A DNA stretch of 64,000 nt from the sequence record PX418922.1. One strand, 5' to 3'. The notes beneath the pieces are model-generated. The model made no database searches. It was not told where the DNA came from and worked only from the letters and a program-made list of their open reading frames with translations. Shown one piece after another: positions 1 through 64,000 of this stretch (positions within the stretch are counted from its first letter, which is position 1; each line of letters opens with the position of its first letter). The position numbers and the translations under genes are program-made. This stretch comes from a phage.

Positions 1-972
1 ATGTATTTCAGGGTTACAGTTTCATCTGAAAATCCTTATACAGCAAAACTTGGAGATTGTACAATACTGGACTACAAACTTGACAGTTTGAATTATACTC
101 CAGGAATCATTCCATTTTCCAATATTAGTGATCCTAACACAGCATTATATGACGGTTGGCGTGGTATTCCTTATCCAGGTTATCAATACCCATCCTTATA
201 TTGTTTTAAAGGGAGAGATATTGACTGGGTTCGTATGAACAACAGTATAGACTTTTTATATGATTCACAAATGTGGTTTTATAATAAGTTTGCCCCTGTA
301 ATGCCTGGGCCAATGGCACAAGCTTATGTTTGGGATCGTTGGGATGCTCATAAATATGGAAACAAAAATGAGTTCACAATGTATCATTGGAACGATAAAG
401 CTTGGGATGGTTATGAAGCACGAGCATTCTTCTGTGCGTGTCATACGGTATACGAACTAAAGCGACGAGGAGCCGAAGTTCCTGAAAAACTTTTAACAGT
501 TTGTAAAAACTGGATCAACTACCTGAAGTGGTTCCAAGATAACAACGAAGGAAGAACACCAACAATATTTTATCCCAACGGAGAAGTGGCTGCGCCTGTA
601 GATGACTTTACAAGTCACATGTCTGCGCTCTTTATGGCGGGATGTGCTATAATGGGGATGGCTGGATATGATTCAGAAATTCCTAACATTAAAATAGTAG
701 CAGACCGCTGTTTTGAACTTATTCAAGAAAACTATATTGTTCTTGGTCCTAATCACGTTATGAATGGTTGTTGGAGTGCTGCTCCTAGACCAGACAGTGA
801 TAACGGAGTCTTCTTTGGCTTCCACGCTGGAGAGTTGTTACGTGGTTTTGGGTTGTATGCTTTATACAAAAAACTTAATCCCCAAAATGCATTACCTGTT
901 TTGGATTCGAGCAATATTCCTGCACTTACTGTTTTGACAATGGCAAACATTAGTGTGGACGTTACCGAGTAA
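1..972 (+). CDS. hypothetical protein, possibly virion-associated; may be truncated at 5' end by window edge
   Basis: 323-aa ORF starting at base 1, Trp/Tyr-rich, co-oriented with downstream tail genes; no recognisable motif. Confidence 0.45.
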   Translation: MYFRVTVSSENPYTAKLGDCTILDYKLDSLNYTPGIIPFSNISDPNTALYDGWRGIPYPGYQYPSLYCFKGRDIDWVRMNNSIDFLYDSQMWFYNKFAPVMPGPMAQAYVWDRWDAHKYGNKNEFTMYHWNDKAWDGYEARAFFCACHTVYELKRRGAEVPEKLLTVCKNWINYLKWFQDNNEGRTPTIFYPNGEVAAPVDDFTSHMSALFMAGCAIMGMAGYDSEIPNIKIVADRCFELIQENYIVLGPNHVMNGCWSAAPRPDSDNGVFFGFHAGELLRGFGLYALYKKLNPQNALPVLDSSNIPALTVLTMANISVDVTE

Positions 973-980
973 GGGGTAAA

Positions 981-3134
981 ATGAAACAAGCTATATTTAC
1001 TGTCACGCGAGACAAGAGAGTAAATGCGAGTTCATTTAACTACACGACTGTTGACGGAACAGCAGTCGCTGGTAGAGATTATATTGCAAAATCGGGAACA
1101 CTTGTGTTCCCTGATGATGCTGATTCTGCTACTATTGTGGTTGAAGTATTTGAACGACCAAAGAACTCAATAGATCTTAACTTCTCCCTCCAAGTTTCAG
1201 GGATTAGTCAAAATAACATGATGGTTGAAACAACCATCAATTGTATTATAACTACTATCCAAGAAAATACTACTCCAATAACTTGGACTACAAAAGACGC
1301 TAAAATGTTCTCTCCTATGTATTGGACAATAGATTCTCAAGCAACGGAAAGTTGTTCTATTGTATCTCATGGAGACTCTTTTACTGCAAGATTTGTAAAC
1401 AGAACAACAGCAGGTTTGGCAGGGGTTATCTGGAGCACAGTTGACAAATATGACCATAAAGGTGTTGGGTATTTACCCCACACAGATTTAAGTTCAGAGA
1501 AACTTTGGTTTAAAATGGAAATTAGTCAAAACATGCCAGGTTTTAAAGAAGAACCTTTGGTGCCGACTTTGACTGTAACTCTCCTGGATAAAAGTGTTCA
1601 TTATGTCAGTTTAGGATTCTACGCTTCAGATATTTCAGAAGATGGTAAAACAGCTACAATCAAGTTAGATTTTGGTAATATCTTTTCTGGCCCTAACAAT
1701 GATATTCCTTTAGATATGAGTGCTGTAGATAATATTTTCTTCTCTTTGATTACAGCAAGGTATGAAGAAATAGAAGAGATTGTACCTATTGCCAGTCAAG
1801 AGGCTTGGTTTACTTTCACTCTTCTTGAACCTACTTCTGGTTACAGTATGATGAAAGTCAGCAACCTTGTCCAGCCTGAACATGATATTCGCATGTGCAC
1901 ATCTTATGATGATATGTATAACCTGACTCCAGAGAGAGTTATTTATAATACATATGCGCTAGGTTATCGTGGAATGATTAACCATTACAACGGAATGTCT
2001 CACTATTATGAGTTCTCATGGAACGGAACATCTTGGGCTTTAAATAGATCTGTCTTCCTGAATCCAGCTACAGAAGCTTGGCTAAATAGTTTCCATTCTA
2101 TAGCGAACGAGAAGGGTTACACAATAATGAACTCTTTAAGTTTTGAGTTGATGAGCACAGTTTGTCCTGTTGAATGGGTCCAGCATGATTGGAACGATGC
2201 TCTTGCAGCAACAGGGTATAAGCCTCCTAGTTACGTGTTGTCTCCAACTATTGACGAAGGCATGGAATATTTGCAAAATGTTATTAACAAAATAGCATCT
2301 ATTTCTCAAGCTAACAATATTCCAATCGTCATTCAAATTGGTGAACCTTGGTGGTGGTATAATACAGCAAGTAAAATGCCTTGTATATATGATTACACTA
2401 CCAAACTGGCATTCAATACAGAAACAGGCTTATTTGCACAAGATGCGGGAACAATAGATAATTATAAAACAGGAACGCCATTTGACGAATACTATGCATT
2501 TTTGTCTCGTAAACTAGGGTTAAGAGTTACAAAGTTTGCAACAGATACTAGAGCAACTTATCCAGGAGCTAAAGTAACATTGCTTCCATTCTTACCATCA
2601 ATTATTGGCAACGGGTTGATGGAGAAAGTTAACTTTCCGTCTGATTACTACATTCCTGAAGCTTTTGATTTTTACTGTTCGGAGTGTTACGACTGGCTTC
2701 TGGAAGGTAAAATGATGAAAGCATTTGATGCAATTACCATACCACATGAAAAATTAGGTTTTGAATATTCTGATATTCACTATCTTGCAGGTTTTGTTCC
2801 AGATGCTACTCTTGCACCTTTGTATGGCTTTGATCCTGAATCAAACTACCGCACGTATCTTTGGAAAATGATTATAGGTAACATAGTGTTGAACGCCAAT
2901 AAGTTTGACGGACTTACACAATATATATGGGCCTATCCTCAAATAATGCATGATTCTATCACGGTAGTTAATTCTCAATCCCAAGTTTTCTATATGGGTA
3001 ACGTGCCTTTGAACGTTTATTTACAGGATATCACTCTTAAACAGGTAAATGTTGAGATTGCCACCATAAGTGGAATTACATTAGCCACTAAATCTGGAGA
3101 AGATTTAGTAACAACACAAAAATTTTATATATAG
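981..3134 (+). CDS. hypothetical large structural protein (tail/baseplate-associated by context)
   Basis: 717-aa ORF, purine-rich RBS-like 'aaggggtaaa' before ATG, tightly packed with fibre genes. Confidence 0.5.
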   Translation: MKQAIFTVTRDKRVNASSFNYTTVDGTAVAGRDYIAKSGTLVFPDDADSATIVVEVFERPKNSIDLNFSLQVSGISQNNMMVETTINCIITTIQENTTPITWTTKDAKMFSPMYWTIDSQATESCSIVSHGDSFTARFVNRTTAGLAGVIWSTVDKYDHKGVGYLPHTDLSSEKLWFKMEISQNMPGFKEEPLVPTLTVTLLDKSVHYVSLGFYASDISEDGKTATIKLDFGNIFSGPNNDIPLDMSAVDNIFFSLITARYEEIEEIVPIASQEAWFTFTLLEPTSGYSMMKVSNLVQPEHDIRMCTSYDDMYNLTPERVIYNTYALGYRGMINHYNGMSHYYEFSWNGTSWALNRSVFLNPATEAWLNSFHSIANEKGYTIMNSLSFELMSTVCPVEWVQHDWNDALAATGYKPPSYVLSPTIDEGMEYLQNVINKIASISQANNIPIVIQIGEPWWWYNTASKMPCIYDYTTKLAFNTETGLFAQDAGTIDNYKTGTPFDEYYAFLSRKLGLRVTKFATDTRATYPGAKVTLLPFLPSIIGNGLMEKVNFPSDYYIPEAFDFYCSECYDWLLEGKMMKAFDAITIPHEKLGFEYSDIHYLAGFVPDATLAPLYGFDPESNYRTYLWKMIIGNIVLNANKFDGLTQYIWAYPQIMHDSITVVNSQSQVFYMGNVPLNVYLQDITLKQVNVEIATISGITLATKSGEDLVTTQKFYI

Positions 3135-3142
3135 GAGTAAAA

Positions 3143-5644
3143 ATGTCAACTACAATTACTAATTTACCCGAAACATCAAAAGTTAATGGTTCAGATTACC
3201 TGGTTTTAGATCAACCTGATAAAACTGTTAAAAGCACAGTTTCCAACTTTCTTACTGACACTGGGGTGGTTTTAGCCACCCAGTTGAAAGATACAGGTGG
3301 AGCAGATTTAATACAATCCTCAAATGGTAATACTGTTCAGGAAGAGTTGAATAACAATCTTCTTAATGATCGTGAACAGTGGCGTCGTAGTCTTGCTGAA
3401 GCGGGGTTAACACTTGTTGATGGTAGCTTTGAGGAGGGTGCTACATTAAATAATAATACTGATGCTGTTTGGTATATTGCAGGTGGACAGTGCTATACAT
3501 GGGGTGGTGCTTTCCCTAAAGAAGTTCCAGCTGGGTCAACCCCAGAAACATCTGGTGGCGTTGGTTCTGGGGCGTGGGTGAGCGTTGGTGATGCTAATTT
3601 AAGACAGGAATTAGCATCTTCATCTGGGTTTAAATTAATTGGTTCAGTATCTAATGTTACTCAATTAAGAACCATTACCGGTTCTGCTGGAGATAAAATA
3701 TTCCTCAAAGAATATAATACTGGTACCGGGAAAGGTGGGGGAATATTGACTGGTGTTAGCAGTCCGACACTGGTCGATGATGGCGTGAGCTTTTTCAGGG
3801 TTAACTCATCTTTTGGTTGGGCGCGAGATATATCTAAAGGTGTTAGCTTTTTTGATGGTGGTGTTATTGGTGATGCTGTTATTTCTGGTCCAAGTGTAAC
3901 TGGAACAGATGATACTGCCGCGGTTCTTCGCGTTTTTTCTGCCAGATTACCGATTAGGCAGAATACGCCGTTAAAAATGCGTCTAACGTCTTCTGTAACT
4001 TTAGGTAACGGTATTGTTGACTTGGTTGGTGCGGGGTCCACACATGTAGTATTTGTATTTGATCATTTGTCTGCCGGTTTAACTTTTGGCTCTGAGACTA
4101 ATTCGGAAACAAAATACCAGGGAACAGTGAAAGGCGTTTCTTGCGTTCGCCCTAACTACCTTGCATATGCTGGCTCAGCAGGTCCAAAATCTCTCTCATT
4201 TGGTAACTTCTCCCCTATTATTTTAGAAGACGTTAGAGAAGAAAACGCCATAGGATTTGGTATTTTCTTTGTATTCTGCCGGTCGGTCGTGGTTAGGAAA
4301 TGTTACGCCGGTAATCACGTCGGAACTTACTCTACCCCTAAATCTGGAACGGATGGCATCCATTTTTATAAATGTAACGACGTATGGGCCTACGATAATA
4401 TTTTAGAGGAAATCGGTGACGATGCGATATCATCAGGGTCATTTGATCCCCTGTTCCCTTGCTCAAATATAAACTTCATCAGGAATAAGATTTCAAGAGT
4501 GCACGGAAGTATGAAACTTTATAGTTTTGTGGACGGTGCGGAGATAGCCTATAACCGATTCCGCGTAGGTCATGAAGGAGGAGTTTATCTTACAAATGAT
4601 GCTAACTCTCTCGATAACTCTTATGTGAAGAATATAAAAATTCATCACAATGAGTTTTTTGATATTATTGGGAGTGAACCCAGTAATAACACATCTGGTG
4701 GCGTGCGTCTGAGATTCTGGCCTGATAATTCAGTACCAAATTCACGGGCAATTATAGACCAAATCTATATAACAGATAACCTAATTAGTGGCTGTGGCGC
4801 TGGCATTGCGGCAATAACACAGGATGCATACAAAAGATTTTCTAATATGTTCATTCGTAATAACTCGTTTCGTGCGGCACCACTCGATCTAACGGGTAGC
4901 AGGCCTTATATCCGCATACATCAATTTGATTATGAACTTGAGATTAGCGGAAATACAATGGTTAACTCGCATTCAGGGGGTATTGTTATAGATCAGGTCA
5001 ACGGCTCGGTTACCGCCACTTTTACGGCTCCAAAAGCTAAAATCAGCGGTAACACTATCGATGGGTACAGCCTGGCGTCAACGTTGGGCCAACTGGCAAA
5101 CGGTATTCTGGTTAGACCGTCTGATTACAATATCCTCTTAGAGATGGTAGGTAATCAGGTAAGGGGCCAGGCTATTAGTGATACCCTACCAGCAACACAA
5201 GGCATTTTGGTTAACAACGTTAGCCCACTGTCTTTTATTGAAGCAAACCAATCCGATAACAACATTGCTATCGGTGCAGGTTCTGCTGCCTATAAAGGTA
5301 TAGGTAAGACTAAGTTGGGAGCACCGAATGCTGGTACTCACTACGCTGGCAGTACCATTACTGATTATGTTGGTGGGAATCGTTACACTATCCTAACCAA
5401 CGGAACCTTTGGTACATTAAACGGTGTAACAGGTACTACTGTAGCCGGTAGTAAAACAGTTACTCTTAATAGCATAGCTGATGTGTATAGAGGTTGTGTT
5501 ATAGCTATAGCTGGTGTCTCTGGTAACAAACGTGTCTTGGATATACAAGGCACTACTATTAAGGTCGATGTAGCTTGTGACACTTCTGTATCAAACGGTG
5601 CAGTTAGCTACGTTGCCCCTACCTTTAGGACAGAAGCTATGTAA
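3143..5644 (+). CDS. tail fibre / tailspike-like protein
   Basis: 833-aa Gly/Ser/Thr/Asn-rich ORF; carries motif 'WYIAGGQCYTWGGAFPKEVPAGSTPETSGG..AWVSVG' (nt ~3464-3613) shared with two other fibre ORFs. Confidence 0.55.
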   Translation: MSTTITNLPETSKVNGSDYLVLDQPDKTVKSTVSNFLTDTGVVLATQLKDTGGADLIQSSNGNTVQEELNNNLLNDREQWRRSLAEAGLTLVDGSFEEGATLNNNTDAVWYIAGGQCYTWGGAFPKEVPAGSTPETSGGVGSGAWVSVGDANLRQELASSSGFKLIGSVSNVTQLRTITGSAGDKIFLKEYNTGTGKGGGILTGVSSPTLVDDGVSFFRVNSSFGWARDISKGVSFFDGGVIGDAVISGPSVTGTDDTAAVLRVFSARLPIRQNTPLKMRLTSSVTLGNGIVDLVGAGSTHVVFVFDHLSAGLTFGSETNSETKYQGTVKGVSCVRPNYLAYAGSAGPKSLSFGNFSPIILEDVREENAIGFGIFFVFCRSVVVRKCYAGNHVGTYSTPKSGTDGIHFYKCNDVWAYDNILEEIGDDAISSGSFDPLFPCSNINFIRNKISRVHGSMKLYSFVDGAEIAYNRFRVGHEGGVYLTNDANSLDNSYVKNIKIHHNEFFDIIGSEPSNNTSGGVRLRFWPDNSVPNSRAIIDQIYITDNLISGCGAGIAAITQDAYKRFSNMFIRNNSFRAAPLDLTGSRPYIRIHQFDYELEISGNTMVNSHSGGIVIDQVNGSVTATFTAPKAKISGNTIDGYSLASTLGQLANGILVRPSDYNILLEMVGNQVRGQAISDTLPATQGILVNNVSPLSFIEANQSDNNIAIGAGSAAYKGIGKTKLGAPNAGTHYAGSTITDYVGGNRYTILTNGTFGTLNGVTGTTVAGSKTVTLNSIADVYRGCVIAIAGVSGNKRVLDIQGTTIKVDVACDTSVSNGAVSYVAPTFRTEAM

Positions 5645-5696
5645 ACCATAGGCCACGTAAGGTGGCCTATTAAAACTACAACATGAGGATTAACCC

Positions 5697-6002
5697 ATGA
5701 ATAAGATGTTTACCCAGCCAACAGGCTCGGTAGCAAAACAGACTAACAAACAATCCATAGCCCGTCACTTTGGAGTTAAGCAATCCGAGGTTGTTTATTT
5801 CTCAGTTGGTGCTCCGCTTACTGGTTACAAAGCCATTTATGACAAAGAATCGCAGCGTGCTTACTCCTTACCTGCTGATATTGCCCCAGGTACTACTGCC
5901 ATTAGTCTTAGTGCTGCTGTACTTGTGCATTCAGCGGGTTCTGTAGACCTTGGGGAATTAGCTGTATATCGTGATTTAAAAAGTAATGAGAACGCACTAT
6001 GA
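5697..6002 (+). CDS. small fibre-related protein
   Basis: 101-aa ORF; ~50% identical by eye to residues ~228-305 of the 10326-13379 product ('SIARHFGV..LTGYKAIYD..GSVDLGELAV' vs 'TIARKYGL..LTGIKALYD..GSVDLSALAV'). Confidence 0.45.
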   Translation: MNKMFTQPTGSVAKQTNKQSIARHFGVKQSEVVYFSVGAPLTGYKAIYDKESQRAYSLPADIAPGTTAISLSAAVLVHSAGSVDLGELAVYRDLKSNENAL

Positions 6003-6241
6003 GAAAATTTTTAATAGGTATGTTCTGTACATATCCTGATAATAAAGTCAGTTCTACTAAAGTCTGGAACGCTGTAGGCATGTCGGTTATGACAGGCATG
6101 TTTATCTTTTTAGGAATAGAAAAAGAAATTCCTGAATGGATGGGTTGGGCTTTTGTTTTCATGATAACCCCTTCTCGCCTCATGAAAAATCTTATTGATT
6201 TACGCTGGGGCAGATCACAATCTACCAAAGAGGATGACTAA
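5999..6241 (+). CDS. small hydrophobic protein
   Basis: 80-aa ORF with hydrophobic stretch 'VMTGMFIFLGI', ATGA-type overlap with neighbours. Confidence 0.35.
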   Translation: MRKFLIGMFCTYPDNKVSSTKVWNAVGMSVMTGMFIFLGIEKEIPEWMGWAFVFMITPSRLMKNLIDLRWGRSQSTKEDD

Positions 6242-7728
6242 TGGACGAATATGGTTTGACAGATGCGGGATTTGTAATCCCGACTTTTGACGATGTTTTA
6301 AACAACTACATGACAGCAGTAAAAAACACATTTGGTGCAGATGCAGCCACTTCGGAAGATACTGTGATCGGGCAACTGTTTAGAATAATTGCATACACAG
6401 ATTACACATTGTGGGAAGGTATGCAAGGTGTTTATAATACTCAAACACTGGATGGTGCAGAAGGTATTTATCTTGACGAAATCTTTTCTAAACGCGGTTT
6501 CTATCGAGCAGGGGCAGCAGCAAGTACAGGTTATGCATATGTTAAGAGTAATAACAAAGCAGCTTGGACTTATGAGTTAGGCACGGATATTTACTTCAAC
6601 TCTGACAGTGATATGAACTACTATGTTAGCACACCAACTATGTTGAATGCTAAGATTGCAGCTTATCAAATATCTCGTGCTAATGCAACTGCTACAGGTG
6701 TTCCAAATATTACTTTTTATGCACAAAGTGCGGTGGATGGAGGACTAAACAGTAAAACACTTGCACCTGGTTCTTCTACATTTATAACCGATCTTGAAAC
6801 TTTTATCAAGGCAAATTTAACAGAAGCTGATCGTAGTCTCGTATTTTCTGATTCGGGTAACTTATCAGTTGGTTTTACTTCTTTAACCAGTGATACTCCA
6901 GTGGGACTGGTAACTCCTATTAAATTTTATGCTAGTGTTCCGGTTGGAACCAAGTGGAGTGAGATTCCGGTAGTTGCAGCAGAGAAAGGATACAACCCTG
7001 TTGGCGTAGAGTCTATTACAGGGATATCTTCTACCTTTACAGGTTATCTTGACAGTGGTAACTTCTATTCATTTTCTCCTGGTCGGGATGTTGAGACAGA
7101 CGCAGAATTCCGCTCTCGTTTCAATGACAACGTTGATGAAGCTAACGCAGGGACACGAGCAGCTATTGTGAAAGCTCTGCTACTCACAGATGGTGTTACT
7201 AAGGTGAAGATTTATGATAACCCTACATTACATGATCAAGAACATGCTCCAGCTATGACTTTCCAGACTATAGTTTATGGTGGCAGTGCAGAAGAAATTG
7301 CAAATGTTATCTATAAAACCAAACCAATCAACACTTTGACACACGGAACAACTAACATAACAGTTACAACAGAAGACGGAGGACAAGAAATTATTCGCTT
7401 CTCTCCTGGTGCTTCTGCTATGTATTCCGTAAAACTTGTTTATCAAACTGTCAACGGAACAACTTTAAGTGGAACAGAAAAACAAAACATCGTAGAAGCT
7501 CTACAAAACCTGCAAGCTTACTTTGAGTTAGGTTCTTCAGTAACGAACGATCAAATCAAAGGTGTTATTTATGCAGCACTTGCTTTTGGACGCTTGACTT
7601 CTCTTCGTGTTTATGTTAAACTTAATACTGAGGATGACAGTAAATATACAGAGAATAATATAGTTCCTACTTATAATGTTGTCCCTTCTTTTGACCTTGA
7701 TAACATTTCTTACGAGTATGGAGTGTAA
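6241..7728 (+). CDS. baseplate J-like protein
   Basis: 495-aa ORF; position and order (J-like, I-like, fibre, chaperone) resemble P2-type baseplate module; weak similarity to gpJ-family proteins by eye. Confidence 0.5.
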   Translation: MDEYGLTDAGFVIPTFDDVLNNYMTAVKNTFGADAATSEDTVIGQLFRIIAYTDYTLWEGMQGVYNTQTLDGAEGIYLDEIFSKRGFYRAGAAASTGYAYVKSNNKAAWTYELGTDIYFNSDSDMNYYVSTPTMLNAKIAAYQISRANATATGVPNITFYAQSAVDGGLNSKTLAPGSSTFITDLETFIKANLTEADRSLVFSDSGNLSVGFTSLTSDTPVGLVTPIKFYASVPVGTKWSEIPVVAAEKGYNPVGVESITGISSTFTGYLDSGNFYSFSPGRDVETDAEFRSRFNDNVDEANAGTRAAIVKALLLTDGVTKVKIYDNPTLHDQEHAPAMTFQTIVYGGSAEEIANVIYKTKPINTLTHGTTNITVTTEDGGQEIIRFSPGASAMYSVKLVYQTVNGTTLSGTEKQNIVEALQNLQAYFELGSSVTNDQIKGVIYAALAFGRLTSLRVYVKLNTEDDSKYTENNIVPTYNVVPSFDLDNISYEYGV

Positions 7729-7730
7729 AA

Positions 7731-8360
7731 ATGGCAGTGAGTGTTGACCATGTAACAACTTGGGCCAGTATCAATGAAGATGTTAAAAACCTTCTGATTG
7801 AAGATTTTAAATCTTCTCCTAACATTGTCAAGCTCCTCTACATCGTATCCAGTGAAAAGCAAAAGATAGATCAGGCAATGATCTATCTTGCTAAACACCG
7901 CTTGATCTCCACAGCCACAGGCAAATACCTAGATATCTTAGGAGAAGAAATGGGGATCGAACGTAATGGCTCTGATGATGAAGAGTATAGAACAATATTA
8001 AAAATCAGGGCTTACCGCGTAGCCTCATCGGGGACTCGTGGTGACATAATTGATATCTTCGCCCGTTTCACAGGAACAGAGCGTGAAACGCTTAATACTT
8101 ACGTAGGTTTGAATAAAACCTTTGATGTGTTTTTCTACAACCTGTGTCTTCAATCTGATCAAGCTTTAGAGCAGTTGCTAAGTGTTTTCCCTATTATTAG
8201 TAGCTACCGTCTTGGAGCAAAAGCAGGATCAGCTTTTGGTTTTAGTTCTTATTATGCTACCAAACCGCCTCATGGTATTGGTGGTTTAGGTTCCCTGTAC
8301 ATGGAATCTACTGGGGATGAAACAGGACGCATGTGTACGCTTCTCAAGCAAATAGATTAA
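7731..8360 (+). CDS. baseplate / tail-fibre connector protein (gpI-like by position)
   Basis: 209-aa ORF immediately after J-like gene and before a fibre gene. Confidence 0.4.
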   Translation: MAVSVDHVTTWASINEDVKNLLIEDFKSSPNIVKLLYIVSSEKQKIDQAMIYLAKHRLISTATGKYLDILGEEMGIERNGSDDEEYRTILKIRAYRVASSGTRGDIIDIFARFTGTERETLNTYVGLNKTFDVFFYNLCLQSDQALEQLLSVFPIISSYRLGAKAGSAFGFSSYYATKPPHGIGGLGSLYMESTGDETGRMCTLLKQID

Positions 8361-8369
8361 GGAGTTTAA

Positions 8370-9431
8370 ATGGCGAAGCCAATATATTATCCTGACTGGG
8401 CTACACAAACTGTAACGCTCCCAGGAACTTTAAACACAAACAAAATTAGACCTAAAGAAACCATCCGCACAGTTGGTATGGATTATGGTCAAATCATGAC
8501 TTGCGAAGAAATGAACTGGATTCTTAATAATATCGGTTTATGGATTCGCTATTTGGTGGATGACTTTCTTCCAACTTTACCTGATACTTACTTGCCTTTA
8601 GTTGGGACTAAGATTACAATGGCAGGTGATGCTACTGGTGAGGTTACTTGGAATGGTAATAAAGAAGTTACTTTATCTATCCAAGTTCAAGATAACAGCC
8701 ATAATCACTTGTCGGCAAACATTACAGATGCCACTAGTTCAACAGTAACACCAAACGTGTTGGTAAAACGTGATGCGGGTGGTGCTATTTATGGTGGTGA
8801 TGTTTATGTTAACGGTACTTCCACAACAGATCCTGCAACACTGTTTTTCAAAAACTTTGCAGGACAAACTAATGGTGAGATTTCTGCCGAATACCAAAGT
8901 GGAGGTCAGCTTTATATTTATCGTAGAAATCCTAGCACAGGTAATGTATCGGCAGGTGTTCGTTTATATGATGCAGGTTATGTTCTAATAGACAGTCCAA
9001 GATCAAACAGTGGACAAGATACTTCTAACGGAAATGCTTTAGTTCGCTTAGATTATCTGAATTCTCGTTTGACTTCTCTTCAGAACACATTGCAGACGAA
9101 TATTAACACTGTTCAAAACAACCTGAATAGTGTTAACAGCAACCTCTCTTCCCGTATAAACAATGTAGAAAGTAATCATCAAAGTCAGATTACAAACAAC
9201 TACAATTATGCTAACGGAACCTTTGTAAGAGATATTCGTTACACTAGCCAAGGTGTGTATTATCCACCAGGGAACGAAGTTTCTTGGACTTATATCTGTT
9301 CTTCTGGTTATGTTCTTTCTGGTATTATTGTCCAGGAAACAGGGCGTAGTTCTGCGGATAACATCGGTGGGGTTTATTTCAAACGCCTCCAGCGCAACGT
9401 TAACGGAAACTGGTACGATATCGGAGGCTAA
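8370..9431 (+). CDS. tail fibre protein
   Basis: 353-aa ORF with Asn/Ser/Thr-rich heptad-like stretch 'NTLQTNINTVQNNLNSVNSNLSSRINNVESN'. Confidence 0.5.
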   Translation: MAKPIYYPDWATQTVTLPGTLNTNKIRPKETIRTVGMDYGQIMTCEEMNWILNNIGLWIRYLVDDFLPTLPDTYLPLVGTKITMAGDATGEVTWNGNKEVTLSIQVQDNSHNHLSANITDATSSTVTPNVLVKRDAGGAIYGGDVYVNGTSTTDPATLFFKNFAGQTNGEISAEYQSGGQLYIYRRNPSTGNVSAGVRLYDAGYVLIDSPRSNSGQDTSNGNALVRLDYLNSRLTSLQNTLQTNINTVQNNLNSVNSNLSSRINNVESNHQSQITNNYNYANGTFVRDIRYTSQGVYYPPGNEVSWTYICSSGYVLSGIIVQETGRSSADNIGGVYFKRLQRNVNGNWYDIGG

Positions 9432-9977
9432 ATGATATTTACAAATTTTAAAAGATATATTCCCGAAGATCCCGAACTAAAAGAATTGGTAGAAGTAGAG
9501 AACATTCTTTTTCTTCGTTGCGATCAAGGTTACGATTGGTATGATTTACGTAGCACAGAATTCAATAACGATAAAATGAAAGTCGTTTTTGACGATCAAA
9601 ATCGTATTGTGTTTTGGAACACTGATCCTACATTACTTTGCCCTGAAGATCTTTCTATAGCACAAGTGGACTTTAATATAGACACTTTTGAGGATATTAG
9701 AAACAAGGTTCTGGATTTAGAAACTTTGACTCTTAAGGATAAAGAGTATTCCCGTGAAGAGTTGATGACACAAGCTAGTGCAAAAATTCGCTCTTTACAA
9801 GAAACAGCGGTAGCACTTATAACACCTTTACAGTATGCTAAAGATTTAGAAATGGCTACTGAAGATGAATTAGCTTATCTTAAAAATCTTCAAGTTTATG
9901 TGGTTAAACTAAACCGTGTTCCGCTTCAAAAAGACTATCCTTACACTATAGATTGGCCTACATTACCAACGGAATAA
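9432..9977 (+). CDS. tail fibre assembly / chaperone-like protein
   Basis: 181-aa acidic ORF directly downstream of fibre gene (positional inference). Confidence 0.35.
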   Translation: MIFTNFKRYIPEDPELKELVEVENILFLRCDQGYDWYDLRSTEFNNDKMKVVFDDQNRIVFWNTDPTLLCPEDLSIAQVDFNIDTFEDIRNKVLDLETLTLKDKEYSREELMTQASAKIRSLQETAVALITPLQYAKDLEMATEDELAYLKNLQVYVVKLNRVPLQKDYPYTIDWPTLPTE

Positions 9978-9986
9978 GGGATCATT

Positions 9987-10322
9987 ATGGAATTTCAAGA
10001 AGCATGGGGACTTGCAAAGGATGCAATAATCCCTTTAATCGGAGTCATCTGGTTCTTTTTCAAACAAAAAATGGATAAATTCGGCTCTGATCTTGAGGAA
10101 ATGGAGGAGAAAAGTCGAGAGCTAGAGAAGAAGTTGGTCTTTGTTGAATCAACTTATGCAACTAAAGCCGAACTTACCCAGATGCTAAATCAAATTAACT
10201 CTACATTAATGGCAAATAATAACACTCTTGAGCAAAAAATTGAAAAGATTATGGACCTCAAGAATGCGACTATCCAAATGATGCTAGATGACATAGTTAA
10301 ACGTACACAGAATAAGGGGTAA
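9987..10322 (+). CDS. hypothetical protein with N-terminal TM helix and coiled coil
   Basis: 111-aa ORF, 'IIPLIGVIWFFF' hydrophobic segment followed by charged helical region. Confidence 0.4.
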   Translation: MEFQEAWGLAKDAIIPLIGVIWFFFKQKMDKFGSDLEEMEEKSRELEKKLVFVESTYATKAELTQMLNQINSTLMANNNTLEQKIEKIMDLKNATIQMMLDDIVKRTQNKG

Positions 10323-10325
10323 TTA

Positions 10326-13300
10326 ATGGCAACATTCCCAACGTATCCAGCAACGTCTCTTGAACAGGGCGTAGATCTGGTTATTTTCTCGTCCAATCAA
10401 CTTCATGATGTTATTAATGGAAGTGCGACAGAAAGTATTGAGACAGAATCAGGGTTGATACCAACCCTGAGAAAAGCCCTTGTTGATAACTTTTTCTTTA
10501 AAAGCCCATTGGATTGGGCGCAAGGCACAAATGAAACGGTTTTTAACCAACTACGTTATTTTCAGAATGGGGTATTGAGCGGTTATTATTATGCTCCTAA
10601 TGCTACATTGGTAAACCCAATCCCTATGCAAGGTACTCCAGTAGGAGATAACAACTGGGTATTGTGGGGATTGAAGACAGAACAATTGGCAACAGAAGTC
10701 ACACCTTGGGTATATTCTGGTGCAACTGGTTATGAAACAGTAATCAGTCCTCCTTACATCTTTGATAGTGCTATTGTTACGATCAATGGTGTTATTCAGG
10801 TTCTGGGGGAAGCTTTCCGTATAGAAGATAGTAAGATCATCTTATCTGAACCTTTGGGACACGATCCTGCAACAGGACTGCCAAACAAGCTTTTCGCTTA
10901 TATTGGTAAAATCGTAGCTTCAGCAGATACAGATCCTAATCTAGAGAACCGTCTTGTTAGTTTAGAAACAAAAACGGAAGAACTAACAGAAAGCATAGAT
11001 AAAGTCCCTCTGCAAACTATTGCTCGTAAATATGGTTTGTTAGATGATGAGGTGGCTTACGCAACAGCAGGTCAATCGTTAACAGGGATTAAAGCTCTGT
11101 ATGATCCGGTAGCACAGTCTTCCTACACATTACCTCCTAACATCACAGGAACTTTAACATCTTTGTCTGTTTCTGGAGTAATGACTTATTCTGGAGGGTC
11201 TGTAGATCTTTCTGCACTAGCTGTTGAACGTGGACAGTTTGTCCATTTGCCTACAAGCTTTGGTAATAATGTAACTCTGACAGCTAAAAATCAGACGATT
11301 GGACGTGGTGCTGGTCGTTATCGTTGGGCTGGAAGTTTACCAAAAAGTATTTTGGCCTCTGACACATTAGAGACAAGCGGTGGATTAGGTCCAAACGCAT
11401 GGGTTCTAACTAATACGGAAGGACTGTTAACCCCTCGTGGTGGAACATACAACGATTTATTCGATGTTGTCTACTTGTCAGAATTTGCTAACAATACAAC
11501 TACCTATACCACACCAGAAGCAGCTTTCCAGGCGGCACTGTTAGCAGCAAAAGCTTCGAAAAGTAAGATTCTCGATGCTTACGGTTGCGATATGACTTTC
11601 ACGACAAGCTCTTTTGATATTCAAGGTATCACTTTGCGTGGTGGTGTGTTCCGTGGTCAACGCGACTATCGTGTGCAGAATGCTACAGTAGAAGGCACAA
11701 CTTTCCGTAACTCTCGTGTTATGTATTGGGGTGGTGCTGTGCGCATGTTCGATTGTTTGTGGGACGGTGCTCCTCGCGCAGGTCAAGTTGGTAGCTTGGT
11801 ATTCCAAGGCAACCCAATATCAGGTACTTTTGAAATTGATAATTGTACTTTTAAAAACGGGTTATATGGCATCCTTCAACAAGGGACAGGAGAACCAGTA
11901 ACACGCGGTGTCTTCCGTAACCTTACCTTCATGGACATGCAAGGTGATGCGATAGAACTGAACGTCATCAATAAACATTATGATGATGGTTGTGTGATTG
12001 AGAATATTTACCTGTCTAATATCGATGGGACTAACGCTCCTATTCCTCTGTCCAACTGGGGTATCGGTATCGGTGTAGCTGGTAAAGGACCATATGGTTA
12101 CGGAATCCCTGATGATCAATATTGCAAGAATATTACAATTCGTAACGTTTTTGCAAAACGTTGCCGTCAGATTGTCCACGTAGAAGTTGGTCGTAATATT
12201 TCTATCGAAAACATTCATGGCGATCCAGATCAAACCGTATCTGTTGGGACAGGTTTGGCAACTGGCGCAGTTGTAATGTATGGAAGTAAAGATTTTACGA
12301 TTGACGGTGTTTATGGAGAGCCTAAAACAGACGGTAGCACACTTGCAAGTAATATCCGTATGATTTATTTGGAGTGGGGAACTAACGCAGTTCTGGACGA
12401 AGAGGGTAATCCGGTAGTTCCGGCACAGGGTAGACCTTCAAACCCATGCTTTAACTATTCTGTTCGTAATATTCACACCAAAACTGGGCGTGTTTTTGCA
12501 GGAGTTTCCGCTGGGCCAGGTTATGAAAACAGAGTTAGCTTTGAAAATATTCGTTGCGCTGCATTGCAGTTGTTCGGTATAGCTTCTTGGCTTTCAATGT
12601 CTAACATCACCTGTAATATCTTCGATTGTGTTGGTCAACCTGAATCTGGTCCAGGGACATTTTATGATGGATTCTTCCGTAGAGAAAAATCTGTTCTTGA
12701 AATGGTTAACGTGAACTGTTACCCAGATGGCAAGACGATGGTTACTGGTCGTCCACAGTGGAGCCGTTGCCGTTACTCGGATATTCATCGTGTCAACTGT
12801 AATGTTGAAGCTAATATGTATACCAATATCGCAGGTGGTATTGGAGCTATTGTAGGGACAACGGGCAAAGTTTATTACTTAGAGCCTAATCCTAGTCGAA
12901 ACATTGATGGAATGCATTTCCCAACAGGGAAAGAGTTTGACAAAGGTGATATGATAGTCAAGGCGGATAATACGTTCTTCCTTGTAACAACAAGTGGGGC
13001 ATATATTCCAGATATCCCAGCTTTCGGTATTCGAGCTACACAGGCAGGAGATACCTTCCTGACACAGAACTTGACTCCTAACGGGACAGCAACAAATGCT
13101 TCTTGGTTGTATCATTACCCTCTGTCAGCAGGGACACGTATCCGTATTCCTGGTGCTGGCGTAGGTGGAGCAGATTTGGACACAGTTATTACTCGTGCAC
13201 CTTATCAAGATAATGATACGTGGACTAACCCAGTTAAAATAGACATTGCAGATCCAATTGTAACGCCTACAAGTGCTGGAGTTAGAATTAAAACCATACC

Positions 13301-13379
13301 TAATGATTCCAGTAATGTTTCTGTAGGTAATACTGCGGTTATTCGCCCAACGCCAGTAGTAGATGTGCCAACAACCTAA
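10326..13379 (+). CDS. tail fibre / tailspike-like protein
   Basis: 1017-aa ORF; contains shared fibre motif 'YRWAGSLPKSILASDTLETSGGLGPNAWV' (nt ~11298-11420) and a segment homologous to the 5697-6002 product. Confidence 0.55.
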   Translation: MATFPTYPATSLEQGVDLVIFSSNQLHDVINGSATESIETESGLIPTLRKALVDNFFFKSPLDWAQGTNETVFNQLRYFQNGVLSGYYYAPNATLVNPIPMQGTPVGDNNWVLWGLKTEQLATEVTPWVYSGATGYETVISPPYIFDSAIVTINGVIQVLGEAFRIEDSKIILSEPLGHDPATGLPNKLFAYIGKIVASADTDPNLENRLVSLETKTEELTESIDKVPLQTIARKYGLLDDEVAYATAGQSLTGIKALYDPVAQSSYTLPPNITGTLTSLSVSGVMTYSGGSVDLSALAVERGQFVHLPTSFGNNVTLTAKNQTIGRGAGRYRWAGSLPKSILASDTLETSGGLGPNAWVLTNTEGLLTPRGGTYNDLFDVVYLSEFANNTTTYTTPEAAFQAALLAAKASKSKILDAYGCDMTFTTSSFDIQGITLRGGVFRGQRDYRVQNATVEGTTFRNSRVMYWGGAVRMFDCLWDGAPRAGQVGSLVFQGNPISGTFEIDNCTFKNGLYGILQQGTGEPVTRGVFRNLTFMDMQGDAIELNVINKHYDDGCVIENIYLSNIDGTNAPIPLSNWGIGIGVAGKGPYGYGIPDDQYCKNITIRNVFAKRCRQIVHVEVGRNISIENIHGDPDQTVSVGTGLATGAVVMYGSKDFTIDGVYGEPKTDGSTLASNIRMIYLEWGTNAVLDEEGNPVVPAQGRPSNPCFNYSVRNIHTKTGRVFAGVSAGPGYENRVSFENIRCAALQLFGIASWLSMSNITCNIFDCVGQPESGPGTFYDGFFRREKSVLEMVNVNCYPDGKTMVTGRPQWSRCRYSDIHRVNCNVEANMYTNIAGGIGAIVGTTGKVYYLEPNPSRNIDGMHFPTGKEFDKGDMIVKADNTFFLVTTSGAYIPDIPAFGIRATQAGDTFLTQNLTPNGTATNASWLYHYPLSAGTRIRIPGAGVGGADLDTVITRAPYQDNDTWTNPVKIDIADPIVTPTSAGVRIKTIPNDSSNVSVGNTAVIRPTPVVDVPTT

Positions 13380-13440
13380 TGGAATAGAGGGGGATTCCCC
13401 CTCTTCTTCCAATAGAATGGTCTAATGATAGGAGAGATAA

Positions 13441-15465
13441 ATGAATTTAACAAGACCTAATAGTGCGATAGCCGATCTGGTAGAAGCTACTTATCGAAAA
13501 CGTCGCAGCTTTGAGGCAGGTTTTACATTACGTAATTCCCGTGAAGTTTTGCTGTTAGCAGCAGAAGGGAATTATTACCAATGGAAAGGAACTTTTCCTA
13601 AAGTAGTTCCAGCAAACTCTACGCCAGCCACCACAGGTGGTATTTCTTCCCTTGCATGGCAAAGTGTTGGGACCGCTGATGATATAGCAATTATCAATGC
13701 CAAGTTTACGGCAATGCAGCAACAGATTGATGATCTGTCGGAAACAATACCTGAAGCTGGTAAATCGGCTTATCAGATCGCACTTGATAATGGTTTTGTT
13801 GGAACAGAAGCACAATGGCTTGCTTCTTTGAAAGGGGATACTGGTGCTCAACTTAATATTAAAGGATCATTAGCAAGCACTAGTGAACTACCATCCACAG
13901 GTAACGTTGCAGGGGATGGTTATATCGTAGGTGATGTAATCTACGCTTGGGATGGTTCTGTTTGGAAACTTATTTCTTCTCTTGGACCAGAAGGTAAATC
14001 AGCTTACGAGATATGGTTGGCAGATGGTAATACAGGATCTGTTTATGATTTTCTTACCTCTATAAAAGGTGATAAAGGCGATGTTGGTCCTACAGGGCCA
14101 CAGGGAGCACCTGGTGTTAACGCCAACGGTTTTGATTATCGTGGGGATTTGCCTTCTACAAGTAACTTACCACAACCTAACTCTGAAAACGTAAGCCAAG
14201 CTTATTCTATCAATGGTAATCTTTATGTCTCTAATGGGACAGCTTGGGTCAACATGGGTAATATTGTTGGTCCTCAAGGTCCACAAGGTGAGGCAGGTAA
14301 AGACGGTCTAGATGGAACAGATGGAGATGAAGGGAAATCTGCATATCAAAGTTGGCTGGATGCTGGTAACGAAGGGACAGAAGTAGATTTTATTGCCTCA
14401 CTTAAAGGTCCAAAAGGAGACAAGGGTGATCAAGGAGAGCGAGGTCCACAAGGTGAACTAGGTCCGCAAGGACCAGTGGGTGCAACAGGATCAGGTTTAG
14501 AGATTATCGGGGTTCTGAACAGCGAAGCTGAACTTCCTCCTACTGGAGAAGTAGGTGATGCATATAAAATTAATAATGATTTGTATGTTTGGGTTCAAGA
14601 TGCTACGGAATGGATGAATGTTGGCAGTCTTGGAGGAACATCAATTACAGCTAAAGGGCATGTTCCGAACAGTGAAGCTCTCCCTGTTTACAATAACTAT
14701 GGCGATGCCTACTTAACTGAAGACACCAGTAATCTTTACATCTATACCTACGATCAAGACACCAATTCCGCATCTTTTGTTGACATGGGAAGTATTAAAG
14801 GCGACAAAGGTGAAAAAGGGGATAAAGGAGATAAGGGTGATCCTGGAACAAACGGAACCAACGGTACTAATGGGACCAACGGTAAGGACGGCGCACAGTG
14901 GTTTGTAGCAACAACTAATCCAGTCGCAGGTGATGGTGTTATCAATGATTACGCTTTCAATACTACCACTGGAGCAGTGTTTAAGAAAACAGATTCTTCT
15001 ACATGGACACTTATAGGAACTCTTCCTAGTATACCAGAAGCACCTCAAGACGGCTTGACGTATGGTCGTTCTGATGGGAACTGGATCGAAATATCAGGAT
15101 CAGATCCTACAGAAGCTATAACACCAACTAAAGTTACAGCAGGTTTCATGGAACTTGAAACAACTACTGCCAACTCTGGAGCATCTTGGACTCCTTCTGG
15201 AACTTCCAATATGTATGTTGTTACAGTAACTGACGCTCTGACAGTTGGAGCATGGCCTGGTGTCACTGGCTCTACAAAACCTAAAGCGTTTTCAGCAATG
15301 ATTTATTTGATTCAAGATACAACGGGACACACGGTTACACTAGATGCGTCTTATGGAGCACTAAATGATACAGAAATAGCAACTACTGCTAACGCAGTAA
15401 CAATTTTGCAATTAACGTATCCTGGTGTGGGTAATATCGTGGACATGGTTGTTGTAACACGATAA
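13441..15465 (+). CDS. collagen-like tail fibre protein
   Basis: 674-aa ORF with multiple Gly-X-Y tracts (e.g. 'GPQGPQGEAGKDGLDGTDG', 'GDKGEKGDKGDKGDPGTNGTNGTNGTNGKDG') and shared fibre N-terminal motif 'WKGTFPKVVPANSTPATTGG'. Confidence 0.65.
   Translation: MNLTRPNSAIADLVEATYRKRRSFEAGFTLRNSREVLLLAAEGNYYQWKGTFPKVVPANSTPATTGGISSLAWQSVGTADDIAIINAKFTAMQQQIDDLSETIPEAGKSAYQIALDNGFVGTEAQWLASLKGDTGAQLNIKGSLASTSELPSTGNVAGDGYIVGDVIYAWDGSVWKLISSLGPEGKSAYEIWLADGNTGSVYDFLTSIKGDKGDVGPTGPQGAPGVNANGFDYRGDLPSTSNLPQPNSENVSQAYSINGNLYVSNGTAWVNMGNIVGPQGPQGEAGKDGLDGTDGDEGKSAYQSWLDAGNEGTEVDFIASLKGPKGDKGDQGERGPQGELGPQGPVGATGSGLEIIGVLNSEAELPPTGEVGDAYKINNDLYVWVQDATEWMNVGSLGGTSITAKGHVPNSEALPVYNNYGDAYLTEDTSNLYIYTYDQDTNSASFVDMGSIKGDKGEKGDKGDKGDPGTNGTNGTNGTNGKDGAQWFVATTNPVAGDGVINDYAFNTTTGAVFKKTDSSTWTLIGTLPSIPEAPQDGLTYGRSDGNWIEISGSDPTEAITPTKVTAGFMELETTTANSGASWTPSGTSNMYVVTVTDALTVGAWPGVTGSTKPKAFSAMIYLIQDTTGHTVTLDASYGALNDTEIATTANAVTILQLTYPGVGNIVDMVVVTR
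14845..14880 (+). repeat. in-frame 9-bp (Gly-Thr-Asn)x4 tandem repeat inside collagen-like fibre gene
   Basis: 'ggaacaaac ggaaccaac ggtactaat gggaccaac' read directly. Confidence 0.6.
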
Positions 15466-15466
15466 C

Positions 15467-15494
15467 AGAAGCCCCGAAAGGGGCTTTCTTTTTA
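15467..15494 (+). terminator. rho-independent terminator
   Basis: 'agaagccccgaaaggggcttct' hairpin followed by 'ttttt' immediately after fibre gene stop. Confidence 0.7.
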
Positions 15495-15506
15495 TGGAGG
15501 GTTTAA

Positions 15507-18182
15507 ATGTTTCCAATTCCAATATTTACTATTATGACCAGCACTGGTGTCGTTCCTCTGCCAGCAGGTATTGTTAAAAAAGTAATCACTTTAGATTACC
15601 CAGATAATGCTGGGAATTCTAATAGCAGTTTAGCAATTTTGCTTAATGATGGTAGATTGTTTACTCAAGGCGCAAACCTTTTTGGTGAGATTGCAGATGG
15701 AACTCGTAGTGCACGATTCAATAATTTCCACTTGGCTTCTACTGTAGTAGCGGATGTGTTTACCGCAGATCGTTGTTTTGTTATTAAAACTAACAGTGGA
15801 GGATGGCAATATTCAGGATTGACAGCAGGATTGGTAGGATCTATAGCAGCAGGTGGTACGGACGCATGTGTAACTACTTGGACCAGCTTTCCATCTGTAA
15901 TAACAGGGACTATCTCTTTAGCTAATCTTAAAGAGGTTAAGGGAGGATATAACAACACTCTCTGGTTAATGAATAGTGGTGTTCTTTATGGATCAGGTCA
16001 AAACACAGTAGGCAGTTTAGGTGCAAGTACTACTAACGAAGTTTCTACTCCTCGTCAGATAACAAGTGCAGCAGTTGCTTTTGATGCAGGTTACAACCAA
16101 TGCTCTTATGTCAACAATGTGGGAACCTTGCGTGTTTGTGGAGCTAGTAAAGGTTTAGCAGGTAATAATAACACAACAACAGCTTTTGTCAATGCTAAGA
16201 TATCCGCTACTGAAACAGTGTATGTCAAAGATTACATCAATACAGTTTCCCAGACAATAGTTGTAGGAGATACCTCCGGTGGCACGGGTACAGTAAACTA
16301 CTTATATGTTAGGTCTAATACAGAAACAACCTACACTAAACTGGATACCTTTGCAGCAGGTTTCTCAACATGGAAGTTTCCACCAAGCCGCCACTCTTTT
16401 TTCGTTGGGATCAATAATTCCTTGTGGGCTATTGGTAAGAACTACACTGCAAACTTAGGTTTGGGGTATGATTCTGCGAGCGGAGATCCACTCCAAGTGG
16501 GAAAACCAGTTAAACCTGAAGGAGTGGGTTCTTGGGATATAAACAAGCTCACAAGCGTTCATACGCTGAATATGGATGTTACTAACCAATTAGGTTATCA
16601 AGGAACCTTTTTCGTTTATAATGGAGATATGTATTATTCCGGTATTTGGAAAGATGGGAAAGCCTCGTATCTGTTCAATAGCGGTCTAAACTATAATAAA
16701 TTCACACCAATAGCAAGCTCCGTGATTACGGGTGATATTCTGGCAACTGGCTTAACTACAGATTCTTTAGGAATTTGTATTGTAGGTGGAACTAAACAGT
16801 TGACACATTCTGTTAGCCCAGAAGGAGGTAAACTTTTCAATATTAAATACACTTCTTCTGCCCCTGCAAACATGACAATATCATCTACTGGTTTAATGAC
16901 TTTCCATGCAGAAGGTGGTTTTGATGCAGGTATGACAGCCTTAAACGCTGAAGGAACAACTTTATCAGATACCTCTGGAGGATATGCTTCAACATTGAGT
17001 GTTTACACCCCTAGCTTATCTGCGATGGATGTAGGAACAACACAAACAATGGTAGCAGAAATAACGCCAACAGGAGCAGCAAGCTTACCTGGCATGGTTG
17101 TTGAGTATTTCTCTAATGACCCTACGGTAGCAACAGTTGACCCCGTTACAGGCGTTATTACAGCGGTTGCTGATGGAGGTTGTCGTATCGGTTGTAGAGC
17201 AACTTATCAAGGTGTGGTAACTGCCGAAGATAGTTCTTATCTCACAGTGAATGCTGTGGTGATTGTGATGGATTATGATTTGACGCAAGAAACTATTCCG
17301 GCGGATGTAAAGGTCAACAGGAGTAACCGTTATGCCAGGGCTTCTGGAGATATCCTTGTACCTACAGAGAGTTCTGCTCCCGTAGCACCTTTAGAATATG
17401 TTGGTACAACTCCACAAGGTAGACGTGTTGTAGCAGCCAACCGTACACATATCTTTATCAACAATAACTTGACAACAGCTTCCCCGTGGTTGAAGACGAA
17501 CTTGACAGTCACAGCATCAACAATCAACTCTCCGGTTGGAACTACGGCTAACACTTACAAGTTAACACCTTCTACAACTTCAGGACAACATATTTTATCA
17601 GCAGTGAATACAGCTTCTGATATTACAGCAGGTAAGCACTGGGCGGCATCCGTATTCTTGAAGCCAGATGGGATCACTAAAGTGAAACTCAAATTGACTT
17701 CAGGAGATGAGATTAACGAAGGGACTTATGATCTTGTAGCTGGAACATTTACAGGTGCAGATGCAAACATAATCGATATGGGGAATGGTTGGTATCGTGT
17801 AATTCTACACAAAGTGACAGTTGCCAAACAAGCATCTATAACCTATGAGATTATAGCTTTGAATGCAAGTGGATCAGACACTTTCGCAGGAGATGGTACG
17901 GCAGGTCTTATTGCTTGGGTTCCACAGCTTGAGATGGGGGATATGACAAATCCAGTTTGGGCGGGGACACCATTTGTTTGTTCTTATGCACGAGACACTA
18001 CCAGTGCTGTTACCTTCACTATTCCTAAGAATGGACATACTGGCGTGGACATTTACCACACTGATGGTACTGTGCAACGAGAGGTCTTCACTGGTACAGC
18101 TACAACTTGGATGTTGACGTTCACCGCCGCAAGTGCGGATTGGGGATCGAAGTTCATTACAGGTTTGAAATATTACGACTAA
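15507..18182 (+). CDS. tail fibre protein with Ig-like (Big_2-like) region
   Basis: 891-aa Thr/Ser/Gly-rich ORF; segment '..ATYQGVVTAEDSSYLTVNAVV' resembles bacterial Ig-like domains. Confidence 0.5.
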   Translation: MFPIPIFTIMTSTGVVPLPAGIVKKVITLDYPDNAGNSNSSLAILLNDGRLFTQGANLFGEIADGTRSARFNNFHLASTVVADVFTADRCFVIKTNSGGWQYSGLTAGLVGSIAAGGTDACVTTWTSFPSVITGTISLANLKEVKGGYNNTLWLMNSGVLYGSGQNTVGSLGASTTNEVSTPRQITSAAVAFDAGYNQCSYVNNVGTLRVCGASKGLAGNNNTTTAFVNAKISATETVYVKDYINTVSQTIVVGDTSGGTGTVNYLYVRSNTETTYTKLDTFAAGFSTWKFPPSRHSFFVGINNSLWAIGKNYTANLGLGYDSASGDPLQVGKPVKPEGVGSWDINKLTSVHTLNMDVTNQLGYQGTFFVYNGDMYYSGIWKDGKASYLFNSGLNYNKFTPIASSVITGDILATGLTTDSLGICIVGGTKQLTHSVSPEGGKLFNIKYTSSAPANMTISSTGLMTFHAEGGFDAGMTALNAEGTTLSDTSGGYASTLSVYTPSLSAMDVGTTQTMVAEITPTGAASLPGMVVEYFSNDPTVATVDPVTGVITAVADGGCRIGCRATYQGVVTAEDSSYLTVNAVVIVMDYDLTQETIPADVKVNRSNRYARASGDILVPTESSAPVAPLEYVGTTPQGRRVVAANRTHIFINNNLTTASPWLKTNLTVTASTINSPVGTTANTYKLTPSTTSGQHILSAVNTASDITAGKHWAASVFLKPDGITKVKLKLTSGDEINEGTYDLVAGTFTGADANIIDMGNGWYRVILHKVTVAKQASITYEIIALNASGSDTFAGDGTAGLIAWVPQLEMGDMTNPVWAGTPFVCSYARDTTSAVTFTIPKNGHTGVDIYHTDGTVQREVFTGTATTWMLTFTAASADWGSKFITGLKYYD

Positions 18183-18189
18183 TAAAAAA

Positions 18190-18218
18190 GGGAACCTTTG
18201 CGGGTTCCCTTTTCTTTT
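18190..18218. terminator. bidirectional rho-independent terminator between convergent gene blocks
   Basis: 'gggaacctttgcgggttccc' hairpin flanked by A-run upstream and T-run downstream. Confidence 0.65.
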
Positions 18219-18245
18219 ATAAAAACTCTTTATAAATCAATAAGA

Positions 18246-19133
18246 TCAGAATGGAATATCATCGTCGAAGTCCATTGGAGGTTCTTCTTGATTACTTGGA
18301 GTTGGTTCTGGTTGTGGTTCAGGTTTCTTAACTTCTTTCTTCTCTTCTTTCTTAGGCTGTTCTGCGGAACCACGAATGGCAGCAGCAACTTTATCAGACA
18401 GAGCCAGAACTTTACGAGCAGAATCAATCAGATCTTCTACAGATACAGTCTTAATAGTATGGTCTTTACAAGCATTGAGGATAGCGTGACCAACAGATGC
18501 CCCAAGATCATAATCATTAATATCAACGCCACGAGATTCAGCAATTTCCGATTTCAGCGTGACAGTTGCAGATTGAACAACCCCAGCGATATCGAAAGCA
18601 TCGCCTTTAACACCATTACGAATCAGTTCCAGTGCACCATTTACTGCGTGACCAGTTTCCAGACCTACAGTATCACGTTTTTTATAGGATTGCTTAGGAG
18701 CAGCATCGTTGGAACCTTTATTGCCAGAAGATTTGTTAGACTTCTGAACACCATCGGTAGACAATACTGTAATACGAGATTTTTTAGTATTGTAGTAAGT
18801 TTTACCGCCTTTATTATCAACGCGATCAATATCAATACTTACTTCTACACCTTTTTCAATAGTGATCCAATTATCGCCTTCTTTGACTTGCAGGTTTTCA
18901 TAACCTTCTTTCAGTTCAATGTCACCAAGAGAAATCCAAACACCTTTCTCATCTGGTTTAGCACCTTTCTCTTTCAGAACAAGAGAAGCTCGGTGAGTTG
19001 AAACAATCGTTTTTCCTTCCCAATGGAAGGTTTTAGGTTCAGCGAATTTATCCAGTTTAACGTAGTCTACGATACCAGTTGCATAAGTTACGGTTTTGCC
19101 TTTACGATCAGTTTCAGTATTAATTACGGACAT
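18246..19133 (-). CDS. ssb: single-stranded DNA-binding protein-like
   Basis: 295-aa ORF ending in 'MDFDDDIPF', the canonical acidic SSB C-terminal tip; adjacent to replication genes. Confidence 0.6.
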   Translation of the reverse strand: MSVINTETDRKGKTVTYATGIVDYVKLDKFAEPKTFHWEGKTIVSTHRASLVLKEKGAKPDEKGVWISLGDIELKEGYENLQVKEGDNWITIEKGVEVSIDIDRVDNKGGKTYYNTKKSRITVLSTDGVQKSNKSSGNKGSNDAAPKQSYKKRDTVGLETGHAVNGALELIRNGVKGDAFDIAGVVQSATVTLKSEIAESRGVDINDYDLGASVGHAILNACKDHTIKTVSVEDLIDSARKVLALSDKVAAAIRGSAEQPKKEEKKEVKKPEPQPEPTPSNQEEPPMDFDDDIPF

Positions 19134-19149
19134 TATTATCTCCTCTACA

Positions 19150-19542
19150 TTACATTAATTTTGCACAGAAAGAGCGGAGTCTTTCCATATCATCTTGCTC
19201 TAACAGGTATTTACCTTTACCTATTCCAACTCCAATTTCACCATTAGGAAAATGAACTATTTGCACTGGGAAACCTCCGAGTTTAATTGTGGCAGCTTTG
19301 CCTTCTTCGTCTATAACGTTTCGGATTGTATCTTGCAGTGAAATGAATTCTTTGTTTGTAACAGTGGTTTCAATTATTTCAGATGTTTCGACACGAGCAG
19401 TTAGCTTCTTGTTTCCACCTTGAATAACCAAAATTTGAAAATAAAAAGAGTTGTCAAGACCTACAACATTTTTCTCAACTAGTGTCAAACTGGTATAGTT
19501 TCCATAAACAGTTTCAACAGCTATCTTAGAACGTTCAGTCAT
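19150..19542 (-). CDS. hypothetical protein
   Basis: 130-aa ORF, no recognisable motif. Confidence 0.45.
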   Translation of the reverse strand: MTERSKIAVETVYGNYTSLTLVEKNVVGLDNSFYFQILVIQGGNKKLTARVETSEIIETTVTNKEFISLQDTIRNVIDEEGKAATIKLGGFPVQIVHFPNGEIGVGIGKGKYLLEQDDMERLRSFCAKLM

Positions 19543-19587
19543 TGAATGCTATCCTATCATAAAATGTTTAATATTGTCAAGCTTTAA

Positions 19588-20181
19588 TTACCAAGGAATA
19601 TCATCTTCTTCCAATCTGGTATCTACTTGAGGTGGACGTGGAACCTTAACCTCTTTCACAAAACGAAGATATGGGAAACGTGTAGCAATTTTAATAACAT
19701 GTTTGGCATCTTCTCTAACATCTTTGTGCAAGAAGCAGATCCCTGTTTCCAAGGTTGTTTCAAAATCTTTAGAATAATAACAGTCCTTCCCATCAAATGC
19801 AGCCTGGCAGATGGACAGATCGAACTCATTTAGAAAGGTTGTCATTACGCTTGGTTCCATAATCATAAGGTTGCAAAGCTGACCATCACGTTCAAACTCA
19901 AAAACGTGTTTAAGACCAGTAACACCTTCATAATTGTCAGAAGCCTCTTTGTTCCCTAGTTTACGAATATTGGTTCCCATTAAAGCAGATGCAATTAATC
20001 CTTGTATTTGTTCTTCAGTCCGATGTGCAGGAAGGGATGTATAGAAATCCAGATCACGTCCAGCAATATCAAGAATACGCCAATCACGAACAGCACCGCC
20101 AGCCAAGACAGAATTAGGATCAGCGATCTTTAATATGGTAAGAATTTCTTTGGCAATATTGATTTGTTTTGATTTAGTCAT
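19588..20181 (-). CDS. Pol-beta superfamily nucleotidyltransferase (CCA/poly(A) polymerase head-domain-like)
   Basis: 'GGAVRDWRILDIAGRDLD' matches GGAVRD..DxD motif of class II tRNA nucleotidyltransferase head domain; C-terminus 'EEDDIPW' resembles SSB tail. Confidence 0.5.
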   Translation of the reverse strand: MTKSKQINIAKEILTILKIADPNSVLAGGAVRDWRILDIAGRDLDFYTSLPAHRTEEQIQGLIASALMGTNIRKLGNKEASDNYEGVTGLKHVFEFERDGQLCNLMIMEPSVMTTFLNEFDLSICQAAFDGKDCYYSKDFETTLETGICFLHKDVREDAKHVIKIATRFPYLRFVKEVKVPRPPQVDTRLEEDDIPW

Positions 20182-20392
20182 TGATACGCTCCACAGTTAC
20201 TTTTACAACATCGTCCATATTAATCTCATCCCCTAAGACCTCAATAACACCTTCCTCATAAAGTCGAGCACATTCTTCCCACACTTCAGCTTCCGTCATT
20301 CCACCTGCAATCTTATTTGCAAGACCTTTAATAACATCTTCATTTTGTTCATCAACAAGAATTGAAACATTAAAGCTCACTAATTTACGCAT
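20174..20392 (-). CDS. hypothetical small acidic protein
   Basis: 72-aa ORF overlapping neighbour start by 8 nt. Confidence 0.4.
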   Translation of the reverse strand: MRKLVSFNVSILVDEQNEDVIKGLANKIAGGMTEAEVWEECARLYEEGVIEVLGDEINMDDVVKVTVERIND

Positions 20393-20569
20393 TGTTTTCT
20401 CCTTATACTTCTAAACGGAAAGTTTCTTTAGATACAAAATCGTATCCACCTTTTTCAAGCCAGTCATTGTAAACCTCATCGGCTTGAGACTCTATCATAA
20501 AATACCGAGTGGTAACTTCGTCTCCGACAATACGCACAATTTTATAGCAAATCATGATACCATTTCCCA

Positions 20570-20761
20570 TTAATCTTCCTCCAGATCAATTTCATTATAA
20601 CAATGTATGCAGAAACCATCATTGTGCATATGTTGTTCATAAGACATATCTTTACCACAAGACCAACAACGGATATCCCCATCGTCCCATTCACGTTCTT
20701 CTTCACCTTCGAATTCATCTGGTAGGTAAGGCATACCAAGACAATCTAAATCGTAATGCAT
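20570..20761 (-). CDS. small Cys-rich (zinc-ribbon-like) protein
   Basis: ORF track gives 20570-20866, but the upstream part lies inside the polymerase gene; internal ATG at 20759-20761 has strong RBS 'ggaggag'; CxxC..CxxC pairs. Confidence 0.45.
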   Translation of the reverse strand: MHYDLDCLGMPYLPDEFEGEEEREWDDGDIRCWSCGKDMSYEQHMHNDGFCIHCYNEIDLEED

Positions 20762-20810
20762 ATCTCCTCCTATAAAGGGGCAGAAGCCCCTTATAAAACA
20801 ATATGTTAGA

Positions 20811-23408
20811 TCAGTGACAGGACGCCCAAGAATTACCCACATCATATCCGGCAGTAAGCTGAACATTAAGATTGTAAAATTCTCCAGCCTTAGTAACAGC
20901 TAAGGCAGCAAGTTCACCTGCCCGACTATAGGCTGTAAACCATCCACCTTTAGGAGATTCATGAATGTTAGCCCAAATTTGCCCTGTCTCTTTTTCCTTA
21001 TTATGCTTCCATTCTTCGACTTTAGCAAGGCATTCTTTATCAATTTTCTTTTGTTCTTCAGGATCGTCTACTTTCTTCCAACCTAATGATTCAGGTGAAA
21101 ACCATTTAAATTCTACAAGGTTACGAGAAACTTCAAGCTGGGCTTCATCGTGATATGCAATCATTTGTTGCACGAAGTCTTTATTCTTCCAGTCATCTTT
21201 AAAGAAGTCAACACTTAGCCCTTCTTCTTCGATCATGTCGTCATAAATAACCATTGCACGTTTAGCACAGATAACCCCGCCGCTTTGGAATAGAGAGTTA
21301 AGAATCGCGTGAGCAGAACGAGTAGGAACCTTACGACCGTCAATACCCAAAACATATTGTTTACCAGTCTTAACCCAGAAATCGTTTAAACGTTCTTTAA
21401 GACGCGCCAATGGGAATGCAGCTTCCCAGAAAGCATCAAACACCAATTGACCTGTAAACTTATCGCTACCAATTGTTTTAGCAACCTTGTCGGCTTGTGC
21501 ACCATAGGTAATACCATACTTAACAGATTTAGCAGGACTACGTTCAAATTTACGTCCAATAGTTTCAGTGATACGTTTTGCCATCATTGTGTGAACATCG
21601 TTAGGTTTTTCTAACAACAGAGCGTTACAATATTCGTGTGGCTCCGGCTCGTACCGCCAACAGTAGTGTGATTCAATTTTTGCTTCCAAAGAGTCGAAGT
21701 CGTAGCCGATCTGGAAGTATTTAGGAACCTCTACACCAAACAAGTTACGCATCTCCCATCCAAACAAAGATGTGACACGAGGAATGTTAGCTACAGACCT
21801 ATGCTTCATACGAGAGGTTGCAGCATCACATGTAGCTGCTGGGGTAGGAATACGACCATCCGCCCTTACTGCGGCTAAGAAACCTTTATCGTATTCTTGA
21901 TCTTCTTCATCTTCTTCCCAATCAGCACCGCCACCTAAAATAGAGTTCCTACGATGCTTATACGTTAAGTATTCTACAATCTGTGTAGCATAAGGAAACT
22001 TCTCACCCAAAGCTTGCAGGTTAGGACAAATTTCTTTTTCCTGACCTTTGGTAAAACATGGGTTAGTCAATACTTTAAGACCGCGACCTTTACCTTTTGC
22101 TATACGCTCTTGAATCTTCCTTTCCAAGGTTTCCGGTGTGCACTCCAGATGATCACAACGATCCTGACAAAAATTAGAAGATAGAGTTTGCTCAACGTAA
22201 GCTCGAATGCCTTTCTGAAGTTCTTCCTCGCTCTTTTTAATCTTGGTGCCAGATTTAAGAGTCAAGTCTTTATCTTTATATTCAGACGGTACCCAACCTA
22301 ATCCTACAAGCCAGTTTTTAATATGGGTTGTATCGTTCAATGTTGCAGGAATGTTAGGATCACATAGAGGCTCATCTGCTGCAACTGGCAGTTTCCACTC
22401 TTTCCCCAACATAACTAACCACCAATCGCCATCCCTCTCTTCCAAATGACCATCATGTTTCTTAGCAAAATTGATCATATGGTTAGTTGGCTCTAAGTTC
22501 TTTTTAATTTGCAACTTAGGTGGAATAAAAGCTTTAAGATAACCTTTTGTTGCTGGTTTAGGTGGCAAAATAGGCTCAACGAGTAAACGAAGACGCTCCA
22601 TTTCTGCATCCAAAAAAGCAAGGTTCTCTTCTGCTTGTTTCATGTTAAAAGCAAACCCACGGTGTTCCTGGCGTGTAATAATGTCTGCTACACGTTGTTC
22701 AAGTTCAAATGGACCTTCCCATTTATCATAATCACCCCATTCTTCCATAAGGTAATTATATACGCTCGTATTGGCTTTGTTGTCATAGATACAGTAATAA
22801 AGCATATCCGCAGCAAAAGTCTTAAATCGATCTTCTTCTGGAATCTCTTTACGGAAATCTATTTTTACATCACCACCTGCTTTTCGAGAAAGTGCTGCCA
22901 AGCTATGTCCTGATTTGCCCTCAATCTTTCGATCTGGGTTTAACACTTTACTCAAAATCAAGGAGTCAATAAGTTTTACCTTATTTTTGCCCCACGTATT
23001 ATATTTAACACTGTAATCTAATCCATAAAACAGTTTTGTAGCCAACCAGTCGTAGTTGATACCGTTGTGAGCCACAGCCATTTCAACCAGATATTCAGGC
23101 TTGTCTTTAAAATAACCTTCATGATTAATAAAATCTGGGAAATCTTTTAGTTGAAAATGTGTGTAATCTTGCGCCACATACTCTTTAAGAACATATGTGT
23201 ATTTACCATCTGACTCTTCATAAGGACGCCCATCAAAGATGTATTTAGGGCCATCGTGGAAAGCTACTATTTCTCCTGTTTCATGGTTCTCTAAGACAAT
23301 ACAGTGCATTTGAAATGTGTCTTTGAGACGATAAGGACTAGCTAAATAATCAATAGTGTCATTATTCAACAATCCGTTTGCTTCAATATCCCATGTAAAC
23401 TTACTCAC
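20811..23408 (-). CDS. DNA polymerase, family A (T7 gp5-like) with 3'-5' exonuclease domain
   Basis: 865-aa ORF; N-terminal 'DIEANGL' exo motif, C-terminal '...GNSWASCH' closely resembling T7 polymerase C-terminus. Confidence 0.85.
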   Translation of the reverse strand: MSKFTWDIEANGLLNNDTIDYLASPYRLKDTFQMHCIVLENHETGEIVAFHDGPKYIFDGRPYEESDGKYTYVLKEYVAQDYTHFQLKDFPDFINHEGYFKDKPEYLVEMAVAHNGINYDWLATKLFYGLDYSVKYNTWGKNKVKLIDSLILSKVLNPDRKIEGKSGHSLAALSRKAGGDVKIDFRKEIPEEDRFKTFAADMLYYCIYDNKANTSVYNYLMEEWGDYDKWEGPFELEQRVADIITRQEHRGFAFNMKQAEENLAFLDAEMERLRLLVEPILPPKPATKGYLKAFIPPKLQIKKNLEPTNHMINFAKKHDGHLEERDGDWWLVMLGKEWKLPVAADEPLCDPNIPATLNDTTHIKNWLVGLGWVPSEYKDKDLTLKSGTKIKKSEEELQKGIRAYVEQTLSSNFCQDRCDHLECTPETLERKIQERIAKGKGRGLKVLTNPCFTKGQEKEICPNLQALGEKFPYATQIVEYLTYKHRRNSILGGGADWEEDEEDQEYDKGFLAAVRADGRIPTPAATCDAATSRMKHRSVANIPRVTSLFGWEMRNLFGVEVPKYFQIGYDFDSLEAKIESHYCWRYEPEPHEYCNALLLEKPNDVHTMMAKRITETIGRKFERSPAKSVKYGITYGAQADKVAKTIGSDKFTGQLVFDAFWEAAFPLARLKERLNDFWVKTGKQYVLGIDGRKVPTRSAHAILNSLFQSGGVICAKRAMVIYDDMIEEEGLSVDFFKDDWKNKDFVQQMIAYHDEAQLEVSRNLVEFKWFSPESLGWKKVDDPEEQKKIDKECLAKVEEWKHNKEKETGQIWANIHESPKGGWFTAYSRAGELAALAVTKAGEFYNLNVQLTAGYDVGNSWASCH

Positions 23409-24202
23409 TATTCCTCCTTTCTAATGTTCTCCAGAACCCACTGAAGTTCTTTTAAACTTAAACTTCTTACTCCCGCAGTTTTACTAGCTTCAGCTTTAAG
23501 TAACGGGTAAGCCTCAATGATACGCGTTTTAAGATCAGAAGTCAAGGCTTTTAAAAAGTAGGTAGATGCTTCAGATAAAGAATCTTCTTCTGATAACACT
23601 TTACCTGCACTTGCTCCCGCTCTCCTAACGGCTATATCGTAGTCTTTACTGTTACCTAATACGAATAGTCGATTCTCTCCTAAAACAACGGGAGAACGCT
23701 TCTCGTTGCGTTTAATCCATATCTGGAATACACAAGGAACATCCCAAGGTTCTCCATGAAGAATAAAAGATCCTTTTGGACATTCTTCTTCGTAAAGAAG
23801 ATGCATGTGGGGATTTAGTTTGTGTGCAAAAAAGATTTTTTGAAATGTGCGAGGCAAGATAAAACAAATACCACCTTCGTTATCCAACATTTCAGCACAA
23901 TGGTTAAAGAACTTAATGGCAAGACTAGCATTTTTTCCAAACGGAGGATTACCGACAAAAGCAGTTACACTACCAACAGACTCAACAGATTGAGCTAAAA
24001 AATCTGCCTCAATACAATCTTCAAACTTAGGGTCAATATCAAAAGAAGTTATGTTTTTAAAACAAGAAGAGAAAGCCCCTTCTCCCGCAGATGGTTCTAC
24101 GTAGTTAGCTTCCTCTCCAAAAATTTCTTTGATCTTATCACATAAGAACCCCGCATAAGCGGGGTTAGTGTAATATTGATCAAGTGTGTTCAACTTGCTC
24201 AA
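23408..24202 (-). CDS. DNA N6-adenine methyltransferase
   Basis: 'EPSAGEGAF' (SAM-binding motif I-like) and 'GNPPFG' (motif IV NPPF). Confidence 0.65.
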   Translation of the reverse strand: MSKLNTLDQYYTNPAYAGFLCDKIKEIFGEEANYVEPSAGEGAFSSCFKNITSFDIDPKFEDCIEADFLAQSVESVGSVTAFVGNPPFGKNASLAIKFFNHCAEMLDNEGGICFILPRTFQKIFFAHKLNPHMHLLYEEECPKGSFILHGEPWDVPCVFQIWIKRNEKRSPVVLGENRLFVLGNSKDYDIAVRRAGASAGKVLSEEDSLSEASTYFLKALTSDLKTRIIEAYPLLKAEASKTAGVRSLSLKELQWVLENIRKEE

Positions 24203-24211
24203 TAGTCCTCC

Positions 24212-24643
24212 TTAGTTGTTAGCGAACTCAATAGTGAGGTCAACTTTACCATCGTCAGAAATAACCATGTTTTTGGTATTTTTAAAGATGATATCTACTT
24301 TACCTTCACTTACACGACAGAATGCAACACCATCTGCAACTTTATCGATATAATATTTGTAAGAAAGAATACCCACTTTACTACGACCAGCACCTTTTGT
24401 GAAAGAAGGGCTTACATCGAAACGGAAACCTTTAGAAGAAACAACACGGTAAGAACGTCCAGTTGGAAGATGTTCAATAACAGAGACATTATTCTCAACA
24501 ACTTTTACAGCAAACTCTTCAGGATGATCCTCAACAATCATATGTGGGATGGCAAATGCCAACGCTTGTTTGTGTTTAATAACACCAGCACCCAGAGCAC
24601 CAGCAGCTTTAACTTTTGCATTCAGATCGATTGTCATACGCAT
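24212..24643 (-). CDS. hypothetical protein
   Basis: 143-aa ORF, no recognisable motif. Confidence 0.45.
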   Translation of the reverse strand: MRMTIDLNAKVKAAGALGAGVIKHKQALAFAIPHMIVEDHPEEFAVKVVENNVSVIEHLPTGRSYRVVSSKGFRFDVSPSFTKGAGRSKVGILSYKYYIDKVADGVAFCRVSEGKVDIIFKNTKNMVISDDGKVDLTIEFANN

Positions 24644-24735
24644 TTTTACTTCTCCTCTTGTTTGGTTGATGAGACAAGTATAAGTCCCTTCCGTAAAGTT
24701 GTCAACAGGTATTTTTAATAAAAGGGCCGAAGCCC

Positions 24736-26511
24736 TTAATAATTGCTATCCGTAGGCAAATTAGCAGGATTGTTGAAATACTGCTCTTTGTCATGCAGGG
24801 TTGCAGTTCTAATGTCATAGTAAAACTGCCCTGCCGGACCAGTTTCTGAGAACTCACGGTTTTTTAGGATAAAGCAATGAGTCGTATTGCGTTCTACAGG
24901 GTCTTCAGCGGCTTTATCTCGTTCCAAAGCCAAGGTAATACCAGCACCTTTAGCCAAGAAACTACTACCCATTGCATCGTCCTCTGTTAAGTGTTCATTG
25001 CCACCATTGGCCGATTTCTTAACGTGTGAGATGACAATAATAGTTATAGCATACTCTTTCATGATGCGCTTCAACCATGTTGCTAACTCTTCCTGGGCTT
25101 GAACATCCATACCAGAAAGCAAATCAGAATAAGGGTCGATAACAAGAATTGTTACTCCAAAATAGATGATCATCTCCAAAACTTTTTCTTTGATAGACTC
25201 CACATCTGCTCCACGATCATCACACACATAAAAACGTGGTGATCCATCTTCTCTTTCGTAAAAATCTAGGATTTTTTCTTTATTCTCTTCCAAGATTTGA
25301 AATTTCTCTTCCGGTGTTTTCCTGTGTAGAGGAATATGCAGGAACGAGGACAACAGGTTACGAGAATATTTCTTATAAGTTGCTTCCAAGGACAGAATAC
25401 CTAGGGTATGTTCTGGGTGCGCAACAATAATATGTTTGGTGATCTCGTTCACCATCAAAGTTTTACCGATACTGGTCTTTGCCAGGATAACTGTAATCTC
25501 TTCCTCTACTAAACCACCACCCAGCATATTTGCAGCAACACGCATAAAAGGAGGCAAGGTAATCATCTTGGATTCCAAGCATTCTAATGCGGCTTCATAC
25601 AAGACATTAGAAGCATAAACACCTGCTGGGGTGTATAGACGAGCACTCCAAAAAGCTTTTACGAAATCTTTTGCACGACCTTCTTCCAGATACTGATTGG
25701 CATCCTTAAGATCCATCTGCATACGATAGACTTTGTTACGAGGCAGCACCTTAACAATATTTTCAAATGCCTCATTACCTGCTTTGTCATTATCCATGCA
25801 AACAATAATCTTCTTAAATTTTTCAAAGAAAGGATATTGTGCCTGAACTTGTTTATACATACTGGTTTCACCAGTTGTGCCACTAACTACTGCTGGAAGT
25901 TCATACTTGTTGTCCAAGTTTTCAGATAGCATTTGATAAGCTGCCAGAGCATCGTGTTCACCACCTGTAATTACCACAGTATGAGAACGGTCTGCAAAAC
26001 GAATTTGTCCAAAAAGATCTACATCTTTACCTACTTGACCAATAGGTTTACTGAAATCTTTAGGATGAATACGACGCTTAAAACCAACCAATTCTTTACC
26101 GATAGTAGTTGGATATAAACAACTTTCTACTACCATCTGATCCCCTTCCTGACGGTATTCATAACGAACACCATAGAAAGATGAAACTTTTTCTTTAATG
26201 CCTCGATAACCACGTGGGTTGGTTGATGTTTCTTGAACAATTTTACGATGAATCTGTTTATTAAATTCCGAACCCACAATCTCCTCCTCTTCTAAAACTT
26301 CACCATTTTCTCGTAACCATTCTACGCTAGGAATAGTGTATTCACACGCAAAGCACTTAGCACCTTTATGCTCTCCATTAGAATCTAATCCATAAACCAT
26401 CAGGTTATTACGAGAGCGATCCTTGCCATTTTTCATGCAGCGCGGACAACCTGTATGCCCTTCCTTGCTAAGATCAACATCAAATCCATATTTAGTTATA
26501 ATGTGCGACAC
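24736..26511 (-). CDS. bifunctional DNA primase-helicase (T7 gp4-like)
   Basis: N-terminal Cys4 zinc finger 'CPRCM..CFACEY', central TOPRIM-like region, C-terminal Walker A 'TSIGKT'. Confidence 0.8.
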   Translation of the reverse strand: MSHIITKYGFDVDLSKEGHTGCPRCMKNGKDRSRNNLMVYGLDSNGEHKGAKCFACEYTIPSVEWLRENGEVLEEEEIVGSEFNKQIHRKIVQETSTNPRGYRGIKEKVSSFYGVRYEYRQEGDQMVVESCLYPTTIGKELVGFKRRIHPKDFSKPIGQVGKDVDLFGQIRFADRSHTVVITGGEHDALAAYQMLSENLDNKYELPAVVSGTTGETSMYKQVQAQYPFFEKFKKIIVCMDNDKAGNEAFENIVKVLPRNKVYRMQMDLKDANQYLEEGRAKDFVKAFWSARLYTPAGVYASNVLYEAALECLESKMITLPPFMRVAANMLGGGLVEEEITVILAKTSIGKTLMVNEITKHIIVAHPEHTLGILSLEATYKKYSRNLLSSFLHIPLHRKTPEEKFQILEENKEKILDFYEREDGSPRFYVCDDRGADVESIKEKVLEMIIYFGVTILVIDPYSDLLSGMDVQAQEELATWLKRIMKEYAITIIVISHVKKSANGGNEHLTEDDAMGSSFLAKGAGITLALERDKAAEDPVERNTTHCFILKNREFSETGPAGQFYYDIRTATLHDKEQYFNNPANLPTDSNY

Positions 26512-26523
26512 TTTGTTCTCCTG

Positions 26524-26802
26524 TTAAAATGGTTCGTTAGTCTCCATCATATATTCTGCTTCTAGTTCTTCCATGTGCTTTCTAAATTGGAAAGCAATTT
26601 CTGCTACAGTTACATTTAAATCTTTTTCAAAAACTTCTGTAGAGCCTTCATAAAAACGAATACCGTCAATTAAAAGCCCTCCGTGGTAATCCCAATCACT
26701 TTCACGAGAAAGCGGGTTAGGCTCTTCATAATAGTAATCCACCTCCACGACTAAAGCTTTCCCGTTACGAGTGGTGTATTCAAAATCAAAAGTGTTAATC
26801 AT
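26524..26802 (-). CDS. hypothetical protein
   Basis: 92-aa ORF. Confidence 0.4.
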   Translation of the reverse strand: MINTFDFEYTTRNGKALVVEVDYYYEEPNPLSRESDWDYHGGLLIDGIRFYEGSTEVFEKDLNVTVAEIAFQFRKHMEELEAEYMMETNEPF

Positions 26803-27746
26803 TATAGCTCCTCAAATAAAAGTCTACGACGCTCATTCAACACATCAATGTGATAATGAGTCCTGACATACTTAGCTAATGCTAATCCTTTCTCCATGCA
26901 AACATCGGGAGCACTTAATAAGTATTCCGTAATATCTTTCCACTCGGAAGGTGTTTCAGCAAAGAATAACAAATCTTTAAACTCTTGTGTATGATAATTC
27001 TCACGAGGAGAACAGATCAAAGGTAAACCCTTAGCACCTGCCTCAAGAATTTTAAGATTGCTTTTTGCATTATTAAACACGTTATCAAGCAATGGCGCAA
27101 GACTGATTTGATGACCATCGTAAGATTCCATGTAGTTGGCATATGGTCTTACACCTTCATAAACACAAGTTGGTGCTACATTTTCTCTGATCACAGACCA
27201 TTCACGACTACTTAAAACTTCAGAACCCCTACGAAAACCACATATTGTAAGATCTTTACCAAAATCGGGCAAGATAGCCAAATCTTGTTTATGTGTTTCA
27301 CTTCCAGCCCAGACTAATGGAGTTTTGGAGTAGCGATCACGGGTCAACACAAATTGACCTTCATCGTAAGGAAGACCATTAGGGATTATGTGCACATTAT
27401 CATTGTATTGTGAAAGTTCAACTTGCAAAGCAGGTGTCGTAGTTGTAACAAGATCGCTGTGCTCTAAAAACCATTTTAAATGTTCACGAATACCTGATTC
27501 AAAAATACCTTCTAACATGTGTCCTTTTGGAATAACTAAAGAGTCATCCAAATCCATAACCATTTTAAAGCCTAGGTTTTTAAGGGCTAAAAAGCCCTCT
27601 TTACCTTTTGTTGGCACTCCGTTAAAAACGAAAACGTTGTGTTTAGGTTGTGAAGAGAACTGCCTTGAGTAAGGCAGCACTACCCTATGGAAATCGCAGA
27701 CACTATAATTGATTCCATTACGATTGTCAAGAATTATTTGTCCCAT
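26802..27746 (-). CDS. glycosyltransferase-like protein (GT-B-like), paralog A
   Basis: 314-aa ORF; C-terminal 'NLKILEAGAKGLPLICS' resembles GT-B sugar-donor-binding region; paralogous to 27754-28701. Confidence 0.4.
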   Translation of the reverse strand: MGQIILDNRNGINYSVCDFHRVVLPYSRQFSSQPKHNVFVFNGVPTKGKEGFLALKNLGFKMVMDLDDSLVIPKGHMLEGIFESGIREHLKWFLEHSDLVTTTTPALQVELSQYNDNVHIIPNGLPYDEGQFVLTRDRYSKTPLVWAGSETHKQDLAILPDFGKDLTICGFRRGSEVLSSREWSVIRENVAPTCVYEGVRPYANYMESYDGHQISLAPLLDNVFNNAKSNLKILEAGAKGLPLICSPRENYHTQEFKDLLFFAETPSEWKDITEYLLSAPDVCMEKGLALAKYVRTHYHIDVLNERRRLLFEEL

Positions 27747-27753
27747 ACTTCAC

Positions 27754-28701
27754 CTACAAACTTTCAATAACCTGGCGTCGCAACTCGTTTGCATCTGCCA
27801 GATTATAATGTGTTCGAACATGTTCAGCCAAGAACAAGCCACGATCTTCCCGATAGTTTGGATTGCGAAGAAGCTTAACAATTTCGTAATGCCATTCTGC
27901 TTTATTCTCTGCGTAAGCAACAGCGCGAGCATCTACAGGGTTAAAATAAGGTAATACCTTAGAACAAACAATTGGAATACCTTTTGCTCCAGCTTCCAGG
28001 ATTTTGAGATTACTTTTACAATTATTAAAATCGTTATCTACCAAAGGAGCTATAGCAATAGCATGACTTTCGTAAACACTCATGTAATTATCTAAATCTT
28101 TTACAGCGGCTTTATATTTGGCATTTGGTAAATTTCTGCGAATCTTAATCCACTCTTGTCCCGTGATGCTTTGTGATGTTTCATATCCCGCAATAGTAAG
28201 AAGTTCATCATCGAAAGTATTAGAGACTAGTCGTAAGTCTGGTTCGTGACTAGCACCGCCAGCCCATACAACAGGGGTACCGGATGAACGATCATTTGAC
28301 AAAGTGAATTGTCCGCTATCAAAAGGAAGTGCATTTCGGATCACAACAACATTCCTATTTAAGTGACGGATCTTATATGCCAAATATTCCGTAGTCACAA
28401 TAACCACATCAGCAAGCTTAACCATAGCTACAATAGCATGAGTGTTTGACTCGTATAGACTTGCTAAATAATGTTCTGGATTAAGTTGGTAAAAATCATC
28501 TAAGTCTACAACAACCTTAACACCTTGACGTTTCAAAGATAAAACGTATTCTGCACCTTTAGAGTGGATACGGTTAAACACAACAACATCTTTCTTAGGT
28601 TGAATATTATTGTTGTTAAATGGTATAACAATACGATGATAGTCACAACCGCTGTGAGGTTTTGCATCAATTTTTAGTTTAGACCATTTTTTATTTGACA
28701 T
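27754..28701 (-). CDS. glycosyltransferase-like protein (GT-B-like), paralog B
   Basis: 315-aa ORF, 'NLKILEAGAKGIPIVCS'; clear paralogy with 26802-27746 over full length. Confidence 0.4.
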   Translation of the reverse strand: MSNKKWSKLKIDAKPHSGCDYHRIVIPFNNNNIQPKKDVVVFNRIHSKGAEYVLSLKRQGVKVVVDLDDFYQLNPEHYLASLYESNTHAIVAMVKLADVVIVTTEYLAYKIRHLNRNVVVIRNALPFDSGQFTLSNDRSSGTPVVWAGGASHEPDLRLVSNTFDDELLTIAGYETSQSITGQEWIKIRRNLPNAKYKAAVKDLDNYMSVYESHAIAIAPLVDNDFNNCKSNLKILEAGAKGIPIVCSKVLPYFNPVDARAVAYAENKAEWHYEIVKLLRNPNYREDRGLFLAEHVRTHYNLADANELRRQVIESL

Positions 28702-29374
28702 GTGCTAGTGCCTCCTCATAGGAAATTCGGATTTTCCCATTTTTAATATCCTCTAAAGATGCTTTATATTCTTCCCAGTTAATCCCAATAGCAGCCTCTT
28801 TCTCTTCTTTTGTCAGGTTAGCAAAAGGCATAGGATTGTTTCCAAAAACATCGTCTGGGTGGATATAAGCCATGATACGAAGTGGACAAGGTGTTGCCTG
28901 AATACCATGATTCAAACCAGCAGCTTGCAAACGGTGTCCCCATTCAGCATCTTCAAAACCATAACCGTGAGTGTAAGGACGGAAATAACCCATCTTCTCA
29001 ACAACGGAACGAGAATACATTGCAAATTGACACATTGCAAGTTCCCAGAGAATAACTTCTCCTTTGCTTCCAACAACTTTATCTTTGAAATACTCCGGCA
29101 TACCAAAGAAATCCCATCCTCCAGAGACAGCTTGATCTACAAAGTATGTTTCCCATCCCTCCATGACTGGGTAGCAATCATCGTCAAAAATAAACCAATA
29201 ATCATAACCTTCTTCATAAAACTGGTGCATAAGTTCATTCCTGGCATAAGCTACACCTTTACGATCTGGATCGTTGAATACTCGAAAATCTGCACGTGGA
29301 TCTGTTACAAGGTAGTCTTTAAGTGGACGGACACCTACAGTGATAACACCCACTCCGATTTTAATATTTTCCAT
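28691..29374 (-). CDS. glycosyltransferase (GT-A fold-like)
   Basis: 'FIFDDDCYP' DxD-type motif and 'GYGFEDAEWGHRL'. Confidence 0.45.
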   Translation of the reverse strand: MENIKIGVGVITVGVRPLKDYLVTDPRADFRVFNDPDRKGVAYARNELMHQFYEEGYDYWFIFDDDCYPVMEGWETYFVDQAVSGGWDFFGMPEYFKDKVVGSKGEVILWELAMCQFAMYSRSVVEKMGYFRPYTHGYGFEDAEWGHRLQAAGLNHGIQATPCPLRIMAYIHPDDVFGNNPMPFANLTKEEKEAAIGINWEEYKASLEDIKNGKIRISYEEALAHVK

Positions 29375-29382
29375 TTTCTCTC

Positions 29383-29946
29383 CTAAATAGTTTTACTGTG
29401 ATCATGACAGTGTAATAAATGATGTATAGACCGTTGAGGATCTGTTTGACCTAATCTGTAAATGTGAAACAGATACATTCCCCGCATCAATCCTAACCTC
29501 TTTCCTTTTTCATGTAAAGTGCGAGAGAAAATTAAGTCGAATTGGATAGATTTTTCTTCGAAAGGAATTTCATTCCACAATGATTTTCTAAAAAGCAAAA
29601 AGAAACCTGCCAGAGGTGTTCCGAAAGGAACTTCTTCAACACTTACTTTATGATATTCCCTTGCAATCTTAGCATATTCTATATGGTTTAGAATATCGGG
29701 ATCATCGTTAATTTGGTTAGAGAAAAGCTGATAACCACTACCTAACCTGTTACAAGTTGCACCTATTACATCAAAAGGCGGGTTTGACATAACAAGCTCT
29801 TCAAGCATAGATGGTTGATCAGGTAGGAGGAACATTGTATCGGTATCTCTTAAACACACCCAACTATCGTCTGGAAGAACGGCAATAGCTTCATTGATAG
29901 CCTTGCCGATATTTCCTGTCAGATAGGGAGTAATATAATAAATCAT
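29383..29946 (-). CDS. possible glycosyltransferase (GT-A-like) / hypothetical
   Basis: 187-aa ORF, 'CLRDTDTMF' DxD-like motif; weak. Confidence 0.3.
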   Translation of the reverse strand: MIYYITPYLTGNIGKAINEAIAVLPDDSWVCLRDTDTMFLLPDQPSMLEELVMSNPPFDVIGATCNRLGSGYQLFSNQINDDPDILNHIEYAKIAREYHKVSVEEVPFGTPLAGFFLLFRKSLWNEIPFEEKSIQFDLIFSRTLHEKGKRLGLMRGMYLFHIYRLGQTDPQRSIHHLLHCHDHSKTI

Positions 29947-29964
29947 TCTCCCCCCTCCGTTATA

Positions 29965-30156
29965 TTAACTGTCAGCTACAATCCCACGTTTAATCATTTC
30001 TTGTTGGATCTGAATCACACGATCTCGTGCTTCCATATATTCTTTAAAAGATTCTTGGAGATGGTCACGGGCTACGTCCCGTAGTTTAATCAGTTTGTCG
30101 TTTGTCACTTCTTGAAGAGAGATCTCGCCAGTTTCATTGGTCCCAAGCGTTTTCAT
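29965..30156 (-). CDS. hypothetical small protein
   Basis: 63-aa ORF. Confidence 0.3.
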   Translation of the reverse strand: MKTLGTNETGEISLQEVTNDKLIKLRDVARDHLQESFKEYMEARDRVIQIQQEMIKRGIVADS

Positions 30157-30412
30157 TTACAACCTCCTTAATAGCTACTGCACAGTTCTTACAAATACAT
30201 TGACCTTTGTTCTTAGAAATTTCAATGTAAGGTTCATTTTCGTTTTCTCCGCGTCGTGAGTCGTATATTACTGTATTGAAGCAGACAACGCAAATGTTTT
30301 TAATAACGACATATTTTTGCACTTTCTGTTTAGTGCGAAAATTGACTTCAATGACTTCTCCCATCAATGAATCTCCCCTAAAATGTTGTTTTGAGACATT
30401 ACTGCGGAGCAT
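30134..30412 (-). CDS. small Cys-rich protein
   Basis: 92-aa ORF with 'CVVC...CICKNC'. Confidence 0.35.
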   Translation of the reverse strand: MLRSNVSKQHFRGDSLMGEVIEVNFRTKQKVQKYVVIKNICVVCFNTVIYDSRRGENENEPYIEISKNKGQCICKNCAVAIKEVVNENAWDQ

Positions 30413-30711
30413 TCTACAGCATCATGAGTCCTTGCAAAACGCTCCCACAACACAGCATCTACTTTAAGAACCATACAAGGATAAATACTGTCGTTGATCA
30501 TGTCAATGCTATATTTATCTACATCCTTTTCATCTTCCATAAACAAAGTAGCGTATGCTTCTAAATGCTTACGGGTGTAGTATACATCCTCTTCAGTAAG
30601 ACCGACAACCAGGTAACTTGCTACAACAACAGTATTATCTTCTTGCATTTTAACTCCCCTTTGGTAGATAGAAACCATGCACTTTATCTCGATAAACAAG
30701 ACGCATATCAC
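30364..30711 (-). CDS. hypothetical protein
   Basis: 115-aa ORF. Confidence 0.35.
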   Translation of the reverse strand: MICVLFIEIKCMVSIYQRGVKMQEDNTVVVASYLVVGLTEEDVYYTRKHLEAYATLFMEDEKDVDKYSIDMINDSIYPCMVLKVDAVLWERFARTHDAVECSAVMSQNNILGEIH

Positions 30712-31171
30712 GTTCCCAGTGTGTTCTTATATTCCGTTTCTTGAAGTATAGAGCACCTTTAGTAACATCTAAAACAGACCGCAATTCAGGAAAATGTTTC
30801 TCTAAATAAAGTAAACGCTCCGCTATTGCTTTTGCTTCCTGCCACTTATCTTTCTCTGTTACGTTAAAAGTTTTCGCATATGAGAATTGCCCTTTCTGGA
30901 ACAAGACTCCTCTGACTGTGTTAGGGAAGTAGGTATCATTTCTTCTGTTGATTACCACATTCCCAACGGCATTCATTCCTTTTTTACCCAGACCGCGACC
31001 TTCTGCGTAAATTGCACAAGCTAATAGAATTTTATCATTATATTGCTTTGTACATTTGTGAACTACTTTAGCGGTTTTTACGTTTGCAGCTTCGGCTTTC
31101 GCCACAACAGGTGTAAATGTAAAAGCAGTTAAGGATAGTAACGCAACTGTTACAAAGTTTTTTATCAGCAA
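30650..31171 (-). CDS. cell wall hydrolase (SleB/CwlJ-like), candidate secreted endolysin
   Basis: N-terminal signal-like segment; 'LACAIYAEGRG...AVGNVVINR' matches SleB-type hydrolase motif. Confidence 0.6.
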   Translation of the reverse strand: MLIKNFVTVALLSLTAFTFTPVVAKAEAANVKTAKVVHKCTKQYNDKILLACAIYAEGRGLGKKGMNAVGNVVINRRNDTYFPNTVRGVLFQKGQFSYAKTFNVTEKDKWQEAKAIAERLLYLEKHFPELRSVLDVTKGALYFKKRNIRTHWERDMRLVYRDKVHGFYLPKGS

Positions 31172-31270
31172 ATTTTGCCTCCTTTTTAAGTTAACGAATT
31201 TCTAGTATAACACGATAGAGGCTTTATTGCAAGAGGGGGATTTCTCCCCCTCAAAATCATTTGTTAATTA

Positions 31271-31873
31271 TTATGGACATTCATACCATTCTTTTTTACC
31301 ACCGAAGGCCATCACCACATCGCAAATATCCAGACCAGCTTTACCTACACCATATGCTTTCAGCTTCCATTCTCCATCTTCACGAACCAAGGAAGCCACG
31401 TGGCAGATTGTGTTACCAGCTACTTCAGGAGCCAGGAAGTCAAAATCCAGAATTTCCACATTGCGCTCGGAGTCGAAGATTTTAAGCATACCTTCAGAAG
31501 CATGACCAAAACGTTTCAGACCTGTATCATCATCAATGGTCAGAACAAAGGCAATCTCTTGTGCATCAGGAGAGATTTTAGCCAGAGTAATATCAATCTG
31601 CTCCATGCTGCCAGTGCCATCACGAACATCGTCACCAGCGAAGGTAGAACGTTCAGGATCAAACTTGTTAGCATAGCAAACAAGATGACGTGCAGACAGC
31701 ATTTCAGGATTGCCAGCGGCATTGTGACGACAAACCAGTGCACTTACATCCAGATCCAGTTTAGAATCAGACTTCCAAGAGAATTCCAGGCGCAGTTCTT
31801 TCAGAGCCGGAGCAACCTTCTTCAGGGAAATTTTTTCGCTAGAGCCTTTTTTCAGGGAAATTTTATCAGTCAT
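31271..31873 (-). CDS. terD: TerD-domain protein
   Basis: 'LDLDVSALV', 'GDDVRDGTGSMEQIDITL', 'IAFVLTIDD', 'VASLVREDGEWKLKAYGVG' match TerD family hallmarks. Confidence 0.7.
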   Translation of the reverse strand: MTDKISLKKGSSEKISLKKVAPALKELRLEFSWKSDSKLDLDVSALVCRHNAAGNPEMLSARHLVCYANKFDPERSTFAGDDVRDGTGSMEQIDITLAKISPDAQEIAFVLTIDDDTGLKRFGHASEGMLKIFDSERNVEILDFDFLAPEVAGNTICHVASLVREDGEWKLKAYGVGKAGLDICDVVMAFGGKKEWYECP

Positions 31874-31888
31874 CTTTTGTCTCCTCTA

Positions 31889-32158
31889 TTATTTAAGTGT
31901 AATACCAGTTACAGTCAATTCTACTTCCAAAAGCTTAGATGTGTTTTGGATTGATACTAATTGTGCATGATGGTTTAGTTCTACAGCAGAATAATCATTT
32001 TCCCCATCATCTACTTTTAAATAAACAATGATTTCACTAAGGTCTAAACCATTTTCGTCAAATGCATTTTCATAGACGAAAGTATCTCCTACATCCAAAT
32101 CTTTAATGGTAAGGCATCGTTTATTTACTTTTTGCTCATCAATTTCGAAGTTTAACAC
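31889..32158 (-). CDS. hypothetical small protein (paralog of 33180-33458)
   Basis: 'DLDVGDTFVYENAFDENGLD...VELTVTGITLK' vs paralog 'DLDVGATFMYYDAYEDAGLD...VDLEVTNITLK'. Confidence 0.4.
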   Translation of the reverse strand: MLNFEIDEQKVNKRCLTIKDLDVGDTFVYENAFDENGLDLSEIIVYLKVDDGENDYSAVELNHHAQLVSIQNTSKLLEVELTVTGITLK

Positions 32159-32387
32159 TTCTTCCTCCTAATGTTATCTCCGGTTTGTATATACGAAGAA
32201 TTATAGCATTTTCATTTTCTTTGTCAACCCATTCTTCATAATCAGGCCATACATGAATCTCTACTCTACTTACAATATCTTCCATTCGCACAGTCCCAAT
32301 GAAATACTCTTTGAGACTGCGCATAATGAAAGCTTCTCTCTCGCGCCAATAATTTTCTATGACTTGAGAGGCAAGCTCGTCGATCAT
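32139..32387 (-). CDS. hypothetical protein
   Basis: 82-aa ORF. Confidence 0.35.
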   Translation of the reverse strand: MIDELASQVIENYWREREAFIMRSLKEYFIGTVRMEDIVSRVEIHVWPDYEEWVDKENENAIILRIYKPEITLGGRSVKLRN

Positions 32388-33178
32388 TTTTTAGCACCTA
32401 CTTTAACAACCCACTCTCCGAACTCTTCAGATAAGAGTTTGTCATAAAGCTCTGAATCTGTCAAGTCTAAATCTTTAATGCCAATAAAACCAACATTATC
32501 ATAAGCATTTGCCAGTTCTTTCAGGAAGCCAAACTTCTCATTACCAACACCAACCATGAACCAATAAATAGGTTTATTCTTATTCTCTTCGATAAGACGA
32601 CGAACAGCACTAGGATCACCATTCTCACCATCCGTCTGGAAGAATACAACACCAGGGGTAATGTCAGCACCTGGTTCAGATACAGCTACAACTTTTTCAC
32701 GCTCTACAGACACTGTTTCAGTTTTACCAAGCAGACGATTAAAGAAGCCTTTCTTTGGAGCCTCCTCTTGTACCACTTGTTTAGTGGTAATATATTTAGT
32801 AACAGTGCCAAAATACTCATCGTAGATATCCGCCATTACAGGGGCGTAATTTGTTCCACCTCCGATACGAACATTACGCATACATTTACCAACATAGTCA
32901 TCGTAAACATCTGCTGTTGCTGGAGTAAGCTCTTGGGAACTCGTATTGAAGGCCCACATATCAATTTGTTGATTATCGTCGAACAGCATACCAAAAGGAA
33001 GCAGTTTACCTACAAAATCACTCACTACCCCATTAGAATATAGACCATGCATACTACCAGAAATATCTAGAGCACATGCTACACGAAGAACAATCTTACC
33101 TTCATTCAGGTTCTTATTCTTTTTCAGAGAGAAAGCAAGGTTTTCTTGACGTTTTTTCAGGCTGATTTTCTCGGACAT
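32384..33178 (-). CDS. von Willebrand factor A domain protein (TerY-like)
   Basis: MIDAS motif 'DISGSM', 'FFQTDGENGD'; N-terminus 'MSEKISLKK' echoes TerD N-terminus. Confidence 0.6.
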   Translation of the reverse strand: MSEKISLKKRQENLAFSLKKNKNLNEGKIVLRVACALDISGSMHGLYSNGVVSDFVGKLLPFGMLFDDNQQIDMWAFNTSSQELTPATADVYDDYVGKCMRNVRIGGGTNYAPVMADIYDEYFGTVTKYITTKQVVQEEAPKKGFFNRLLGKTETVSVEREKVVAVSEPGADITPGVVFFQTDGENGDPSAVRRLIEENKNKPIYWFMVGVGNEKFGFLKELANAYDNVGFIGIKDLDLTDSELYDKLLSEEFGEWVVKVGAKK

Positions 33179-33179
33179 A

Positions 33180-33458
33180 TTATTTCTCCTTCTTAAGTGT
33201 AATATTGGTAACTTCTAAATCTACTTCCACCATATTTGTATCTGGTGGGATGCAATGAGTATAGCCTCGTTGTGCTAGTGATCCATTAATACAGATCGCA
33301 CTGTTTGTGGAATTTTTAATGAACACCAAGTTACGGTAGGTATCCAACCCTGCGTCTTCATAGGCATCATAATACATGAATGTGGCCCCTACGTCAAGAT
33401 CTTCGAAAGCAATAGGTAAATCCTGACTTTTTTCTTCTTGAATATTGAATCTAAACAC
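33180..33458 (-). CDS. hypothetical small protein (paralog of 31889-32158); start inferred at GTG
   Basis: Track ORF is 33180-33524; RBS 'gaggagg' sits 5 nt upstream of in-frame GTG at 33456-33458, giving a length matching the paralog. Confidence 0.35.
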   Translation of the reverse strand: MFRFNIQEEKSQDLPIAFEDLDVGATFMYYDAYEDAGLDTYRNLVFIKNSTNSAICINGSLAQRGYTHCIPPDTNMVEVDLEVTNITLKKEK

Positions 33459-34014
33459 GCATACCTCCTCTACCAATTTTGAAGCCCAAATCGTAAGCTT
33501 CCTTGGTGATCTTTTGTAACTCACTTATAGGAAGTGTTACAAGAGGATCATCTTCTTCAATTTCCATCTTATCATCTTCTGTTTCAATGAGAGTATTATG
33601 CACTTTGTGATAAGGGTTGTCAACACGTTTAAACTTATTCTTTTCTGTGCTGAAAAAACAATCTGGATCTTCTTCGCCATCACCCCAACCTTGGTTAGGA
33701 TCTCCGTCAGATTGTTCTGTAGGGATTTCACCTGTAAAGTACTCTTCCAGCACCATAGCGATACCGTCCCTTGGATTTGAGGAATGCATCAAATCACAAA
33801 CCTTACCCCAATCCATAGCCCATTCGAACCGTTCACGAACGCCGTTTTCATCCTCCTTTCCAGAGAAAACACAACCATAACTATCATAGTTGCCATACAT
33901 CTCTTCAATAACAACACCGTCCTTCAAAAGAAAGAGATAACAAGGTGATCCGTCGAAAGAAGTAGAAAGGGCAGCTTTGCCCGATTCTTTGCACAAAAAG
34001 CTAAAACAACCCAT
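33451..34014 (-). CDS. hypothetical acidic protein
   Basis: 187-aa ORF. Confidence 0.4.
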   Translation of the reverse strand: MGCFSFLCKESGKAALSTSFDGSPCYLFLLKDGVVIEEMYGNYDSYGCVFSGKEDENGVRERFEWAMDWGKVCDLMHSSNPRDGIAMVLEEYFTGEIPTEQSDGDPNQGWGDGEEDPDCFFSTEKNKFKRVDNPYHKVHNTLIETEDDKMEIEEDDPLVTLPISELQKITKEAYDLGFKIGRGGMRV

Positions 34015-34412
34015 TACAAACCCTCCTTCAGATTATCAAGAGCTACAGTGGTTTCACAAAATTCTCCATAAGCTTTATGATGTTCCAGAAAAGCTTCGGG
34101 TCCACCCCAGTCATTATCTTGTGTATTCCAGCCATCAATAAAAGCATCTTCAATGATTGTGATCAGTTCCTGTCGAGTCAACGTAATGGTATCAGGTTTC
34201 TGCGTAGTTTCCACACGGAACCCTGGTTCTTCATAAAAACCTTTAGTTACAATGGATTCTAACTCTTCTGCATCACAGAGGAAGTAGCCACAAAGATAAC
34301 ACCAACCGTCACCATCTTTCATTACTTCATAAACTTCACCACTTGCTAACTTGGTGAAAAGAGTAGGGTCTGTTACTGTAAGTTTTAAAAGAATACCTGT
34401 TGGATTATACAT
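34014..34412 (-). CDS. hypothetical protein
   Basis: 132-aa ORF with RBS 'gaggagg' before ATG. Confidence 0.4.
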   Translation of the reverse strand: MYNPTGILLKLTVTDPTLFTKLASGEVYEVMKDGDGWCYLCGYFLCDAEELESIVTKGFYEEPGFRVETTQKPDTITLTRQELITIIEDAFIDGWNTQDNDWGGPEAFLEHHKAYGEFCETTVALDNLKEGL

Positions 34413-34578
34413 CTTCTTCCTCCTCTAAAATATGGAACCCGTAATTACAATAATCCTGAAAGGTTTCGTGCGCAAGATCTTCTATATCCTCTTGAGACAT
34501 ATCATCTTCAATTTCGATATCCACAACCTCATTGCATCCACACCAAGCAGTTTCAATATTCACTCGTAATATTTTCAT
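34405..34578 (-). CDS. small acidic Cys-containing ORF not in supplied track
   Basis: 57-codon ORF 'MKILRVNIETAWCGCNEVVDIEIEDD...' filling an otherwise empty gap, with overlapping stop/start at both ends. Confidence 0.3.
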   Translation of the reverse strand: MKILRVNIETAWCGCNEVVDIEIEDDMSQEDIEDLAHETFQDYCNYGFHILEEEEDV

Positions 34579-34775
34579 TACTCCTCCTCCTCATTGAAGT
34601 CAATATCTGCAAGGAGTTCGAATTTACGGAAGTTACGACAACCTTCATAAATATAACAATCACGACAAACTGCTAGAACACTTGGGGGATATATACCTCC
34701 CATCGGTGCGAATCGTTTTTCGTCATCATAACGGACACCAATGTCTTCATCAATTATATAGATACGGATTCTCAT
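34578..34775 (-). CDS. hypothetical small protein
   Basis: 65-aa ORF. Confidence 0.3.
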   Translation of the reverse strand: MRIRIYIIDEDIGVRYDDEKRFAPMGGIYPPSVLAVCRDCYIYEGCRNFRKFELLADIDFNEEEE

Positions 34776-35884
34776 TTACCAAGCCCTCGTTTCACAGCAG
34801 CTACCATCCCGTCTTCCAGAGATTGAACTTCATTAATATAATCAACACGAGCAGCACGGGCTTCCGTATTGATGCGGTTAGTTTCTTCCAACATCTTAAC
34901 CAAGTTTTCCTGATCGTGACGCAGAGTTTCAATATCCAACACTTGACGGTTAGCCAGTGCTGCTGCTTCGATCTGATTCTGTGTGGCAAGATCGCTACCC
35001 AGTTTAATTGCCAGGTTAAATTCATCAAGAACGTTATTCTGCGTCTCTGCTGCTTTCATTTGACGTAAGCTCTCGATATACATTGAGAAGTTAGCAGAGT
35101 AAGCAGGAATAACATTATTTACTATGTTACGCGCAGATCGCATTAAGCTTGCAGAAACTTTTTGCATACCTTGTACACGCGGTCCCATTTGGACACACAG
35201 TAGGCGCAATGCTTTTAAATCTGCAATACGAATCTCCAGAAGATCCAAAGTATCTCGGATCACTTGTCGCTGTTCTACTGCATCTTCTGGAAGAGCAGCC
35301 AAAGCTTGTTCTTCTTTTTCATAGGTTGTTGTTAGAAGCTGCATATCTCGGTTCAAACTTGCAGCATATTGTCCAATAGCTTGATGTAGCTTTTCAAGAT
35401 ATACCAAAGAATCTTCTTCTTTGCGAATATCCATTTGAAGGTTCTTTACCAACTCTTCAATACGGTTATTAACATTATCAAACTCCCCAAACAGGTCTTC
35501 TTTCATACCCATAACTTTTTTAATGAGTTTAGTAATACCCTTGCTTTGTTTAATAGAGTTTGGATCAAGTTGTTTTGCCTGTTTAATCAAAGCTGTGAGT
35601 CGTTCACTCATCTGATCGCCTTGATTACTACGTTGATGTTTTAATACCTCGGCATTCAAGGAACGCAAGGTTGTTCCTGCCTCTGCCCCAATCTCTTCGA
35701 TCTCTTGTCGGGTCATAGAAGGCAAAACTGGAACTTCTTGCGGTGCGGCTGGTGCATAAACAGGACTGGCATCTAACACGCTTGGAGCGAATACAGATTT
35801 ACTTGCATCTGTTGTTGCAGCAAATACGCTCATTTCAGGCTTCTTCTGACCGCCAGTAGCTGCTTTTAAAAATGGACTTGTCAT
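34772..35884 (-). CDS. TelA-like (toxic anion resistance family) coiled-coil protein
   Basis: 370-aa largely helical ORF of TelA-like size, located between TerD/vWA and TerC genes; assignment mainly contextual. Confidence 0.45.
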   Translation of the reverse strand: MTSPFLKAATGGQKKPEMSVFAATTDASKSVFAPSVLDASPVYAPAAPQEVPVLPSMTRQEIEEIGAEAGTTLRSLNAEVLKHQRSNQGDQMSERLTALIKQAKQLDPNSIKQSKGITKLIKKVMGMKEDLFGEFDNVNNRIEELVKNLQMDIRKEEDSLVYLEKLHQAIGQYAASLNRDMQLLTTTYEKEEQALAALPEDAVEQRQVIRDTLDLLEIRIADLKALRLLCVQMGPRVQGMQKVSASLMRSARNIVNNVIPAYSANFSMYIESLRQMKAAETQNNVLDEFNLAIKLGSDLATQNQIEAAALANRQVLDIETLRHDQENLVKMLEETNRINTEARAARVDYINEVQSLEDGMVAAVKRGLGK

Positions 35885-36471
35885 TCTTCATTCTCCTCTT
35901 CTGCATCTCTTATATATGGTGAAACACCGTACTCTTTAGCTACTTTAACCCAATCGTCCCATTTATACAACCATAATTTTCCTTCGGTCCCTTCTTTATC
36001 TGATTTCAACCACATATTAGGTTGCTTACCCGGGTACATGCGATTAGGTTTACGATTATAACCTCTAACACATCTTGTCGCAAACCTATCTACCAGAACA
36101 AGAACATATTTATACTCGTGGTTCAACGGCTCTTTGGAAGTGGCTTTAGGATTAGCCCCTAATTCTGCTGCCAGTTTTTGCCAATGAGCACCGTGCCTAC
36201 TAAACTTACCCATACAACCATCAATAGCATGAGCAATTTCGTGCTTCATTGTATCCACGATCATATCTCTTGTGGAGTTCTTATGCAAGTGCCAATTTAC
36301 AACAACAATTTTATCTCGGTAGTTGCACCAACCGAAAGAGTTATTCACTTTGTTTCTAACACAAGCTTTATATCCTGCTTCACGTAACATGTTGTAGTAA
36401 ACAGGAAAATCTTCTTTTATTTCCTGCATCACTTCCCACCACAAGAGTTGCAAGTCTCTCTCGGTATGCAT
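35881..36471 (-). CDS. SprT-like zinc metallopeptidase-like protein
   Basis: 'MKHEIAHAIDG...RHGAHW' HExxH motif in SprT-like context. Confidence 0.45.
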   Translation of the reverse strand: MHTERDLQLLWWEVMQEIKEDFPVYYNMLREAGYKACVRNKVNNSFGWCNYRDKIVVVNWHLHKNSTRDMIVDTMKHEIAHAIDGCMGKFSRHGAHWQKLAAELGANPKATSKEPLNHEYKYVLVLVDRFATRCVRGYNRKPNRMYPGKQPNMWLKSDKEGTEGKLWLYKWDDWVKVAKEYGVSPYIRDAEEENEE

Positions 36472-36474
36472 AAC

Positions 36475-37068
36475 TTACACCTTAAAAGCGAAATGCGTGG
36501 TCGTGGCTTCAAAATCAGGGCCAGATAAACTTGCACTGAAATCTGAAATATTTGTAATTAAAAAGCTTTTATGCATACCTAACACAGCCACGCTTTCAAT
36601 ATCTTCTACTAACATTTCAATCATGTTAGAAACATGGCTGAACGTATAGTTTTGTTTTTTGATGGTGTAGAAAGAAAGACTCCCACCTGCTGTATAAGAT
36701 ACCTCTTCAAAATCTTTAATCGTATATTGTGTGCCATCAGTAAAGAAAATGGTAGCTTTATTAGTAGCACGTTTCTTGTTTTTTGGTCCTTTTTTACGTT
36801 TACTGCGAGTAGGCAAACCGTTTGGGAACACCATAGCTACAAATTCTTCAGCAGAAACCTCCTTACCGAAATCATAACCATAAGAAACAGCGTCTATAAA
36901 CTCGTCATCTTCATTTTTAAAATAATGGAAATAGGGCCGATTTGAAAGATTATCAAGCATCTTATGCTCGTCCACAGCAGAGAATGTATCCCTCAAAGCG
37001 CGTGTGATTTGCAAAGCATTAGGCAACCTTTTAACACCTACGATGGAAGTACGAATAGAAATTGTCAT
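36475..37068 (-). CDS. hypothetical protein
   Basis: 197-aa ORF. Confidence 0.4.
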   Translation of the reverse strand: MTISIRTSIVGVKRLPNALQITRALRDTFSAVDEHKMLDNLSNRPYFHYFKNEDDEFIDAVSYGYDFGKEVSAEEFVAMVFPNGLPTRSKRKKGPKNKKRATNKATIFFTDGTQYTIKDFEEVSYTAGGSLSFYTIKKQNYTFSHVSNMIEMLVEDIESVAVLGMHKSFLITNISDFSASLSGPDFEATTTHFAFKV

Positions 37069-37082
37069 TGTTTTTCTCCTTA

Positions 37083-37520
37083 TTAACGCCGCTTGCTACG
37101 AGATGAACTCTTTTTACTTAAAGGGCTATTGTAAGATTTACGAGTTGTATAGCTACTATTTGTTTTAAAAGTTTGTCTCGGCTTTTCATAAGTTTTTATC
37201 TCTTGTTTAGGCTTACCATAAAAATTAGTTTTCGGTTTAGGTGTATTATAATGCTTATTAATAATCGTTCTGTTATCGTTATAATCCCCACTGCTACGAT
37301 TACTACCACCACTCATCATATGCCCTAACAACATACCTGTAGCAAACTCACTAACACCGCTACTACTAGAACCGCCACCATTGTTGATAATAGTTGTATC
37401 TCCGTCAGATCCTTGTTGAGCGTATTGTTGAGGAGGTTGTTGGTATTGTGCAGGATTTGTTTCATCCTCGCAAGCTGTTAAAAAGATACAACCAATTAAA
37501 ATCAGGGCTAGTTTTTTCAT
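37083..37520 (-). CDS. lipoprotein (Gly/Ser- and Lys-rich)
   Basis: Track ORF extends to 37595; likely start 'MKKLALILIGCIFLTAC' with lipobox LTAC (ATG at 37518-37520). Confidence 0.5.
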   Translation of the reverse strand: MKKLALILIGCIFLTACEDETNPAQYQQPPQQYAQQGSDGDTTIINNGGGSSSSGVSEFATGMLLGHMMSGGSNRSSGDYNDNRTIINKHYNTPKPKTNFYGKPKQEIKTYEKPRQTFKTNSSYTTRKSYNSPLSKKSSSRSKRR

Positions 37521-37707
37521 ATTTGCTTTCCTCGTTTTGGCTATTAATACATCTGTGTTTGAAATCTCCAGAGAAGCAATAAAGTTGCTCTCCATCTCGG
37601 TATAAACTCACTTTACTGCCGTTGATTACGCTTGTCAATACAAAAATTACAACAAACAACCCTATTGCAAAACAGATATTTTCAAACACAACCAACAAGT
37701 ATTTCAT
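37462..37707 (-). CDS. small membrane protein
   Basis: 81-aa ORF with N-terminal TM segment; overlaps lipoprotein gene start out of frame. Confidence 0.3.
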   Translation of the reverse strand: MKYLLVVFENICFAIGLFVVIFVLTSVINGSKVSLYRDGEQLYCFSGDFKHRCINSQNEESKYEKTSPDFNWLYLFNSLRG

Positions 37708-38054
37708 TTTAAAAACACCTCATCATCAGTCTCATTATCCCAGAAGAACAAATCCCAACCATTTGGATCATTCCATTTGGCTGCTGGAGAAGTCCATATT
37801 TGCTCAATATCAATATTCAAAACTTCACCGTTTCGTTTTGAAACAGCTTTAGTTAATTCCCAACGAGATACAGGCTCTACTTCTCCTGAACCACTTCCAC
37901 AACAAGCTACAACATTAGGAGGCAAATTAATTGGATCTTTGGTCACAATCATAACGCTTACCCCAGGGTAAACTTTTGAAAGATAATCTAAAACGTAATC
38001 CACATCACCAGATAAATCCCAAACAAGTTCTTGAATTTCATCAAAATTATTCAT
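37704..38054 (-). CDS. hypothetical protein
   Basis: 116-aa ORF. Confidence 0.4.
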   Translation of the reverse strand: MNNFDEIQELVWDLSGDVDYVLDYLSKVYPGVSVMIVTKDPINLPPNVVACCGSGSGEVEPVSRWELTKAVSKRNGEVLNIDIEQIWTSPAAKWNDPNGWDLFFWDNETDDEVFLK

Positions 38055-38065
38055 AAGTCTCTCCT

Positions 38066-38090
38066 ATAAAATAGCCTCCCGAAGGAGGCT
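38066..38090 (-). terminator. possible terminator hairpin after TerC gene
   Basis: 'agcctcccgaaggaggct' hairpin; on minus strand followed by 'attttat'. Confidence 0.4.
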
Positions 38091-38096
38091 CATCTA

Positions 38097-39071
38097 TTAA
38101 ACAGCAGCTTCTTCTTTTTCAGGGAAGATAAAGCTTGCAATAACACCAAGAGCTAATGTGCCTAGAACAATCATCAGACTTACGTTAGGGGAAATATCAT
38201 GCGGGAGGAATGACCACTTGGCATGAAGTGTTTCACCGAACGGGTGATACATAAGTTTAGCACCGACAAATACCAGAACCACAGCAACAGCTTTCTCTAA
38301 GTGAACCAGATATTTCACAGCTACACTTAACACAAAGAAAAGTGCACGTAAACCAAGAACAGCCATCAGCATTGCAGAATAAACTAGCAGAGGTTCTTGT
38401 GTCACACCGATCACAGCCGGAACTGAATCAAAAGAGAAGACAATATCTGTAAGCTCAATAACAAACACACAAAGAAGAGCAGGAGTTGCATATTTAATAC
38501 CATTCTTAATGGTGATGAACTTTTCACCATCCAGTGCATTGTGCACAGGCAGAACTTTACCTACTAAACGAACAGCCCAATGCTTAGAGTAATCAATATC
38601 CTCTTCTTCGTCACCACCTTTGATGATAGCCACGGCAGACCAAGCTACAATCAAACCGAACAACACTTGGACCGACCAATGAAGGTTAAACAAAGCGGTC
38701 CCTGCTGCAACAAAAATACCTCGGAAGACAATGGCTCCTGCAATTCCCCAAAGTAAAATCTTATGTTGGAGATGTGTGCTCTTAATTCCAAAGCTTGCAA
38801 AAATTGCCATGAACACCATCAGGTTATCTACAGAAAGACTCTTTTCCAACACATAGCCACTTAGGAAAAGCGCGGCAAACTCTTTACCATGTTCTACCCA
38901 AATGAATGCGTAATATCCTAAAGCTAAAGCAATCCAAAAAACAGACCAAAGCAAAGCAGATTTAATTCCAATTTCTTTATTCTCTTTATGACCAAAGAAA
39001 TCAATACCAATAGACAATGCTAAAATACCAACTAAAACAACTACATCAATAATGGGGAAACCAAGTTGCAT
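38097..39071 (-). CDS. terC: TerC-family integral membrane protein
   Basis: multi-TM ORF with 'EKSLSVDNLMVF' and 'FSFDSVPAVIGVT' motifs characteristic of TerC/Alx family. Confidence 0.7.
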   Translation of the reverse strand: MQLGFPIIDVVVLVGILALSIGIDFFGHKENKEIGIKSALLWSVFWIALALGYYAFIWVEHGKEFAALFLSGYVLEKSLSVDNLMVFMAIFASFGIKSTHLQHKILLWGIAGAIVFRGIFVAAGTALFNLHWSVQVLFGLIVAWSAVAIIKGGDEEEDIDYSKHWAVRLVGKVLPVHNALDGEKFITIKNGIKYATPALLCVFVIELTDIVFSFDSVPAVIGVTQEPLLVYSAMLMAVLGLRALFFVLSVAVKYLVHLEKAVAVVLVFVGAKLMYHPFGETLHAKWSFLPHDISPNVSLMIVLGTLALGVIASFIFPEKEEAAV

Positions 39072-39090
39072 TATTTTCTCCTTTCTCTTT

Positions 39091-39149
39091 GCGGGGAACC
39101 ACTCCCCGCCTCATGTGATACATCTTACTCTATTCTAAAACTTTGTCAA
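39091..39149 (-). promoter_or_regulatory. sigma70-type promoter plus 5' hairpin driving TerC gene (same architecture as 60.7-64 kb array)
   Basis: minus strand reads 'TTGACA-16nt-TAAGAT gtatcacatgaggcggggagtggttccccgc ...aaaggagaaaataATG'. Confidence 0.6.
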
Positions 39150-39152
39150 CAC

Positions 39153-39374
39153 TTATTTTGAAGAACTTGAGGAAAAGATCCCACGTAGTACAGCCATGAT
39201 AAATGCCACACACACCACAGTCCAGAAGGTGACAGGAACAGTGATATCTGTGTGACCCATCATTTCAACAACGTAGTTATAAGCCAGCAGCAGAAGCCAT
39301 GCTGGAATCATACTAATCAGAAAAGCAATAACAAACACAATAATCACTGCAAGAATACCTGCTAAAACGCCCAT
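39153..39374 (-). CDS. small membrane protein
   Basis: 73-aa ORF with two hydrophobic helices. Confidence 0.4.
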   Translation of the reverse strand: MGVLAGILAVIIVFVIAFLISMIPAWLLLLAYNYVVEMMGHTDITVPVTFWTVVCVAFIMAVLRGIFSSSSSK

Positions 39375-39387
39375 AATATTTCTCCTC

Positions 39388-39861
39388 TTAAAGTTTATAA
39401 ATAGTCACATCGTGACCTGTTTTTACTAAAGTTTCTTCAATCATCACTTCAATGATAGCCCAATTACCTCCTGCCAACCCTGCTCCAATCATAGGTAAGC
39501 CGATCTTACATTTTTGGTCACGGAGAAGCAAATCATTAGCCATAGCTATTAGTGCATCGTACAAGGCATCATAGTCCAACTGACGACCTTTAGCATTGTA
39601 TCCATAACGATACTGCCCGTATAGATTATATACCAAAGGATCTGATTGTTCGTCTGGCACCCCTAAACTAAAACAACCTAGTTTACTTTGATCACCAGCC
39701 ATTGTGTCTAAATCTGCCGCATATGCATAAGGGAATGCTCGTTTAATTTGCGGAGCAATTCCTGCTCCCATATTACACATACAATTGCAACAATGAGCAA
39801 TAACAGTTACTTCACCTGCTTTAGCGGCATCGATAAGATTACCTGTTTTCATTTTAAGCAT
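39388..39861 (-). CDS. macro-domain-like protein (ADP-ribose binding/processing)
   Basis: 'GNLIDAAKAGEVTVIAHCCNCMCNMGAGIAPQI' and 'IGLPMIGAGLAGG' resemble macro domain motifs; start moved to internal ATG with RBS 'aaggag' (track: 39388-39927). Confidence 0.4.
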   Translation of the reverse strand: MLKMKTGNLIDAAKAGEVTVIAHCCNCMCNMGAGIAPQIKRAFPYAYAADLDTMAGDQSKLGCFSLGVPDEQSDPLVYNLYGQYRYGYNAKGRQLDYDALYDALIAMANDLLLRDQKCKIGLPMIGAGLAGGNWAIIEVMIEETLVKTGHDVTIYKL

Positions 39862-39874
39862 TTTTAGCTCCTTA

Positions 39875-40702
39875 TTACAGAATGTGTTGTTTTGTGTAAC
39901 GATCCAAGAATTCAAAGTTTTCAGCATACTTTGAAATTCGGTTGTAACCTTCTCCCAAACATCCGAAGAAAAGTTGCTCTACATAGTAGTGTGGCAATTG
40001 GCTAAGAATGATTTTGAAGTCTTCGTGATTTTGGCCCATAAGATACTTAATAGGACGAACAAGACACTGTGCATCACGTTCTTCATTAATCATTTTAACA
40101 AAAGCTTCTGGTGTATTAATATAATTAAAATTCAGTTTAGCTTCGGTATCTGCTTGATTACCTTCATATTTTGCAAAATACAGGAAGTAAACATCATTTT
40201 TAACTTGATTTTCATCAAGGATCTCAATCAGTTTGTCTTCGTGCGTTCCAGTGATATTTACATCATCAATGAATACAAGCTTCTTATCACCCCAGAATTC
40301 TTTGTTGCAGTAGAATGTATCCCCATCAATAAGTTTCTTACGACTAGCTTTATCCAAGAAGCCATAATCATTAATATAGCTAACTTTACGATGAATAATA
40401 TCCAGTTCTGCTGAACGACCTTGATCATATTGTGCTTGCAACATATTAAAGTAATTAATAAAATGATCTGTCATCATTGTGGCAGCATTATGCACATGGT
40501 TGTAAGGAGAAGGAATGATAACAAATTGTTCCCCAATATGTTTCATTGCCACTTGAGCAAAAAACTGAAGTGCCAATTCTTTACCCATACGACGCGCGGC
40601 TTGGTTACTACCAAATTTCAATTTTGAATAATCTTGGATATCAAAAGTAGCAGTTTCCAGGTCATCAAATTTATTTGCAAAAATTTGAGTTTGATTACGC
40701 AT
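39875..40702 (-). CDS. phosphoribosyltransferase-domain protein
   Basis: 'KLVFIDDVNITGTHE' matches PRPP-binding motif of type I PRTases. Confidence 0.45.
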   Translation of the reverse strand: MRNQTQIFANKFDDLETATFDIQDYSKLKFGSNQAARRMGKELALQFFAQVAMKHIGEQFVIIPSPYNHVHNAATMMTDHFINYFNMLQAQYDQGRSAELDIIHRKVSYINDYGFLDKASRKKLIDGDTFYCNKEFWGDKKLVFIDDVNITGTHEDKLIEILDENQVKNDVYFLYFAKYEGNQADTEAKLNFNYINTPEAFVKMINEERDAQCLVRPIKYLMGQNHEDFKIILSQLPHYYVEQLFFGCLGEGYNRISKYAENFEFLDRYTKQHIL

Positions 40703-41351
40703 TTACAATTTCTCCTCTTTTAAGTTTCTCTAGTAAGTCGTTAGGGTTCTTAATATGACAGAAGTTAAATCCTAAGTCAACACATTTTCCATCATATTCT
40801 TCACTATCGCCTACGTGCAATACTTCGTGCCCTAACAGAGGGATCGGAGAATACGTGAGCGTGCGAGCAAAGAATCGCGGATCTGGTTTACAAAGTAAAG
40901 CTTCATCCGAGAAATGGGTGAACTCAAAACAATTCCAACTATCAAACTTACAAGCACGACGCAGGATATCCCCTGATATAAAGTTGGTATTGCTCTTAAT
41001 ACTCAAATCATAACGTCCCGAAAGATACAGCAAGTACATCGGCAGATCCACGGCTACGTGTGGTGGAAACTTAAGGAACCACTGTTCACACTCGAAACGA
41101 AGCTTTGCAGACTTCCAAGGTGTTATCCCAAGTTCAGAACCAAGTTTTTCCCAAGCGTATGCTGCACACTCGGCTTTGCCTTGAAGTGCTGCATTATCCA
41201 GTTCCTTTTTGATCTTCTTATAAGCTGCTCTTGCTTCCACTTCCGTAATATCTCCATATTTTGCGATAGTCCAGGCTCGCATGTCTGCGTAATTGGAGTT
41301 TGCTGTGATCAGTGTGTTCCATACATCAAAAGAGATATGTTTAATAGTCAT
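40695..41351 (-). CDS. HAD-superfamily hydrolase-like protein
   Basis: N-terminal 'FDVWNTL' (motif I-like) and C-terminal 'VGDSEEYD' (motif IV-like). Confidence 0.45.
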   Translation of the reverse strand: MTIKHISFDVWNTLITANSNYADMRAWTIAKYGDITEVEARAAYKKIKKELDNAALQGKAECAAYAWEKLGSELGITPWKSAKLRFECEQWFLKFPPHVAVDLPMYLLYLSGRYDLSIKSNTNFISGDILRRACKFDSWNCFEFTHFSDEALLCKPDPRFFARTLTYSPIPLLGHEVLHVGDSEEYDGKCVDLGFNFCHIKNPNDLLEKLKRGEIVNA

Positions 41352-41352
41352 A

Positions 41353-41958
41353 TTAAGCCCACCATGCGTCTAAGTTAAGATTACTGTCCACTACCACTTG
41401 TTCTATGTGGTAGCCTTTTATCTGTATCCCACTGTTCAAGAGCATATCATACGCTTCATTGAAACGCAACTTATCTTCTGCGGAATATAAGCGAGCATTA
41501 TAAAATCGGTAATCAATTTCTTCAGCATTAGAAGAAATACGGAAGAAGTTTGTTTCTACTTCGGGATCACTTGCTGAAGTCTTAATGTGAACTTCTCCGT
41601 AATTTTCTTTACTTAGATCCATGAAAAGAACACAGGCAACATGTTTAAACATTCGTTCCAGTTTGTAACGAACAACATTGAAACCTGCATTCTCAAGTTT
41701 TTCTACACACTGCAACATTAAAGTAGTGTCGAGATCGCTTTGATACTTTGTTAACATACGATCACGTTGAGACTTTGTATCCCGATGTAAATCAATTGTT
41801 GTGCATTTGGCACCAATAATCTTAGCTGCTTTCATCAACTCTTCAGAACTAACGTTAGATAAAGTAAGATGAAAATGGGCTTTCCACACTTTTTTAGCAG
41901 GGACACCAAAAGATTTATCCCCACTATTCGGCATGCTGACTACTACACTATGTTGCAT
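41353..41958 (-). CDS. hypothetical protein
   Basis: 201-aa ORF; 'HFHLTL' could be a 2H-phosphoesterase-like motif but unconfirmed. Confidence 0.4.
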   Translation of the reverse strand: MQHSVVVSMPNSGDKSFGVPAKKVWKAHFHLTLSNVSSEELMKAAKIIGAKCTTIDLHRDTKSQRDRMLTKYQSDLDTTLMLQCVEKLENAGFNVVRYKLERMFKHVACVLFMDLSKENYGEVHIKTSASDPEVETNFFRISSNAEEIDYRFYNARLYSAEDKLRFNEAYDMLLNSGIQIKGYHIEQVVVDSNLNLDAWWA

Positions 41959-41973
41959 TACTTATCTCCTCAC

Positions 41974-42198
41974 TTAAAATGGAAGTCTTTGAAGTTCATC
42001 TCCTCCGATATCAAGTAATTTAGCAACATCTCGATCAGAAAGCAACTCTTTTCTTTGTAAAATATCCACAAGGGTTGCAAGAATGTCCTTAACGTCCCGA
42101 TCACTGTTCTTCAAAAGTTCTCCTGCCGTCCCTACTCTATCTCCTACAGCAAAATATGTAACCATGAAACCTCCTAAGTTAATCTGATTGCCAACCAC
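41974..42198 (-). CDS. hypothetical small protein
   Basis: 74-aa ORF. Confidence 0.35.
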   Translation of the reverse strand: MVGNQINLGGFMVTYFAVGDRVGTAGELLKNSDRDVKDILATLVDILQRKELLSDRDVAKLLDIGGDELQRLPF

Positions 42199-42649
42199 TT
42201 GCCGTTTTGGTCCATAATCTTTGATTATCTGACCCTCTGAAAGGTTTTGTAGTTGGATTGTTTATTTCATACTTTCCGTCTACAATAATGTCAACAATAT
42301 TTTTAATATACAAAGGCACTTCCTCAAAAGTATATCCTGTATACACCATTATATCTTTGCTTGACCCATAAACATCTCTAACCTTTTCTATAAGGTTTTT
42401 AACATTGTAAATATTCTGCGGATCTAATGGCTCTCCTCCTAAAATTGTTAAACCTTTTACAAACGGTCTTGACAAATCTTTTAAAACTTGCTCTACATTT
42501 TCGTGAGTAAACGGTTTCCCATAAGAATAAGACCAGGCTTTTTGGTTAAAACAGCCACGACAACCGTGGCTACAACCACTAACCCAGAGGGAGCACCTAA
42601 CTCCCTCACCATTAATAAGATCTACAGGTTCGTATCCTGCAAAATTCAA
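42179..42649 (-). CDS. nrdG: anaerobic ribonucleotide reductase activating protein (radical SAM)
   Basis: 'CSLWVSGCSHGCRGC' CxxxCxxC cluster; 4-nt overlap with NrdD gene. Confidence 0.75.
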   Translation of the reverse strand: MNFAGYEPVDLINGEGVRCSLWVSGCSHGCRGCFNQKAWSYSYGKPFTHENVEQVLKDLSRPFVKGLTILGGEPLDPQNIYNVKNLIEKVRDVYGSSKDIMVYTGYTFEEVPLYIKNIVDIIVDGKYEINNPTTKPFRGSDNQRLWTKTASGWQSD

Positions 42650-44460
42650 AAATGTTTCTCCCTTTGCAAAACTTCCTGCATTTTACCTTTGTTATAAGGC
42701 CGTGAATTAGGGGCAGAAAGATACCCTGATACACGTCTAACTACAGAAATAGTTTCTTCTTCATGGTTGCCACAATCAGGACACTCAAACCCTTTAGCCG
42801 TTGCCTTAAATTCCCCATGAAAACCACACTTAAAGCATTGATCCACGGGCTGATTAATACCAAAATAGTGAATATGTTCATAAGCGTAGTCTACTAAAGT
42901 CTCCAAAGCTTCTAAGTTATTCTTTAAGTTTGGTGTTTCGACATAACTTATGTTACCACCATTACTAATCTGTGCAAAACCTGCTTCATAATCCCATTTT
43001 TCAAAAGGATTTGTTACCAACCATACAGGTTGATGAAAAGAGTTAGTAAGATAGTCTCTTTCTACCAAACCTGGGTATTTTTCATTTAAAGCTGTTGCAA
43101 ACTTATAGCACAAAGATTCTGCTGGAGTTCCATAGAGACTAAACGCCAGCTTAGATCGTTCTTTAAACACAGCACACACATCTTTCATATGTTGCAGAAT
43201 GCTTTTACCAAGTTCCTTTTTATCTTTTTCTTCTGGATAAAGGATTTCCAAAGCTTCGGCAAGACCTACATAACCAATACTAATAGAAGCATAACCACCT
43301 TCAAACAAAACACCAATTTCATCATTGGCATTTAAACGCGCTAAAGCCCCTTCCATGAAAAGAATAGGGTTTTCAGATGCTTTGGTATGTCTGATACGGT
43401 TTACACGTAGCATGTGAGCATCGTAGGCTATCTCCATATGTTTATTAAGAAGATCGGTGAAAGATTCTCCTTTACTTCTCGCTTCCGCAGCGATCAGAGG
43501 TAAGTTGATAGAAACTACTCCAAGGTTGAATCGTCCATCGTATTTTTCTCCTTGTTCGGTGGCATAGTACGACAAAAAGGAACGACAACCCATACTCGTA
43601 ACAGTACCATCTGCTGATCCCGTAACTTCTTTGTTCAAAGGAACAGAAATAAAATCTGGATAAATACGATCAGCACAACATGCCAAAGCTTGTTGCTTAA
43701 GGTCATAGTTAGGATCACTAGGTTTCATGTTAACACCTTCTTGTAAAAAGAAAATAACTTTAGGGAATACAGGTGTTACATGATCTTTGCCTAGACCGTT
43801 ACTATGCACTTTAAGATAGTTAGCTGTGATCATTCTGCCAAAAACAGAGGTATCCAGACCCATACTGATTGTAATAAAAGGAGATTGTCCATTAACACTC
43901 ATTAAAGTATTAACCTGATACAAGAGAGTTTGCATAGCATCGTATACATCTTGTTCGGTCATTTCTAGGGCTTCTTTCCTTGCATAACAACCGTAGCGAC
44001 GTTTGGTTATCTCCATGTTTTTAAGGAAACTAGCTTCAACATAAGGACTAAGACCTTTATCAATGTGCGCACACGTCTGACCTCCATACTGACTGGAGGC
44101 AACAGCTTGGATGATTTGAGTTAGCACTGTGGTAGCTACTCCAATAGATTTTGGTTTTTCTATCTGTGCAGCACCGATCTTAAAACCATTTTCTAACATA
44201 TCTTGATAATTAACAAGACAACAGTTTGTAAGAGGAGAGAGCAGATAATCCAAGTCGTGAATATGTCCAAAACCTTCTGTATGCCATTCTGACAAGTTTT
44301 TTGGCAGTATCTGTGTCATTGCCATATGTTTGCTTAAAATCCCAGCCAAGAGATCCCTATGCGTGTTAACGAGGTGGGAAGGTTTGTTTGCATTCTCTCT
44401 AGTGTATGTTTCTGAAGTACGATCTAAAAAAGAAAAAACATCTTGGTACAAATCTTTCAT
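42646..44460 (-). CDS. nrdD: anaerobic ribonucleoside-triphosphate reductase (class III)
   Basis: 604-aa ORF with C-terminal Zn ribbon 'CFKCG...CPDCG' and glycyl-radical motif 'RVSGYL'. Confidence 0.85.
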   Translation of the reverse strand: MKDLYQDVFSFLDRTSETYTRENANKPSHLVNTHRDLLAGILSKHMAMTQILPKNLSEWHTEGFGHIHDLDYLLSPLTNCCLVNYQDMLENGFKIGAAQIEKPKSIGVATTVLTQIIQAVASSQYGGQTCAHIDKGLSPYVEASFLKNMEITKRRYGCYARKEALEMTEQDVYDAMQTLLYQVNTLMSVNGQSPFITISMGLDTSVFGRMITANYLKVHSNGLGKDHVTPVFPKVIFFLQEGVNMKPSDPNYDLKQQALACCADRIYPDFISVPLNKEVTGSADGTVTSMGCRSFLSYYATEQGEKYDGRFNLGVVSINLPLIAAEARSKGESFTDLLNKHMEIAYDAHMLRVNRIRHTKASENPILFMEGALARLNANDEIGVLFEGGYASISIGYVGLAEALEILYPEEKDKKELGKSILQHMKDVCAVFKERSKLAFSLYGTPAESLCYKFATALNEKYPGLVERDYLTNSFHQPVWLVTNPFEKWDYEAGFAQISNGGNISYVETPNLKNNLEALETLVDYAYEHIHYFGINQPVDQCFKCGFHGEFKATAKGFECPDCGNHEEETISVVRRVSGYLSAPNSRPYNKGKMQEVLQREKHF

Positions 44461-44560
44461 TATTAATCCTTATTTTGTGAGTAGAACTATTATTCTACCT
44501 CTTCCAACCGAAAAAAGCTTTGAGGAAAATCAAAAAAGGCGCAAAGTGCGCCTTTAAGTT

Positions 44561-45907
44561 TTATCGTTTGGAGAGGAATTGTCTTCCCATGATCTTACCG
44601 TTCTTTACAGCGGTCCCATCGTGTCCATTATAATCCCAAGTTCCATCAATGTTACGCAAGAAACTATCACGAACAGTGTAGGCTTTACCGTTCTCTACTT
44701 TACTTTCTTCCACAATGATTGCCATAACAAGCTTATTTTCAATTTCGGTAGTAACCGATTCTTTAATACCCTCTGTAACTTCACGATCATATTGGATATA
44801 AACTCGCTCCTCGGTCACTTGCACGTCTACCACATTTTTAAATGTGTATGTCTGCTGTGTAGTGTAAAGGACACGAACGACACTCTTCTTACCTACTGGC
44901 GGCTTCTGACGACGCTTGCGGTAACGGGGAGACGGGTTAAGTTTAATATAACCTACAATATCTGATCCATCTCCAGAGTGGCTCCAATAAAACGTCTCTG
45001 CCAAACCTTTTCCTTGGTCCCCATTTCGAAAAAGAACATTAACAGGACCATCACAAGGGCGTCTACCTCCAATGTGGGCTTGGTATTTTGCTGTTCTTGG
45101 GAGAACAAAATATTCTTCAATCTGCCATTCACTATCGTATTTCTCCCATTCAAAGTGGTTGGCTTTGCATACTTCTAAAACACCATTTTTGTAACGGACT
45201 TGAACAAAGTCCTCACAAGGTTGAATACCTGTATTAGGAATATAGGTAGGCTCTGTGTCTTCTGGTTCAAAAGTCTCTTTTTGTTGTTCCATATCTTCCA
45301 CTTTCCTTACATGCTTAGTATAAAACATATCTTTAAACTCCTGTGCTTCAACCTCAACTGCAAATTCATGTTCTCTGACAGCCGGAGGCACAAGGCTTCC
45401 ACACTCAAGATGCAGCGCATCCAGACCTGCCACTTTATCGTAAAAGATAACTTTTCGATACTTCTTACCGTTTTCTGGAAAAGCAGGGTCTACTCGTTTA
45501 AGACGGGAAGCATCACTTTTAGTCCAAAAACTCTTCCCTGTTGTATTATTGAAAGTAGTAATCATCTCTCCAATTTCTTCTTCAGAAAGGTTACTAGTGT
45601 CTGTGTAAACATCTTCAATTTTTAGCATTTTAGTTTTCTTAAGAATTAAATCTAGCATTGCATCTCCTGTAAAACGTAGCTCATTATCTCCTACTGTCGG
45701 CTCTCCAGAAAATTCATTGGTCCCGACTGTGTGACAGACGTATGGAAAATTTGTGCAACCGTGTAAAAGAGCATATTGTCCTGTAAGTTTAGGATCTGTC
45801 TCTTTAGTCCAACCATATGCAATTTCAATAGCTTTGCAAAGCCTATCGAACAAGCCCCGATTGTTTGCCGCTGTTACCAAATCTTGCTTATGTGTATATA
45901 CATTCAT
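44561..45907 (-). CDS. hypothetical protein
   Basis: 448-aa ORF, no recognisable motif. Confidence 0.45.
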   Translation of the reverse strand: MNVYTHKQDLVTAANNRGLFDRLCKAIEIAYGWTKETDPKLTGQYALLHGCTNFPYVCHTVGTNEFSGEPTVGDNELRFTGDAMLDLILKKTKMLKIEDVYTDTSNLSEEEIGEMITTFNNTTGKSFWTKSDASRLKRVDPAFPENGKKYRKVIFYDKVAGLDALHLECGSLVPPAVREHEFAVEVEAQEFKDMFYTKHVRKVEDMEQQKETFEPEDTEPTYIPNTGIQPCEDFVQVRYKNGVLEVCKANHFEWEKYDSEWQIEEYFVLPRTAKYQAHIGGRRPCDGPVNVLFRNGDQGKGLAETFYWSHSGDGSDIVGYIKLNPSPRYRKRRQKPPVGKKSVVRVLYTTQQTYTFKNVVDVQVTEERVYIQYDREVTEGIKESVTTEIENKLVMAIIVEESKVENGKAYTVRDSFLRNIDGTWDYNGHDGTAVKNGKIMGRQFLSKR

Positions 45908-46458
45908 AATAACCCTCCTCGTTTTATTGCAATAGATGCCCTAGGCTCTGCGATACCAGTGGCGTATAAATACGGATGACCTTGTGGAGAAGTTCTCATC
46001 CCAAACGAACCTAATTCTAACCCATACATATCTTCCACGTCAAGACCAATATCTGTCTCTATGATTTGAGTTTGAACTTTGTAATACGTCCAAAAGAAAT
46101 AGCGCATAGTTTCGGCATATTCTTTGACGGACGCTCCTGGATAAAACTCAATAATTTCCAACTTTAAGAAAATGTTAAAATGAGCATCATCCAACTCTTC
46201 TTCTGTTCGGTAGCAAGGTGTTAGAGCCATATAAGGATGATCTGTTGAAAATTCAAACCCGTCTTTCTCCATTTGGAGGAAAGACTGCTCTGCACTGGCT
46301 ACGTAGAACTTACCATTAGGATGCCCCAAGGGGCGATCCTCTTTACCTTCTGGTAATGTATATGCAAGGATATCCGCATCTACAAGATAAGGGACTTCCA
46401 ACATCTCCGCAAATCGCCCATAGTAATCAATAGCTTGAGCAATAACAGCTACGTTCAT
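45904..46458 (-). CDS. hypothetical protein
   Basis: 184-aa ORF. Confidence 0.45.
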   Translation of the reverse strand: MNVAVIAQAIDYYGRFAEMLEVPYLVDADILAYTLPEGKEDRPLGHPNGKFYVASAEQSFLQMEKDGFEFSTDHPYMALTPCYRTEEELDDAHFNIFLKLEIIEFYPGASVKEYAETMRYFFWTYYKVQTQIIETDIGLDVEDMYGLELGSFGMRTSPQGHPYLYATGIAEPRASIAIKRGGLL

Positions 46459-46706
46459 GATCTCCCTCCTGTGCGGAAAGCGCGTTTAGTAATGTTGGAC
46501 ATAATGATTAAATCTTGTAAAGTCATATCTGGGAACTGTTGTTCTAAAACTCCCTCGACAGCACCTATAATATCAGATAGTTCAACAAGTTGCATTATTT
46601 TGCAATCCTGTTCAACAGCATCGAAAAGTTCTTCCACTTCCTCTTTAATCTTTTCTATGCTTCCGTAAGATTGTTTCTTAATGTCTGTTATGTGATACCC
46701 TGCCAT
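46455..46706 (-). CDS. hypothetical small protein
   Basis: 83-aa ORF. Confidence 0.4.
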   Translation of the reverse strand: MAGYHITDIKKQSYGSIEKIKEEVEELFDAVEQDCKIMQLVELSDIIGAVEGVLEQQFPDMTLQDLIIMSNITKRAFRTGGRS

Positions 46707-48299
46707 TTAACGATCCTCTCTGATTTGATTAATCTTACGAGCAAGGGCAGCTATAAGTTTATCTTCTTCAGATACAGGAGCTGTGCTCTTACCTAAACGA
46801 TGCATGTCTAAAATCTCTTGAACAGTTCGGTTCCATTGCAGGCATTTAATACAACGTGTATGTGCAACATACAGAAGATTTCGTTCTGATTCTTCAAGAC
46901 CTACCCACTCACCCTTCTTATCATAATTGGAAGGAAAGTCATTTGCAACAATAACCTGATCCCATTCCAAACCTTTTGATTTGTGGGCTGTAGTTAAAGT
47001 AACTTTAGCCGTTGGAGAGTTACGGTGCATACGTAAAGTATATGCAATATTATTAGCTTTACCAGAAACAACAATATTTAAAAGTCGTTTTGCATCAGGA
47101 TCTGATTCTGCACACTCTACAAATTCTTCCCAAGAAGTGTAAGGGAGAACTGTCTCATGCTTAACTTTGTCCAAATCGCCTCTACGTAAAGCATTAACAC
47201 TATCAACCATAGAAATGAAATCTTTGGTATCTACGTTAATAATAATCTCTTCTCCGTTAGCGATTCGGTCCATAGCTTCGAGCAACAGGGTCAAATTCTT
47301 ACGGAAAATAATGGTGTAAGGTTTACTATAATCTACCACATCAGAATGAAAACTTCCAGTGACAGTATCATAACCTTTGCCTACCAGCGGATGCTTCAGA
47401 GGTGAACGATCAGAAAGGATCGCATTAGCAATGTCCGCAACTTTAGGACCAAAGCGAAAACAAGCTGTCAGAGGCAACTCAACCCCATATGTAGCCGTTT
47501 GCTTCATCATGTTCTGGCTTCCACGGAACTGATAAATACTCTGAAATTCATCACCCACAACAACAATACGTTTAGCCGATTTAGCATTGCGAAGGATAGA
47601 CAGGAATGCAGGGTTAACATCCTGGAATTCATCTCCAAAAATAATATCGTATCCTAAATCTTCTTTACTCAATTCAAAGAGTTTCACATAGGTGTCATGA
47701 GTCATAATGGTTTCTGATTTAGGATCAATACGCTCACGCCAAAGTTGCTTCGCATATTTAACAACTTCGTTAATAAGTTTTTGTTCGTTGATGTTCTTAC
47801 GTTTAAGATCTGACATATGCACTTTAGGAAAATGTTTATGTCCAATATGTTCATCGTCAGAAAACTCATATTTAGCTAAAGTTTGTTTTACCATTAACCC
47901 GATCATTGCACGAGTCAGTAGCACTTTACCATTCTTATCAATCAAGTTCTGAATCTTGAATTTTTTGGCAATCTCGCTACCAGTTCCAGCTACGTTAACA
48001 TATTGACCTTCTGGACGAGACAATTTGTGTCGAAGGTTTTGTGGAAGACGCTGGTAACAGATTGAATGTAGCGTTCGGCACATAACGTTAGGCGGCATTT
48101 TACGTCGAGCTTCCTCTGCCATACTTTTGTTAAACGCCAAGTATAGAATACTATCATTTGTGCCATTAGCCAACATATACAGTGTTGACGTTTTACCTGA
48201 TCCAGATTTAGCTTGAATTGTAACGAAACGATTTTCTTTATACCCGCTTTCAATAGCGTATTGTTCATCAGTAGGTGTAAAACTCAATTGTGTAGACAC
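46707..48299 (-). CDS. UvrD/Rep-family DNA helicase-like protein
   Basis: Walker A 'AKSGSGKTST' and motif II 'GDEFQDVN'. Confidence 0.6.
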   Translation of the reverse strand: MSTQLSFTPTDEQYAIESGYKENRFVTIQAKSGSGKTSTLYMLANGTNDSILYLAFNKSMAEEARRKMPPNVMCRTLHSICYQRLPQNLRHKLSRPEGQYVNVAGTGSEIAKKFKIQNLIDKNGKVLLTRAMIGLMVKQTLAKYEFSDDEHIGHKHFPKVHMSDLKRKNINEQKLINEVVKYAKQLWRERIDPKSETIMTHDTYVKLFELSKEDLGYDIIFGDEFQDVNPAFLSILRNAKSAKRIVVVGDEFQSIYQFRGSQNMMKQTATYGVELPLTACFRFGPKVADIANAILSDRSPLKHPLVGKGYDTVTGSFHSDVVDYSKPYTIIFRKNLTLLLEAMDRIANGEEIIINVDTKDFISMVDSVNALRRGDLDKVKHETVLPYTSWEEFVECAESDPDAKRLLNIVVSGKANNIAYTLRMHRNSPTAKVTLTTAHKSKGLEWDQVIVANDFPSNYDKKGEWVGLEESERNLLYVAHTRCIKCLQWNRTVQEILDMHRLGKSTAPVSEEDKLIAALARKINQIREDR

Positions 48300-48313
48300 G
48301 TATTTCTCCTCTC

Positions 48314-48829
48314 TTAATAAAAACTCTTGACAATCCTCATCATTTCCTTAGCTCTGCTGGCGTAAGGTTCTTTTAGATTAGGTGGCAAATGTGCATTAAT
48401 GTACCCCATTTGTTTTTCCCATGTCCACTTATCTTTAAATCTTGGCATGGTGTCTCCTGCTAAACTGTTTTCTTTTCGTGTTTGAATAATCCAATTACAT
48501 GGAAAATGCACACCACCTTTACGGAAGGGAATATAATGTCCCAATGTGAATGCCTTATTGTTCTTTAAACGTCCAGCTAAATTAAGATTAACAATAAGAC
48601 TACGAAACACGTAGTATTGATAAAGATTGTCAACAGTATATACAGAGTAGTATGCTCTAAGTGCATTATCTCGACTAAGATTACCAACATCCAAACTACA
48701 CCAGTTTAAATTACTTGGATCATAGTTGTGATTATCAATCCATTCTTCTCTTTCCTCAAATTCTGCATTAACAGCAGATTGCCCTGCTGTAGATACAAAA
48801 AGAGAATTTGCATCAAAGAACATACTCAC
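48314..48829 (-). CDS. hypothetical protein
   Basis: 171-aa ORF. Confidence 0.45.
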   Translation of the reverse strand: MSMFFDANSLFVSTAGQSAVNAEFEEREEWIDNHNYDPSNLNWCSLDVGNLSRDNALRAYYSVYTVDNLYQYYVFRSLIVNLNLAGRLKNNKAFTLGHYIPFRKGGVHFPCNWIIQTRKENSLAGDTMPRFKDKWTWEKQMGYINAHLPPNLKEPYASRAKEMMRIVKSFY

Positions 48830-48837
48830 TCCCTCCT

Positions 48838-49248
48838 TTAGTTTACATCGTTTAGAGCATTACCAATCTTTAAGATAATAACATCATTAAGAGCTTCTTC
48901 TCCATTAAGGCCAGAGAAAGCAGGAGTAACGAAAGTTATCATATAATAATGGTCTTCTTGTAGGATTGCGATAACGCCATCTAGTTTAACATCTCCTGTG
49001 AAACGAAAAACTTTCAACTTTTGTTCTAAAGGAAGATCTCCTTCAACATTTAAAACCATATCTCCGACACCAAACTTTTCTGCCCCGATGTAGATGTAAG
49101 CTTGGTCCTCTTTTTTATGATAATACAATGTTGCTTGTTTGTCTTGTAGTGTTGTGATACCAAACACATCTACATCAATAATATTTTTCAAAAATTCTCC
49201 TCCCAAATCCAATAATTGTCTACATAAGTAGGATGCCTTTTGTCCCAC
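48838..49248 (-). CDS. hypothetical protein (start uncertain)
   Basis: 136-aa ORF overlapping upstream gene by ~60 nt; true start may be internal. Confidence 0.35.
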   Translation of the reverse strand: MGQKASYLCRQLLDLGGEFLKNIIDVDVFGITTLQDKQATLYYHKKEDQAYIYIGAEKFGVGDMVLNVEGDLPLEQKLKVFRFTGDVKLDGVIAILQEDHYYMITFVTPAFSGLNGEEALNDVIILKIGNALNDVN

Positions 49249-49556
49249 TCTTTTCTAGCCCAAGCTACGGCTGCTACCAATACATCTCCATGACAAGGTT
49301 GAGGTGAGCAGTAGCAAACTAAATCTTTCCCTTCTAACTCTAATAAATCTTCAAGAGTGATCTTACCACAACGAATTTGCTCCCACAACCACTCTTTATA
49401 CCTTTGTATGGTTGATCCTCGTGGTTCATCATCTTTTAACTTAAAAGGATTTGCAAACTTAGAGGCTTTTAGTCCCATATGTGGCATTGCTCTACCAATA
49501 TAAACAGCACCCTCTGGGATTGTTTTGCCTAAATGGTAAAAGTTTAATACCTTCAT
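49188..49556 (-). CDS. hypothetical protein with conserved Cys/His motif
   Basis: 'CYCSPQPCHGDVL' motif; 122-aa ORF. Confidence 0.4.
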   Translation of the reverse strand: MKVLNFYHLGKTIPEGAVYIGRAMPHMGLKASKFANPFKLKDDEPRGSTIQRYKEWLWEQIRCGKITLEDLLELEGKDLVCYCSPQPCHGDVLVAAVAWARKEWDKRHPTYVDNYWIWEENF

Positions 49557-49557
49557 A

Positions 49558-49920
49558 TTAACCTAAACACATACGTGCGATCAGACCCTGGATGAGTTTA
49601 TCTGCTTCTTCGCGATCATAGTCGGTATCTTCTATACCACCATCTTCATCACGATAAACTTTACCTTCCAGGTACCCAGCATCGATCAAACCAATAATCA
49701 AATCGAACTGCCAGCAAGAGTTACCGAAAGGGCGTTTTCCACTGAAACTATCTTCTTCTTCCCAAAGCGTAGAGAGCAGTCGTCTGAAATATTCACGCAC
49801 AGTAACAGTGCCAAGATCATCGTCTTCAAAAACAACATCTAAAGCATCTGGTTCAGCTTTCTCTACAACAGGCACATAACGTTGACCATTAATAACAACA
49901 TCTACGATTGTTTCTCTCAT
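49558..49920 (-). CDS. hypothetical acidic protein
   Basis: 120-aa ORF. Confidence 0.4.
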   Translation of the reverse strand: MRETIVDVVINGQRYVPVVEKAEPDALDVVFEDDDLGTVTVREYFRRLLSTLWEEEDSFSGKRPFGNSCWQFDLIIGLIDAGYLEGKVYRDEDGGIEDTDYDREEADKLIQGLIARMCLG

Positions 49921-50279
49921 TTTTCCTCCTTTTTGTATTCAATGAACATATCTGCATAGTAAGCTTTACGTTCTTCAAATTTAGCAGGGTTTACCACAAT
50001 GAACAACACCTTTCTGTTGTCTTGTGGTTCTTTGACTGTAATATATAAATCTTTTGTGCAATAGAAACCTGTGGCTTTGTAAGCGTCACCCCAATTATCC
50101 ACTCCACGATCTATACGATCAAACTTGCAGTTATACTTTTTATCATCCACTTGGTAGACAGCCTCCCCACCATACCAAGTGAAGAATTGGCTACCTTCCA
50201 CCCCAATCTTGAAACCATCACGGGCGGCTGTAGCATTGGTGGCAATCATCAACATCAGGACACAAAGTAGCCTTTTCAT
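49917..50279 (-). CDS. secreted hypothetical protein
   Basis: signal-peptide-like 'MKRLLCVLMLMIATNATAA'. Confidence 0.4.
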   Translation of the reverse strand: MKRLLCVLMLMIATNATAARDGFKIGVEGSQFFTWYGGEAVYQVDDKKYNCKFDRIDRGVDNWGDAYKATGFYCTKDLYITVKEPQDNRKVLFIVVNPAKFEERKAYYADMFIEYKKEEK

Positions 50280-50585
50280 TTAGAATTCCTCTTCAGTCTT
50301 CTGTCGGTTTTTGAAGAATACTACGTCATATACCTCTCCGTAACCATCATTTACATAGAACATAATAAAACGATCATCTTCTGCTGTTGGTGCGCGATGT
50401 TCAAGTTCAAAACTTTCAATAAAACCGCGTGAATTTACGTAGTAGATTTCATCCTCGCCAGAGAACATCCAATCCCTGTCTATCAAATAGAAAGCTAAAC
50501 TCACAGGCGACAACTCATCCTTCACAGAATCATTGTACAGCATGTGGGCTGCAACTGCCAAGCTTAAAGTCGTATTGTGCTGCAT
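50280..50585 (-). CDS. hypothetical protein (tandem paralog 1)
   Basis: 'LSLAVAAHMLYNDSVKD...FIMFYVNDGYGEVYDVVFFK' paralogous to adjacent ORF. Confidence 0.4.
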   Translation of the reverse strand: MQHNTTLSLAVAAHMLYNDSVKDELSPVSLAFYLIDRDWMFSGEDEIYYVNSRGFIESFELEHRAPTAEDDRFIMFYVNDGYGEVYDVVFFKNRQKTEEEF

Positions 50586-50896
50586 TACATCTCCTCGTCG
50601 GACTTCAAGGCTTTAGAGAATACTACGTTAAACGTTTCACCGCAACCATTATTAACATAATACATGATGTAATTGTCATCTTCGTCTACAGGCGCACGAT
50701 ACTCCAGTTCATAACTGTATAAATTAGAATTACTTGTGCAACCTTGTGGATACCAAAAGTAGAGTTCATCCCCAGATTCTACCCATTTAAGACCAGTCCG
50801 ATCTTCAAATACTAATGTAGATGGATTTTCTGAATCTTTTACAGCTTCTTCGTAATACTGGTGCACCGTAACTGCTAATGATAATGTACTCATCAC
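50585..50896 (-). CDS. hypothetical protein (tandem paralog 2)
   Basis: 'LSLAVTVHQYYEEAVKD...YIMYYVNNGCGETFNVVFSK'. Confidence 0.4.
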   Translation of the reverse strand: MMSTLSLAVTVHQYYEEAVKDSENPSTLVFEDRTGLKWVESGDELYFWYPQGCTSNSNLYSYELEYRAPVDEDDNYIMYYVNNGCGETFNVVFSKALKSDEEM

Positions 50897-51109
50897 GCCT
50901 CCAAATAGTGTTTACAAATGACAAAACGCCATGTTTGTTTATAATAGTCTCTTTTTTCAAGAGCCTCTTTGTAAGAGGGTATACGTTGCGACAGAAGCAT
51001 CCATTCACAATCTGCACCCATTCTTCCATAAAGCGCGTAACGGATGTTACTTTGTTTATCTCCCATAAATGCCTCCTTAATCTTGTTTACAAGTATACCC
51101 TCTAATTAG

Positions 51110-51307
51110 TTACACTTTTTCCCAAGTACCAAAAGCACAGGAAGGGTAGATTCCAACTTGAGGGTTTCCGTTATCATCTTTGAAAGTAAAACTGTTGTTG
51201 TCTTTATCAAGAACTGTAGAATAAATCTTACCAACAGTAACGCAGTTGGAAGCTTGACCCAGTTCAGTGAGAGTAAGACATTTCATTTTCTGTTTCTTTG
51301 TAGCCAT
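51110..51307 (-). CDS. hypothetical small protein
   Basis: 65-aa ORF with RBS 'aaggag'; candidate promoter TTGACA-18-TAGAAT upstream (51338-51367). Confidence 0.4.
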   Translation of the reverse strand: MATKKQKMKCLTLTELGQASNCVTVGKIYSTVLDKDNNSFTFKDDNGNPQVGIYPSCAFGTWEKV

Positions 51308-51389
51308 TTATAAAATCTCCTTAGTAAGTGAATCTTTATTCTACACAAAGAGCTTTGCACATGTCAAGTAACTCTTTGTCAGATTAGTC

Positions 51390-51659
51390 TTAATGATTGG
51401 TGATGTTGATGACAATCTTAGTTTCAACCTTAGCCCAACAGTAATCTGCTTCATTAAAACGACTATTCACAATGTATTCTCCTGCACGAGAACCTGTTAA
51501 GCACACTGCACCTGTATCTGTAGCCAAATAGTATTCCCGTTCTTGTTCATCTACTTCTGCAATGTAATAGTAGAAAACAGACATAGGTTCAATTTCAGAT
51601 AAACGGTATAACTTTGGAACAGGGGATTTCTCGATAAACTCAACAGAAGTTTTACTCAT
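51390..51659 (-). CDS. hypothetical protein
   Basis: 89-aa ORF. Confidence 0.4.
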   Translation of the reverse strand: MSKTSVEFIEKSPVPKLYRLSEIEPMSVFYYYIAEVDEQEREYYLATDTGAVCLTGSRAGEYIVNSRFNEADYCWAKVETKIVINITNH

Positions 51660-51892
51660 TTGTTTTCTCCTAGATCTAAACTAATTAAGAAGTCACGAAG
51701 GATGATCATTTGTTCTGTAGACAATGATAATACACCTTCTCCATAAATATCACCAGACCATTCAGCAGTTAGATCTAGTGTACCAGTACCAGGAAACCAA
51801 TCAACAGTGATCTGATTACCATTAGAGTCAGGTAGTATTTCACTGACTAACATAACACACTCTCCTATTATTGTTCTTGATCTTACGATCAT
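51656..51892 (-). CDS. hypothetical protein
   Basis: 78-aa ORF. Confidence 0.4.
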   Translation of the reverse strand: MIVRSRTIIGECVMLVSEILPDSNGNQITVDWFPGTGTLDLTAEWSGDIYGEGVLSLSTEQMIILRDFLISLDLGENK

Positions 51893-52029
51893 CTACCGAT
51901 AAGAACAAGTACTTAAATCTCTGTTCTTCGAACATCTAACGATAGAGATTAATCTATTACATAATCTATACTCGCTATCGCTCGACCCTTCGGGGTTAGG
52001 GTAGCATATTTTTTGAAAAAAGTCAACAC

Positions 52030-52380
52030 TTATTTTTTGGTAAGTAGATAAATCAATTGTTCACCTGCTTCTGGTGCATATAGTGCTTTAGTATCGAAGT
52101 CAAAGAAGTGAGTGACTCCTGTTACTTTGGATGCATGAATAGATAATCGTGCAAGCTTAAGCAGATTATCCATTTCCGCAATCTTTGCACGAAATACTGC
52201 ACGTGTAGCGTCAAAAGCTGCATGTGGCATGTATTTACGATTTAGACTACTACGTTTAAATTTACGATAATCTGCAATGATCCTGTTACGTTCTTTGTTC
52301 AAGTGCTTTACCAGTGCAGTATATACATGTGGTTCTTTGTTAGCCATTGTTAATCTCCTCTTCATATGTTGGTAGTGCAT
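52030..52380 (-). CDS. hypothetical basic protein
   Basis: 116-aa ORF. Confidence 0.4.
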   Translation of the reverse strand: MHYQHMKRRLTMANKEPHVYTALVKHLNKERNRIIADYRKFKRSSLNRKYMPHAAFDATRAVFRAKIAEMDNLLKLARLSIHASKVTGVTHFFDFDTKALYAPEAGEQLIYLLTKK

Positions 52381-52552
52381 GGTATACGATCACAGGTGCC
52401 AAGTCAAAATAAAAATGACCATTGATAACAGCTATCGTGCCATTGCGTGTTTTGTTAACTTCACAGAATCCCTTCTTGCCGTTTGCCATGATTACAAGCC
52501 ACTCTCCGATAGGAACATCCTCGGTACCAGATACTTTAATCCATCCACTCAC
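52340..52552 (-). CDS. hypothetical small protein
   Basis: 70-aa ORF. Confidence 0.35.
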   Translation of the reverse strand: MSGWIKVSGTEDVPIGEWLVIMANGKKGFCEVNKTRNGTIAVINGHFYFDLAPVIVYHALPTYEEEINNG

Positions 52553-52809
52553 TTTACTTCCCCTTTGTAATCGGACACTATACCAGGTCTTACTTTTGCC
52601 TTAAGATGTTTCAACTCTGCCATAGGAGTTGCCACTTGTATAAGGTTAATAATTTCAACCTCGTAGATAGTATACTCATAACCCGCATACTTCCCGATGG
52701 AATGCAGGTATTTGATAGCATGTTCAGGTGAATCTGCTTCAACATACCCCAAATCTTTTGTAGTGCGGCCTTCACAGTCGCCTTCTGTAGTTACGTGATA
52801 AAGTGTCAT
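52549..52809 (-). CDS. hypothetical protein
   Basis: 86-aa ORF. Confidence 0.4.
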   Translation of the reverse strand: MTLYHVTTEGDCEGRTTKDLGYVEADSPEHAIKYLHSIGKYAGYEYTIYEVEIINLIQVATPMAELKHLKAKVRPGIVSDYKGEVK

Positions 52810-52917
52810 AAAACCTCCTCATAGTAAGGTAAAGCCTTGATCAGTTGTTCTGAAGTGCCATTTTGCACCCACGTAACACCCTTGTCAAGAGAAACATACC
52901 CTTTCTTATTGATAAAT

Positions 52918-53394
52918 TTACGGAGACAACCAGTGAACTTGTTTTTGTAGATCATTTCTTCTTTCCTTTTTTAATTTGTTGTGACCTTTACCCTTATAAA
53001 GCTTGTGATTACGAGCAGACGGGTTATTTTGGTTCTCCAGTCGGCTAACAGGTGTATTCCAAAGGTTTCCTGCTACAAAAGATGCTGCCACAAGTTCTTC
53101 CAGGTATACAAAATCTAAAGCAGGTATCTTTGTTTCCCTCATCTCGCGTTCTACATTAGACAACACGCCTTCTTCCTTACTATCTTCTTTTTCAATTACA
53201 GACCAACCCTCTTCCTGCCAAGCTTCCCCTCTGAACCAAGTTTCCATGTTATAACCTTGTTCGTCGAGAATAACACCATCTCGCATCTCAAACCATTCGC
53301 CACCACAAAAATGGCGGTGCTCAACACGTCTACCTTCCTTCATTGCTTCTTTAGCTTCGGGCCAAGTCAGTTTGATGTTTTGGATGTTTTGCAT
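52918..53394 (-). CDS. hypothetical protein (first gene of leftward block)
   Basis: 158-aa ORF with RBS 'aaaaggagaaaac' and upstream TTGACA-16-TAAGAT promoter. Confidence 0.45.
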   Translation of the reverse strand: MQNIQNIKLTWPEAKEAMKEGRRVEHRHFCGGEWFEMRDGVILDEQGYNMETWFRGEAWQEEGWSVIEKEDSKEEGVLSNVEREMRETKIPALDFVYLEELVAASFVAGNLWNTPVSRLENQNNPSARNHKLYKGKGHNKLKKERRNDLQKQVHWLSP

Positions 53395-53424
53395 TTGTTT
53401 TCTCCTTTTGTTTGGTAGGAGTTG

Positions 53425-53483
53425 ATCTTAACAAGATTAAAAAGTATGTCAATACTTGATCTGAAATTATTTTCAGGTATCAT
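53425..53483. promoter_or_regulatory. divergent sigma70-type promoter pair
   Basis: minus strand: TTGACA (53447-53452) -16 nt- TAAGAT (53425-53430); plus strand: TTGATC (53456-53461) -16 nt- TATCAT (53478-53483). Confidence 0.5.
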
Positions 53484-53508
53484 GTATGAACATTAACAAG
53501 AGAGGTAG

Positions 53509-53802
53509 ATGATGAACATTACTTTAGCAACTAAGAATATTTCTGAAACAATTAACGGTTTTGGTGTGATTGTAGCCTTGCACGGTAACAATGAGAAATG
53601 GTTGGCTTCTTTTGAAGAGGATCGTCAACACAACATTATTTTAGATGCCCCTATAAAAGTTATGCATATCGTTGGTGAAAACAAAGTGCTCACTTCCTCC
53701 CGTTCAAAGGAACAAATTACAAACGAATTAGTAAAACTGCTTGACAATGTTCTTAACATGTTTGATAATGCACCCATCGACACAAAACGTGTCTTAATGT
53801 GA
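53509..53802 (+). CDS. hypothetical protein
   Basis: 97-aa ORF. Confidence 0.45.
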   Translation: MMNITLATKNISETINGFGVIVALHGNNEKWLASFEEDRQHNIILDAPIKVMHIVGENKVLTSSRSKEQITNELVKLLDNVLNMFDNAPIDTKRVLM

Positions 53803-53814
53803 GAGGAGAACCAA

Positions 53815-54099
53815 ATGTATTATTCACAAAATGAAGCAGCAAACATTAAACTGGCAGTTGGCGATCTTATTGTGTCACCTAACTACCATTGGGATAACAC
53901 AGATTTGGTTGAAGTAGTAACTCATGTTGGGTTTGAGGGTGTTGTGCTCTACACATTAGGTGGAGGTGTTGTTGGGGAAATGGAACGTTATACAACAACG
54001 AAGAAACTGGTAAGCTCTTATCGCATGTTTTTACACCAAGGTTCGGAAGAGTATACAGCTTTCTTGTTGAAATTAGATGCAGATCGGGAGAAGGCATGA
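53815..54099 (+). CDS. hypothetical protein
   Basis: 94-aa ORF. Confidence 0.45.
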   Translation: MYYSQNEAANIKLAVGDLIVSPNYHWDNTDLVEVVTHVGFEGVVLYTLGGGVVGEMERYTTTKKLVSSYRMFLHQGSEEYTAFLLKLDADREKA

Positions 54100-54455
54100 T
54101 GAAAATTGTACACGATGAAATTCAAATAGAAGAAAGTGACCTGATGGATTTGGATGCAGCTTTGGGGAAGGTAATCTATGCAGGAATTAAAGCCTTCCGT
54201 GAGAAGGCAAACAATAGCACGTTTGTCATGATCCCCACTAAACTGATGCGTGTTTTGTATCCAAATAGAAGTGCGCCGTATACAGATGAAGAAGAGGAGA
54301 CAGGTAGAAGAGAGTGGTTAAATATTTTAGAAAAGATGGAGAATGCTTTTATTGATAGTGGTAATCCAGAAATCGTGTATGCTGAAGATCAAAGGAAGGC
54401 ACGGTTAGAGGGCCGTCTTTTATTCGCTAGTTATTTTGATAATCTTTGGAGCTAA
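54096..54455 (+). CDS. hypothetical protein
   Basis: 119-aa ORF. Confidence 0.45.
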   Translation: MMKIVHDEIQIEESDLMDLDAALGKVIYAGIKAFREKANNSTFVMIPTKLMRVLYPNRSAPYTDEEEETGRREWLNILEKMENAFIDSGNPEIVYAEDQRKARLEGRLLFASYFDNLWS

Positions 54456-54457
54456 AT

Positions 54458-54634
54458 ATGTCTGAATTCTTCACAATGGCTTTCTTAGGGATCTATCTGA
54501 TTATTAGTGCTGTTGGCTTAATCATGTCTCTAATAGAGGAAATGGGAATTAAGTGGAATTGTGCATTCGGTATAGCTCTTATGCTCACTCCGGTTTGGAT
54601 CTACATCTGCAAAGCAGTTGAACTAATTGGTTAA
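54458..54634 (+). CDS. small membrane protein
   Basis: start moved to ATG with 'ggag' RBS (track 54446); two hydrophobic helices. Confidence 0.4.
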   Translation: MSEFFTMAFLGIYLIISAVGLIMSLIEEMGIKWNCAFGIALMLTPVWIYICKAVELIG

Positions 54635-54645
54635 TAGGGGGTAAT

Positions 54646-54897
54646 ATGATTCAGTTTCAAAAAGGTCAAAAGATGACGGTATACGACGCAAAAGATATGG
54701 AATTTGCACTTGAACTTCTCGAAGATGCAGGTTTTGTGTGGATCAACGGCGGAGAGAAGCCTACGGCTTGGCTTCCACATGAAAAAGTAGTCAACCACAC
54801 CTTTCCTGACAGTATCAACTGGCATTCTGATGGTAAGATTTGCCGTGGAAGTTACCCAACAGGTGTCGAGTGGACCATTAAATTAGGAGGGCTTTAA
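54646..54897 (+). CDS. hypothetical protein
   Basis: 83-aa ORF. Confidence 0.45.
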   Translation: MIQFQKGQKMTVYDAKDMEFALELLEDAGFVWINGGEKPTAWLPHEKVVNHTFPDSINWHSDGKICRGSYPTGVEWTIKLGGL

Positions 54898-54898
54898 T

Positions 54899-55237
54899 AT
54901 GTTTAGTAAAGAGATGAGAGACGTAATTGCCACTCTGGTAGTTGATCATGGTGTTGAAGTTGAGCGTCACGTTTGGAAAGATGAGCCTCCTTTCTTTGAT
55001 TTGGCATCACGGGCTAAAAGTCACATGTATCTCCTTGAAGATGATAAGGATTTTATTCTGCGTATGCGTTATGATCGAGAGTTTAGAATTCCTCTTGACA
55101 CAGATCCTGATGATGTAGTATTGTGGTTGGCAGAGCATTTCGCATTTAACGCTCTACATGGAAGAAGTTTTGGTAATGAACGTTGGGATACCATTTGTCG
55201 TAAACATAATATTGAACCAGAATACGGGAGTATGTAA
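54899..55237 (+). CDS. hypothetical protein
   Basis: 112-aa ORF. Confidence 0.45.
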   Translation: MFSKEMRDVIATLVVDHGVEVERHVWKDEPPFFDLASRAKSHMYLLEDDKDFILRMRYDREFRIPLDTDPDDVVLWLAEHFAFNALHGRSFGNERWDTICRKHNIEPEYGSM

Positions 55238-55488
55238 TGTTAAGCATCAAACCTAAAATGATTACTGAAGATCAAAAAGATTACATTTATAAATGTGGTC
55301 GGGTGTGGAAAGAATACACTAAAGGTAATGAAGTTATTGTAGTTACGGAACATGCTATTTCTTTATCAGATCTTTTTGGTGATTATTTGCAAGTCATTAA
55401 AATTGGTATTGACAGAGGTTTGGTGCAGGTGTTAACATTATCCCAAGTTGAAGCAGAACACTTAGACAAAATCATTGTCGAGTTCTAA
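55237..55488 (+). CDS. hypothetical protein
   Basis: 83-aa ORF. Confidence 0.45.
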   Translation: MLSIKPKMITEDQKDYIYKCGRVWKEYTKGNEVIVVTEHAISLSDLFGDYLQVIKIGIDRGLVQVLTLSQVEAEHLDKIIVEF

Positions 55489-55501
55489 GAGGAGAAAGAA
55501 T

Positions 55502-55666
55502 ATGATCTCTTTAGAATCAATAGCTTTTAAGAAAGGGTATACCGCAGGGTTCAAGTTTGGTATGTTTAATAAAGTAAATCCATACTGTCCAATGACACAC
55601 AAAAAGGAATTTGAAGAATGGGAAGATGGATTTTCTAAAGGCTACCAGGCAAAGGGTTGGTTGTAA
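55502..55666 (+). CDS. hypothetical small protein
   Basis: start moved to ATG after RBS 'aagaggagaaag' (track 55475). Confidence 0.35.
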   Translation: MISLESIAFKKGYTAGFKFGMFNKVNPYCPMTHKKEFEEWEDGFSKGYQAKGWL

Positions 55667-55675
55667 GGAGAGAAT

Positions 55676-55840
55676 ATGATTTTAAACTTCATCATCAACT
55701 TGTGTTTGACATTGGGACTACTCTGTGCAATAGTATCCCCTCTGATTGGTGAATATTTTTCTGAACTGGCGATGTTTATAGTTCTTGGTGCGGCTGTTGC
55801 TAACATGTTTGTCGCTGCGATTTGTATGTTGTGGGAATAG
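55676..55840 (+). CDS. small hydrophobic membrane peptide (not in supplied track)
   Basis: 54-aa ORF 'MILNFIINLCLTLGLLCAIVSPLIGEYF...' with RBS 'taaggagagaat'. Confidence 0.35.
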   Translation: MILNFIINLCLTLGLLCAIVSPLIGEYFSELAMFIVLGAAVANMFVAAICMLWE

Positions 55841-55851
55841 GAGGGAAGTTT

Positions 55852-56208
55852 ATGAAAAAATTAATCTTAGCCACATTGCTGGCTACCGTAAGCTTCACCA
55901 CTTACGCTCAAAAATTTGTAGCAGTTAAAACAGATATTGGTAAAGATGTTGTGATCACAGGCAACAAGTTTTACTATACACCTGGAAATGGTGTTCTAGA
56001 AGAGTGTAAAGATGTTGAGGCATATACAGGAAAAGAAGATAACACGGAACGTCCTTTTTATTCGATTATAGCCACTTGCAAAAATGAAATAGTAGCTATT
56101 AAACAATATAAAGATGCCCCTGGAGGAGAATACTTATTAGTCAAGAATATTAAGAGTGAAAAAACTGCAAAGTTTACAGTAATTATTTTAAAAGGAGAAA
56201 CGTTCTAA
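55852..56208 (+). CDS. secreted hypothetical protein
   Basis: start at 'MKKLILATLLATVSFTTYAQ' signal peptide with RBS 'ggagggaag' (track 55822). Confidence 0.45.
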   Translation: MKKLILATLLATVSFTTYAQKFVAVKTDIGKDVVITGNKFYYTPGNGVLEECKDVEAYTGKEDNTERPFYSIIATCKNEIVAIKQYKDAPGGEYLLVKNIKSEKTAKFTVIILKGETF

Positions 56209-57347
56209 TGAAATACACTATTTTTGGAGATGTGGCTGTTGTAAATAAGGAATATGGTGTTGAAGCTAATAAACTTCCTGCTGGAGTTTGGGTTGTCAAC
56301 TGCGATCCGCACGGTAACTACTCTTTAGTGCGTGGCGAAAGTTTCTCTCTTCCGAACACTCTTTATGGGGAAACTAAAGACCGCGCCGCACATGTTATTA
56401 AAACATTTGCTCGTCGTAGTAAAGAAGGTAAAAATACTGGGGTGTTACTGACAGGCACAAAAGGCAGTGGTAAGACGATGTTAGCTAAACTAATTAGCAT
56501 GTCCCTAATGTCCACAGAAGGTTTAGGTATTCCAACCATTTTGGTTACACAGCCTTACACAGATGCTGGCTTCTTAGAATTTATGAGTAAAATTACAGAT
56601 CGTGCTGTTGTTTTATTTGACGAATTTGATAAAGTGTACGCTAAGAAAGAAGATCAGGAAGCACTGTTGACCTTGTTGGATGGAACAGGAAGTGGGAATA
56701 AACTTTACATCCTAACTAAAAATAGTGGTTATATCTCGGAATATTTTGTAAACCGTCCTAGTCGTATCTATTACAGTTTCAATTACGATAAACTGTCTAG
56801 TGAAACTATGTTAGATTACTTGGATAAGAACTTGGTAAATAAAAAACACGTAGATAACTTCCAACGTTTATGGGATGTTAGCACAGAGTTGTCTTTCGAT
56901 GTTATTCAAGGTATTGTAGAAGAATTGAATTTCTATCCAAAAATGACTTTTAAAGAATGTCTTGAAATGATGGGTATTTCTTTAGGCAACGATGCTAAAT
57001 GGAATGTGGCTTCTATCGTAGCTAATGGCAAAACTCTGAAGGTGAATTGGATCAATAACTGGCACGACTTCACCCCTACTAAGTTTTTGTCGGGTGCTTG
57101 TTCCCTGAACATCTATCTGCAAAGCTTGAAAGATGATGAAGTGGAAGCAATGGAAACCAACAGTTATGTTATCCTGGATGAAGATGGTGATCCACATATT
57201 GATCTATGTGCAACTGCTGATGGTCTAACTTGTGATCTGATTGAAGGTGGTAAGATCCTGGTGATGAGCACTACACCAGGAAACACTCTGCGAGTGGTGC
57301 TGGAGCCTGTAACACAACGTTCCACCACATTAGGTAGCGTGTTCTAA
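56208..57347 (+). CDS. AAA+ family ATPase
   Basis: Walker A 'GTKGSGKT', Walker B 'VVLFDEFDK'. Confidence 0.55.
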   Translation: MKYTIFGDVAVVNKEYGVEANKLPAGVWVVNCDPHGNYSLVRGESFSLPNTLYGETKDRAAHVIKTFARRSKEGKNTGVLLTGTKGSGKTMLAKLISMSLMSTEGLGIPTILVTQPYTDAGFLEFMSKITDRAVVLFDEFDKVYAKKEDQEALLTLLDGTGSGNKLYILTKNSGYISEYFVNRPSRIYYSFNYDKLSSETMLDYLDKNLVNKKHVDNFQRLWDVSTELSFDVIQGIVEELNFYPKMTFKECLEMMGISLGNDAKWNVASIVANGKTLKVNWINNWHDFTPTKFLSGACSLNIYLQSLKDDEVEAMETNSYVILDEDGDPHIDLCATADGLTCDLIEGGKILVMSTTPGNTLRVVLEPVTQRSTTLGSVF

Positions 57348-57363
57348 TAAGTTGAGATTTATT

Positions 57364-57390
57364 AAACCCGCTTCGGCGGGTTTTCTCTTG
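57364..57390 (+). terminator. rho-independent terminator
   Basis: 'aaacccgcttcggcgggttt' hairpin followed by 'tctcttg'. Confidence 0.6.
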
Positions 57391-57422
57391 TATGGATATC
57401 AGATTAATAAGAGGAGCAACAG

Positions 57423-58409
57423 ATGGCAGCACCAAAATCATGGGAACAATATAAAGAAGAGTGTCAACCAATAGCAGAGAGTAAGCAAATCCAAATCTTA
57501 GGATGGACGGGAGAATGGAAAGGGGTTAATACAAAACTTGATTTGTTGTGTCATTGTGGTTATAAATGGGATACTACAAGTATTAACAATTTTAAACGTG
57601 GTAGTGGTTGTCCTTTATGTGGATATGAGAATACAAGGAAGGCACAAACAATATCCGACGATCAACATATTGCAGATTTCTTTTCTACAGGGAAGTTTAA
57701 GGAAGGCACTATTTTCACCAATACGGGGGAACGTAAAGGGTGTGATCCAGTATGGATGATTCAGTGTCCTGTTTGTTCTCATGATGAATATGTTAAAGCT
57801 GGACTATGTGATGGTAAGTTTTATATGACGCGTGGCAATCTTAAATATGGATACTTACCCTGCCGTTGCTCTGCATCTTATAGGTATACAGCGGAACAGA
57901 TTACGTATAAAGTAAGAAAGAAAATAGAAAAGAAAGGGTATGTTTGGATAGGATGGATTACCAAACCATCTTCTATAGGTAAGTTTAAATATATATGTAA
58001 GAGTCATGGGGAACAAAAAGGAACTGCAAACAACCTTTTAAACATAGGACAAGGTTGTCCGCAGTGTGCTAACAAAAATCAACAACAAGCCTACATTAAT
58101 TATATTTACGATGAGCAAGATATTATCTGTGCACTGAAGTTTGGTATTGCTAATAATAGTAATCGCCGTATGAAAGAACAAAATAGTCATAATGTGTTCA
58201 CTATGAAACAACACCAAGTGTGGCACTTCCCTACTGTTAAGCAATGCCAAAACGCAGAGAAATATTGCAAGAAGGTGTTAAACACGGAAGCAGTGAGCAA
58301 ATATTCTATGCAAGATGGCTACACAGAAACAGTGGAGCTATCTTGCATGGCATCCGTACAGAATATTTATAAACTTTATGGTGGAACATTACAGGAGGAA
58401 ACATGTTAG
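57423..58409 (+). CDS. Zn-ribbon repeat protein
   Basis: 328-aa ORF with at least five CxxC/CxC pairs ('CHCGY','CPLCGY','CPVCSH','CPQCAN'). Confidence 0.45.
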   Translation: MAAPKSWEQYKEECQPIAESKQIQILGWTGEWKGVNTKLDLLCHCGYKWDTTSINNFKRGSGCPLCGYENTRKAQTISDDQHIADFFSTGKFKEGTIFTNTGERKGCDPVWMIQCPVCSHDEYVKAGLCDGKFYMTRGNLKYGYLPCRCSASYRYTAEQITYKVRKKIEKKGYVWIGWITKPSSIGKFKYICKSHGEQKGTANNLLNIGQGCPQCANKNQQQAYINYIYDEQDIICALKFGIANNSNRRMKEQNSHNVFTMKQHQVWHFPTVKQCQNAEKYCKKVLNTEAVSKYSMQDGYTETVELSCMASVQNIYKLYGGTLQEETC

Positions 58410-58768
58410 TTGACGTTCAAATTATGCGCAACGAAAGAATGGACTTCTTTGAAGCAGTAGAGAAACATCTGATCAGATGGGACTATGAATTTGTTCCTGC
58501 TGGATGTGGACCAGTAGAGCATTTAGCGGAAGACGACGATGTATACATGATCATTCGTCAAGTGTACCAGACAGACCAGTGTGAAGAAACGCCCGAACTG
58601 ATTTTGTTTGAGTGTAAAGATCTTGCAAAATATTTTGACTATGGCGGAAAAGAGGGTCATAATCTCTCCAGATACAATAAACGTCTACTTATCTTAGACT
58701 ACATGCGGAACAACAAACACAAACTCATCGACGCAGACGCAGTTTATGGCTACTGGTGGATGGATTAA
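58403..58768 (+). CDS. hypothetical protein
   Basis: 121-aa ORF. Confidence 0.45.
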   Translation: MLVDVQIMRNERMDFFEAVEKHLIRWDYEFVPAGCGPVEHLAEDDDVYMIIRQVYQTDQCEETPELILFECKDLAKYFDYGGKEGHNLSRYNKRLLILDYMRNNKHKLIDADAVYGYWWMD

Positions 58769-58781
58769 CAAAGGAGAAACT

Positions 58782-58970
58782 ATGGCACGTTTAGCAGATA
58801 ACCCTGTATTCTACCCCGTTCTTGATCTTTATGATGAATTGACATATGTTGTGGAGCGGTATAATTACAATGAAGACCTCTTGGAGACAAACCTTAAAGT
58901 AGTTCTGATGAAAGCCTATCAGCAAGGGCAACGTGAAATTTTGGAGAGTATGAAAAATGCGAATAACTGA
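58782..58970 (+). CDS. hypothetical small protein
   Basis: start moved to ATG after RBS 'aaaggagaaact' (track 58746). Confidence 0.4.
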   Translation: MARLADNPVFYPVLDLYDELTYVVERYNYNEDLLETNLKVVLMKAYQQGQREILESMKNANN

Positions 58971-59499
58971 TGATTATGTATTCTTCTTTTCACATAAAGA
59001 TGTTTTTAGTAATTGGTATATTGCACCCTTTACAGAAACCGAACCAGGTTACAATCAGACATTTAATTGTGTCGAACAATACATGATGTGGCGTAAAGCT
59101 TTGCTTTTTAATGACCACAACACTGCACAGGCTATTCTGACTCATAGTTTGATACGGAAAGATGAGAAGATCCAAGCTTATTACAAACGTATGGGTAAGG
59201 CAGTGTCGGATTTTGATAACAACGTATGGGAAGAGAACCGTGAGCGTATTGTTATGCGAGGTTTATGCTTGAAATATGTACAGAATCCAGATTTGTATGC
59301 AGACTTACACCTTTACCAATACAAAACGTTTGTTGAAGCAAGCCCCTACGATAAGGTTTACGGAATTGGAATGGGGATGTATGAACCAGGGGTGCTAAAC
59401 CCTGCCACCTGGAAAGGGCAGAATCTTTTAGGTAAATATCATAATAAACTGATCGAAATACTTTTCCCAGACAAAATACCGCAAAGACGATATTTGTGA
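58957..59499 (+). CDS. NADAR (YbiA-like) domain protein
   Basis: 'FFFSHKDVFSNWY...FNCVEQYMMWRKALLF...EASPYDKVYGIGMG' matches NADAR/DUF1768 signature pattern. Confidence 0.5.
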   Translation: MRITDDYVFFFSHKDVFSNWYIAPFTETEPGYNQTFNCVEQYMMWRKALLFNDHNTAQAILTHSLIRKDEKIQAYYKRMGKAVSDFDNNVWEENRERIVMRGLCLKYVQNPDLYADLHLYQYKTFVEASPYDKVYGIGMGMYEPGVLNPATWKGQNLLGKYHNKLIEILFPDKIPQRRYL

Positions 59500-59554
59500 T
59501 ATTTTAACTTTTTTCATTTTTAGAACAAAGGTGTCACTTTGTAGCACAGAAATA

Positions 59555-59590
59555 AGGCTCCTACAGCACCGTAGAGAGCCTGTTATTTTG
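59555..59590 (+). terminator. candidate terminator hairpin after NADAR gene
   Basis: 'aggctcctacagcaccgtagagagcct' stem-loop followed by 'gttattttg'. Confidence 0.45.
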
Positions 59591-59721
59591 TCCTATACAA
59601 ACCCTTGTCTTTTTCAGTTTGCATCACTAGGATTCGATCTAAGTAGGTTCCTGAAGGTCTACCAATAAGATTAAAGGTTATCTCAAATTACCACTACCTG
59701 TTATCTCAAAAATTCCTCAAA

Positions 59722-59919
59722 TTATTTAAACTTTTTAAGAATTTACAAAAGTGAAAGTTGAAAACCAAAATTTAAAGTTTAGGAAAATTATCTTAAAATG
59801 TCAGATACAAAACAAAACTCAAAAGTCAAGGAAAATTTTAAAAATTTTGCGCGCCCACAGTATTTAAAGTTTTTTTGCTTTTACAAAAATGAAAGTACAA
59901 AAGCAAAATTTAAAGTTTA
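59722..59919. repeat. two ~60-bp AT-rich direct repeats (iteron-like)
   Basis: 'tttacaaaagtgaaagttgaaaaccaaaatttaaagttta' (59742-59781) vs 'tttacaaaaatgaaagtacaaaagcaaaatttaaagttta' (59880-59919), each preceded by 'atttaaa[c/g]ttttt'. Confidence 0.6.
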
Positions 59920-59940
59920 CAAAAATTTATGCAGATGGGA

Positions 59941-59957
59941 ATGAGAAGAGTTCTCAT
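59941..59957. promoter_or_regulatory. perfect 7-bp inverted repeat
   Basis: 'atgagaagagttctcat'. Confidence 0.4.
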
Positions 59958-59962
59958 GTGGA

Positions 59963-59988
59963 AATGCAAATGATAATGATTCGCATTT
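59963..59988. promoter_or_regulatory. Fur-box-like palindrome 1
   Basis: 'aaatgcaaatgataatgattcgcattt' contains GATAATGAT matching first half of Fur consensus GATAATGATAATCATTATC. Confidence 0.4.
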
Positions 59989-60024
59989 AGGTTTATAAAT
60001 GAGATTGATTCTTATTTAATAAAG

Positions 60025-60047
60025 TAAATGATAATCATTCTCATTTA
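60025..60047. promoter_or_regulatory. Fur-box-like palindrome 2
   Basis: 'taaatgataatcattctcattta' matches Fur consensus at about 16/19 positions and is near-palindromic. Confidence 0.5.
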
Positions 60048-60304
60048 GAGAATGACGCGCAGGGGCGGTGTTTGTCTCGCGCTCCCGTGTCCCCTCGCCA
60101 TGTACTAAGAATAACAGATCCAGCCAGGAAAGCAAGCGATTATTTTATCTTTACATTTCTTTACAAATATATAGCGCCCAGCCTACCGGCGATCAACCTT
60201 CCAACCAGTGCCCCTGGTATGTTAGCCCCGCCTTTACGCCGTGGGGTGGCGCTTCCTCTTCTGTATGTAAAACAGTATAAGCCCTATCCCTGGGCTTGTC
60301 AAGA

Positions 60305-60571
60305 TTATTTTTTGTTTTCTTGCCAGGTCAGGACACCTAGCCAAAAATGAATATCACCTTTTCCCCAATGTGGTATATTGCTTTCTTTCCCACCTTCACG
60401 CGCCCAGGTAAAACCGCCCGTGTAACTTTGTAATTGATAACTATCCTCGACCTTATAATCTGATAGGTTGAGAACGGTTTCAACCTTTAAGCCCGTTGCG
60501 CTTGCTACCTGGTGCACCGTGCCGCCTTGCCAGCCCAATGAGTGCATAAGATGTAATGTAGTATTTGTCAT
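60305..60571 (-). CDS. hypothetical protein in GC-richer block
   Basis: 88-aa ORF; local composition visibly GC-richer than flanking phage DNA. Confidence 0.3.
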   Translation of the reverse strand: MTNTTLHLMHSLGWQGGTVHQVASATGLKVETVLNLSDYKVEDSYQLQSYTGGFTWAREGGKESNIPHWGKGDIHFWLGVLTWQENKK

Positions 60572-60680
60572 GGTGTCGCCCTTTCTTTGTTGTGCGCCCT
60601 GGTTGGCGCGGTAGAAAGATGATAGCCCTTTCCTTTATATATAGCAAGCAAAAAGAAAATAAAAAAGATTGAAAAAGTGG

Positions 60681-60738
60681 TTGACGTTCGCCAGGTGGCG
60701 GCATAATATTTACCACGTAGCGCGGCAATGGTGCCGCT
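60681..60738 (+). promoter_or_regulatory. early-type promoter P1 with 5' hairpin
   Basis: TTGACG-17nt-TAATAT then 'gcggcaatggtgccgc' hairpin. Confidence 0.6.
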
Positions 60739-60758
60739 CACTATTTGGAGTTAAGATC

Positions 60759-60956
60759 ATGGCAACATTGCACATTGTGGCGAAAGCTGGACAAATCAAC
60801 GTAATAGTAAACGGTTTTACTGAGTTCAGTCATCCCCAGGATGATCATGAAACGGTTTTATCTTTCATTGATTCCCTGTTAGAAATGGGAGTCATTACAG
60901 AAGACCAGCACGCTACAAAATGCAAGCGCGTTAATCAAATTGCAGGGATAGAATAA
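60759..60956 (+). CDS. hypothetical small early protein
   Basis: 65-aa ORF starting 'MATLHIV' after RBS 'ggag' (track start 60669 lies upstream of promoter). Confidence 0.5.
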   Translation: MATLHIVAKAGQINVIVNGFTEFSHPQDDHETVLSFIDSLLEMGVITEDQHATKCKRVNQIAGIE

Positions 60957-60962
60957 AAAGTA

Positions 60963-61017
60963 TTGACAACAAACAACAACCTGATAAGATGTATCACATA
61001 GGGGCGACAAGCGCCCC
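60963..61017 (+). promoter_or_regulatory. early-type promoter P2 with 5' hairpin
   Basis: TTGACA-16nt-TAAGAT 'gtatcacata' then 'ggggcgacaagcgcccc' hairpin. Confidence 0.6.
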
Positions 61018-61041
61018 GCCTAACAGAAGAGAGAAATCATC

Positions 61042-61314
61042 ATGGCATCATATAGCGCAACAATGATCGTAACTGGCACCACTGGTAAACCTATGAGCGG
61101 TGGCGGATCTTTCGCTAATATTAATATTGACGGGCGCTTATCCCTGGACGCAGCGATCACCGTGGCGCGGGAAACATTTAAGAAAGAATGTAAATTCAAT
61201 AAACAAGATTATCTCGGTTTCGCTATTGAAAAAACCGCGCGCTTTGTTGATTATAAAAGCCCGAAAATGGTTGATACTACACTGAAAGCGCAAGATGTAG
61301 CCTTTTTGCTTTAA
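61042..61314 (+). CDS. hypothetical small early protein
   Basis: 90-aa ORF 'MASYSATMIV...'. Confidence 0.5.
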   Translation: MASYSATMIVTGTTGKPMSGGGSFANINIDGRLSLDAAITVARETFKKECKFNKQDYLGFAIEKTARFVDYKSPKMVDTTLKAQDVAFLL

Positions 61315-61326
61315 GGCTTGACATTA

Positions 61327-61382
61327 ACGAATAATTTGTTAATATGTTACATAAAGCGGGAATAGTTCCCGCTATTTGTAAG
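61327..61382 (+). promoter_or_regulatory. early-type promoter P3 with 5' hairpin
   Basis: TTGACA-16nt-TAATAT then 'agcgggaatagttcccgct' hairpin. Confidence 0.6.
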
Positions 61383-61390
61383 GTGGTAGA

Positions 61391-61648
61391 ATGTTTTACA
61401 TCAAATTAAAAGGTCACGTGATCGCGTTCAAAGATAACGCTTTTTACAGATTAGCAAAATATGCGTTAATACATCCCCACTATGTTTATATAAGGGGGCG
61501 TGATGAAATAAATATTTTTGATCAAACAACATGCGAAAACATCGAGATCCGCAAGGTTGGCGTACGTGATTATCGTACATCTTTCTACCCTTGCAAGGAT
61601 TCAGCAAGTCTTTTTAAAGTATGCCAATTGTTGAAAAAAGGTGGTTAA
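61391..61648 (+). CDS. hypothetical small early protein
   Basis: 85-aa ORF. Confidence 0.5.
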   Translation: MFYIKLKGHVIAFKDNAFYRLAKYALIHPHYVYIRGRDEINIFDQTTCENIEIRKVGVRDYRTSFYPCKDSASLFKVCQLLKKGG

Positions 61649-61649
61649 T

Positions 61650-62207
61650 ATGGGCCGCGAATATGTGATCCAGTCTTGGGTAAAACATGAAGCAGATGAT
61701 CCGCGCATCATTCCCGATCATCTTATCGATGAATCCACGGGATATAGCGGTGAGCAAATAGGTAACAGATTAGCACGTAGTAACGGCAACGTAAAAGCGC
61801 GTTATGTGCGCCCTGGCTGGCTGGCAAATGGTAACGCTGATTTATCCAGTGCGGAAGATGCGAGCGACGGCGCGAAAGATAATCCTTTGTACAAAATTGA
61901 TCCGGCTTTTCGTGTCCTGGATGAATACCCCAGCAAGATAGCGGCGCTCGATCAGGCCCTGGAAAGTAAGCGCATCACCTGGACCGCTTACAACATGGCA
62001 AAAAACGTACTTGATGGTAAATTGATTCAAGCTGAAAGAAAATTAGCCAAAATTGCAGCCATAACCCAGGAGGAAGACGAGGAGACAACGGAAGAGGAAG
62101 AGTACGAAGAGATCCCGCCGTTGTTGTGTGTTGATGCTTTCCCTGATTATCAGCCGACAGAGGAAGAAAAAAGGATCGCACTAGAAAACTTTGAAAATAG
62201 TCTTTGA
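61650..62207 (+). CDS. hypothetical early protein with acidic C-terminal region
   Basis: start at ATG after RBS 'aaaggtgg' (track 61641); 'EEDEETTEEEEYEE' tract. Confidence 0.5.
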   Translation: MGREYVIQSWVKHEADDPRIIPDHLIDESTGYSGEQIGNRLARSNGNVKARYVRPGWLANGNADLSSAEDASDGAKDNPLYKIDPAFRVLDEYPSKIAALDQALESKRITWTAYNMAKNVLDGKLIQAERKLAKIAAITQEEDEETTEEEEYEEIPPLLCVDAFPDYQPTEEEKRIALENFENSL

Positions 62208-62259
62208 CATATCGCCGCCACTGGCATAATATTTACCACGTAGGGCGGCAATGGTGCCG
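62203..62259 (+). promoter_or_regulatory. early-type promoter P4 with 5' hairpin
   Basis: TTGACA-17nt-TAATAT, near-identical to P1 over ~40 bp, then 'ggcggcaatggtgccgc' hairpin. Confidence 0.6.
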
Positions 62260-62289
62260 CTCATAGTGAAATTATGCAAGAGGTTTGCA

Positions 62290-62388
62290 ATGATTAATAA
62301 AGAAAATAGCTTGACGGTTGGAACGATTAACGCTATCATTCTTGCCGTTCCATTTTGGATTGTATTAGCGGCTATTATTTTCTAAAAA
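62290..62388 (+). CDS. 32-aa hydrophobic peptide (not in supplied track)
   Basis: 'MINKENSLTVGTINAIILAVPFWIVLAAIIF' downstream of P4 with RBS 'agagg'. Confidence 0.3.
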
Positions 62389-62394
62389 ATATTC

Positions 62395-62455
62395 TTGACA
62401 ACGTTTTTTAATCTGATAAGATGTATCACATAGGGCGGCGGAATACTTCCCCGCC
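62395..62455 (+). promoter_or_regulatory. early-type promoter P5 with 5' hairpin
   Basis: TTGACA-16nt-TAAGAT 'gtatcacatagggcggcggaatacttccccgcc'. Confidence 0.6.
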
Positions 62456-62476
62456 AAAACAAAAAAGGGTAACACA

Positions 62477-62839
62477 ATGAGCAAGCAAATCAATACTATC
62501 ATGTTTAATCTGGTATCTTTCCGCGATGATATGAAAAATTTACCACGTGAAACGGTTGATATTCATGTTTCAGCTTATCGCGCCCTTATTGATATGTTAC
62601 CGCTAAAACGTGATCAACATGCCGCTAATATGATGCTTAATGCTATGCTTAAAAAGATGATTCAAACGGATCTCACCCTGGCGTATGAGTATCAAGGGCG
62701 CTTATATGCAACTTACAACAAGGCGGTACCTGGTCTGGGAAGTACCGAAGAGTTGCACGGCTTAAACCTGGATCAAAACACTTGGGATAGTATGCGCCGC
62801 GTTATGGTATGGGCCGAAAGCGGTAAAATTTACGAATAA
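62477..62839 (+). CDS. hypothetical early protein
   Basis: 120-aa ORF. Confidence 0.5.
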   Translation: MSKQINTIMFNLVSFRDDMKNLPRETVDIHVSAYRALIDMLPLKRDQHAANMMLNAMLKKMIQTDLTLAYEYQGRLYATYNKAVPGLGSTEELHGLNLDQNTWDSMRRVMVWAESGKIYE

Positions 62840-62845
62840 AAACGG

Positions 62846-62905
62846 TTGACATTGTTTAAAATTCTAGTATAGTTTACCACATAGGGCGGGAAGTGGTTTC
62901 CCGCC
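62846..62905 (+). promoter_or_regulatory. early-type promoter P6 with 5' hairpin
   Basis: TTGACA-16nt-TATAGT then 'gggcgggaagtggtttcccgcc' hairpin. Confidence 0.6.
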
Positions 62906-62927
62906 AACAATGAAAAAGGTTATCATC

Positions 62928-63293
62928 ATGGCTATTAATATTAATGTTTCCGCTTATGCTACCCTGGCTAACACGGCTAAAATTGAATTATCCAGCATTG
63001 AGGCGGTGCATATTAGCGCCCGTCGCTGGTTTCAACGGTCCTACGGTAACACATATTTTTCTTTAATGGTTGACGTTGAGATCGGCGGTAAACTGATCGA
63101 GGTGGTTAACGTTCCGTTTCAATATGGCTATGGTGATCATTTTGATACCGTCGCCCTAGAAGAGTTTAGCAAGGTTATCAACCTGGAAGGTAAAGAGTTT
63201 TCAAATTATGCCTACCTTTCCCGTTTTTGCCGTGACAATGGGATCACTGTATACAGTCATGCGAGCGATGTAAAACGTAAAAAAGATTTATAA
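62928..63293 (+). CDS. hypothetical early protein
   Basis: start placed at 'MAININ...' with RBS 'aaaaagg' (track 62910); N-terminus resembles 63713 ORF. Confidence 0.5.
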   Translation: MAININVSAYATLANTAKIELSSIEAVHISARRWFQRSYGNTYFSLMVDVEIGGKLIEVVNVPFQYGYGDHFDTVALEEFSKVINLEGKEFSNYAYLSRFCRDNGITVYSHASDVKRKKDL

Positions 63294-63299
63294 AAAGCA

Positions 63300-63358
63300 T
63301 TGACAGCACGAATAAAAAGAGTAAACTGTATTACATAGAGAGCGGGAACACTTCCCGC
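63300..63358 (+). promoter_or_regulatory. early-type promoter P7 with 5' hairpin
   Basis: TTGACA-16nt-TAAACT then 'agcgggaacacttcccgc' hairpin. Confidence 0.55.
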
Positions 63359-63382
63359 CTCACTGAAAAAGAGAGAAAAATC

Positions 63383-63622
63383 ATGGCTAAATCTAAAATG
63401 TACAACGGTCACAAAAACAAAACTCATTGGAATGTAAGCCTTTGGATTAATAACGATGAATCGTTATACCGGTTGGCCCAAGATTTTATTAACGCTAATG
63501 CTAATCGTAATGATGCGGCGCGGGATATGATGCTTTTTCTGGAACAAACTGGACAAGATAAAACGCCAGACGGTTTCAAATATAGCACTACTGCGATCCG
63601 TGCCGCGATGGTTGGAATGTAA
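63383..63622 (+). CDS. hypothetical small early protein
   Basis: 79-aa ORF. Confidence 0.5.
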   Translation: MAKSKMYNGHKNKTHWNVSLWINNDESLYRLAQDFINANANRNDAARDMMLFLEQTGQDKTPDGFKYSTTAIRAAMVGM

Positions 63623-63631
63623 TAAAAACAG

Positions 63632-63691
63632 TTGACAACGTTTAAAATTAGTGTAAGATGTATCACATAGGGCGGGAAGTGGTTTCCCGCC
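63632..63691 (+). promoter_or_regulatory. early-type promoter P8 with 5' hairpin
   Basis: TTGACA-16nt-TAAGAT then 'gggcgggaagtggtttcccgcc' hairpin (identical to P6 hairpin). Confidence 0.6.
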
Positions 63692-63712
63692 AAAACAAAG
63701 AGATTAAAGATT

Positions 63713-63940
63713 ATGGCTATCAATATTGTTCGCGTATCCGGCACCGTTGGCACTTCCCAGGTTATTGCAGTTGTAACAAACAAAAAGATTAATGATGTAT
63801 GTGAGATCTTGAATAAGTGGGCTATTGCTAATTTTGGGGAATATGCAAGCGTCGAGTACATCGAATCCTACCAGGTGCCAACCATCAGCCTAACCGATCT
63901 CAACGTTGATCGCCTGTTATGCCTGGATGAATTGATCTGA
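63713..63940 (+). CDS. hypothetical small early protein
   Basis: 75-aa ORF 'MAINIVRVSG...'. Confidence 0.5.
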   Translation: MAINIVRVSGTVGTSQVIAVVTNKKINDVCEILNKWAIANFGEYASVEYIESYQVPTISLTDLNVDRLLCLDELI

Positions 63941-63949
63941 AAAAGATTG

Positions 63950-64000
63950 TTGACACCGGAAAGAAAAAGAGTAAACTGTATTACGTAGGGCGGCAATGGT
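63950..64000 (+). promoter_or_regulatory. early-type promoter P9 (hairpin truncated by window end)
   Basis: TTGACA-16nt-TAAACT 'gtattacgtagggcggcaatggt'. Confidence 0.5.

Follow-up and report, generated by a model that had tools for sequence, protein, structure and literature searches.

A PeSL-type array of promoter–hairpin–gene units in a Phapecoctavirus genome

Described elements of similar architecture

‘Promoter-early stem-loops’ (PeSLs) were defined in T4-like phages, in RB49/phi1, PST/T4 and nt-1/KVP40 (Arbiol et al. 2010, PMC2839356; Comeau et al. 2014, PMC4122927). Their authors read the stem-loop as a terminator or attenuator and the repeats as recombination sites, and for the RB49/phi1 PeSLs experiments demonstrated terminator and promoter activity as well as mini-circles (PMC2839356, PMC4122927). 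The units described here follow the same plan: an A/T-rich tract leads into a sigma70 early promoter close to the consensus and a G...C-rich stem-loop, followed by a Shine–Dalgarno (SD) sequence and start codon. In both systems the repeats lie between small ORFans of a plastic early region, several stem-loop positions coexist, and cassettes are inserted, deleted and replaced among close relatives, with crossovers in the −10-to-ATG interval or at other points of the motif. The element type is therefore already described in T4-like phages and is not a new kind, a correspondence that the earlier note on this DNA had not recognised (PMC2839356, PMC4122927). The phage lineage here is Stephanstirmvirinae rather than Straboviridae, and the two motifs are unrelated in sequence. 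A stem-loop at about +4 dominates here, whereas those in the spacer or over the −10 are commonest in RB49/phi1, and the RB49/phi1 activities are experimental, whereas those of the present units are predicted from sequence.

Three other systems share single features with the array. The E. coli ompA and papA leaders carry 5′-terminal stem-loops that stabilise mRNA (Emory, Bouvet & Belasco 1992, as cited in PMC3997798); as in our units, a stable hairpin lies a few nucleotides from the mRNA 5′ end, ahead of the ribosome-binding site and distinct from it. As cited there, these are single cases with measured half-life effects, as opposed to 18–20 copies per genome of a shared sequence with a putative effect on half-life. 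Lambda nut (boxA plus boxB) and HK022 put are likewise short RNA structures just downstream of phage early promoters, but they are present in one copy per early operon and influence termination far downstream, whereas here each gene has one 6–10-bp hairpin and most cassettes have no terminators between them to overcome. Moreover, nut combines boxA with a 5-bp boxB bearing a GNRA-like loop and put comprises two stem-loops of about 70 nt, whereas our hairpin has neither a boxA nor an Rfam match. Integrons (attC) are also promoter-proximal arrays of single-gene cassettes with inverted repeats and cassette-level gain and loss. Their cassettes are promoterless, however; attC is placed 3′ of the gene, folds as single-stranded DNA for IntI and has a fixed crossover. 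The present cassettes bring their own promoters and have the repeat 5′ of the gene, with variable breakpoints and G·U pairs indicative of RNA.

Architecture and distribution of the array

The window, a stretch of 64,000 nucleotides, comes by sequence match from a Phapecoctavirus (phAPEC8-like) E. coli myophage genome; Phapecoctavirus genomes match it at 95–98% identity. Positions 60681–64000 hold nine co-oriented units on the plus strand, labelled P1–P9, the last of them truncated where the window ends. Each consists of an A-rich tract, TTGAC(A/G), a 16–17-nt spacer, a TAnnnT −10, a conserved gTAtCAC(A/G)TAG, a GC-rich hairpin (6–10 bp) and, behind a purine-rich leader that contains an SD, a small ORFan. 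The earlier note had placed nine promoter–hairpin–gene units here, with 16–17-nt spacers and four types of −10 hexamer, and the coordinates bear this out; nine −35 copies are present as claimed, although the first is TTGACG and not TTGACA.

P1 (promoter and leader 60681–60758) has its −35 at 60681–60686, a 17-nt spacer, −10 TAATAT at 60704–60709 and a predicted +1 at G60717. Its hairpin (core 60722–60737, extended pairing 60717–60744) folds at −11.4 kcal/mol, the unit is matched at nhmmer E = 4.9e-11, and a 65-aa ORF follows (60759–60956; phrog_23268, without a Pfam match). P2 (60963–61041) has −35 60963–60968, −10 TAAGAT 60985–60990 with a TG extension, +1 A60998 and a hairpin at 61001–61017 (−12.7 kcal/mol, z −3.45), ahead of a 90-aa ORF (61042–61314; phrog_8099). 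P3 (61318–61390; −35 61318–61323, −10 TAATAT 61340–61345, +1 about 61351–61353, hairpin 61355–61373 at −12.4 kcal/mol) precedes two ORFs, of 85 aa (61391–61648; phrog_17947) and 185 aa (61650–62207; phrog_16605). The −35 of P4 (62204–62289) at 62204–62209 overlaps the upstream stop codon; −10 TAATAT at 62227–62232, +1 G62240 and a hairpin at 62243–62262 (−14.4 kcal/mol) lead to a hydrophobic 31-aa ORF (62290–62385), annotated in relatives as a 96-nt gene and matching no phrog or Pfam family. P5 (62395–62476; −35 62395–62400, −10 TAAGAT 62417–62422 with a TG extension, +1 A62430, hairpin 62434–62455 at −14.0 kcal/mol) precedes a 120-aa ORF (62477–62839; phrog_7352).

P6 (62846–62927; −35 62846–62851, −10 TATAGT 62868–62873, +1 A62881, hairpin 62885–62905 at −15.2 kcal/mol) matches the promoter consensus at 11/12 positions and precedes a 121-aa ORF (62928–63293; phrog_6246). 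P7 (63300–63382; −35 63300–63305, −10 TAAACT 63322–63327, +1 A63335) has the hairpin with the lowest energy (63338–63361, −15.3 kcal/mol, z −4.29) and a 79-aa ORF with a DUF7249 match (63383–63622; PF23907, E = 1.4e-13; phrog_871). P8 (63632–63712; −35 63632–63637, −10 TAAGAT 63654–63659, +1 A63667, hairpin 63671–63691 at −15.2 kcal/mol) is the best covariance-model match, at 66.7 bits, and precedes a 75-aa ORF (63713–63940; phrog_13850). In P9 (63950–64000; −35 63950–63955, −10 TAAACT 63972–63977, +1 G63985) only part of the hairpin, from 63988 on, falls in the window; a relative has it complete, from L001 23626 onward. The ORFs behind P1, P2, P3, P5, P6 and P8 are of unknown function. The earlier claim of a 32–185-aa ORF after each promoter needs amending, as the shortest has 31 aa and the 185-aa ORF has no unit or promoter of its own and would be co-transcribed with the 85-aa one. 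The near-exact duplicates that it listed hold, P1 and P4 having 41 nt in common at 98% and P6 and P8 73 nt at 85%.

The window contains 23 matches to the pattern TTGACR-N16/17-TAnnnT, compared with 3.66 ± 1.9 in shuffles, 10 of the 23 falling within the last 3.3 kb, and the whole-unit profile matches at E = 1e-10 to 1e-17; the nine-unit array is therefore more than chance. One of the ten, at 62311 within an ORF, is not a unit, and the other sigma70-type promoters of the window also lack the unit. Searching for the motif confirmed the array and added, beyond the nine units, an isolated tenth copy on the minus strand (39075–39149; TTGACA-16-TAAGAT, then gtatcacatgaggcggggagtggttccccgc; −14.3 kcal/mol, 58.6 bits with the covariance model). 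Across 299 kb on both strands, the covariance model matches only in the arrays and at one isolated copy; apart from that copy, the motif is restricted to the array. The window end is the beginning of a 7-kb array, which in relatives runs ~4 kb past it. By unit profile search, a complete relative of 148,445 bp has 18 copies in one 7-kb same-strand array and one outside, corresponding to window 39149 on the minus strand, and array sizes in six other genomes, phi92-type phages included, range from 9 to 20 or more copies. The motif is present in part in rV5-like phages.

The unit promoters match the consensus at 9–11 of 12 positions, with a TG extension in three, which supports their earlier description as sigma70-type and makes them near-consensus. 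Among 68 unique copies, the seventh position after the −10 is C in 57 and the eighth a purine in 63. This conserved C–purine predicts +1 at that point, so the stem would begin at about +3 to +5, within the predicted transcript 5′ end, as the earlier note had it. Counted from the predicted start, 3–4 unpaired nucleotides precede the stem in 51/68 unique copies, a number at about the limit for protection. A search for published 5′-end, 3′-end or expression data on the phAPEC8-like group found none, and both the start sites and the ‘early’ timing are thus predictions.

Hairpin structure and proposed role

A GC-rich hairpin begins 10–12 nt past the −10 of each window unit, with the ninth incomplete, in agreement with the earlier claim. 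Folding from the predicted +1 gives minimum free energies between −11.4 and −15.3 kcal/mol; relative to dinucleotide shuffles, the z-scores run from −1.2 to −4.3. The alignment used for pair counts had been fitted to the model structure; in it, 97.9% of cells pair and 5 of the 8 pairs show compensatory changes (24 cells); none of 500 shuffles reached the observed pairing and covariation values, and slid controls pair at 33–85%. At the basal pair, 22 sequences have GC and 17 have GU, a G·U share of 17/45. There are 39 distinct hairpins among 83 copies, and own arms fold at −12.3 kcal/mol versus −9.0 for chimeric arms. Because the covariation comes with frequent G·U pairs, the pattern of substitutions shows the hairpin to be a selected structure of the sense-strand RNA. 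A conserved 5′ flank, AUAGGGCGG, and the loops AAUGGU and AAUAGU accompany the stem. The hairpin is invariably located after the upstream stop codon and before the downstream start codon. In other intergenic units, of the relatives’ array and of rV5-like phages, the stem-loop covers the −35 or the −10 or sits in the spacer, and so is outside the 5′ leader, as at 60274–60302 in the window.

On balance, we favour reading the units as PeSL-type early regulatory cassettes whose hairpin stabilises or insulates the 5′ leader and whose repeats drive shuffling; of the roles considered, 5′-leader stabiliser or insulator is the most likely for the hairpin. Each cassette would be a self-contained expression unit, comprising an A-rich UP-like tract, a sigma70 promoter, a conserved start context, the hairpin, a leader with an SD and one small ORFan, rarely two. 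Unmodified host RNA polymerase would read the near-consensus promoters immediately after infection, transcribing the hairpin from about +4 to +25. Lying 3–4 nt from the 5′ end of the primary transcript, the hairpin would restrict RppH and 5′-end-dependent RNase E, so that each early mRNA is stabilised and insulated, and in read-through RNA from upstream promoters it would serve as an intercistronic barrier against 3′ exonucleases. In E. coli, 5′ secondary structure stabilises mRNAs, as RppH and RNase E require single-stranded 5′ ends (reviewed in PMC3997798). The Bacillus RppH enzyme needs a minimum of 2 unpaired 5′ nucleotides and prefers 3 or more (PMC3997798); RppH may still act on 3–4, and the protection could therefore be small. 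Units with the hairpin outside the leader suggest a role common to all positions, for example on upstream transcripts or at the DNA level, and common descent with gene conversion of a single repeat could account for the constant position at +4.

The original PeSL interpretation, in which the hairpin mainly attenuates or terminates polymerase arriving from the upstream cassette and its place in its own leader is incidental, seems to us unlikely but the strongest of the alternatives. It would insulate each cassette and prevent a pile-up of transcription along the array, and an RB49/phi1 PeSL stem-loop placed between promoter and lacZ lowered expression about as much as rrnB T1 (PMC2839356). The constant location between stop and start codons fits, as do the units with a stem-loop over or inside the promoter, including 60274–60302, in which only upstream transcripts contain the hairpin. 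However, as the earlier note had observed, a U-tract is absent after the stem, where the next 8 nt contain a mean of 1.1 T and the tail is A-rich. The relative’s array has canonical hairpin-plus-T-run terminators at the expected ends (L001 24892 and 27992), which look unlike the unit hairpins; at L001 27432 there is a similar GC hairpin with a short T-run. Strong termination at +4 to +25 would also abort the unit’s own transcript, and eighteen in succession could render the 18 promoters independent.

The conserved flank and loop are suggestive of sequence-specific recognition, for which an element that only confers stability would have no need. Somewhat less probable again is that hairpin, flank and loop form a binding site for a phage or host RNA-binding factor co-regulating the early set, through timed translational shut-off, targeted cleavage (T4 RegB), protection from phage-induced host mRNA decay or antitermination (lambda N–boxB). 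The 5′ flank (A/G)UAGGGCGG and the loops AAUGGU, AAUAGU and AAGUGGU recur on otherwise different stems; ATGG, TAG, TGG and ATAG cover 27 of the 39 distinct hairpins; the basal G·U indicates RNA as the selected form; and the unit is limited to one gene class, the window’s other sigma70-type promoters being without it. Against this, loops and flanks vary (loops ACAAG, TAC, CAC and CTAT; stems beginning AGCGGG or GGGGCG), no candidate binding protein was identified, the array ORFs are all of unknown function by phrog and Pfam, the unit hairpin has neither an Rfam match nor a boxA-like partner, and gene conversion explains the similarity of the copies equally well.

Cassette exchange among relatives

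Close relatives differ by gains, losses and replacements of whole cassettes and by hairpin-only swaps, in keeping with the modular expansion proposed earlier. The breakpoints that could be resolved lie within the repeated motif, at a start codon or at the end of a cassette, and their places vary: some are between −10 and stem, others within the leader, at start codons or at the −35. At P2, close relatives carry three other hairpins while promoter and gene stay 93–100% identical, so that one gene and promoter is found with four different hairpins. At P6, relatives carry an extra 275-bp cassette with the junction in a common catcATGGCTA; indels of 219 and 508 bp have their junction at a common ATGATCACTTTTGC, and only EC001 has a 361-bp cassette with promoter, hairpin and ORF. 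A serine recombinase (‘DNA invertase’) gene lies within the same early block of a relative.

Under the PeSL-type reading, the repeated unit of 45–100 nt would supply patches of homology to the phage recombination system, giving rise to gene conversion, deletion, insertion and translocation of cassettes, as in the PeSL ‘modular shuffling’ model. That the inverted repeat instead acts as DNA, as an attC-like hairpin or cruciform recombinase site or as a repressor’s palindromic operator, is very improbable: the integron-like succession of one-gene cassettes that all carry an inverted repeat, the invertase gene in the relative’s early block, the operator-typical position at +4 to +25 and the DNA-binding recombination protein raised as a possibility by the PeSL authors (PMC2839356) would fit, but breakpoints at several places fit homology-driven exchange and not a fixed crossover point, and the basal G·U in 17/45 sequences, which in DNA is a mismatch, with A·C on the opposite strand, argues together with the compensatory stem variation against a sequence-specific palindromic operator and a symmetric DNA structure. 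The two genera differ in cassette order, the 120-aa cassette of P5 lying elsewhere in phi92-type arrays.

The promoter-hairpin array

The last 3.3 kb of the window contain nine promoter-hairpin units, all in one orientation, with −35 hexamers starting on the plus strand at 60681, 60963, 61318, 62204, 62395, 62846, 63300, 63632 and 63950 (P1–P9). They were confirmed by a reading of positions 60001–64000 together with a consensus scan and a regular-expression scan of both strands. The −35 hexamer, which the earlier note gave as nine copies of TTGACA, is perfect in eight units, and P1 has TTGACG instead. The scans agree with the note on the spacer, which is 16 or 17 nt long in the array units, and on the −10 hexamers TAATAT, TAAGAT, TATAGT and TAAACT, which match the consensus at four or five of six positions and carry a TG extension in three units. 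Upstream of each −35 lies the stop codon of the previous gene, inside an A-rich tract such as AATAAAAAC. On the 3′ side of the −10, a conserved gTAtCAC(A/G)TAG leads into a GC-rich hairpin, followed by a purine- and A-rich leader with a Shine–Dalgarno sequence; the gap from −10 to hairpin is 10–12 nt, and the hairpin ends 17–27 nt before the start codon of the small ORF. The hairpins are stable, as had been noted: when folding starts at the predicted +1, minimum free energies run from −11.4 to −15.3 kcal/mol (z −1.2 to −4.3) for the eight that are complete, a set leaving out P9, whose hairpin is incomplete at the window end.

The motif TTGACR-N16/17-TAnnnT occurs 23 times in the window, compared with 3.66 ± 1.9 times in shuffled sequences. 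Ten of the occurrences fall within the last 3.3 kb, one of which (62311, inside an ORF) is not a unit. P1 and P4 are near-duplicates, as are P6 and P8, and a tenth unit sits on the minus strand at 39149. Taken together, the scans, the folding, the excess over shuffles, the near-duplicates and the tenth unit confirm the original observation, and the array is a real, well-defined and comparatively rich feature.

Distribution and turnover of the cassettes

The array region matches 201 phage records, the best at 95–98% identity, and the close matches all belong to Phapecoctavirus (phAPEC8-like; Stephanstirmvirinae), E. coli myophages of ~150 kb. Several entries of about 146–151 kb that carry the label ‘Campylobacter phage’ (among them B15 and C3) share 95% identity with the region of this E. 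coli phage, and their host labels look doubtful. In the closest complete genome, OR437326.1 (148,445 bp), the same intergenic pattern goes on past the point corresponding to the window’s end. A unit profile built from 19 copies gives 19 matches across that genome, 18 of them on one strand in a 7-kb array (121,455–128,467) and the nineteenth at 99,534 on the opposite strand, the counterpart of the isolated unit at 39149; the copies are concentrated in the array, with one elsewhere. The same profile finds 18–20 copies in two other Phapecoctavirus arrays and 9–14 in three Justusliebigvirus (phi92-type) arrays. By a short blastn query the unit is present in 147 records, confined to this phage group. 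Just 2 IMG/VR contigs contain the exact core 22-mer, which gives no indication that the unit has spread widely outside these phages. In the one Vequintavirus (rV5-like) early region compared, a downstream hairpin is found at only some promoters.

Comparison of four Phapecoctavirus and three Justusliebigvirus arrays bears out the modular behaviour proposed in the earlier note, with hairpin swaps as well as gains and losses of whole cassettes between close relatives. The clearest swap is at P2, where, within the genus, the gene is 93–97% and the promoter 96–100% identical and the hairpin differs: it is ggggcgacaagcgcccc in the window, gggcgggaagtggtttcccgct in the relative EC001, gggcggcggaatggtccagccgctc in ECO340P1 and KKP 3954, and gggcggcaatagtgccgctc in phi92 and KKE7M. 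The P2 gene of KKE7M is also preceded by the promoter of the window’s P5. Some hairpin is always present at this site, and its identity is exchanged among copies; a further hairpin swap is found at P1 of ECO340P1. Among whole cassettes, one of 275 bp (a 180-nt gene with a degenerate promoter) is present in EC001 and ECO340P1 and absent from the window and KKP 3954, its junction being a shared catcATGGCTA. Two further cassettes, of 219 and 508 bp, vary in presence among the relatives and join at the ATGATCACTTTTGC that they share, and two unrelated proteins therefore both begin MITFA. A 361-bp cassette consisting of promoter, hairpin and ORF is found in EC001 only, one ORF is replaced from its start codon to the next unit, and the cassette order differs between genera (A B C D E F… versus B E C F…).

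No resolved breakpoint falls inside an ORF body; each is within a unit, at a start codon or where a cassette ends. They were interpreted one by one, because an automatic breakpoint-to-motif distance test undercounts, the profile being blind to units of other subclasses. Breakpoints occur at several positions within the unit, as expected of exchange driven by homology and not of site-specific crossover at one fixed point. Many cassette ORFs start with ATG-GCN (MA…), both in relatives and in the window (60759, 61042, 62928, 63383 and 63713). The conserved unit seems to reach into the first codons, and recombination can create chimeric N termini. The ten ORFs tested against PHROGs and Pfam are of unknown function, one being DUF7249 and one a 31-aa hydrophobic peptide; judging solely by presence and absence among relatives, the cassette ORFans are probably non-essential.

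These features recall the promoter-early stem-loops (PeSLs) described in RB49/phi1 (Arbiol et al. 2010, PMC2839356) and in PST/T4 and nt-1/KVP40 (Comeau et al. 2014, PMC4122927). A PeSL comprises an A/T-rich tract, a sigma70-type early promoter and a G…C-rich stem-loop, and is repeated between small ORFans in hyperplastic regions; PeSLs are associated with the insertions and deletions that separate closely related phages, the mapped crossovers lying between −10 and ATG, and fall into five subclasses by stem-loop position (PMC2839356, PMC4122927). Their authors demonstrated that the promoters are active, that one stem-loop behaves like a terminator and that excised mini-circles are formed (PMC2839356, PMC4122927). 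The present units have a corresponding promoter (TTGACA in eight of nine, 16–17-nt spacers, −10 hexamers with 4–5 of 6 matches, A-rich tracts) and a stable G/C-rich stem-loop of −11 to −15 kcal/mol at the promoter, upstream of the Shine–Dalgarno sequence and ATG. Their setting is also the same, with 18 intergenic copies among small ORFans in 7 kb of a plastic region and 1 elsewhere in 148 kb, and so are the indel and replacement junctions in or beside the motif in the four Phapecoctavirus and three Justusliebigvirus arrays. With all the sequence-level defining features in place, we assign the window array to the PeSL class. Unlike the published PeSLs, however, the units belong to an unrelated phage lineage, have an unrelated motif sequence and are dominated by one subclass, in which the stem begins at about +4 inside the predicted transcript.

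Other stem-loop arrangements occur among the relatives. The Vequintavirus YP-6 carries a repeated intergenic unit, atttatttttagatggccTTGACTccagggccatcaataaagTAAACT, in which the −35 hexamer lies in the loop of a 10-bp stem (2847–2927, 3468–3555, 3802–3877 and 6470–6560), a second PeSL-like subclass in rV5-like phages. The intergenic unit TTGACTtttcgttatagcgccTTACAATgggcgctatag, in ECO340P1 (10267–10350) and in the sequence labelled L007 (9913–9992), has an 8-bp stem whose loop holds the −10 hexamer, and this subclass is located within the same array.

Beyond the T4-like phages, the PeSL idea thereby comes to cover another group of large E. coli myophages that is unrelated to them, the phAPEC8-like, phi92-like and, in part, rV5-like phages, many of which are under development for phage therapy. 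The literature consulted treats PeSLs for T4-likes and elsewhere mentions them only in passing. The phi92 record annotates ribosome-binding sites as its only regulatory features, the rV5 paper tabulates predicted promoters with 7 nt downstream and no hairpins, and a Phapecoctavirus paper gives promoter counts only; a literature search for Stephanstirmvirinae (Phapecoctavirus, phi92, rV5) found no transcript or decay data. The comparison yields a rule for reading such early regions, in which each promoter-hairpin unit marks one accessory gene cassette, and cassette turnover accounts for the divergence of this region among otherwise near-identical isolates. Arrays of early ORFans are the usual hunting ground for host-takeover and anti-defence genes.

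The hairpin in the predicted transcript

Of 68 unique copies, 57 have a C seven positions after the −10 and 63 have a purine at position 8 (A 43, G 20), which would be a typical pyrimidine(−1)/purine(+1) start context, normally spaced from the −10. With the predicted +1 set at this purine, 3–4 unpaired nucleotides precede the stem in 51/68 copies and 0–2 in 16/68. The hairpin is therefore predicted to stand right at the 5′ end of every primary transcript. A 5′-terminal mRNA-stabilizing stem-loop should be preceded by about 4 unpaired nucleotides or fewer, and with the predicted start site the unit hairpins may fit this limit.

An intrinsic terminator has a U-run right after its GC-rich hairpin, which the unit hairpins lack, as the earlier note had stated: the 8 nt 3′ of the stem contain 1.1 T on average, and ≤2 T in 63/68 copies. 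On this ground we reject a canonical Rho-independent terminator, and a terminator scan of the window reported none of the nine hairpins. The array of EC001 contains GC-hairpin and T-run terminators, aagggcgcaccaagcgccctttcttttt and two of type aaggggcgcactaagcgcccttt, that look quite different from the unit hairpins; they are found both inside the array and where it ends (24892–24946, 27432–27470 and 27992–28040), the middle one with a short T-run only. Between these and the next tightly packed gene block, EC001 has about 1.5 kb without an annotated gene (28040–29535). Two further elements, a sigma70-dependent pause or Q-type element and nut/boxA, were also rejected. The initial transcribed TAGGGC has no key T6 of a −10-like element, and the boxA-like ‘CGCTCACAACA’ found after some hairpins is 3′ of the hairpin, partly in the stem and missing from most copies. 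Lambda nut (boxA plus a boxB hairpin) and HK022 put (a two-stem-loop RNA of about 70 nt) each occur once per early operon, whereas here there is a single hairpin per unit and one unit per gene, with no consistent boxA-like sequence 5′ of the hairpin.

The 83 copies in the seven arrays represent 39 distinct hairpins, built from 26 kinds of 5′ arm and 30 kinds of 3′ arm. Arms pair with their own partners at a mean of −12.3 kcal/mol, as opposed to −9.0 kcal/mol with the arms of other copies. A covariance model built from seven real copies and searched against 299 kb, both strands, gave 58 matches, all in arrays except the isolated copy. In the resulting alignment, which is fitted to the model and so leans towards structure but agrees with the independent arm-swap test, 97.9% of cells hold standard pairs, and in five of the eight pairs both partners have changed (24 cells). 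Not one of the observed measures was reached in 500 shuffles, and sliding the 3′ partners lowers pairing to 33–85% and removes nearly all compensatory changes. At the base of the stem, 22 sequences have a G-C pair and 17 have G·U; since G·U is valid only in the sense-strand RNA, the other strand giving A·C, the selected form is the transcript and not a symmetric DNA palindrome. This covariation supports the hairpin as a conserved RNA-level structure. Compensatory variation and the G·U pairs also counter a palindromic operator. An Rfam scan of 59000–64000 (E ≤ 1) gave only RF03142, at 19.6 bits against a cutoff of 37.8, a chance-level match. RNase III sites need roughly 20 bp, and the 6–10-bp stems are far too short.

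The best reading, which we hold with moderate confidence, is an early cassette in which a 5′-end hairpin protects or insulates the mRNA and the repeats fuel exchange. Each promoter would be fired by the host RNA polymerase holoenzyme immediately after infection, and each mRNA would start 3–4 nt before a stable hairpin, limiting RppH and 5′-end-dependent RNase E, both of which require single-stranded 5′ ends (PMC3997798). The hairpin would also shield the leader from the effects of whichever gene comes next and, on read-through RNA, act as an intercistronic barrier, and the unit repeats would provide homology for the phage recombination system. The main rival is the view first taken of PeSLs, in which the stem-loop attenuates transcription coming in from upstream. 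Units with a stem-loop overlapping the promoter, at 60274–60302 of the window and in relatives, speak for it; the lack of a U-tract after the unit hairpins speaks against it, and we think attenuation unlikely. We are more doubtful that a specific RNA-binding factor recognizes the hairpin, although the (A/G)UAGGGCGG flank and AAUGGU-type loops recur. More than a generic stabilizer, the hairpin with its conserved 5′ flank and loop would then form a dedicated ‘early-mRNA tag’ for a phage or host factor, an equally doubtful proposal; if true, the factor would either turn off all the immediate-early ORFans together or protect them from the mRNA decay that the phage induces, and the tag would be a post-transcriptional regulon marker moving with every shuffled cassette. 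Neither a recombinase nor an operator acting at the DNA level accords well with the variable breakpoints and the G·U pairs, and we consider both very improbable.

The PeSL papers left open whether the stem-loop acts on the downstream message, the upstream message or the DNA, and the very regular +4 hairpin, which occurs naturally in about 40 stem variants, offers a set on which to test this. As compact, portable and predictedly strong expression modules, the units may also find use in synthetic biology.

Sequences upstream of the array

An ~800-nt non-coding stretch 5′ of the array contains 2.8 tandem copies of a 29-nt unit (59968–60049). Its cores, AAATGATAATGATTCGCATTT and AAATGATAATCATTCTCATTT, closely resemble the E. 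coli Fur box consensus GATAATGATAATCATTATC, and the repeats could serve iron-dependent control or act as a Fur decoy. On the minus strand, a strong divergent promoter at 60274–60302 (TTGACA-17-TATACT, 11/12 match) has the inverted repeat AGCCCAGGGATAGGGCT in its spacer, which doubles as the terminator-like hairpin and T-run of an 88-aa minus-strand gene (60571..60305). With this layout it would combine a terminator and a promoter, in the manner of the PeSL subclass that is commonest in RB49. The promoter points into a non-coding region (59500–60270) with no evident ORF and no Rfam match. Also non-coding are two copies of a repeated segment, TTTACAAAAGTGAAAGT...CAAAATTTAAAGTTTA, at 59742–59800 and 59880–59935, about 138 nt apart, which could be origin-like or regulatory.
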